Origin: a virus | Taxonomy: Duplodnaviria; Heunggongvirae; Uroviricota; Caudoviricetes | Strand: one strand, 5' to 3' | Virus record (IMG/VR): IMGVR_UViG_2563366923_000005 | Length of the DNA stretch: 16,693 bases | In this document: in pieces, positions 1 to 16,693 of the stretch | How the letters are laid out: each line of letters starts with the position of its first letter | Position numbering within the stretch: the first letter of the stretch is position 1 | Notes under the pieces: generated by a model | The model's input: only the letters and a program-made list of their open reading frames with translations | Told to the model about the DNA's origin: nothing | The model's database searches: none | Translations under genes and position numbers: made by a program

Positions 1-309
1 TTAGTACTCAGGAAGGTTTTCTAAGTTATCCTTGGATGTACCATTAGGTCTAGTAGTAATGTAATCAGTACCGTTGACACGGTCCTTAACCACTTTTTGA
101 CCTTTCTTCCACTTACCGTCATCACCTTTGAAAATGGTGTAAAAGGTATAGCCGCTATCGATTTTATTCACTACCCACTGCCGTGTTTCTGATGTCCCTT
201 CTCCAACAGTATCGCCATTATCGACATGCACATACACATGGGTAATGTGAGTGTGTTTATCGTTATATCGGACTTTAGAAATAAGGTAATCAGCCCATTT
301 ATCAGTCAT
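1..309 (-). CDS. Small hypothetical protein, DUF3892-like by recollection; probable island cargo
   Basis: Complete 102-aa ORF (ATG at 307-309, TAA at 1-3). About 35% GC in a sampled 60 nt, versus GC-rich head genes. Contains an HITHV motif. Function unknown. Confidence 0.45.
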   Translation of the reverse strand: MTDKWADYLISKVRYNDKHTHITHVYVHVDNGDTVGEGTSETRQWVVNKIDSGYTFYTIFKGDDGKWKKGQKVVKDRVNGTDYITTRPNGTSKDNLENLPEY

Positions 310-459
310 ATTTCACCAGAAGTTTGAACAGGAAAAGCCCTGCAATACATTTATAAACAACAAAACAGACTCTTCCTATTCCACGACAGCAATGTAGTGA
401 TCTAGAGCAATTTTATATTCCTGATAACCTCAAGATAATTCTTCCTTTACGCTTTATGC

Positions 460-2121
460 TCAAATCCCATTAAATAAAGCCAGTCGCTCTTTGTGACTGT
501 CGCTCATATCGAAAGCAAAATCTTCGTGTTCTGCCTGGAATGTGCCGAACGCCATGAGTGCAGAAACCGCCGGGTCTATCTTGTTGGAGGATTTCTTTTT
601 GTTGGGTTTGATATTGGCGTTGGCGTCGGACTCCATCACCACGTTACCAATCGCCCAAGCCAGAACCGGATCGCCACGATGGCGCACCACCTTGCGGTTA
701 ACAAAAACCTCAAAAGATTTCGCTACCGGACTGAATTTCAGATAGGTTTGCGGGAACGGCTCCACATCGAGGCCGGCCCCCTGTAACTGGGTTCGCAAGT
801 GAGTGGCGTTCCACGTATCAAAGCCCACCAGCCGGATATTGAATGTTTCAGCATCGCGCAGGATATCGTCACGGATGCGGTCATAGTCGATACAGTCGCC
901 GGGGGTGGTTCGTATCCAGCCCGCTTTTACCCACTGGCGATAGATGGCGCGGTTTTTGTTAGCAACGTTAAGTAGCTGCGCTTCGGGCAGATAGTGCCGA
1001 GTAAGAAGCCTGATCTCGCGTTCAAACGGGAAAGCGTAACTCACGCTGGTAATATCGCTGGTTGAGGACAGGTCAAATCCGGCGTAACACTCCATCCCGA
1101 CCAGATCTTCTTCGGCATAATCGAGTGCACAGGCATCCCATGCCCCGGCACCCATCCACGGTGTAGAACCCTGACACCAGATATTGAAACGCTTGGTCAG
1201 CATCTCCACCCATTGCGACGGTATACCCCGCGCTTTTTGGATGGTGGATTCCAGCTTCGCCGCGTCAACGGACACATGCAGGTTAGGGTTGGCCTTGATC
1301 CACATTTCAGGCTGCTCAACCTCGCTTTCGTCGTCCAGCTCGTAGATCAGGACAAACAGCGAATCGTTGCTCTCTTCCCCGGCCAGAATCTGACAACAGT
1401 AGTCGTAATGCTGTTTACAGGCTGAGACAACGTTACTCCCGGCGGTCGTTATGGCGAACAAAATAGCCTCAGGACGTGCGCCCATACCCAGCTCAAGGGC
1501 GGAATAAACGCCGTTATCCGGGTGAAGGTGGTACTCATCGACAATCGCTAGGCTGGGGTTAGTCCCTTCAATGGTGGACGCTTTCGCCGCCAGCGGCTTT
1601 AGCAGGCTGTTGCTCTTCGGGAAAATGACTTTATGCGCCTGAATATTTACGCGCTTTTTCAGCGGTTTTGACAACAGGCACATCTGGCGGGCATCGTCGA
1701 ACACGATTCGGGCCTGATCCCGGCTCACCGCCGCCGTATAGATATCCTGCTGGCCCTTCTCCATTACCAGAAACCAGTTAGCCAGCATGGCGGCCACGGT
1801 GGATTTGGCATTCTTGCGCGGCACCTCAATAAAGGCGCTGCTGTACTTACGGCGGCCTGTCTCTCTGACTTTAAAGCCCAGCAGGTTAGCAAAGGCGAAC
1901 TGCTGCCACGGTTCCAGATCGATTGGCTGGCCCCGAAGCGGGCCTTTGACGTGAGGACAGAGCCGCGAGAACGCAATAAACCGCTCTACGGTCGCCGTAT
2001 CGAACTCATATCGGGGGTCATTCAGGTCTGAAAAGTACCTTTCCACGGCCTGTTTTACGCGCTTACAGGCCGGAATTTCGCCCGTTTTTATCGCATTTGC
2101 GTACTCATTCCAGACGGTCAA
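460..2121 (-). CDS. terL: Phage terminase large subunit
   Basis: 553-aa ORF with a P-loop-like segment (EVPRKNAKST) and typical length. The only possible start is TTG at 2119-2121, since an in-frame stop lies at 2143-2145 with no ATG or GTG between. It is preceded by GGAAGAGGAGGA and overlaps the terS 3' end by 17 nt. Confidence 0.9.
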   Translation of the reverse strand: MTVWNEYANAIKTGEIPACKRVKQAVERYFSDLNDPRYEFDTATVERFIAFSRLCPHVKGPLRGQPIDLEPWQQFAFANLLGFKVRETGRRKYSSAFIEVPRKNAKSTVAAMLANWFLVMEKGQQDIYTAAVSRDQARIVFDDARQMCLLSKPLKKRVNIQAHKVIFPKSNSLLKPLAAKASTIEGTNPSLAIVDEYHLHPDNGVYSALELGMGARPEAILFAITTAGSNVVSACKQHYDYCCQILAGEESNDSLFVLIYELDDESEVEQPEMWIKANPNLHVSVDAAKLESTIQKARGIPSQWVEMLTKRFNIWCQGSTPWMGAGAWDACALDYAEEDLVGMECYAGFDLSSTSDITSVSYAFPFEREIRLLTRHYLPEAQLLNVANKNRAIYRQWVKAGWIRTTPGDCIDYDRIRDDILRDAETFNIRLVGFDTWNATHLRTQLQGAGLDVEPFPQTYLKFSPVAKSFEVFVNRKVVRHRGDPVLAWAIGNVVMESDANANIKPNKKKSSNKIDPAVSALMAFGTFQAEHEDFAFDMSDSHKERLALFNGI

Positions 2122-2461
2122 GCTCGTCCTCCTCTTCCGTTTCTACCGGGTTACGGCGGCGGCTTACCGGATCAAAGCCCAGCAGCGACGACATTTTAAT
2201 CATGATTTTTTCAGCATCGGCCTTTGCACTCAGTGCAGGATTTCGGCTCTCGCCCCCCTGGCTGTTAACAATGCTGAACCCACGGCTGGCAAGGTCTTCC
2301 ACTGCTTTGCGGTACATCGAATAGTTGACGCAAAAAAGCTCAAGGTTGTTCCAGTCGGCGGGTGTCAGATCGCCACGCTCGGCCAGTTGCTTCGCTTTCG
2401 CTTTCCACTGCTGCGCGGCTAACTCATCAAGGTAAGCTGGCGGTTTTGGTGGTCTTGCCAT
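2105..2461 (-). CDS. terS: Phage terminase small subunit (P27-family-like)
   Basis: 118-aa product starting MARPPKPP (ATG at 2459-2461), with a pattern typical of P27-type small terminases (NPALSAKADAEKIM, FDPVSRRR). The ORF-track extension up to 2629 is G-rich and judged spurious. Confidence 0.8.
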   Translation of the reverse strand: MARPPKPPAYLDELAAQQWKAKAKQLAERGDLTPADWNNLELFCVNYSMYRKAVEDLASRGFSIVNSQGGESRNPALSAKADAEKIMIKMSSLLGFDPVSRRRNPVETEEEDELDRLE

Positions 2462-2736
2462 AAAAATTTCTCGTTTCCATCGCGTTTTATTTTCAAAAAA
2501 ATCACCGTGCGTAAAAATTTGAGGGGGCGGGCGGTGCCTGGCACCTTGAGGTTTGTCCTGAAAACCTCCCCCACCCCGTCCATGCGGCCTGTCAGCGGTT
2601 GCGGAAGCATTCCCGCAACTCCCGTTCACGCTCGCTCATACGCTGCACAGGCTGGCGCTCATTGCGTCTGCTTCGCCCCTGCATGAAGCCATCACGGCAG
2701 CGCATCAATGATCGGTACAGATTCACCACGTCTTTC
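2462..2736. other. Candidate cos / packaging-site region between HNH gene and terS
   Basis: 275-bp non-coding gap in the position where HK97-type genomes carry cos. It holds a GC-rich block at 2521-2578 with a perfect palindrome GGTGCC-T-GGCACC (2533-2545) and an inverted repeat GAGGTTT-N6-AAACCTC (2548-2568), flanked by a G-rich tract (2521-2534) and a C-rich tract (2565-2578). Confidence 0.35.
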
Positions 2737-3180
2737 TCATTCATTTCTGCCCTCATACATCCAGTCATTGCGATGGGCTGCACGCTCTTCCTGCTCTCGG
2801 TACAGCCCTGCCTTACGGTTCGCTTTGGTGATGGGGTCTTGCTGCGTGGTCTTCTGGTTATGATGCATCTGGCATAACGGCTGGTGATTCCACTCAGGCC
2901 AGAACAGAACATCATCACCGCCGTCGATAGGGATGATGTGATCGACAATCTTTGCAGGAACGTAGAGGCCCAACTTCTGGCACTCGACACATAGCGGCTG
3001 ACGTTTCAGATACTGAGCGCGGTACTTCTCCCATGATGCTGAGTAACCACGGGCGCGACGGTGGCCGCGTCTGGCATCTTCCGCCCGCCAGGCTTCGCGC
3101 TTGTGCTCATCGCACTTACCAGACTTCACCCGCTTATTGCATCCCGGCTCAGTGCACCGGCGCATTGGTTGCCACGGCAT
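2737..3180 (-). CDS. HNH endonuclease (terminase-associated)
   Basis: 147 aa from ATG at 3178-3180, overlapping the connector stop (ATGA). Cys clusters (CTEPGC, CDEH, CVECQ) and an HNH-like core (LCQMHHNQK). Position between connector and terS is typical of HK97-like packaging modules. Confidence 0.85.
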   Translation of the reverse strand: MPWQPMRRCTEPGCNKRVKSGKCDEHKREAWRAEDARRGHRRARGYSASWEKYRAQYLKRQPLCVECQKLGLYVPAKIVDHIIPIDGGDDVLFWPEWNHQPLCQMHHNQKTTQQDPITKANRKAGLYREQEERAAHRNDWMYEGRNE

Positions 3181-3479
3181 CAGTACACCCCCACATCGCG
3201 ATACACAGACCACAATGCAGAGATAGCAAGGGGGATCTCTTTCGCCTCCACATCACTAATCATCGTGCGGTATTCGTACAGTTGGGAAACGTACATAAGG
3301 CATCCGATCTTGATGGCAGGAGTAAATTCCAGGCCAGCACCGAACCGTTTACCGATATGCTTCTGGCAGACTTCCAGTGACGCTTCGATGTATGCCTGAA
3401 TCATTGCATCTTCATAGGAATCATCGTTATCGATGCGACAGTGAAGTTTTGCCTCATCAAGCCCAATTAGTTCACTCAC
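3180..3479 (-). CDS. gp6-like head-tail connector / DNA packaging protein
   Basis: 99 aa with GTG start at 3477-3479 preceded by GGGAGGG, and an in-frame stop directly upstream. N-terminus LDEAKLHCRIDNDDSYEDAMIQAYIEAS fits the gp6-like connector pattern. Confidence 0.75.
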   Translation of the reverse strand: MSELIGLDEAKLHCRIDNDDSYEDAMIQAYIEASLEVCQKHIGKRFGAGLEFTPAIKIGCLMYVSQLYEYRTMISDVEAKEIPLAISALWSVYRDVGVY

Positions 3480-3513
3480 GGCTTAAGCCCTCCCTTACAA
3501 AGCAACTCCAGCC

Positions 3514-4755
3514 TCATGACGCATCCTCCTTATTCTCAGAACCGGTACTGACCTTCACTTCCTGCTTCCATGCCTGGCTGTATTCGTCGCCCCCTTCACG
3601 CGGCGGCATCCCTTCGCGTTCGCGGGCTTCGTTCGGGTTCATGATCCCGTTCTTGATACCGCGCTCATAAGTTGCGTAACGTTCGGTTGGAGTGGCTCGA
3701 AGAAGATCGGCAGAGTCGAACTCCACCTGATAACGAATTCCGGGTACAGGCGATGCCACCAGCAACGCGGATTTAATCTGCTGCTCAAAGTTCGCCAGCC
3801 ACGGACGCATCGTCATGGTGAGAAATGCGCGGCTCGCCTCACTAAAGTTGCTGTAGGTGCTGTTGCTGTATTCCTGCAGGAAGATGGGGGACACGTTGAA
3901 CATGCGGGCAATGTCTTCAATGGAGAAGCGCCGGGAGGCCAGCCACTCAGCATCCTGATTGCTCATGCCAAGCTGCTTATAGTCCATGCCACCTTCAAGG
4001 ATCGGTGTTTTACCGGCATTTCTGGCACCTTTGTAGCGCTCAAGCGCGTCCAGCGCCTGTTTACCCTTCACACTATCGAGCCATTCAGCAGTAGTGACTA
4101 CGCCCGCCGCCATCATGCCATCTTTCATAATGCTGGCGCCGTGGCGCTGCTGGGCCAGACCTAACCCCAGCGCCTCACGGCAGATGGTGATCGGCGAGCG
4201 CCCCAGAAAACCATCATCGGTCGAGTAACGCAGGTGCAGAATCTCTTCCTGCAGGTAGGTGCGCACTGCCCCGGTAAACGGTTCAGTAACGGTGTATTTG
4301 TACTTATGCTGGCCGATACGCTCAGGAACAACCGCCCCCGGCGCATACGGATGCAGGGATTGCGGCTGGCCGTCACGGCCCCACTGGATCACCGCATAGG
4401 CGTTACCATTCAGCAGGCAATGACGCATCATCGTGCGCTTGAACTGGTAAGGCGTCTGACAGTCGTTCGGTTGCTCGTTAAGGAGAAAATCCACCGGGTG
4501 ATTGCTTAGCCACTCCCGCGCTTCTCGGCCGTTATCGTTGCGCACGCGGTAGAGGTAGCAGGGCATTGTTGCCACTGCCTCGCTGATAACTGATATGGCG
4601 TTCATGACCGCCGGCAGAGATTCCGCAGTACCGGCAGACACATATTCGCCTGATCCGGTATTTGGAATCCCTGCCATCGCCAGAAACTCATCAATCGTCA
4701 TGCTGCGCTGTTCGGATGGCTCAGATTTACGGCCAAAAGGCCAGATATTCCACAT
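3514..4755 (-). CDS. Phage portal protein (HK97 family)
   Basis: 413-aa ORF directly downstream of the protease gene with a 1-nt gap. Size and sequence character are typical of HK97-type portals. Confidence 0.88.
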   Translation of the reverse strand: MWNIWPFGRKSEPSEQRSMTIDEFLAMAGIPNTGSGEYVSAGTAESLPAVMNAISVISEAVATMPCYLYRVRNDNGREAREWLSNHPVDFLLNEQPNDCQTPYQFKRTMMRHCLLNGNAYAVIQWGRDGQPQSLHPYAPGAVVPERIGQHKYKYTVTEPFTGAVRTYLQEEILHLRYSTDDGFLGRSPITICREALGLGLAQQRHGASIMKDGMMAAGVVTTAEWLDSVKGKQALDALERYKGARNAGKTPILEGGMDYKQLGMSNQDAEWLASRRFSIEDIARMFNVSPIFLQEYSNSTYSNFSEASRAFLTMTMRPWLANFEQQIKSALLVASPVPGIRYQVEFDSADLLRATPTERYATYERGIKNGIMNPNEAREREGMPPREGGDEYSQAWKQEVKVSTGSENKEDAS

Positions 4756-4756
4756 A

Positions 4757-5317
4757 TCACAGCCCCGCTAAGTCAGCCCAGCGTCGGCGGTTATCACCAG
4801 CACGGCGCAGTTCAGGATGTTGGGAGAACAGAGAACGGTGCGCAATTTCCACGCCGGACTCAGGGTAAGCAGGCATAGAAGTAACGGTGATCTCCCGCAG
4901 CTCGGCAGCGGTAACAGTGCGAATATACGGTGTAGGAGTAATATCCCAGGACTCTTTCAGCGCACGGAATCCGAAGCTCATGCCGGAAATGTCTCCACGC
5001 TCCACCAGCTCCAGCACATCATTGCCAAGTTGGGTGTTTGGCGGGGTCAGCTCGAAACGCAGCCCGGTATCATCTTCGGACAACACCAGCGTGCCGGATT
5101 TGGTACGCCCCAGCAGTTGGGTATAGTTATGCTCGTACAGTGCACGCACATCGCTACCGGATGCCAGGCTGTCTTTAAACGCCCCCGGCGCAAACTGCTC
5201 GCGGAACTCATCCCAGATCACCTCTGACAGGCTGTTCCAGCGCACGGCATAGCCCACCAGCTTTTTGTTGCTGGCGCTCAGTTCGGAGGTACGGATTTCA
5301 AAATCGATTGTTTTCAT
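4757..5317 (-). CDS. Prohead maturation protease (HK97 family)
   Basis: 186 aa; the segment LVGYAVRWNSLSEVIWDEFREQFAPGAF matches the conserved N-terminal pattern of HK97 prohead proteases. GGAG lies 8 nt upstream of the ATG. Confidence 0.88.
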   Translation of the reverse strand: MKTIDFEIRTSELSASNKKLVGYAVRWNSLSEVIWDEFREQFAPGAFKDSLASGSDVRALYEHNYTQLLGRTKSGTLVLSEDDTGLRFELTPPNTQLGNDVLELVERGDISGMSFGFRALKESWDITPTPYIRTVTAAELREITVTSMPAYPESGVEIAHRSLFSQHPELRRAGDNRRRWADLAGL

Positions 5318-5340
5318 TGTTGGACTCCACAGAGGGCAAA

Positions 5341-5358
5341 AAGGGGCCGAAGCCCCTT
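5341..5358 (-). terminator. Intrinsic terminator-like hairpin between capsid and protease genes (probable partial terminator)
   Basis: On the minus strand: AAGGGGC-UUCG-GCCCCUU followed by UUUGCCC, so a 7-bp GC-rich stem with a UUCG tetraloop and a run of 5 U. It sits in the 51-nt gap after the capsid stop. Confidence 0.45.
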
Positions 5359-5368
5359 AAACGTCAGA

Positions 5369-6535
5369 TCAGGAACCGGAACCGGAAAGCTCAAGCACCT
5401 TGATGGCGTTGGAGTCCACCACACCACCGCCTAGGTATTTATCGGTGTGCACCTTGTAGAAACCAGGTTCGGTGATGTTGTCGGGGCGGGTACGCACGCC
5501 AGTGGTGTGATCCACGATGAAGTAACCGCGCTTAAAGTCGCCGACTGCCAGGAACGCTTCACCCGCAGCCGCATCAGGCATGGTTTCCAGGTATTGAACC
5601 GGACGGCCAAGGAGGGTATCGGGAGAGTCAGCGACGAGACGATCACGCCAGATGTAATCCCCGTTGCCGTTTTTCAGCTTTTGCAGCGTAGCGGCAGTGT
5701 TGGAGTTCATCACCCATACGGCATTTTTGCGGTATTTGGCTTTCAGCTTATACAGCAGGTCGATAAGACCATCAGAGGAAACGGCAGCAGCCTCCATCTT
5801 CTCCAGCGTGCCGAACGGACGGGTTTTATCGCTGGTGGCCGCACGCGGATAGGACAGGAACCCTTTGGATTTTTTATCACCGTCGCCGTTCACAAAGTCG
5901 GTTTCTTCGGTAGCAGTGAAGGTGTCGGTAATTTCGGAAGACAGCCAGCCCAGAATATCAACTTCGGAGAAGTCGAGAATTTCCTGAGTGGTTTTCGGGT
6001 AGGCGTAGATCGGGTTGAGTTTGATATCAACGCGCTCCATCTTCGGTGTGCTGGTTTCGGTACGCGCTTCGCCTTCGGTGCCGCGCTTAACGGTAGTGCC
6101 GCCCACTGACACCAGCTTCTGGTATTCGTTGGTTTTGGTGGTCTTCACCGTGGCGATGGAGCGCATAACGCTGTCATCCTGCAACTGGCGCATGATCTCT
6201 TTGTCCAGCTCAGGGATAACGGTATAGCCGCCGTCAGCCTGCACTAACGTGGAGAGAGAGCGGGTATCGCCGGTCATGATGTAGTGGCGCAGCTCATCGT
6301 TGCTTACACCTTTACCTTCAACAGAAGTACCAGGCAAATTGCGCTGATCGTCGGCGACGGCCTCAAGGCGGGTAATTTCAACTTCAAGCGCATCAGCCTG
6401 GGCGCGGAGTTCGTCGAACTGCTTTCCCTCTTCATCGTTCAGGCTTCGCTTTTCGCTGTCAGCTTTTTCCAGCATGGAACGCATCTGGGTTTTGAGTGCG
6501 GTTTTCTGCTGGCGTAATTCAAGTAATTTCTTCAT
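5369..6535 (-). CDS. Major capsid protein (HK97 fold) with N-terminal delta (scaffold-like) domain
   Basis: 388 aa from ATG at 6533-6535 (MKKLLELRQQK). The N-terminal ~100 aa are coiled-coil rich, like an HK97 delta domain, followed by a capsid-like body. The track extension to 6652 is judged spurious. Confidence 0.9.
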   Translation of the reverse strand: MKKLLELRQQKTALKTQMRSMLEKADSEKRSLNDEEGKQFDELRAQADALEVEITRLEAVADDQRNLPGTSVEGKGVSNDELRHYIMTGDTRSLSTLVQADGGYTVIPELDKEIMRQLQDDSVMRSIATVKTTKTNEYQKLVSVGGTTVKRGTEGEARTETSTPKMERVDIKLNPIYAYPKTTQEILDFSEVDILGWLSSEITDTFTATEETDFVNGDGDKKSKGFLSYPRAATSDKTRPFGTLEKMEAAAVSSDGLIDLLYKLKAKYRKNAVWVMNSNTAATLQKLKNGNGDYIWRDRLVADSPDTLLGRPVQYLETMPDAAAGEAFLAVGDFKRGYFIVDHTTGVRTRPDNITEPGFYKVHTDKYLGGGVVDSNAIKVLELSGSGS

Positions 6536-6563
6536 GGAGTGGTTTCCGTAACAATTAATGTTG

Positions 6564-6656
6564 AGACGTGAAACCTGCGCTTGGAGGGATGTCCACCTGG
6601 AAAGGAAACCGTCGCAGAACGGGAAAAAACCAGGTGGACAGTGGCGGCTCACGTCT
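6564..6656. promoter_or_regulatory. Nested inverted repeats upstream of the capsid gene
   Basis: Perfect 10-bp inverted repeat GTCCACCTGG (6591-6600) / CCAGGTGGAC (6630-6639) around a 29-nt A-rich spacer, nested inside a 7-bp inverted repeat AGACGTG (6564-6570) / CACGTCT (6650-6656). It lies 27-124 nt upstream of the capsid ATG on the minus strand. Confidence 0.35.
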
Positions 6657-6797
6657 GAGTGCCACTCTTCAAGATATACATAATAATCAATGAGTAAACA
6701 GCTCTATGTTGTCGCAAACAGCAGCGAAAACAGGAGAACAAATAATTTACAAAGTTTGATAATATGAACGGGAAAAAAACCACTTCTGGGGGATTTT

Positions 6798-7310
6798 ATG
6801 GACTTCGATTTTGATGATATGGCATACCCGGATATTTTTTTAATTTCCGGCGAGGAGTTTAAAGGAAGCCGGAACACAGGAAAAAATCAGGTAGATATCC
6901 CGTTTACTGACGAACCGCAAATTGAATTGGGCGATATTCTGATTCAGAAGATTGGAAGCCGTGAGTTAAGCCTTAAAGTTGTCGATCTTTCAATATCAAA
7001 GAATGGAACGCTGAACGTGGGTACAACGCATCCTCACTTACTGACGTTATCCGTAGAGAATCTTTCTTCCAACGCACACAGGACAGCAAAGAGTATGAAT
7101 ACTTTTAATATTGGCTCCGTCAGTGGTGAGCAAGTTCAAATAGGTGAAAGTAATCATATGCTGGTGAATATCAGTATTACTGAACTTGTCGAGAAAGTGG
7201 CTAACTCTGGCGATCCACAGGCTAAATCAATGTTGAAACAGTTACTGGAAAATAGCACCGTTGCCAGTATCGTTGGCGCTGGCGCTTCTGCGCTATTAGG
7301 TCTGCTTTAA
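6798..7310 (+). CDS. Hypothetical protein with C-terminal hydrophobic Gly/Ala-rich tail; accessory gene on the opposite strand
   Basis: 170-aa ORF with GGGGGA 4 nt before the ATG. C-terminus TVASIVGAGASALLGLL looks like a single tail anchor or glycine-zipper segment. About 43% GC in a sampled 60 nt. Only sizeable plus-strand gene inside the island besides the RHH gene. Confidence 0.6.
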   Translation: MDFDFDDMAYPDIFLISGEEFKGSRNTGKNQVDIPFTDEPQIELGDILIQKIGSRELSLKVVDLSISKNGTLNVGTTHPHLLTLSVENLSSNAHRTAKSMNTFNIGSVSGEQVQIGESNHMLVNISITELVEKVANSGDPQAKSMLKQLLENSTVASIVGAGASALLGLL

Positions 7311-7315
7311 AATAT

Positions 7316-7335
7316 GGCCTGGGAAAAACCAGGCC
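7316..7335. terminator. Bidirectional intrinsic terminator between convergent accessory genes
   Basis: GGCCTGG-GAAAAA-CCAGGCC hairpin with TTT downstream on plus and an A-rich stretch upstream. A second 8-bp hairpin GGCTGGAT / ATCCAGCC (7349-7375) spans the stop codon of the minus-strand gene. Confidence 0.6.
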
Positions 7336-7357
7336 TTTAGCTTATATGGCTGGATGA

Positions 7358-7693
7358 TTATTCTTTATCCAGCCCCCACTGATAGAAAGCCCAGCTTGCC
7401 GTTGATTGTGCGCTATGGATAGCGTTCTCAAGGCCAGAGGTTGGGTACGACAAATCAGCCGCCATCCTCTGTAGAAGATCGAGGTAAGCGCTGGCGTCTT
7501 TCGACAACTCTTGCTCCCCTTCTTCCAGCCCAGACTGGTACGATTCCAGATCAAGCTTTTCAGAAGTGACAAACGCACTCAGAGCCAGAAAATCCGTCAC
7601 TGTAATCTCATCTTTATTTGAAAGCTCATCAACGGCGCTGTAGAGAAACTTAAGATCGCTCATATGCCCGTTATCTTTGCCAATCAGTTTCAT
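7358..7693 (-). CDS. Hypothetical acidic protein (accessory / possible interference or immunity function)
   Basis: 111-aa ORF with AGAGGT 6 nt upstream of the ATG at 7691-7693. Acidic and probably helical, with no recognisable catalytic motif. Lies immediately downstream of the iteron origin. Confidence 0.6.
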   Translation of the reverse strand: MKLIGKDNGHMSDLKFLYSAVDELSNKDEITVTDFLALSAFVTSEKLDLESYQSGLEEGEQELSKDASAYLDLLQRMAADLSYPTSGLENAIHSAQSTASWAFYQWGLDKE

Positions 7694-7732
7694 TAATAAC
7701 CTCTTTATTTTTCACGTATATATACAGAACTA

Positions 7733-8011
7733 TGTTGGTTCAGTTAGTTCAGTTGGTTCAATTTGTAAAGATGATTGTTTTATAATGATTATTTCCCGTT
7801 GAGTGAACCAACAAAGCCCCGATTTGAACCAACATTGGGTATTTTCATGTTGGTTCAGTCCATGAGGTTCTAAAATGTTGGTTCAAACTGCCCGTTTGTT
7901 GGTTCAAAACTGCTATTTGTTGGTTCAGTGTTGGTTCATTTTTTGACATTAAACCCATATAAAACAGCCACATGAACATAACCCATAGACACTGAACCAA
8001 CTGAACCAACA
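7733..8011. repeat. Iteron array / replication origin (ori)
   Basis: About 10 copies of TGTTGGTTCA or its reverse complement TGAACCAACA at 7733, 7752, 7804, 7824, 7849, 7876, 7897, 7918, 7929 and 8002, with AT-rich spacers, directly downstream of the replication gene. Confidence 0.8.
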
Positions 8012-8034
8012 TTAATAACCCTCACATGTGTAAT

Positions 8035-10170
8035 TTATTCTTCTCCATCTTCCGCAACCTGGTGAAGCACATAAACGTTGATTTGACGCCCATCAATACG
8101 CGGGGATTTCTGCTGGTATCCACGCCCGCTGGACGGCTCAGAAAGCAAGCCAGCAGCGGCAAGCACGCGGGCAAACTGCCTGGCGTTAAAGCCCTGAGCT
8201 ATCTCCTTCTCAAACGTTGCGGGGAACGTATAGAACACCAGCGGCGAATCATCATGGCTGCTTTTGCGCTTTCGATACCCGGCCAGATCGCGAATCGGCA
8301 TACTGGACGGATCATAGGGCAACGGTGCAAAGCGGCTTAAACCGTAGGCATTCAGGAACGCCTCGCACTGCTCGATGATCTGCTGGTGCTCTTTGTTACC
8401 CGTGCCGAACTCTTTCACCCAGGCGTTAAAGCTATGCTGGATAGCGTCACGGCTGGCCTGTTCACTCCATCCGGTGATTGATGCACCAGTTACCAGCGCG
8501 GCTTCGAGGATTGCAAAGCGTTCGGCCACGCGGTGTACCTGCTCACCGTAATCCGCCGGGATGAGGCCGCGCCAGCGCGTTTGCGCGTCACGCACCGCCT
8601 GTTTAGCCTCCTGCTGGTTAGCCGCCAGCCATTTAACCCACTCACGCCCCGCCGCCCCGTGGTTATCAATCCAGGCTTCTTTCAGTGCGTCAGCATGAGC
8701 CTTGCCGTTTGGCAGACCGTTAAAGGCCGTCGATTTCTCCATAGGGATGTTGAGCAAGCGCACCAGTTGGCCCGCTTTCACTTTCAGCCCACCAGCAGCC
8801 AGGAAGGTTTCAATATCCATTTCCCCGGTGCTGATCGCCACAGTGCGCCAGCGTTTAAGCTCCCGATTGCCGCCCTCTTTGGCTCCCTGCAACTTTCCGG
8901 CACCGTTAAACAGGGTGTAAGCAGACGTGGCAACATCTTTGGCACTGCTGCCCTGTCCTACCTCATCAAGCGGTAACAGGCTGTCGTTATGCGCCTCCGC
9001 TTCGTTTGCTATGCCAAGCGCAGTACCGTACCAGGTAAGCCGCAACGCATCAGGCTCACCCCACAGGCTGCTCGCAATATTGGCGGTAGTGGTCTTACCG
9101 GCGCTCGACTGCTCGAACAAATGGACGCCGAAACCATCAGCACCCACCAGGCCAATAAGCGGCGCGGATAATGCCGCTGCCACGCCCAGCATCATGGACG
9201 GATTGCCCCCGGCCAGACGGGCGACGGAATCCCGCCAGGTGGCAGCAGTACCAGCAATGGCATACCCGGAAGATGCAGCGCTGCGACCGTTAAAGAGAAT
9301 GGGCGTCTCTGGATCACCAATCACTTCACCATCAGGCATGATATATGCGCCATGATGCCAGCCAGTGGTATGGGTGATAATCCATTCCCGATCAGTGCCG
9401 CTTTGCTGCAACCAGTCGGCCAGAATCGCCCGGAAGGTGCTTTTAGTGGTCACATTCACCCCACCAGCTTTAAGTGAGCGCCAGCCGTCGCGCTCACCGA
9501 TATCAGCACAGGGGATCGCCCTGGTAATATCTTCATGGCCACGCGGCGAACGCCAGCGCAAAACAAGATAGCGCTCTGCCCCGTCACTACCGGAGCCGAC
9601 CACCTCAAGAGGCGAGCACAGCCACGTTTCGTTATTGATGATCTCGCCACTATCCTTGTCCACCTTTGGCGTGATCCAGTACAGGCCATCGCTCCGGCTC
9701 TCCACGCGGGGTTTGAGTTCATCGCCCGGTTCAGGCTTTGGCTCCCGTTTTTTTACAGGCAGGTTCACCACAATGCTTTCCCCGCGTTCGGCCTCTTCTT
9801 TGAGACGTGGAAGCCTGCCCGTCCAGTCCTCCTTCGGCTGAGGCTCAAACATGCCATTAAACAGCCTGGCCTCTTTCACATCCGCCAGCGCCAGTTTGGT
9901 TGCGATAGTGCTTATCTGCATTTCGGAAAGTTCGCCAGCGCGGATCACACGAACACTGCGACGGCCGTTATCAACAATGTTTAACCGTTCCAGTTCCGCA
10001 AGTTGCCTTTTACCCAGATAAACAGGCGGTACATCATCCCATGCCCTTTTACCTTCGCTCTCGATCCAGTGCTGCACATGTGAATAGGCATCTTCACCCG
10101 CAAAGATAATCGCCTCTGTAAATTTATCTTTCGGCAGGAATTTAATATTCGGGGCATTCTTCATCTTCAT
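8035..10170 (-). CDS. Replication initiator / primase-helicase (DUF927-type P-loop NTPase)
   Basis: 711 aa with Walker A motif FEQSSAGKTT. Size and position (last gene of the operon, next to the iterons) match satellite or PICI Rep proteins. AAGGTG RBS; start overlaps the upstream gene's stop (ATGA). Confidence 0.85.
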   Translation of the reverse strand: MKMKNAPNIKFLPKDKFTEAIIFAGEDAYSHVQHWIESEGKRAWDDVPPVYLGKRQLAELERLNIVDNGRRSVRVIRAGELSEMQISTIATKLALADVKEARLFNGMFEPQPKEDWTGRLPRLKEEAERGESIVVNLPVKKREPKPEPGDELKPRVESRSDGLYWITPKVDKDSGEIINNETWLCSPLEVVGSGSDGAERYLVLRWRSPRGHEDITRAIPCADIGERDGWRSLKAGGVNVTTKSTFRAILADWLQQSGTDREWIITHTTGWHHGAYIMPDGEVIGDPETPILFNGRSAASSGYAIAGTAATWRDSVARLAGGNPSMMLGVAAALSAPLIGLVGADGFGVHLFEQSSAGKTTTANIASSLWGEPDALRLTWYGTALGIANEAEAHNDSLLPLDEVGQGSSAKDVATSAYTLFNGAGKLQGAKEGGNRELKRWRTVAISTGEMDIETFLAAGGLKVKAGQLVRLLNIPMEKSTAFNGLPNGKAHADALKEAWIDNHGAAGREWVKWLAANQQEAKQAVRDAQTRWRGLIPADYGEQVHRVAERFAILEAALVTGASITGWSEQASRDAIQHSFNAWVKEFGTGNKEHQQIIEQCEAFLNAYGLSRFAPLPYDPSSMPIRDLAGYRKRKSSHDDSPLVFYTFPATFEKEIAQGFNARQFARVLAAAGLLSEPSSGRGYQQKSPRIDGRQINVYVLHQVAEDGEE

Positions 10171-10535
10171 CAGTGCAACACCTTATTGGACATATCCGCG
10201 CCCAGGTCTTCATGCAGGTACTCAAGGTGGCAGCTTTTCACTATCTGCAACCCCATTTCGTTAATATCGCCATCGTCGGTAAAGCAGGTCAGCAGAATAT
10301 CCCGCAAACGCCTTAACCCCTCATCGCGCCCGAACTCTTCAAAGCAGCCAAAAATCATATACTTCATCAATACGTTTTCAGTTACGCGCGGCTCCAGCGT
10401 GAAGCGATAGCGGGCCATATACTTATCGCTTTCCACCAGCAAGGTTGCCGAACCGGTTTCCGCTGTCTGGTGAGCAATACAGGCTTCGGTCAGTTTGCGG
10501 AACAATGGGCCTATCACTTCAAAAATATCGGTCAT
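10170..10535 (-). CDS. Hypothetical protein (replication-operon member)
   Basis: 121-aa ORF; its stop overlaps the rep start and its start overlaps the upstream gene's stop. No recognisable motif. Confidence 0.6.
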   Translation of the reverse strand: MTDIFEVIGPLFRKLTEACIAHQTAETGSATLLVESDKYMARYRFTLEPRVTENVLMKYMIFGCFEEFGRDEGLRRLRDILLTCFTDDGDINEMGLQIVKSCHLEYLHEDLGADMSNKVLH

Positions 10536-10900
10536 TGTGGGATACCTCCGCTCATCTGAAATTTGCCAAGTAATGGGTGATACCAGTATGCAGAGCCATA
10601 TTTGCGCTTAGCACTGCGCAGCACCAACCGTGCCGCTTCCCTGAACTTTTCATCAGGTGCAACGAACCCGCCTGATTTCAGTTTAACCAGCATCACCCCT
10701 GTGTTTTTCGCCAGCTCCTCAGCCTTTTTGGTTGAGATACCGTATTCAGCAGCCAGTGTTGCTACTGGCGTCATACCCGGAGGGATTTCTCCGCCCTGAC
10801 TATCGGTAAGTGATTTAACCTGAGCCTCAAGGCGCAAGACCTTCTCAACCAGCAGATCAACGCGGTTAGCCAGTTCGTTAAACTTCACATTGCTGATCAT
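10532..10900 (-). CDS. Hypothetical protein, possible DNA-binding (HTH-like segment)
   Basis: 122 aa with an N-terminal coiled-coil-like region and a possible helix-turn-helix (TPVATLAAEYGISTKKAEELAK). Start ATG overlaps the upstream stop (ATGA). Confidence 0.6.
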   Translation of the reverse strand: MISNVKFNELANRVDLLVEKVLRLEAQVKSLTDSQGGEIPPGMTPVATLAAEYGISTKKAEELAKNTGVMLVKLKSGGFVAPDEKFREAARLVLRSAKRKYGSAYWYHPLLGKFQMSGGIPQ

Positions 10901-11124
10901 GGTCTTGCCTCCTGAGTTTCAGGGTCTGAAAAAGTAGAAATATCCAGTGAGTTTGCCAGTTCGTCAGAAAGGCGCTGAGCCAGGTGCGTTAAACTCATAA
11001 CATGGATACGCTCCGCCTCCCCCTTGATAGTTGAAAGGTAAGCAGCACATGACATGAGCGCAGCAACCTCTTGCGCCAGCAACAGCAAATCTTTTTTGCT
11101 GCGGTAGGTGTAAAAGTTATCCAT
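10897..11124 (-). CDS. Hypothetical small protein
   Basis: 75 aa from ATG at 11122-11124 (MDNFYTYRSKK). The track extension to 11184 overlaps the upstream gene and is judged less likely. Confidence 0.5.
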   Translation of the reverse strand: MDNFYTYRSKKDLLLLAQEVAALMSCAAYLSTIKGEAERIHVMSLTHLAQRLSDELANSLDISTFSDPETQEARP

Positions 11125-11314
11125 TGAGCGCCCCCTTTTTATCCTGCTCCAGCATAAAGGTGGCAATATCGCCAGAAATATCACGGGCCAGATCGATGAG
11201 GTTATCCCTCTCGTGACCTGAAATTTCGCAGTCTGAAATCACCAGAAGCAACGTTGCCAACTGACAAGCGCGGGACGTGGCTTTTTCTCTGCCAAGAGTT
11301 TCAATGTCATACAT
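11117..11314 (-). CDS. Hypothetical small protein
   Basis: 65-aa ORF whose start overlaps the Icd-like gene's stop. Part of a chain of overlapping start/stop codons. Confidence 0.5.
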   Translation of the reverse strand: MYDIETLGREKATSRACQLATLLLVISDCEISGHERDNLIDLARDISGDIATFMLEQDKKGALNG

Positions 11315-11519
11315 GTCGCACCTCCAGCATCTGAAATGCGTGGAACGGCAGGCGGGCAGCGAAAATAAGAGTTACGCCGGGCATGGTGTCGCGGGCTTCC
11401 CGTTCACTGGATGCGTTGACGTAAATCACCAACGGTTTGGCGGTAGGGTAGCGCTCAGAGGCGGAGAGAAAACGCCATGTAAATTCAGGGCGAGTTTGGG
11501 TAGACTGATTGTCAGCCAT
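11307..11519 (-). CDS. Icd-like small protein (P4/P1 family, putative cell-division inhibitor homolog)
   Basis: 70 aa from ATG at 11517-11519 (MADNQSTQTRPEFTWRF...FAARLPFHAFQMLEVRHV) with GAGGT RBS. The FTW and FAARLP pattern matches Icd-like proteins of P4-like elements as I recall them. The 250-aa track ORF is a spurious upstream extension. Confidence 0.55.
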   Translation of the reverse strand: MADNQSTQTRPEFTWRFLSASERYPTAKPLVIYVNASSEREARDTMPGVTLIFAARLPFHAFQMLEVRHV

Positions 11520-11709
11520 AACTGTTACCTCACTTAACGGTTTGTGGTCAGAGGCCCGGTTAGTGTTCCTAGCACTACCGGGCTTCGCACTTGAAAGGTG
11601 TATGTCACCTTTAATATTCAAACTAGCCCAAAGTGAAATACACTTCAAGCCTTTTTCTTTTATTTTTTTTGCGTATACTGAAATACACCTAACATAAGGA
11701 GTTTCAGTA
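11520..11709. promoter_or_regulatory. Divergent promoter / operator region
   Basis: Bulged palindrome GCCCGGTTAGTG-N7-CACTACCGGGC (11554-11583); 7-bp inverted repeat AAAGGTG-N5-CACCTTT (11594-11612); direct repeat TGAAATACAC at 11634-11643 and 11679-11688, the second next to a TATACT -10-like hexamer (11674-11679); long T tract at 11651-11670. Confidence 0.45.
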
Positions 11710-11895
11710 ATGGCAACAGGTGCGAAGAATGCAAAGTCACAAATGACCACAGTTCGAATCCCCCATGATGTGATGGAAGATATCGAACTTTTTAAACATG
11801 AAGGTGAAAGTACCGCAGGGTTTCTTGTCACTGCTGCGAAAGGCGAAATCAAACGCCGCCAGCGCCAAAAGGCAAAAGAAGAGCCAAAATCCTGA
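11710..11895 (+). CDS. Small ribbon-helix-helix-like DNA-binding protein (putative island regulator)
   Basis: 61-aa ORF with AAGGAG 9 nt upstream. TTVRIPHDVMEDIELFKHEGESTAGFLVTAAKGEI fits a beta-strand plus two helices (RHH/Arc-like), followed by a basic tail. Divergent from the replication operon. Confidence 0.55.
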   Translation: MATGAKNAKSQMTTVRIPHDVMEDIELFKHEGESTAGFLVTAAKGEIKRRQRQKAKEEPKS

Positions 11896-11902
11896 ATAAA
11901 AT

Positions 11903-11925
11903 CAGCGGGCGCAGAATTGCGCTGG
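11903..11925. terminator. Weak hairpin downstream of the RHH gene
   Basis: GCGCA-GAAT-TGCGC stem-loop (alternative CAGCG/CGCTG pairing) 8 nt after the stop codon. The U-tract is poor, so terminator function is uncertain. Confidence 0.25.
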
Positions 11926-12018
11926 CTCATTCTTTGACCACCAGCATTAACCCTGGTATGCTTAATCTGTTTCGGTTTTTCGTAGTGACATTGGCAGCTC
12001 TGCAAAGTTGCCTTTGTT

Positions 12019-12798
12019 TTATTCAGCGTCAGCATTCGGCACCTCCGGCAATACGCCACCAGCGATCAGTTTCTTCGTTAACCACTGCTCCCCCTTCCCC
12101 GTCAGCATCGTTGTGAATGAGGCTCTTACTTCGCCATTCGTTTCATACGTTCCCTGGCGAACGGCAAAATAACCGCTATCGATATAACGCTGCATAGGCA
12201 GGTTGTGGCGCTGGCCACCGTTGATGAGAATCCCCTGTTGCCTCATCCAGCCGAATAATTTGAAGGGGCCAAGCCCTACGGCTTTGGCATAGTTGGAAAT
12301 GGAAATACCCTTGCTGATCTCCGCAACGCGATCAGCGAAATCAACTTTTGGCGCAGCGGCCACCAGCCGGTTTTCAAGTTCGCTTGCCTTTTCGGCCAGA
12401 TCAGCAGCAAGGCGCAGGGCTTCCGGTAACGTCTGGGGGATATTAGCGGCGGCTTTTGCCTGGCGTTCGCAGTTGATGAAGTAGCGGCGCACCTCCCGCC
12501 CTTTTTCGTTGCGCTCAACCATTGCCAGCTCTTTACCCATGTCGATGGTGATCAGGTAATCATGTGCAATTTGTTGGCGATATTTTGCGCTCCCCGAAAC
12601 GGGGGCGCTCAAATTTTCAACCACCGTAAAATCTACACCAGCAGTAAAACCATACTGGCTGATACGCCCCTTAATCCATGTGGTGAAATCACGCCCAACG
12701 CCGAGAAACTCATGGAGTTTTTTTGCACTGACCAGCGATACCGTCACGCCGCCAATATTTCCGGGGTTAACCGGAACCAACTCATTTAATTTTTGCAT
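12019..12798 (-). CDS. Phage antirepressor (AntA N-terminal domain + KilAC C-terminal domain)
   Basis: 259 aa from ATG at 12796-12798. HDYLITIDMGKELAMVERNEKGREVRRYFINCERQ matches the AntA signature; C-terminal NLPMQRYIDSGYFAVRQGTYETNGEVRASFTTMLTGKGEQWLTKKL matches the KilAC/ANT pattern. Confidence 0.85.
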   Translation of the reverse strand: MQKLNELVPVNPGNIGGVTVSLVSAKKLHEFLGVGRDFTTWIKGRISQYGFTAGVDFTVVENLSAPVSGSAKYRQQIAHDYLITIDMGKELAMVERNEKGREVRRYFINCERQAKAAANIPQTLPEALRLAADLAEKASELENRLVAAAPKVDFADRVAEISKGISISNYAKAVGLGPFKLFGWMRQQGILINGGQRHNLPMQRYIDSGYFAVRQGTYETNGEVRASFTTMLTGKGEQWLTKKLIAGGVLPEVPNADAE

Positions 12799-12808
12799 AG
12801 CGCCCCCC

Positions 12809-13093
12809 TTACGCGGATTTACGGTTGTAAGGGGTGTTGACGTTCTCAACAGCAGGTGGATTGCGAACCCACCAAAGAACATCTGACAGAAGCCATGCGC
12901 AACTATTACGGCCAAAGTGGCAGCGTGGCGGGAATTTACCTTCGTTCTCCATATACCAGCGGGTGGAACGGGAAAGGCTGGTTATTTCGAAGCATTCACT
13001 TTCACGAATACGGCGATCAAACTTAATGCCATATTCTGCGAGAATGGTGCGGCGTTGTTCTGGTGTTGGCGGGGTAAAACGAGTATTTGACAT
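12809..13093 (-). CDS. alpA: AlpA-family transcriptional regulator (excisionase-like)
   Basis: 94 aa; LSRSTRWYMENEGKFPP...GRNSCAWLLSDVLWW fits the AlpA HTH pattern. GGAGGA RBS. Immediately upstream of the antirepressor gene. Confidence 0.8.
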   Translation of the reverse strand: MSNTRFTPPTPEQRRTILAEYGIKFDRRIRESECFEITSLSRSTRWYMENEGKFPPRCHFGRNSCAWLLSDVLWWVRNPPAVENVNTPYNRKSA

Positions 13094-13187
13094 ACTTCCT
13101 CCACTTAACGCAATCAGAAGGAGCCTTTCCTGTCTGTTCTTGCGTTGTGGGGGAAGTATTTGTCTAAAGTAAATTAATAAAAATGGC

Positions 13188-13264
13188 TTCTAAAATTTAA
13201 AAAGGCGTGTTTAATTCTAAAAAGGGTAATCTAATGATTAGAACACCCTTTCTAACGTTTAGAA
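13188..13264. repeat. Cluster of TTCTAA / TTAGAA hexamers in the alpA upstream region
   Basis: TTCTAA at 13188, 13215 and 13250; TTAGAA at 13238 and 13259, including TTAGAA-CACCCT-TTCTAA-CGT-TTAGAA. AT-rich 180-bp intergenic region. Confidence 0.3.
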
Positions 13265-13274
13265 GCTACTACAA

Positions 13275-14216
13275 TTAAAACTTAAAGTGCCTACTAATGT
13301 ATGAGGTAATTGTGTCAACGCTCTTGACCGGGCATTGTCCGTCAGGAAATAAGTGCACTCTGTCGGAAAGTTCTCTGGCCCATGCTGAGAAATTGTAGCT
13401 CCCATCTTTTTTCAAGCACTTTTCATTGAAAATATCAGAATTTGTTTCTTTGAATTTTATTGCAGCACTTAAAATTAATAGTTCATTTCGTGCATGTTTT
13501 TCTTTTGCACTTTCTGAGCGTTTATTAATACTATTTTTTGAATCAGAGTCTAAATCAGGTCGTTCAATATCATTGAGCATTGGCAGCTTATCGAAATCAA
13601 GGCCGCTTTCCATAAGCCGTTTAATATCATAATTAGTAACCCATAAATCATCATACCCGGCTTCAAACTCATAAGGGTCGAAATTAAACCTCTTGCCATT
13701 AGCCTGATCGATAAAAGGTTGGGCTGGCAGAATCTGAATTACTGGAGTTTCACCGCCTGTGAGGCACGGGAAAAATCCGGGGAAAAAATCCTTCACAGGT
13801 AAAGATGACTCAAACTGATCGGGCATTACCCGCCACAGACCTAATGCAAAGCCATATCCGACAAGGAACCCTTTACTTTCTTGTTCCGTAAAGATGTCTG
13901 AACCAGATAATAGTTTATCAGGTTCAAAATAACGGCCATTAGTAAATTCAATAAAAGAGTGATTCGTTATCGCGCGGGTTTGCCCTGACATAGAATTAAA
14001 AGTACGAGGAAAATATAGTGATGAATACCAATCCTTTACATCATTAAAATCTTCACGAAGAAGGATTCGGCAGTGAAACCTTTTCAGCATCATGCTTATT
14101 TCGATTTTATTTTCAATAGCAAGGTTGATCAAATCTGACGGTTCAACCCCCAGAAATGATGCACCTCTGGACAATCTACAATATGAAAATGGAATCTTTA
14201 TTTCTTTTTCTGCCAT
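13275..14216 (-). CDS. Hypothetical protein, AT-rich cargo gene between int and alpA (candidate defence / accessory function)
   Basis: 313-aa ORF with GAGGG RBS. 27% GC in a sampled 60 nt, far below the head genes. No family recognised by eye. Contains YDDLWVTNYDIK, a D-x8-D-x-K arrangement weakly reminiscent of a PD-(D/E)xK core. Confidence 0.65.
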   Translation of the reverse strand: MAEKEIKIPFSYCRLSRGASFLGVEPSDLINLAIENKIEISMMLKRFHCRILLREDFNDVKDWYSSLYFPRTFNSMSGQTRAITNHSFIEFTNGRYFEPDKLLSGSDIFTEQESKGFLVGYGFALGLWRVMPDQFESSLPVKDFFPGFFPCLTGGETPVIQILPAQPFIDQANGKRFNFDPYEFEAGYDDLWVTNYDIKRLMESGLDFDKLPMLNDIERPDLDSDSKNSINKRSESAKEKHARNELLILSAAIKFKETNSDIFNEKCLKKDGSYNFSAWARELSDRVHLFPDGQCPVKSVDTITSYISRHFKF

Positions 14217-14308
14217 AACGCTACCCTCAACGCCCCTAATTAACTTGCGAGCCAGGCGGGTAGGGTTTCCCGCTTTTCGGTTGGCCGACCTAGACTCGCA
14301 AGACCAGT

Positions 14309-15535
14309 TTAATCTCTATTCGCTACAGTTAACAGAACCACATTTTGATGATTACCCGCAAGAAGTTCTAAGCGATCATACCACTTATTCAGCGCGTCCA
14401 GTTTTTCCGGCAGATACAGACTACGGTTATAAATCGCCATAACCCCTGGCATTGAGTGGCCCAGCAACTGTTCAACAACGTGCGGAGCTATACCCATATT
14501 ATTCATATGCGTTGCAAGCGTTCGCCGTAGATCATGCAATGTCCACGGTTCAGAATGCCCCAGTTTTTTATAAACACTACGGCCCCACTGGCTAACCGCT
14601 TCGCTATTCTTCACAACCCCAAGAAGGTAGCCGGATGATTTTGTTTCATCGTGGAGCATTTCAATAAATGAACGCATCGCCTCTGGAACTGGACGCACAA
14701 TCTTTTCACCGCCTTTACTATGCGCTTTTGGTACTGTCCACACCCACGCCTCCATATCCCATTCGGCCCACTCTGACAATCTGGCCTCCTGGGTGCGGCA
14801 ACCAAACAAAGTGGTGATCCTGAGTAAGTTTGTGTAGTAAGGCAGAAAAACATCGCCGGACGATATAGCAGCCCACAATCCCCCAACCTCTTTATCTTTC
14901 AATACCCGATCTTTTTTCGCCTGCTTTTTACCAACATCGGGAATACTCAAATCTTCAAGGGCGGTACTGACGGCGTAACGGCGAACGCGGCAGAATTTCA
15001 GAGCCTGCTTACACATCTGGAATACATAACCCGCAGCAACTGGCGTTTTCTTTTTCATTCTGTCGAAGCAGTCAAGCCAGTATCGGGTTTCGCAGTCAGC
15101 GAGCGCCATTTTCCCAATGTAAGGGTAAATATGTTTGCGTAGCTCCGCTTTGTGCCGCTCAACGTTCGCACGATTTTCTTCCGCATATTCGCGTATCCAG
15201 TATTCGATAGCTTCCTGCACCGTGACCGGTTTAAGCGTTTCCTGAGTAGTTAGCGCCAATTGGTGCTTTGGGTCTTTACCAGAGGCCAACCACTGACGAC
15301 ATTTATCACGCGAGGAACGGGCCTCTTTGAGACTCATATCAGGGTAGCGCCCCAGAGTCAGCCGATGCAGCTTCTGCCCGTCGAGTCGGTAAGTAAACAC
15401 CCAGCTAATGCCACCAGCTTTCGTTACCTTAGCACTCAACCCGGCACCATCAGCATAAAACTCAATCTTACTGGCCGGGATGCCATGTAATCCCTTTAAC
15501 TTCCTGTCGCTCAGTTTGTTAAGTTCGCCAGCCAT
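14309..15535 (-). CDS. int: Tyrosine site-specific integrase (P4-type)
   Basis: 408 aa; C-terminal catalytic region with WTLHDLRRTLATHM, LLGHS and AIYNRS (R, H-x-x-R, Y). Lies at the element terminus next to the chromosomal junction. Confidence 0.9.
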   Translation of the reverse strand: MAGELNKLSDRKLKGLHGIPASKIEFYADGAGLSAKVTKAGGISWVFTYRLDGQKLHRLTLGRYPDMSLKEARSSRDKCRQWLASGKDPKHQLALTTQETLKPVTVQEAIEYWIREYAEENRANVERHKAELRKHIYPYIGKMALADCETRYWLDCFDRMKKKTPVAAGYVFQMCKQALKFCRVRRYAVSTALEDLSIPDVGKKQAKKDRVLKDKEVGGLWAAISSGDVFLPYYTNLLRITTLFGCRTQEARLSEWAEWDMEAWVWTVPKAHSKGGEKIVRPVPEAMRSFIEMLHDETKSSGYLLGVVKNSEAVSQWGRSVYKKLGHSEPWTLHDLRRTLATHMNNMGIAPHVVEQLLGHSMPGVMAIYNRSLYLPEKLDALNKWYDRLELLAGNHQNVVLLTVANRD

Positions 15536-15557
15536 AGACCACCACCCAGCCCAAAGT

Positions 15558-15578
15558 GTTTATACAAATGTTTATACA
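15558..15578. repeat. Tandem direct repeat GTTTATACA x2 (possible integrase arm-type sites / int promoter region)
   Basis: GTTTATACA at 15558-15566 and 15570-15578 (12-bp period), 23 bp upstream of the int start codon, within AT-rich DNA between int and the junction. Confidence 0.3.
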
Positions 15579-15708
15579 GAATTGCTTGCATAATAGCATA
15601 AACAACAAAAAGCACTGGAACAATATACAGTCACAATTTCATATAACCAATTGATTTTAAATAAAATATAAAAACCACCCCAAAGCATGAAAACAGCTAA
15701 TCTGACAG

Positions 15709-15723
15709 TACGGCATGAACTAA
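15709..15723 (+). other. fis: Displaced 3' end of fis (last 4 codons + stop); probable att core / right junction
   Basis: TAC GGC ATG AAC TAA encodes Y-G-M-N-stop, the Fis C-terminus as I recall it. The frame is closed just upstream by TGA at 15703-15705. yhdJ starts 85 nt downstream. Confidence 0.5.
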
Positions 15724-15750
15724 TTCAGGTTAGCTAAATGCTTGATTAAA

Positions 15751-15786
15751 AAGGCGCTACTCGGCATGGGGAAGCGCCTTTTTTAT
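15751..15786. terminator. Bidirectional intrinsic terminator (probably the native fis operon terminator)
   Basis: AAGGCGCT / AGCGCCTT 8-bp stem (15751-15758 and 15773-15780) with a 14-nt loop, A-run upstream and a T-run of 6 downstream. Confidence 0.6.
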
Positions 15787-15808
15787 AGGTGTCACAAAGG
15801 GAGTGACC

Positions 15809-16693
15809 ATGAGAACAGGATGTGAACCGACCCGGTTTGGTAATGAAGCTAAGACCATTATTCACGGTGATGCCCTTGCCGAACTTAAAAAGCTACCTAC
15901 TGAAAGCGTCGATCTGATCTTTGCCGACCCACCGTATAACATCGGTAAAAATTTTGATGGTCTGATCGAAGCCTGGAAAGAAGATCTGTTTATCGACTGG
16001 CTGTTTGAAGTGATTGCAGAGTGCCACCGCGTTCTGAAAAAGCAGGGCAGCATGTACATTATGAACAGTACGGAAAACATGCCCTTTATCGATCTCCAGT
16101 GCCGCAAGCTTTTTACCATCAAAAGTCGCATCGTCTGGTCATATGACAGTTCTGGAGTACAGGCGAAAAAACACTACGGCTCCATGTACGAACCCATCCT
16201 GATGATGGTGAAAGACGCAAAGAACTACACATTCAACGGTGATGCTATTCTGGTAGAAGCCAAAACCGGATCGCAGCGCGCGTTGATCGATTATCGCAAA
16301 AATCCTCCACAGCCATACAATCATCAAAAAGTACCGGGTAACGTCTGGGATTTTCCGCGCGTGCGTTATTTAATGGATGAATATGAGAACCACCCGACGC
16401 AAAAACCGGAAGCCTTACTGAAACGCATTATTCTCGCCTCTTCCAACCCAGGCGATATCGTTCTCGACCCGTTTGCCGGTAGCTTTACTACCGGTGCCGT
16501 AGCCATCGCCAGCGGACGAAAATTCATTGGTATTGAGATCAACAGCGAGTACATCAAAATGGGGCTTCGACGGCTGGATGTCGCGTCGCATTACTCCGCG
16601 GAAGAACTGGCGAAAGTGAAAAAAAGAAAGACGGGCAACCGGTCAAAACGATGCCGGGTTAGCGAAGTTGACCCCGATCTCATTGCAAAGTAA
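15809..16693 (+). CDS. yhdJ: N6-adenine DNA methyltransferase YhdJ (chromosomal flank)
   Basis: 294 aa from ATG at 15809 with AAAGGGAG RBS. DPPY catalytic motif (FADPPYN) and AdoMet-binding LDPFAGSFTTG. Near-identical to E. coli YhdJ as I recall it. The track's GTG at 15803 is less likely. Confidence 0.8.
   Translation: MRTGCEPTRFGNEAKTIIHGDALAELKKLPTESVDLIFADPPYNIGKNFDGLIEAWKEDLFIDWLFEVIAECHRVLKKQGSMYIMNSTENMPFIDLQCRKLFTIKSRIVWSYDSSGVQAKKHYGSMYEPILMMVKDAKNYTFNGDAILVEAKTGSQRALIDYRKNPPQPYNHQKVPGNVWDFPRVRYLMDEYENHPTQKPEALLKRIILASSNPGDIVLDPFAGSFTTGAVAIASGRKFIGIEINSEYIKMGLRRLDVASHYSAEELAKVKKRKTGNRSKRCRVSEVDPDLIAK

Follow-up and report, generated by a model that had tools for sequence, protein, structure and literature searches.

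The window, by which we mean the whole stretch of DNA analysed (16,693 bp), is a satellite island in which int, ORF313 and alpA lie in the same direction, all on the minus strand (Table 1). The island also carries AntA/KilAC antirepressor-like and icd-like genes, a DUF927 primase gene that is co-directional with int and alpA, and morphogenesis genes for an HK97-type capsid, protease, portal, head-tail connector, HNH, TerS and TerL; no tail genes were found in it. Its GC content is 0.33-0.36 over 13100-13300, low over ORF313 and about 0.5 in the rest. An identical region lies between fis and yhdJ in E. coli KFu015 (RefSeq annotation), and the att block ACGGCATGAAC at 15710-15720 matches the fis-PICI identity block described in PMC10111431. 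This placement and this match identify the window as a capsid-forming, fis-integrated Gram-negative PICI.

In such PICIs AlpA is the essential activator of the satellite cycle (PMC6092414). Its gene is turned on by an unidentified helper-phage function and then autoactivates (PMC6092414; PMC11773190; bioRxiv 10.1101/2022.09.08.507074), and Gram-negative PICIs have no known repressor (PMC6092414; PMC11773190).

The 99%-identity cluster of ORF313 (P0001) comprises 393 sequences assigned by name to Klebsiella pneumoniae, and copies that are nearly identical occur in Enterobacter hormaechei, Pluralibacter gergoviae and E. coli, a spread consistent with reports of identical capsid-forming PICIs in different genera. 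Elsewhere in the island, two ORFs of 170 and 111 aa (6798-7310, plus strand; 7358-7693, minus strand) stand between the capsid gene and the primase gene. The first is the sole plus-strand gene within the island, neither has a PADLOC match, and their position adjoins pri, where an accessory/immune region of PICIs has been reported (PMC11364771).

Table 1. Position of genes and sequence features from int to alpA in the window.
Feature	Position	Strand	Description
int	14309-15535	minus	Pfam match
ORF313	13275-14216	minus	313 aa; phrog_7144; accession WP_001547840.1; no Pfam family
O1	13250-13264	none	TTCTAAacgTTAGAA; perfect dyad (0 mismatches), 10 bp past the ORF313 stop codon; candidate operator
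O2 dyad	13229-13243	none	1 mismatch; inner arms of the hairpin
O2 hairpin and T-run	13219-13249	minus	AGGGTG-TTCTAAtcaTTAGAT-TACCCT, then TTTTT
Orphan half-site	13215-13220	minus	TTAGAA (alpA sense); directly 3' of the T-run; no dyad partner
O3	13188-13202	none	TTTTAAattTTAGAA; 1 mismatch; candidate operator beside weak promoter candidates
Weak promoter candidates	13155-13179	minus	putative; read by eye from alignments
alpA 5' leader	13092-13159	minus	conserved three-tier hairpin, -33.1 kcal/mol, z -6.9
alpA	12809-13093	minus	Pfam Phage_AlpA PF05930 (E 2e-10); directly downstream of the hexamer region

Dyads, hairpin and leader between ORF313 and alpA

An initial annotation had pointed to five copies of the hexamer TTCTAA/TTAGAA, in both orientations, within 80 bp. 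We confirmed this cluster: copies start at 13188 (+), 13215 (+), 13238 (-), 13250 (+) and 13259 (-), and five of the nine copies in the whole window fall in 77 bp (13188-13264). In dinucleotide-preserving shuffles of 13094-13274 (GC 0.35), at least five copies of this hexamer within 80 bp were never seen (0/5000), and any hexamer reached that density once (1/5000). These copies do not amount to five equivalent sites: what is conserved is a 15-bp dyad, TTCTAA-N3-TTAGAA, with three occurrences (O1, O2 and O3) next to one orphan half-site, which wobble-pairs with the right half of O1 in the RNA fold. A dyad search of the whole 16.7-kb window allowing up to two mismatches returned these three matches only, all in the ORF313-alpA spacer, with centres 21 bp (O1-O2), 41 bp (O2-O3) and 62 bp (O1-O3) apart. 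The palindrome TTAGAA-N6-TTCTAA that the annotation had singled out is present as written at 13238-13255, but it is the junction of the neighbouring dyads O2 and O1 rather than a repeated unit. Similarly, the region does lie directly upstream of alpA, but only 13160-13274 is AT-rich, and 13094-13159 belongs to a structured leader.

O2 forms the inner stem of a GGGTG...CACCC hairpin with a T-run behind it and accordingly resembles an intrinsic terminator for ORF313, placed at the end of the int-ORF313 transcription unit. The hairpin begins about 25 bp past the ORF313 stop codon, and its RNA fold reaches -11.9 kcal/mol (z -4.3) for the core and -17.4 kcal/mol (z -5.3) when extended; it is a stable G+C-based stem-loop with a U-run past a stop codon, as in rho-independent terminators. 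The orthologous hairpin of a Klebsiella locus (L003) was called as an intrinsic terminator by the scanner. Across seven lineages, 3 of the 12 stem pairs were changed on both sides, with shuffle controls for covariation not significant. O2 shares with intrinsic terminators the G+C-rich stem base, a 3-nt loop, the T-run and the site just past the stop codon. It differs from them in that its inner stem copies the sequence of the neighbouring dyad, and the T-run of its orthologues is short or interrupted in some lineages (Serratia, Xenorhabdus).

The consensus scanner called no sigma-70-like promoter in this spacer, nor in that of two relatives. By eye, two -10-like elements can be read: TATTAA (13174-13179), which follows the left half of O3 at a distance of 17 bp, and AATACT (13155-13160), which is kept in all ORF313-type loci and reads AATATT in the island of ET670. 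The leader hairpin that follows pairs CUUCCCCCAC (13147-13156) with the Shine-Dalgarno (SD) region GUGGAGGAAG and the AUG. A consensus fold of six loci has 19 pairs, two of them compensatory. Pairing of the CUCCAC/GUGGAG type occurs in the leaders of most related islands, with compensatory variants in Xenorhabdus (CCUCAC/GUGAGG) and in the locus L013 (UGCCUCC/GGAGGCA). An anti-SD longest-helix test run locus by locus was significant in only a few loci, and pairing probabilities gave no signal of SD sequestration, shuffled upstream sequence pairing with the SD equally often. RNAalifold found no common register for all 13 leaders, and no Rfam family matched 12700-13500 at E <= 1.

The alpA promoter (PalpA) of EcCICFT073 and EcCIMP1 belongs to the same gene at the same island position, with the same expected biology, but the upstream stretch of alpA that is conserved from island to island does not include the element described here. 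In the literature searched, no cis-element has been described for alpA promoters.

Linkage of the dyads to the int-alpA cassette

Homologues of ORF313 are rare (43 representatives among 1.84 billion proteins), and wherever they were found the gene order int-ORF313 family-alpA is kept. The three sites, at +21 and +41/42 bp, are present where the ORF313 homologue is at least 66% identical or shares the C-terminal module: in Klebsiella (79%), Serratia (66%), an IMG/VR relative (78%) and Pluralibacter, and also in two metagenomic chimeras that share only the C-terminal module. Centres 21 and 41-42 bp apart were measured in the window and in L003, L011, L013, L017, L044 and L045. Position and spacing of O3 are unchanged in Klebsiella, Serratia, L011, L013 and L044, and O1 and O3 are 63 bp apart in Serratia. 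The sites stay with ORF313 in loci that differ in int, in the att site and in what follows alpA, and the 5-17 kb of flanks fetched around ORF313-type loci held no further dyad sites. In Xenorhabdus (43% identity), O1 and the hairpin are retained.

Among 120 metagenome contigs matching one site, three had the triple arrangement, exactly those encoding ORF313; the scan pattern comprised 16 bases and was unspecific, and the other 117 matches were single chance sites. A scan of genome collections for further ORF313-family loci returned Pluralibacter only, identical to the window. More distant family members (29-51% identity) have other palindromes right after the stop codon, some of them of the 6-N3-6 form. 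At the position of the cluster we found TAGAGAggggTCTCTA and GTATAGcgcCTATAC in Yersinia, TACTAAcctaTTAGTA in L021, and ACTGTACaggTACAGT and ACAGTAgaaCTACTGT in L024.

AlpA itself does not follow these changes. E. coli ET670 and two further genomes have a 96%-identical alpA at the same att site with a DUF6387 gene in place of ORF313; in these islands the dyads are absent, and the window is no longer matched beyond about 60 bp upstream of the alpA ATG. Further E. coli islands of this alpA type carry other cassettes and no TTCTAA dyads. Across loci with differing palindromes the identity of AlpA is 61-90%, its HTH segment hardly varies, and in L021 and L023, where the palindromes are unrelated, identity is 80-83%. 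Because the dyads disappear or change with the cassette while AlpA stays 61-90% identical, the cluster is a property of the cassette and independent of AlpA. The cluster does not belong to a control region conserved with alpA itself, as the ET670-type islands have the gene without it. Judged from sequence, the cluster is a real, conserved and previously undescribed cis-element of an ordinary kind, a cassette-linked terminator plus candidate dyad operator, rather than an operator shared by every alpA.

Among islands with the same alpA type, at least five unrelated or chimeric cassettes occupied the int-alpA slot: a phrog_7144 gene (window, 13275-14216), a DUF6387/phrog_23422 gene (L002, 3497-4303), a 249-aa ORF (L030, 700-1449), a 274-aa chimera (L031, 691-1515) and a 216-aa ORF followed by 570 bp of non-coding DNA (L032, 392-1042). 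Members of the ORF313 family also exchange N-terminal, middle and C-terminal modules among themselves. On the other side of ORF313, the spacer towards int (14217-14308, minus strand) has a high G+C content and a long inverted repeat, CTTGCGAG...CTCGCAAG, and folds with unexceptional energy (z -1.65). By megablast, parts of it, along with the adjoining int end or ORF313 start, are kept in about 19 other E. coli islands, where the annotated features are hypothetical proteins or none. This spacer may be the upstream boundary of the exchangeable cassette.

O1 and O3 as candidate protein-binding sites

We compared O1 and O3 across six lineages, which are few and related. Pairwise identity was 0.92 in the half-sites of O1 and 0.27 in its central 3 bp, 0.79 in the half-sites of O3 and 0.38 in its centre, and 0.56 in the remaining spacer columns. 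No random set of columns was as conserved as the O1/O3 half-sites (0/20000), and a 6-3-6 mask placed elsewhere never rose above 0.75. A distance of 62-63 bp, or six helical turns, separates the two sites, and both are in phase with the centre of the hairpin. Both the conserved half-sites around a free centre and the phased multi-site spacing of dyad operators were thus found. No compensatory changes occurred at O1 or O3 in any compared lineage, where substitutions break the pairing. The half-site conservation, the fixed phased spacing and the absence of compensation together give O1 and O3 the classical signature of sites for a dimeric binder, and it is rather probable from these alignments that some protein binds them. 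The multi-site operator proposed in the initial annotation is therefore partly supported: O1 and O3 show the conservation of dimer sites, the helical phase and a position from which alpA could be gated, but O2 is a terminator-type hairpin with compensatory changes and the hexamer at 13215-13220 is an orphan.

A first alternative needs no binder. The hexamers would be by-products of AT-rich 3' UTR hairpins (one small, one a terminator, and a third) that end and stabilise the ORF313 mRNA, conserved only through recent shared ancestry and physical linkage to the gene. O2, which is clearly a hairpin with a T-run, suits this explanation, as do the Serratia O3, which extends to a 12-pair palindrome and was called terminator-like by the scanner, the hairpins that also follow other cassettes (for example L031), and the first palindrome of distant relatives, which overlaps the base of a larger hairpin; the covariation statistics, moreover, are not significant. 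However, as RNA hairpins O1 (-2.2 kcal/mol, z -0.6) and O3 (-1.5 kcal/mol) are no better than shuffles, and their substitutions disrupt pairing without ever being compensated. The half-sites are also conserved far above the loop-equivalent centres and the other spacer, and the spacing is constant at 21 and 41-42 bp. We therefore regard this explanation as unlikely.

Closest to the helper regulator considered in the initial annotation is the idea that the alpA inducer, a helper-phage protein, targets the dyads and activates transcription or overrides the terminator. The dependence of alpA expression on a helper phage, through a factor that is unidentified (PMC6092414; PMC11773190), fits this idea, and so does the spacer without a good promoter, as expected if transcription is activator-dependent. 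Unrelated phage contigs, furthermore, use the identical 15-mer TTCTAATCATTAGAA as a paired site, which may mean that phage proteins of such specificity exist. Yet sister islands, which are presumably inducible because they have the same alpA, lack the sites; the site sequence varies with the cassette gene and not with anything known of helpers; and the phage contigs bearing the 15-mer are high in GC and share no protein with the island. Taken together, these points leave a helper protein at the dyads quite improbable.

Three IMG/VR contigs of GC 0.56-0.58 (L034, 10914-10985; L035, 3839-3923; L036, 6329-6405) each contain two exact copies of the 15-mer TTCTAATCATTAGAA, 57-70 bp apart, in long non-coding regions flanked by conserved proteins of about 200 and 265 aa. 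This pair is probably an unrelated operator of the same sequence. Scans of viral contigs for paired perfect dyads returned unrelated phages only, with no shared proteins. In another IMG/VR contig (L028, 3613-3648; GC 0.41), TTCTAAGGGTTAGAA is repeated with a 21-bp period, and the repeat ends 18 bp upstream of a 160-aa ORF directly before a large-terminase-like gene; an unrelated phage might use it for packaging or regulation.

A host nucleoid protein (H-NS, IHF or Fis) that silences or bends an AT-rich, horizontally acquired stretch is very unlikely to account for the dyads. The low GC of 13100-13300 against that of the rest of the island, and the position of the island next to fis, are what such a protein might lead one to expect, but exact 15-bp dyads with a free centre are not required by these proteins, unrelated palindromes replace the motif in relatives from similar hosts, and no IHF or Fis consensus match was seen by eye. 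Autoregulatory AlpA sites can be given hardly any credence. AlpA does activate its own promoter in EcCICFT073 and EcCIMP1 (PMC6092414; PMC11773190), but the palindromes are completely different between loci whose AlpA is conserved and has a nearly invariant HTH, ET670 lacks them, and the conserved 60-bp leader is the likelier place for any AlpA site; AlpA was rejected as the O1/O3 binder on the grounds that the dyads are neither present with the same AlpA nor co-vary with it. Arm-type integrase sites were dismissed, given the roughly 2.4 kb that separate the cluster from the att block.

ORF313 and a proposed control of alpA

We then considered the cassette's own product as the binder. ORF313 consists of an N-terminal module of about 45 aa, a variable middle and a four-helix C-terminal module. 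The N-terminal module was modelled as a helix-turn-helix with a beta hairpin (pLDDT about 76-83), and the C-terminal one was modelled with confidence (pLDDT about 88) and has no known fold. Fold matches of the N-terminal model were almost only winged-HTH proteins (MntR, MarR, BldC, P2 Cox, Xis), none of them significant (E >= 0.68, probability <= 0.44, TM <= 0.52); against the PDB, neither the full-length nor the N-terminal AlphaFold model had a significant match. No DNA-binding family was assigned by Pfam, PDB sequence profiles or hhalign against AlpA, and the PDB profiles of the N- and C-terminal modules gave chance matches only.

Several relationships of ORF313 were rejected: homology of its N-terminus to AlpA/Xis (hhalign probability 0.4%), identity with YfjH of CP4-57 (no similarity was found, and alpA and yfjH are divergent), kinship with DUF6387 (BLASTP E 0.17) and membership of a known defence system (no PADLOC match).

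Site type tracks the adjacent C-terminal module: the chimeric proteins P0012-P0015 have a very different N-terminal domain and keep the TTCTAA sites, and a Yersinia protein has an N-terminus similar to that of ORF313 and different palindromes. This association could be plain physical linkage. ORF313 is the best, though weakly backed, candidate for the binder, and we put forward its binding to O1/O3 only tentatively, as possible but short of an even chance. ORF313 may instead be cargo with no regulatory role, since the int-alpA slot, at the 5' end of PICIs, is a published hotspot of immune cargo genes (PMC11364771).

Read in the direction of alpA, the ORF313 stop codon is followed by O1, the O2 hairpin with its T-run, O3, a very weak promoter region and the structured leader. 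For this layout we favour, with a little less than even confidence, a swappable cassette 3' flank in which a terminator is combined with O1 and O3 bound by a dimeric protein, for which ORF313 is the best candidate, that gates alpA. The hairpin would halt int-ORF313 transcripts and insulate alpA, which would therefore be silent in the integrated state. A dimeric DNA-binding protein on O1 and O3 would set the level of transcription entering alpA, either by occluding a weak promoter at O3 or by forming a roadblock or loop around the terminator. Parsimony favours the cassette's own product as this binder; ORF313 would then be an island-encoded regulator of alpA, most simply a repressor, whose relief would start the known positive autoregulation of AlpA. 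The structured leader could act as an extra translational check on read-through RNA. Anatomy, conservation, spacing, linkage to the cassette and independence from AlpA are what we observed at the locus; protein binding, the identity of the binder and the sign of the regulation are what we infer.

The arrangement resembles the OR/OL operators of the lambda/P22/434 type, in which conserved half-sites likewise surround free centres in two or three sites of some 15 bp, set a whole number of helical turns apart next to an early promoter. It differs from them in having no CI/Cro-like gene, no divergent promoter pair and no recognisable promoter, and in its middle site, which is a terminator hairpin. 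A second comparison is with Stl (Rpr) of SaPIs and Gram-positive PICIs, likewise a satellite-encoded and highly variable regulator whose gene adjoins int, on the int side, whose sites gate the gene that opens the induction cascade and which differs between islands. However, the Stl operators lie in the stl-str intergenic region and Stl is divergent from its target, whereas int, ORF313 and alpA are co-directional, with the sites downstream of ORF313 and a terminator between it and alpA, so the organisation of Stl/Rpr is not the one found here. Stl also has a recognisable HTH, and ORF313 none by sequence (no Pfam HTH); Gram-negative PICIs are reported to have an activator, AlpA, and no known repressor (PMC6092414); and sister islands do without the ORF313 cassette.

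A more far-reaching reading, which we consider doubtful, is that phrog_7144 proteins are cassette-borne master regulators of Gram-negative PICIs that silence the satellite by binding their own dyads around a terminator just before alpA and are neutralised by a helper-phage product; they would be an independently arisen functional analogue of Stl, exchanged as a module that includes the operators. Helper specificity would in that case be set by the variable int-alpA slot. Were no protein to bind O1 and O3, the spacer would be an ordinary terminator region of little significance.

How helpers switch on alpA, and whether these PICIs have a repressor, have been open questions since their description in 2018 (PMC6092414), and can be addressed with what the element offers: a delimited fragment of 115 bp, two well-defined dyads and a single candidate protein. 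Our comparison also indicates a modular control of entry into alpA, with one and the same alpA standing behind different cassettes of which only some have operator-like sites. Near-identical capsid-forming PICIs circulate in E. coli, Klebsiella, Enterobacter and Pluralibacter, and this modularity of the cassette could explain differences in inducibility and helper range among them.

Follow-up and report, generated by a model that had tools for sequence, protein, structure and literature searches.

A gene and its flanking palindromes exchanged as one cassette between int and alpA of a capsid-forming PICI: a candidate regulator with putative operators of its own

The stretch of DNA analysed here (the window, 16,693 nucleotides of IMG/VR record IMGVR_UViG_2563366923_000005) belongs to a capsid-forming PICI (cf-PICI) inserted between fis and yhdJ, where the RefSeq-annotated island of E. 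coli KFu015, 100% identical to the window, is also located. Following the cf-PICI definition of bioRxiv 10.1101/2022.09.08.507074, the KFu015 RefSeq annotation together with the Pfam and PHROG searches showed int, alpA, primase, capsid, protease, portal, connector, HNH, TerS and TerL, while tail and lysis genes were absent. The gene under study occupies the interval between int and alpA (the slot), with the following neighbours:

14309–15535, minus strand: int, a P4-type tyrosine integrase (Arm-DNA-bind_3, 3e-19; Phage_integrase, 1e-16; phrog_1) at the yhdJ-proximal end of the island
14233–14300, minus strand: int-alpA RNA, Rfam RF02996 (cmscan 63.6 bits against a gathering threshold of 35.8, full model 1–71)
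13275–14216, minus strand: the slot gene, 313 aa, from ATG to stop
12809–13093, minus strand: alpA (Pfam Phage_AlpA 2.3e-10, phrog_2790), the presumed regulatory target
12019–12915: ORF of an AntA/KilAC gene, 3' of alpA

The genes int, slot gene, alpA and those downstream all lie on one strand, and int, annotated as a tyrosine recombinase in the identical KFu015 locus, is the first gene of the int-slot transcription unit. AlpA is the activator of the Gram-negative PICI cycle (PMC6092414).

The 313-aa gene described between integrase and alpA in the earlier note was confirmed, with exact ORF ends and with both neighbours identified. Its AT-richness relative to these neighbours also stood, but the GC content of 27%, given there for a sampled stretch, was true only of local patches (100–200 bp near 13380–13580, 24–30% GC): the whole gene had 38.1% GC (GC3 33%), while int, alpA and the island measured 48.8, 49.1 and 50.8%, respectively. 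Comparison with the Klebsiella homologue gave a dN/dS of 0.083, indicating strong purifying selection, with the lowest value (0.03) in the N-domain, the most conserved part of the protein.

The slot protein had been taken for an orphan without a family, which did not hold: it matched the functionally unannotated phrog_7144 over its full length (residues 1–313 to profile 1–313 of 313, E 2.4e-225). The divergent slot protein of E. coli U90 also matched phrog_7144, with E 1.1e-36. A word-indexed search returned homologues in 15 clusters, while an exhaustive search with the family profile matched 344 representatives of 50%-identity clusters at E<=1e-3, all annotated as hypothetical, as were the cluster names of ten distant family representatives. 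In E. coli the gene is rare: of 5426 complete genomes, 3 contained a full-length copy. Scanning IMG/VR loci with the family alignment found two close loci only, and the phage collection yielded a single match, the 106-kb record of Klebsiella phage P12620-1, which carries the same satellite segment and whose CDS were all annotated as hypothetical across the 24-kb stretch inspected. For every family member examined, the gene directly followed a P4-type int and preceded alpA, all on one strand, and this order held across different attachment sites and different replicases.

Four parts were distinguished in the slot protein:

aa ~9–55: N-domain, probable Xis/MerR-like winged helix, pI 8.8
aa ~56–212: middle domain, acidic and beta-rich, pI 4.4, with invariant F123, G126, W128 and D197
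aa 213–236: disordered linker
aa 237–313: C-domain, four helices, basic, pI 9.0

In fold comparisons the modelled N-domain resembled excisionases/RDFs (Pukovnik Xis, RdfS and an AlpA-family excisionase), while the middle domain was modelled at about 60–75 pLDDT only. Of the remote-homology and structure checks proposed in the earlier note, the PDB sequence searches with the single sequence, an 86-member profile and a C-domain profile produced no match below E 0.1, while the model fold suggested an Xis/MerR-like N-domain and showed no nuclease. Pfam searches with the slot protein and 86 family members found no HTH_17, Phage_AlpA or MerR match, and the slot protein had no match in NCBIfam. DUF3950 (PF13132), the sole Pfam family to appear among the 86 members and 20 C-domains searched, reached 17.1 bits with the whole protein and 19.1 bits with the isolated C-domain, below its gathering threshold of 25 bits; similar sub-threshold matches were present in 5 of 20 C-domains tested with Pfam. 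A tie through DUF3950 to the YlcI/YnfO gene of the island (11710–11895) found no support, the protein of the latter having no Pfam match at E<=0.01. The C-domain exists in at least four alternative versions (types A–D), and no HTH among solved structures or curated families was detectably homologous to it. The helical content of the C-domain, its charge, HTH-like end pattern and co-variation with the sites described below suggest that it binds DNA. The best reading of the family is that of uncharacterised, modular proteins with predicted DNA-binding function.

The slot was inspected in 17 integrase-anchored species loci. All 17 contained exactly one gene of 216–313 aa co-directional with int, whose start, when the longest ORF was called, overlapped the int stop in up to 15 loci, and the occupants belonged to at least four mutually unrelated gene families. 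Homology to the slot family was not detected by hhalign for the DUF6387 and the phrog_30524 slot proteins (probability 0.3 and 0.2%, respectively) and also for YfjH of E. coli K-12, an unrelated 318-aa protein encoded on the opposite strand in the intA-alpA interval of CP4-57 (1%). The phrog_30524 proteins end with an HTH-like motif, GLSKSTIYKKI, and their genes are followed by three arrays of 10-bp iterons, which we count as a parallel case of a candidate regulator encoded together with candidate sites. Downstream of the DUF6387 genes the spacers were short and showed no obvious array of repeats, so the regulator-plus-operator model may fail for some slot families.

The boundaries of the exchanged segment were obtained from E. 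coli 873.10, in which blastn showed a DUF6387 gene replacing exactly positions 13161–14213 of the window: the two islands were 96.8% identical down to 14214 and 95.6% identical from 13160 onward, with no homology in between, and the three palindromes following the slot gene were missing from the 873.10 island. At the level of sequence, this comparison shows that the slot gene and its candidate sites are exchanged as a single unit between near-identical islands; together with the unrelated families in the 17 loci, it also bears out the gene turnover that the earlier note had suggested looking for across related islands. The cassette and the elements at its alpA-proximal end are as follows:

13161–14213, minus strand: exchangeable cassette, consisting of the coding sequence from codon 2 and 114 bp of 3' flank with O1–O3
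13250–13264: candidate operator O1, perfect palindrome TTCTAA-ACG-TTAGAA, 11 nt past the stop codon
13229–13243: candidate operator O2, TTCTAA-TCA-TTAGAT, centre 21 bp from that of O1
13188–13202: candidate operator O3, TTTTAA-ATT-TTAGAA, centre 41 bp from that of O2
13092–13159, minus strand: alpA leader hairpin, conserved backbone, 5' arm ATACTTCCCCCAC pairing with GTGGAGGAAGT

An integron-like (attC) cassette was rejected: the 3' repeats had no common core across types, only single cassettes were present and the integrase is of the P4 type, not IntI.

Both structured elements flanking the cassette belong to the backbone. The RF02996 copy, folding into three stems between the int stop and the slot-gene start, was present in all 11 loci with an int-to-slot spacer of ~92 nt, including the DUF6387 locus of 873.10, and absent from loci where the slot gene overlaps the int stop; the fold of this region alone was unexceptional (z -1.0). 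The name of this RNA, classed as sRNA in Rfam, reflects the same int...alpA neighbourhood, and the copy lies directly upstream of the slot gene, but it is independent of which slot gene follows. On the alpA side, the fold of 13085–13285 reached -65.9 kcal/mol with z -8.7. The arms of the leader inverted repeat I4 were 92% complementary, the GTGGAGGAAGT arm includes the alpA Shine-Dalgarno, compensatory changes in the inner stem preserved pairing (AU:4/GC:3), and an analogous CTCCAC...GTGGAGG pairing was found in most other loci examined.

Matches to TTCTAAnnnTTAGAA with up to 2 mismatches occurred three times in the 16.7-kb window, all within 13188–13264, against an expected 0.58. Position and spacing of O1–O3 were kept in E. 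coli, Pluralibacter, Klebsiella, Pectobacterium and Serratia homologues, though dS of the adjacent gene exceeded 1.7; the O1 position was conserved across 14 type-A loci, which came from at least five genera, and the homologues from Pectobacterium and Serratia had a perfect TTCTAAnnnTTAGAA at the O3 position. O2 sits in a terminator-like hairpin (arms about 13218–13235 and 13237–13254) followed by a T-run, and therefore part of its palindromy may serve termination. The other versions of the C-domain were each accompanied by their own helically phased palindromes or repeats, placed, as in type A with its TTCTAAnnnTTAGAA sites, between the stop codon and the alpA leader: GAGTTAA-C-TTAACTC and CCAAGTTAnnnTAACTTGG, 21 bp apart, in type B, CGGAAATTCCG and TTCCGGAA in type C, and tandem CCTCATTAAG repeats in type D. 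Three Pectobacterium proteins near-identical in the N- and middle domains had a C-domain of type B, C or D and, in each case, the matching sites, while a type-A C-domain joined to a distant N-domain (short local matches of ~38–45% identity to that of the window) was again followed by type-A sites. Because the C-domain codons abut the sites, this co-variation could reflect mere physical linkage. Int, AlpA or Ant as the proteins recognising the sites were rejected, since their genes lie in flanks shared with the 873.10 island (~96–97% nucleotide identity; AlpA phmmer E 7.5e-66), which has no such sites. O3 would be located roughly 35–45 bp upstream of the -10 element of a putative alpA promoter; a scan of 12700–15900 with sigma-70 promoter and terminator consensus patterns gave results at chance level and left the alpA promoter unplaced.

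The explanation that we favour, at a probability of roughly 45%, is that the slot gene encodes a sequence-specific DNA-binding regulator which, together with its own sites, forms an exchangeable immunity-like cassette acting on alpA. The int transcript of the quiescent island would be the source of the protein, which would probably dimerise or oligomerise through the acidic middle domain, and its C-domain would bind the candidate sites. Repression or insulation would be the more likely mode of action, although activation is possible, and the protein would thereby control whether AlpA drives the satellite into excision, replication and packaging. The middle domain would sense a helper-phage product, in the manner of SaPI Stl, which would explain the diversification of the cassette and its AT-rich, recombining character. 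The more specific proposal that this is the regulator of Gram-negative PICIs and cf-PICIs, a Stl analogue silencing alpA through cassette-specific operators and freed by binding of a helper-phage protein to its middle domain, we regard as possible but doubtful.

The earlier note had seen in the gene a candidate for a defence or cargo function. An anti-phage or abortive-infection effector, a single gene in a satellite hotspot that senses infection and stops phage growth, with the DNA-binding domains doing the sensing or autoregulation, would agree with the cassette-like turnover between near-identical backbones, with the several unrelated families filling the same slot, and with the AT-richness and rarity of the gene; satellites are known to carry defence genes (PMC10085698). 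While turnover was indeed seen, no known defence family was recognised: PADLOC-DB v2.0 gave zero families at E<=0.1 for the slot protein and, for nine other slot proteins, only AbiEi (0.025) and mad1 (0.036), both short HTH-level noise, while sequence and fold searches revealed neither an enzymatic nor a pore-forming or NTPase domain in the slot protein. In none of the 17 loci was the slot vacant or filled by more than one gene, unlike typical defence hotspots, and the repeated sites lie 3' of the gene toward alpA and not at the gene's own promoter. The constant single co-directional gene, the overlap with the int stop and a regulator-like protein with its own candidate sites argue against plain cargo, and we consider a defence function unlikely. 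Were it a defence gene nonetheless, it would make a new single-gene system and mark a satellite hotspot not listed so far.

An accessory role to the integrase appears less probable still. Here the Xis-like N-domain would shape integration or excision by Int, as an architectural or directionality factor co-translated with it, a role that would suit the excisionase/RDF-like fold and high conservation of this domain as well as the tight linkage to int, with the start codon placed over the int stop in many loci. The cassette-specific repeats, however, lie some 2.3 kb away from the att end, outside an att arm, and the same Int is found in islands with an unrelated slot gene and so needs no such particular protein; excision in related PICIs already depends on AlpA (PMC6092414, PMC11773190). 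Relative to Xis, AlpA/Vis, RdfS and BldC, the slot protein is 3–5 times longer, has two extra domains and is followed by a separate AlpA gene. Marginally behind comes interference with the helper phage, under which the local repeats would act as decoys or in autoregulation: the modular DNA-binding architecture with a fast-swapping specificity domain is compatible with such a factor, and satellite regulators acting on helpers exist (CapR, cited in PMC10111431), but in every type the sites before alpA are fixed in position and phasing, which points to a local target. The degenerate PD-(D/E)xK nuclease, with YDDLWVTNYDIK (aa 188–199) as its catalytic core, is largely refuted and has almost no probability left: the D-x8-D-x-K spacing is present in this single sequence, but in a 35-sequence family alignment only D197 was invariant, with R, E, L or V also found at K199 and A, G, N or S at D190, and the slot protein shows no restriction-endonuclease-like alpha-beta-beta-beta-alpha-beta core fold.

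A regulator-plus-operator cassette has counterparts among known systems. Stl (Rpr) of Gram-positive PICIs is likewise located next to int, between int and the cycle-starting genes, is highly divergent and modular between islands (a DNA-binding and a variable part), with operators, candidate ones in our case, at the boundary to the lytic regulators, and is expressed in the quiescent island, as int linkage would imply for the slot gene. In contrast to Stl, with which the slot protein shares no sequence or detectable fold homology, the slot gene is co-directional with the downstream operon, while stl and the lytic operon diverge; its presumed target is the alpA promoter/leader, and binding of a helper protein is hypothetical here, unlike in Stl. 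In lambdoid immunity regions, repressor gene and operators are also swapped as a block between genomes that are otherwise near-identical, several types of specificity occur side by side in a population and multiple phased palindromes are present; the slot protein, however, is unrelated to CI/Cro-type HTH_3, its sites are 3' of the gene, and domain shuffling joins N/middle modules to different C-domain-plus-site modules. The Bro-N/KilAC 'Bro network' (PMC10111431) similarly comprises domain-shuffling DNA-interactive proteins, some of them repressors (CapR), in a dynamic zone of Gram-negative PICIs, but this zone lies 3' of alpA, while the slot family is upstream of alpA and has no Bro-N, AntA or KilAC. 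Its position is inside the integration zone of that survey, which lists only Int, HTH_17 and AlpA proteins there; no paper discussing a gene between int and alpA was found in the literature searched.

Whether a global repressor exists in Gram-negative PICIs has been described as unclear, and the helper signal that switches on alpA as unidentified (PMC6092414). If the slot family and its analogues in the slot are the DNA-binding switch before alpA, the induction question would become directly testable with a protein, three 15-bp sites and natural specificity variants. Induction of Gram-negative PICIs depends on the helper phage switching on alpA. Under the Stl-analogue proposal, the modules of C-domain and operators, together with the unrelated slot families that have repeat arrays of their own, would constitute immunity or induction-specificity groups, deciding which helper induces which satellite and allowing tandem satellites to coexist without cross-talk. 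A DNA-binding switch before alpA would explain satellite-helper specificity and would provide orthogonal repressor-operator pairs for engineered PICI delivery vehicles.

The content of the window is that of a capsid-forming phage-inducible chromosomal island (cf-PICI). E. coli KFu015 has a copy of it between fis and yhdJ, with 100% identity. The RefSeq gene order of that copy (int, hypothetical protein, AlpA-type regulator, AntA/KilAC antirepressor, YlcI/YnfO, Icd-like protein, small ORFs, DUF927 primase, major capsid protein, prohead protease, portal, connector, HNH, TerS, TerL and DUF3892 protein) agrees with the published cf-PICI definition (bioRxiv 10.1101/2022.09.08.507074). The gene of interest occupies the position between int and alpA, referred to below as the slot:

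14309-15535, P4-type integrase gene (int)
14233-14300 (-), int-alpA RNA motif (Rfam RF02996)
13275-14216 (-), slot gene, 313-aa ORF, the RefSeq 'hypothetical protein'
13250-13264, candidate operator O1
13229-13243, candidate operator O2, centre 21 bp from that of O1
13188-13202, candidate operator O3, centre 41 bp from that of O2
13092-13159 (-), alpA leader
12809-13093, alpA

The slot gene is real, since its dN/dS against a Klebsiella homologue (79% amino acid identity) was 0.083, with 0.03 for the N-terminal 55 codons. The AT-richness claimed in the earlier note holds in relative terms (38.1% GC and 33% GC3, against 48.8% in int, 49.1% in alpA and 50.8% in the island), but not at the 27% GC given there: values of 24–30% were confined to patches of 100–200 bp. 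Of 5426 complete E. coli genomes only 3 have a full-length copy, which makes this exact allele a rare one in the species. Two further genes of the island deserve mention. The DUF3892-annotated gene (39.8% GC), located after terL at the fis-proximal end (1-309 (-) and 310-460), is another low-GC terminal gene and could be accessory cargo. A 170-aa ORF at 6798-7310 (+) (42% GC), which separates the primase gene from the capsid gene and is read from the other strand, had no PADLOC or NCBIfam match and is found in the same place and orientation in Klebsiella and Yersinia cf-PICIs (L002 16231-16743 and L006 16567-17079, respectively); it is a second conserved uncharacterised gene of the island. A mechanically called 250-aa ORF at 11307-12059 (-) is probably not real: its Icd-like cell-division-inhibitor domain is restricted to the last ~50 residues (NF033153, 4e-16), RefSeq has a 70-aa Icd-like gene in its place, and the YlcI/YnfO gene (11710-11895 (+)) overlaps it on the other strand.

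A census of the slot, anchored on the integrase independently of the slot ORF and limited to one genome per species, gave 17 loci, all of which had exactly one co-directional gene of 216–313 aa between int and alpA. The occupant belonged to the phrog_7144-type family of the window gene in six loci, to phrog_30524 (~217 aa) in six and to DUF6387 in three, the remaining two having other proteins; no relatedness was detectable between the occupant families (hhalign probabilities below 1%). The slot is therefore obligatory and its occupant interchangeable, and the gene turnover anticipated for this position was indeed found. How exact the exchange is can be seen in E. coli 873.10, where this island, integrated at an unchanged site, has 96.8% identity down to 14214 and 95.6% from 13160 onward, with a DUF6387 gene in place of the slot gene in between. 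Longest-ORF calling gave an overlap of the slot gene start with the stop codon of int at as many as 15 of these 17 loci. Wherever a member of the window family could be placed, a P4-type integrase gene immediately preceded it on the same strand and alpA followed, in islands that differ in attachment site (fis/yhdJ, gcd and others) and in replicase (DUF927, D5_N/DUF5906, AAA_25/RepA). A near-identical int-slot-alpA segment (98–99% at the nucleotide or amino acid level) occurs in E. coli, Pluralibacter gergoviae, Klebsiella pneumoniae and Enterobacter hormaechei (L015, L039 = PQ569648.1 and P0001), in agreement with reports of identical cf-PICIs crossing genera. This satellite segment (int, slot gene, a 711-aa gene of primase size, and the capsid, protease and portal genes) is also part of the 106-kb 'Klebsiella phage P12620-1' record, which may be a chimeric or contaminated assembly; all CDSs of the examined stretch are annotated as hypothetical.

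The slot protein proved to be no orphan, as it matched phrog_7144 end to end (E 2.4e-225). An indexed protein search returned 15 clusters, and of 1.84 billion cluster representatives searched with a profile 344 matched at E<=1e-3, 67 of them also at E<=1e-10, with hosts including Klebsiella, Enterobacter, Pectobacterium, Serratia, Yersinia, Pantoea, Xenorhabdus, Salmonella and Aeromonas. The names recovered were 'hypothetical' throughout; no Pfam family covered any of 86 members, and neither NCBIfam nor PADLOC had a model matching the slot protein, so that it was not recognisable as the defence gene that had been suspected. In a distant branch of the family, one cluster member from a 1.4-kb contig of Yersinia wautersii (P0208, 274 aa) is named 'Arm DNA-binding domain-containing protein'; the name may reflect faulty annotation or, in agreement with the frequent reading-frame overlap of the two genes, a gene call across the int-slot junction. 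The best-supported reading is that of a new, uncharacterised family of modular regulators.

AF2 models of the protein (mean pLDDT 66 and 70) were most confident for the N-domain (~80–86) and the C-domain (~88–91). A beta-rich, acidic middle domain (residues ~56–212, pI 4.4) with an F-x-x-G-L-W signature is followed by a disordered linker (213–236) and a basic C-domain of four helices (237–313, pI 9.0). In a 35-sequence alignment M1, P9, R17, L22, D28, A33, I38, F123, G126, W128 and D197 were invariant, D197 being placed at a helix start in the models. The PD-(D/E)xK nuclease core proposed in the earlier note was dropped because K199 of its 'DIK' and the upstream D190 vary in the same alignment. 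The family has a mosaic make-up, with an N-domain common to all members and a C-domain that exists in at least four versions (types A–D, type A in the window) with no obvious similarity to one another in alignment A4. Recombination at the domain boundary is visible in the DNA of a metagenomic island: its 94% identity to the window runs from the Ant gene across alpA and the intergenic region into the last 74 codons of the ORF, beyond which homology ends. In the metagenomic island with the 272-aa variant of the protein (L010), a CRISPR array of eight CRISPR-DR4 repeats (RF01317; L010:143-590) lies ~1.4 kb upstream of the integrase.

The 181-nt spacer between the slot gene and alpA is strongly structured (-65.9 kcal/mol, z -8.7 against shuffled controls), and three 15-bp palindromes with the pattern TTCTAAnnnTTAGAA, the candidate operators O1–O3, lie on its cassette side, spaced by two and four helical turns. 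They were the only matches with up to two mismatches in the 16.7-kb window (expected 0.58). Their position and spacing are kept in type-A cassettes from E. coli, Pluralibacter, Klebsiella, Pectobacterium, Serratia and metagenomes, despite saturated synonymous sites in the adjacent slot gene. Other C-domain types are followed by other repeats: GAGTTAA-C-TTAACTC and CCAAGTTA-GGT-TAACTTGG, 21 bp apart, in type B; CGGAA-A-TTCCG and TTCCGGAA in type C; and tandem CCTCATTAAG units in type D. Three Pectobacterium proteins almost identical in their N- and middle domains, with a C-domain of type B, C or D, each had the corresponding repeats. Conversely, proteins with a type-A C-domain joined to a divergent N-domain (only short local matches, ~38–45% identity to that of the window protein) had type-A palindromes at the same offsets, and diverged type-A-like C-domains (~45% identity) had different repeats downstream. 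E. coli 873.10 shares Int, AlpA and Ant within flanks ~96–97% identical in nucleotides and lacks the palindromes, which are therefore not sites of Int, AlpA or Ant. These comparisons show that the slot gene is exchanged together with its 3' repeats and that the repeat type follows the C-domain type, with the main caveat that the C-domain codons are physically adjacent to the sites, so that linkage alone could yield the co-variation. The same gene-plus-repeats logic is seen in the unrelated phrog_30524 occupants: the HTH-like motif GLSKSTIYKKI closes the protein, and downstream of the gene come three arrays of 10-bp iterons. In such loci (L017:7872-8491; also L018, L020 and L023-L025) the spacer to alpA is 410–620 bp, and in L017 it has three consecutive 10-bp tandem arrays of 5–6 copies each (CATTCAACAG, AACGACACGT and CATCATTGTT) that look like iterons.

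The cassette is flanked by two RNA elements. A full-length RF02996 copy (63.6 bits) is located on the coding strand of the 92-nt int-to-slot spacer and ends 17 nt before the slot gene ATG; all 11 loci with a ~92-nt spacer had the motif, irrespective of the slot occupant, and loci in which int and the slot gene overlap lacked it. It might act as a terminator or attenuator after int, as a 5' UTR of the slot gene or as an sRNA. The alpA leader, part of the conserved backbone, forms a nested hairpin whose upstream CTTCCCCCAC arm pairs with the alpA Shine-Dalgarno sequence (GTGGAGGAAG); its inner-stem pairs survive through compensatory changes across islands, and an analogous CTCCAC...GTGGAGG pairing was found in most other loci examined. 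A -10-like CAAATA at 13157-13162 would place transcript starts within the anti-SD arm, and therefore promoter-initiated alpA mRNAs might be translatable and read-through int-slot transcripts not. By bracketing the cassette, the two elements may supply the homology for its exchange.

We propose that in the resting island the slot protein would be made from the int transcript, its C-domain binding O1–O3, probably as a dimer or higher oligomer, and would control transcription into or from the alpA promoter region. A terminator-like hairpin around O2, together with the SD-sequestering leader, would stop read-through transcripts from making AlpA, and the acidic middle domain would be the obvious candidate sensor for a helper-phage product. 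By analogy with Stl and the lambdoid immunity regions repression would be the more natural mode; activation of alpA is a less likely alternative, to be considered because O3 lies ~35–45 bp upstream of CAAATA. A site-specific DNA-binding regulator with O1–O3 as its sites is somewhat favored by these data, and a repressor gating island induction is suggested more tentatively.

The closest functional analogues of the cassette are SaPI Stl and the lambdoid immunity cassettes, to which the slot protein has no homology, and the co-directional int-slot-alpA layout differs from that of Gram-positive PICIs. In EcCIMP1 the numbering of int as 001 and alpA as 003 implies a gene at the same place, which is not discussed in the passage on this island (PMC11773190). 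A large survey of fis-site PICIs lists only Int, HTH_17 and Phage_AlpA proteins in the integration zone, a gene between int and alpA being unmentioned (PMC10111431). A DUF6387 gene directly adjoins an AlpA-family gene in ICEKp258.2, a genomic island of K. pneumoniae ST258 related by its authors to EARL (ROD21-like) islands (PMC10763509), and therefore the int-X-alpA arrangement may be general to P4-integrase islands, beyond PICIs. That the slot protein is the Stl-equivalent switch of Gram-negative satellites is the boldest reading and less likely than not; the best-supported reading, to which we give a probability of roughly 0.45, is that this modular regulator family forms an immunity-like cassette in front of alpA.

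Follow-up and report, generated by a model that had tools for sequence, protein, structure and literature searches.

The fis terminus displaced beside yhdJ very probably marks the integrase-proximal junction of a capsid-forming fis PICI

Background

Elements such as e14 and phage 21, at icd, and P4, P22 and many islands, at tRNA genes, integrate in the 3' end of their target and carry a replacement for it. Their attP holds a second copy of the 3' part of the target: the gene remains functional, while the displaced end is found at the far junction. The locus described here is alike in these respects, but only four codons of the target are replaced, and the duplicated block consists mostly of 3' UTR and terminator.

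The closest described elements are the 'fis PICIs', reported in 2023 in NAR Genomics and Bioinformatics (PMC10111431) from islands mapped by TIGER, 2,642 at first and then 3,565. The consensus block of identity between their attL and attR is TACGGCATGAACTAA, which can extend into a rho-independent terminator. The usual gene across the island from fis is yhdJ; the islands have AlpA, the signature gene of Gram-negative PICIs, lack tail genes, and were concluded to be PICIs and not prophages (PMC10111431). In the case of Kpn47.16.fis, mitomycin-induced excision was mapped within TACGGCATGAACTGATAC. The same study describes in the attPs of helper-embedded PICIs (HE-PICIs) a doubled motif, TGTATTGC, with a 12-bp period and two co-oriented copies, which is absent from fis PICI attPs; it leaves open whether the integrase, AlpA or another protein binds this motif. 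A second relevant system is EcCIEDL933, the prototype of the capsid-forming PICIs (10.1101/2022.09.08.507074), which combines int and alpA with a head and packaging module, without tail or lysis genes, in about 15 to 16 kb. The island studied here, known from its genes alone, has the same composition, except for a head-closure gene, and the same size; 10.1101/2022.09.08.507074 makes no mention of fis as an integration site.

We analyzed a stretch of 16,693 nucleotides, hereafter the window, taken from a Caudoviricetes record (IMGVR_UViG_2563366923_000005). The phenomenon that it displays is already published as that of the fis PICIs (PMC10111431): the window shares with them the target (the 3' terminus of fis), the block TACGGCATGAACTAA, its extension into the fis terminator, the position of yhdJ across the island from fis, and a common layout in which an inward tyrosine integrase at the junction accompanies AlpA, an antirepressor (Bro-type), and replication and late zones. 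The essentials being identical, the window is one more member. As far as sequence comparison goes, the increment over published work is a set of predicted arm-site classes that change together with the arm-binding domain of the integrase: PMC10111431 reports no motif for fis PICIs, whereas here GTTTATACA and at least five other classes were found on both arms. A literature search, not exhaustive, returned no earlier report of the GTTTATACA motif, and combining GTTTATACA with integrase gave unrelated papers only. The island is also one more satellite landing in a highly conserved and highly expressed gene end, a target valid across genera, with the gene rebuilt.

The boundary between island and chromosome

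The 15-mer TACGGCATGAACTAA lies at positions 15709 to 15723 of the window, on the plus strand, where it reads Y-G-M-N-stop and equals the published identity block of the fis PICIs. It occurs once in the window, with about 0.03 chance matches expected, even with two mismatches, and a TGA at 15703-15705 shuts the reading frame just 5' of it. On its 3' side, at about 15748-15786 (plus strand), folding reveals the native rho-independent terminator of fis, now placed between the island and yhdJ. It consists of an 11-bp G+C-rich stem followed by a U-run, and the 81-nt segment that contains it has a minimum free energy of -26.4 kcal/mol (z = -3.65); a simple consensus terminator scanner did not flag this site, though folding shows the hairpin clearly. 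The gene that follows, at 15809-16693 on the plus strand, is yhdJ, an adenine-specific DNA methyltransferase gene and the usual chromosomal neighbor of fis, annotated at the corresponding place in a record 99.9% identical to the window (KFu015).

Positions 15400 to 16693 were used as a query against 5,426 complete E. coli genomes, of which 5,424 match. All the matching genomes but 19, that is, more than 5,400, align only from query position 310 rightwards, which is window position 15709, and the aligned part in these empty-site genomes comprises the fis end, the intergenic region and yhdJ. An empty-site example (L002) reads ...AAAAAA-TACGGCATGAAC-TAA-spacer-terminator-yhdJ, whereas in the window the core block is directly preceded by CTGACAG. 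In the 19 other genomes this integrase type is found beside yhdJ. Given 5,536 matching places in the 5,426 genomes, a second copy of the fis end is present in about 110 of them.

These results account for an otherwise orphan fis-like 15-mer and terminator beside yhdJ, and place the island boundary at 15708/15709. A preliminary description, made from the window alone, had recognized the 15-mer as the C-terminal end of Fis, closed upstream by the TGA and followed by a terminator and yhdJ, and had proposed an alignment with an island-free fis-yhdJ region. The alignment, the reading of the sequence, the folding and the annotation of the 99.9%-identical record bear out these points, the references breaking exactly at 15709 without any match upstream. 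The extent of the remnant has to be widened: the 15-nt fis end was correctly identified, but the match to the empty site takes in all the chromosomal DNA from 15709 on.

The identity block stands at the boundary, and in relatives of the window the island lies between a restored fis and yhdJ; at the junction there is an inward integrase, a Phage_AlpA match accompanies it, and no tail family appears among the scanned ORFs. We are highly confident that the window contains the integrase-proximal junction of a fis PICI, a capsid-forming satellite of about 16 kb integrated at the fis end.

The far junction and the rebuilt fis gene

The first 157 bp or so of the island, counted from fis, are missing from the window, which opens at the stop codon of a DUF3892 gene, and the fis-side junction therefore lies outside it. 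Two close relatives contain this junction: KFu015 (L003), 99.9% identical over the whole window, and PCP06171 (L001), 98.8% identical. In both, the gene order is dusB, fis, an island of about 16 kb, and yhdJ; fis is intact, and its product has the same accession (WP_000462905.1) as in the empty-site strain. The second core copy expected at the other end of the island is present in both genomes, where it closes the intact fis.

An alignment of attB and attP with both kinds of junction, which took in E. coli variants and metagenomic attPs, leaves a single block common to all of them, the 13-bp TACGGCATGAACT. This block covers the four terminal codons of fis and one base of the stop codon, the first, and is found at 15709-15721 (plus strand) in the window. 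At the fis-side junction of PCP06171, 873.10, OW1E2, 21AR0133, PE15 and FDAARGOS_1283, island sequence begins right after TACGGCATGAACT. This island-borne fis end has a TGA stop (7 of the 8 sampled E. coli fis-side junctions of this island class), a 26-bp spacer unlike that of E. coli, and a terminator that looks like the one of fis but has one to a few differences, while at the yhdJ-side junction of PCP06171-type islands the native sequence is retained. Since PCP06171-type junctions share only TACGGCATGAACT and then diverge, the crossover is placed within the last 13 bp of fis, which means that the stop codon, the 3' UTR and the terminator of fis are supplied by the island. The direct repeat at the other island end is 13 bp long in most relatives.

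KFu015, the closest relative, has a different fis side: the TAA and the spacer are the native ones, and a single base of the terminator stem is of the island type. Its direct repeat with the window segment 15709-15786 (plus strand) is 78 bp long, encompassing the fis end, the 26-bp spacer and the terminator, and is identical at 77 of 78 positions, with one mismatch; the same segment matches the PCP06171 fis-side junction at 85.9%. As the native-type spacer stands on both KFu015 junctions, the crossover is not placeable from KFu015 alone. The native-type fis side of this strain would imply either a later gene conversion between the repeats or an attP variant. We infer from the relatives that the window's own copy has a replacement fis end as well.

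The 78-bp repeats raise the question as to whether the coding sequence was ever cut. The insertion could have occurred in the fis-yhdJ intergenic region, with a crossover in the terminator hairpin, and the 15-nt match would then be part of a longer duplicated flank. KFu015 and E. coli islands of the TGACTGCAC class, which repeat 78 bp through the terminator and in which the crossover point is unreadable, are compatible with this scenario. However, the junctions of PCP06171, 873.10, OW1E2, 21AR0133, PE15, FDAARGOS_1283 and the Scandinavium island (L040) share only TACGGCATGAACT, and a fis side on which island-type sequence follows directly after TACGGCATGAACT places the exchange within the last 13 bp of fis. 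Moreover, the remnant is flanked by host terminators that have nothing in common from one genus to another (for example in Proteus and Erwinia), yet the core is constant, and the published mapping of excision puts the exchange in TACGGCATGAACTGATAC (PMC10111431). We therefore consider an intergenic insertion very improbable. The terminator as crossover site is itself rejected, given the junctions that share only TACGGCATGAACT.

Integration within fis very probably proceeds as follows. As the comparison of the junctions shows, the tyrosine integrase recombined the island attP with the chromosomal attB inside the 13-bp TACGGCATGAACT. As the relatives show, attP brings its own stop codon, spacer and fis-terminator look-alike, by which fis is rebuilt at the far junction, and the original fis terminus with its native terminator is left stranded beside yhdJ at 15709-15786. 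The island terminator probably also keeps transcription of the dusB-fis operon, which is strongly expressed, from running on into the packaging genes, whose orientation is opposite.

The preliminary description had proposed this very arrangement, with an insertion into the end of the fis coding sequence and a replacement 3' end carried by the island, and the junctions of the relatives agree with it. It had further suggested that the expression of Fis depends in part on island-supplied sequence. This holds for the stop codon, the 3' UTR and the terminator; the protein, on the other hand, is unchanged, and the substitute terminators fold alike, at -26.1 and -24.4 kcal/mol compared with -26.4 kcal/mol for the native one, which is about equal. 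Fis is a growth-phase signal as well as a cofactor of lambda excision. If the TGA, 26-nt spacer and slightly altered terminator that fis receives from the satellite in most E. coli carriers of this island class changed the formation or stability of the fis mRNA 3' end, and hence Fis levels, the behavior of the satellite would be coupled to host physiology through Fis; we regard such an effect, conceivable from the sequences, as very improbable.

A separate observation concerns the origin of the island-borne fis 3' flank, which differs between near-identical islands (L003, 1341-1393, versus L001, 4176-4228). It is E. coli-like in KFu015, whereas the flank of PCP06171 and others is closer to those of fis in other genera, Pluralibacter, Enterobacter and Klebsiella among them. 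The foreign-type flank may go back to previous hosts and have been replaced in KFu015 through some recombination event.

Arm-type repeats on both sides of the core

The integrase-proximal att arm, on the island side of the junction, extends from the int start to the core (15536-15708), and is also found in the contiguous attPs of two metagenomic contigs (L016 and L021, see below). It contains a doubled motif, T-GTTTATACA-AAT-GTTTATACA, at 15557-15578 on the plus strand, 23 bp from the int start codon, with exact copies of GTTTATACA at 15558-15566 and 15570-15578 and hence a 12-bp period. In KFu015 (L003), where both arms can be read, the exact 9-mer occurs 4 times in 19.7 kb, compared with 0.10 occurrences expected, and the four copies form two pairs, one per att arm.

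Of 42 distinct contexts among the loci compared, 41 have a doubled motif that begins 150 to 154 bp upstream of the core, and the remaining context has a three-copy form that starts 164 bp upstream. The partner motif begins 79 to 83 bp downstream of the core start (37 distinct contexts). At least six motif classes were distinguished, among them GTTTATACA, TGACTGCAC, GACTACAC (AGACTACAC or TGACTACAC), GTACCCCAC and GTGATACAC, all with the 12-bp period. Three of them, GTTTATACA, TGACTGCAC and GTGATACAC, were each found on both arms of one island.

We then compared motif class with integrase identity for 20 integrases, taking residues 1-95 and the rest of the protein separately. Over residues 1-95, identity to the integrase of the window is at least 72.6% for integrases with the same motif class, and at most 63.7% for those with other classes, whereas the classes are not separated by identity over the remainder of the protein. 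The contrast is clearest in individual cases: the L033 integrase, which goes with a different motif, has 79.6% identity outside the N-terminal domain and 61% within it, while the L035 and L036 integrases are 63% identical outside this domain and 79% inside, and have the motif of the window. The integrase also bears the marks of the lambda/P4 type, namely an N-terminal arm-binding domain and, in both arms of attP, repeats unlike the core. The tandem repeats had been noted from the window alone as possible integrase arm sites, a proposal that gains support from their presence on both arms, their fixed distances and the way in which their class tracks Arm-DNA-bind_3. The pattern is as expected if the doubled motif is an arm site read by this domain, which is how we predict it. 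A fixed core combined with changing classes of arm site and domain would amount to a natural set of specificity pairs, testable or usable in engineering.

Alternatively, AlpA or another regulator of the island may use the doubled GTTTATACA as its operator, or the motif may belong to the int promoter region. Its location fits such a role, as it is preceded by a promoter-like match and followed, 23 bp on, by the int start codon, and the study that described the analogous HE-PICI motif leaves its binder open (PMC10111431). Against it stand the second, co-oriented copy on the far arm, which has no int gene near it and keeps a fixed distance of 79 to 83 bp from the core, and the fact that both motif copies flank the core in the intact attP; in addition, the motif class tracks Arm-DNA-bind_3 and not the catalytic part (L033 versus L035 and L036). 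We hold the operator hypothesis to be unlikely, and retain the arm-site interpretation.

The HE-PICI motif tgTGTATTGCantgTGTATTGCa (PMC10111431) likewise has tandem half-sites with a 12-bp period in two co-oriented copies, set at fixed but unequal distances to the left and right of the crossover, as in the class found in the window, and the integrases are related. The motif centers lie 81 and 132 bp from the attP center in HE-PICIs and about 86 and 147 bp here, so that the long-arm distance is about 15 bp greater in the fis islands; the sequence of the motif differs, and the target is a prophage late gene in HE-PICIs, in contrast to the chromosomal fis here. In position, the fis arm motifs are counterparts of the HE-PICI doubled motif.

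Two further matches in the proximal arm were found by consensus only. The first, TAACCAATTGATT = YAANNNNTTGATW, at 15644-15656 on the minus strand, is an IHF consensus match and a possible bending site; of 46 distinct arms, 17 have a strict match at this very distance from the core, 65 bp before it, and we take an IHF bend at 15644-15656 as a lead. The second is a sigma-70-like promoter match directed towards int (TTTTCA-17-TATATT, 15665-15693, minus strand, 9 of 12 positions). The recombination complex would probably assemble on two doubled GTTTATACA-N3-GTTTATACA sites, one starting about 152 bp before the core (15557-15578) and the other starting about 81 bp after it, outside the window. The Arm-DNA-bind_3 domain of the integrase would bind these doubled sites, the DNA would probably be bent by IHF, and AlpA would supply directionality.

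Another conserved element, AAAAGCAC(T/C)(G/A)GAACA, is present in the window at 15607-15632 and in the far arm of L003 at about 1446-1470. It recurs on both att arms, and also in several genera whose islands belong to the GTTTATACA and GTACCCCAC classes; in other classes its place is taken by repeated (A/G)AAC(A/G)A-rich blocks. The element may be a candidate site for AlpA or another accessory protein.

Gene content of the island

The island DNA occupies positions 1 to 15708 of the window (minus strand), out of about 15.9 kb in all, and was identified as a capsid-forming PICI-type phage satellite from the RefSeq annotation of KFu015 and Pfam matches. The latter comprise TerL, Terminase_4, HNH, Phage_connect_1, Phage_portal, Phage_capsid, DUF927, ANT/AntA, Phage_AlpA and integrase. 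The tyrosine integrase (408 aa, 14309-15535, minus strand), transcribed inwards from the att junction, has the Pfam domains Arm-DNA-bind_3 (aa 8-92, E = 3e-19), Phage_int_M and Phage_integrase, and the HDLRRT and LGHS...Y motifs are readable in its translation. The AlpA-family regulator or excisionase is encoded at 12809-13093 on the minus strand (Phage_AlpA, E = 2.3e-10). Besides these two, the regulatory genes are an AntA/KilAC antirepressor and small Icd-like and YlcI-like genes; replication is represented by a DUF927 primase, and the head and packaging genes encode the major capsid protein, an HK97-type protease, the portal, a connector, HNH, TerS and TerL. Pfam scans of 20 ORFs gave no match to a tail or lysis family, and the RefSeq annotation of KFu015 lists none. 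This gene set is, by its family matches, that of a capsid-forming PICI, and the module is complete in the window except for the head-closure gene, which EcCIEDL933-type islands have and which is deleted in the window's copy.

The deletion is visible as about 288 bp absent at 3480-3513 of the window, and also absent from KFu015, relative to PCP06171 (L001, 7850-8136). In the window only the two ends of the head-closure gene are left, between the connector and portal genes. The window's copy may therefore be unable to complete tail-competent capsids, and is perhaps not fully mobile.

An ORF of 313 aa (13275-14216, minus strand) stands between int and alpA. Neither Pfam nor PADLOC gave a match for it or for the ORFs at 6798-7310 and 7358-7693, so that no defence function can be assigned to the three. 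The slot between int and alpA is variable: PCP06171 has two other small ORFs there, and other fis islands have DUF6387 or another hypothetical gene. The 313-aa ORF may be accessory cargo.

Spread and possible excised form

A search limited to one genome per species yielded 17 relatives of the integrase, 63 to 99% identical, in more than 12 enterobacterial genera (among them Pluralibacter, Enterobacter, Klebsiella, Pectobacterium, Brenneria, Rosenbergiella, Rahnella, Proteus, Serratia, Yersinia, Erwinia and Scandinavium). All 17 have TACGGCATGAA upstream of the int start, at 165 to 270 bp (typically about 175 bp), after which host-specific flanks follow. One of them, in Pluralibacter gergoviae (NZ_BCZS01000045.1, L026), is 99% identical to the integrase of the window and stands at the fis site. 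A recent report describes identical capsid-forming PICIs spread across genera (10.1101/2025.02.11.637232), and this integrase in another genus fits the spread reported there.

An unbroken attP was found in two metagenomic viral contigs (L016 and L021), belonging to relatives 85 to 93% identical. The order in both is arm motif, 130 bp, TACGGCATGAACT, TGA-type spacer, terminator look-alike and arm motif. In L016, a contig of 15,518 bp, attP links the TerL end of the island to int, as would be expected for excised, replicating or packaged DNA, tandem integrated islands being also possible in principle. An exact attP pattern derived from the PCP06171-type junction had no match in the viral contigs, and these attPs were recovered with looser patterns, anchored on the arm motif and the core.

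Should the locus then be seen as a decayed prophage, fixed in place, whose fis-like 15-mer is a relic without current site-specific activity? The window's copy has lost the approximately 288 bp that include the head-closure gene of PCP06171, and no helper phage is known for it. Against such decay, relatives retain the integrase, AlpA and both arm motifs in intact form, and the island, at about 16 kb, is without tail or lysis genes. Furthermore, the 99%-identical integrase occupies the same site in Pluralibacter, intact attPs are present in viromes, close islands are found at the same site in unrelated E. coli isolates, and PMC10111431 calls the fis islands PICIs, not prophages. A decayed remnant is thus extremely improbable, compared with a satellite of the fis PICI type.

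Finally, one relative lies elsewhere than beside fis. In a further viral record (IMGVR_UViG_2905361683_000017, L023, 11279-12100), a Proteus-type relative of the integrase is associated with the GTTTATACA arm motif and the same 12-bp core, GTTCATGCCGTA, located inside a phage portal gene that it truncates. The truncated portal matches Pfam Head-tail_con with E = 6e-72, over profile positions 2-210 of 489. From its layout, this looks like a helper-embedded insertion of a fis-type attP in a prophage late gene.
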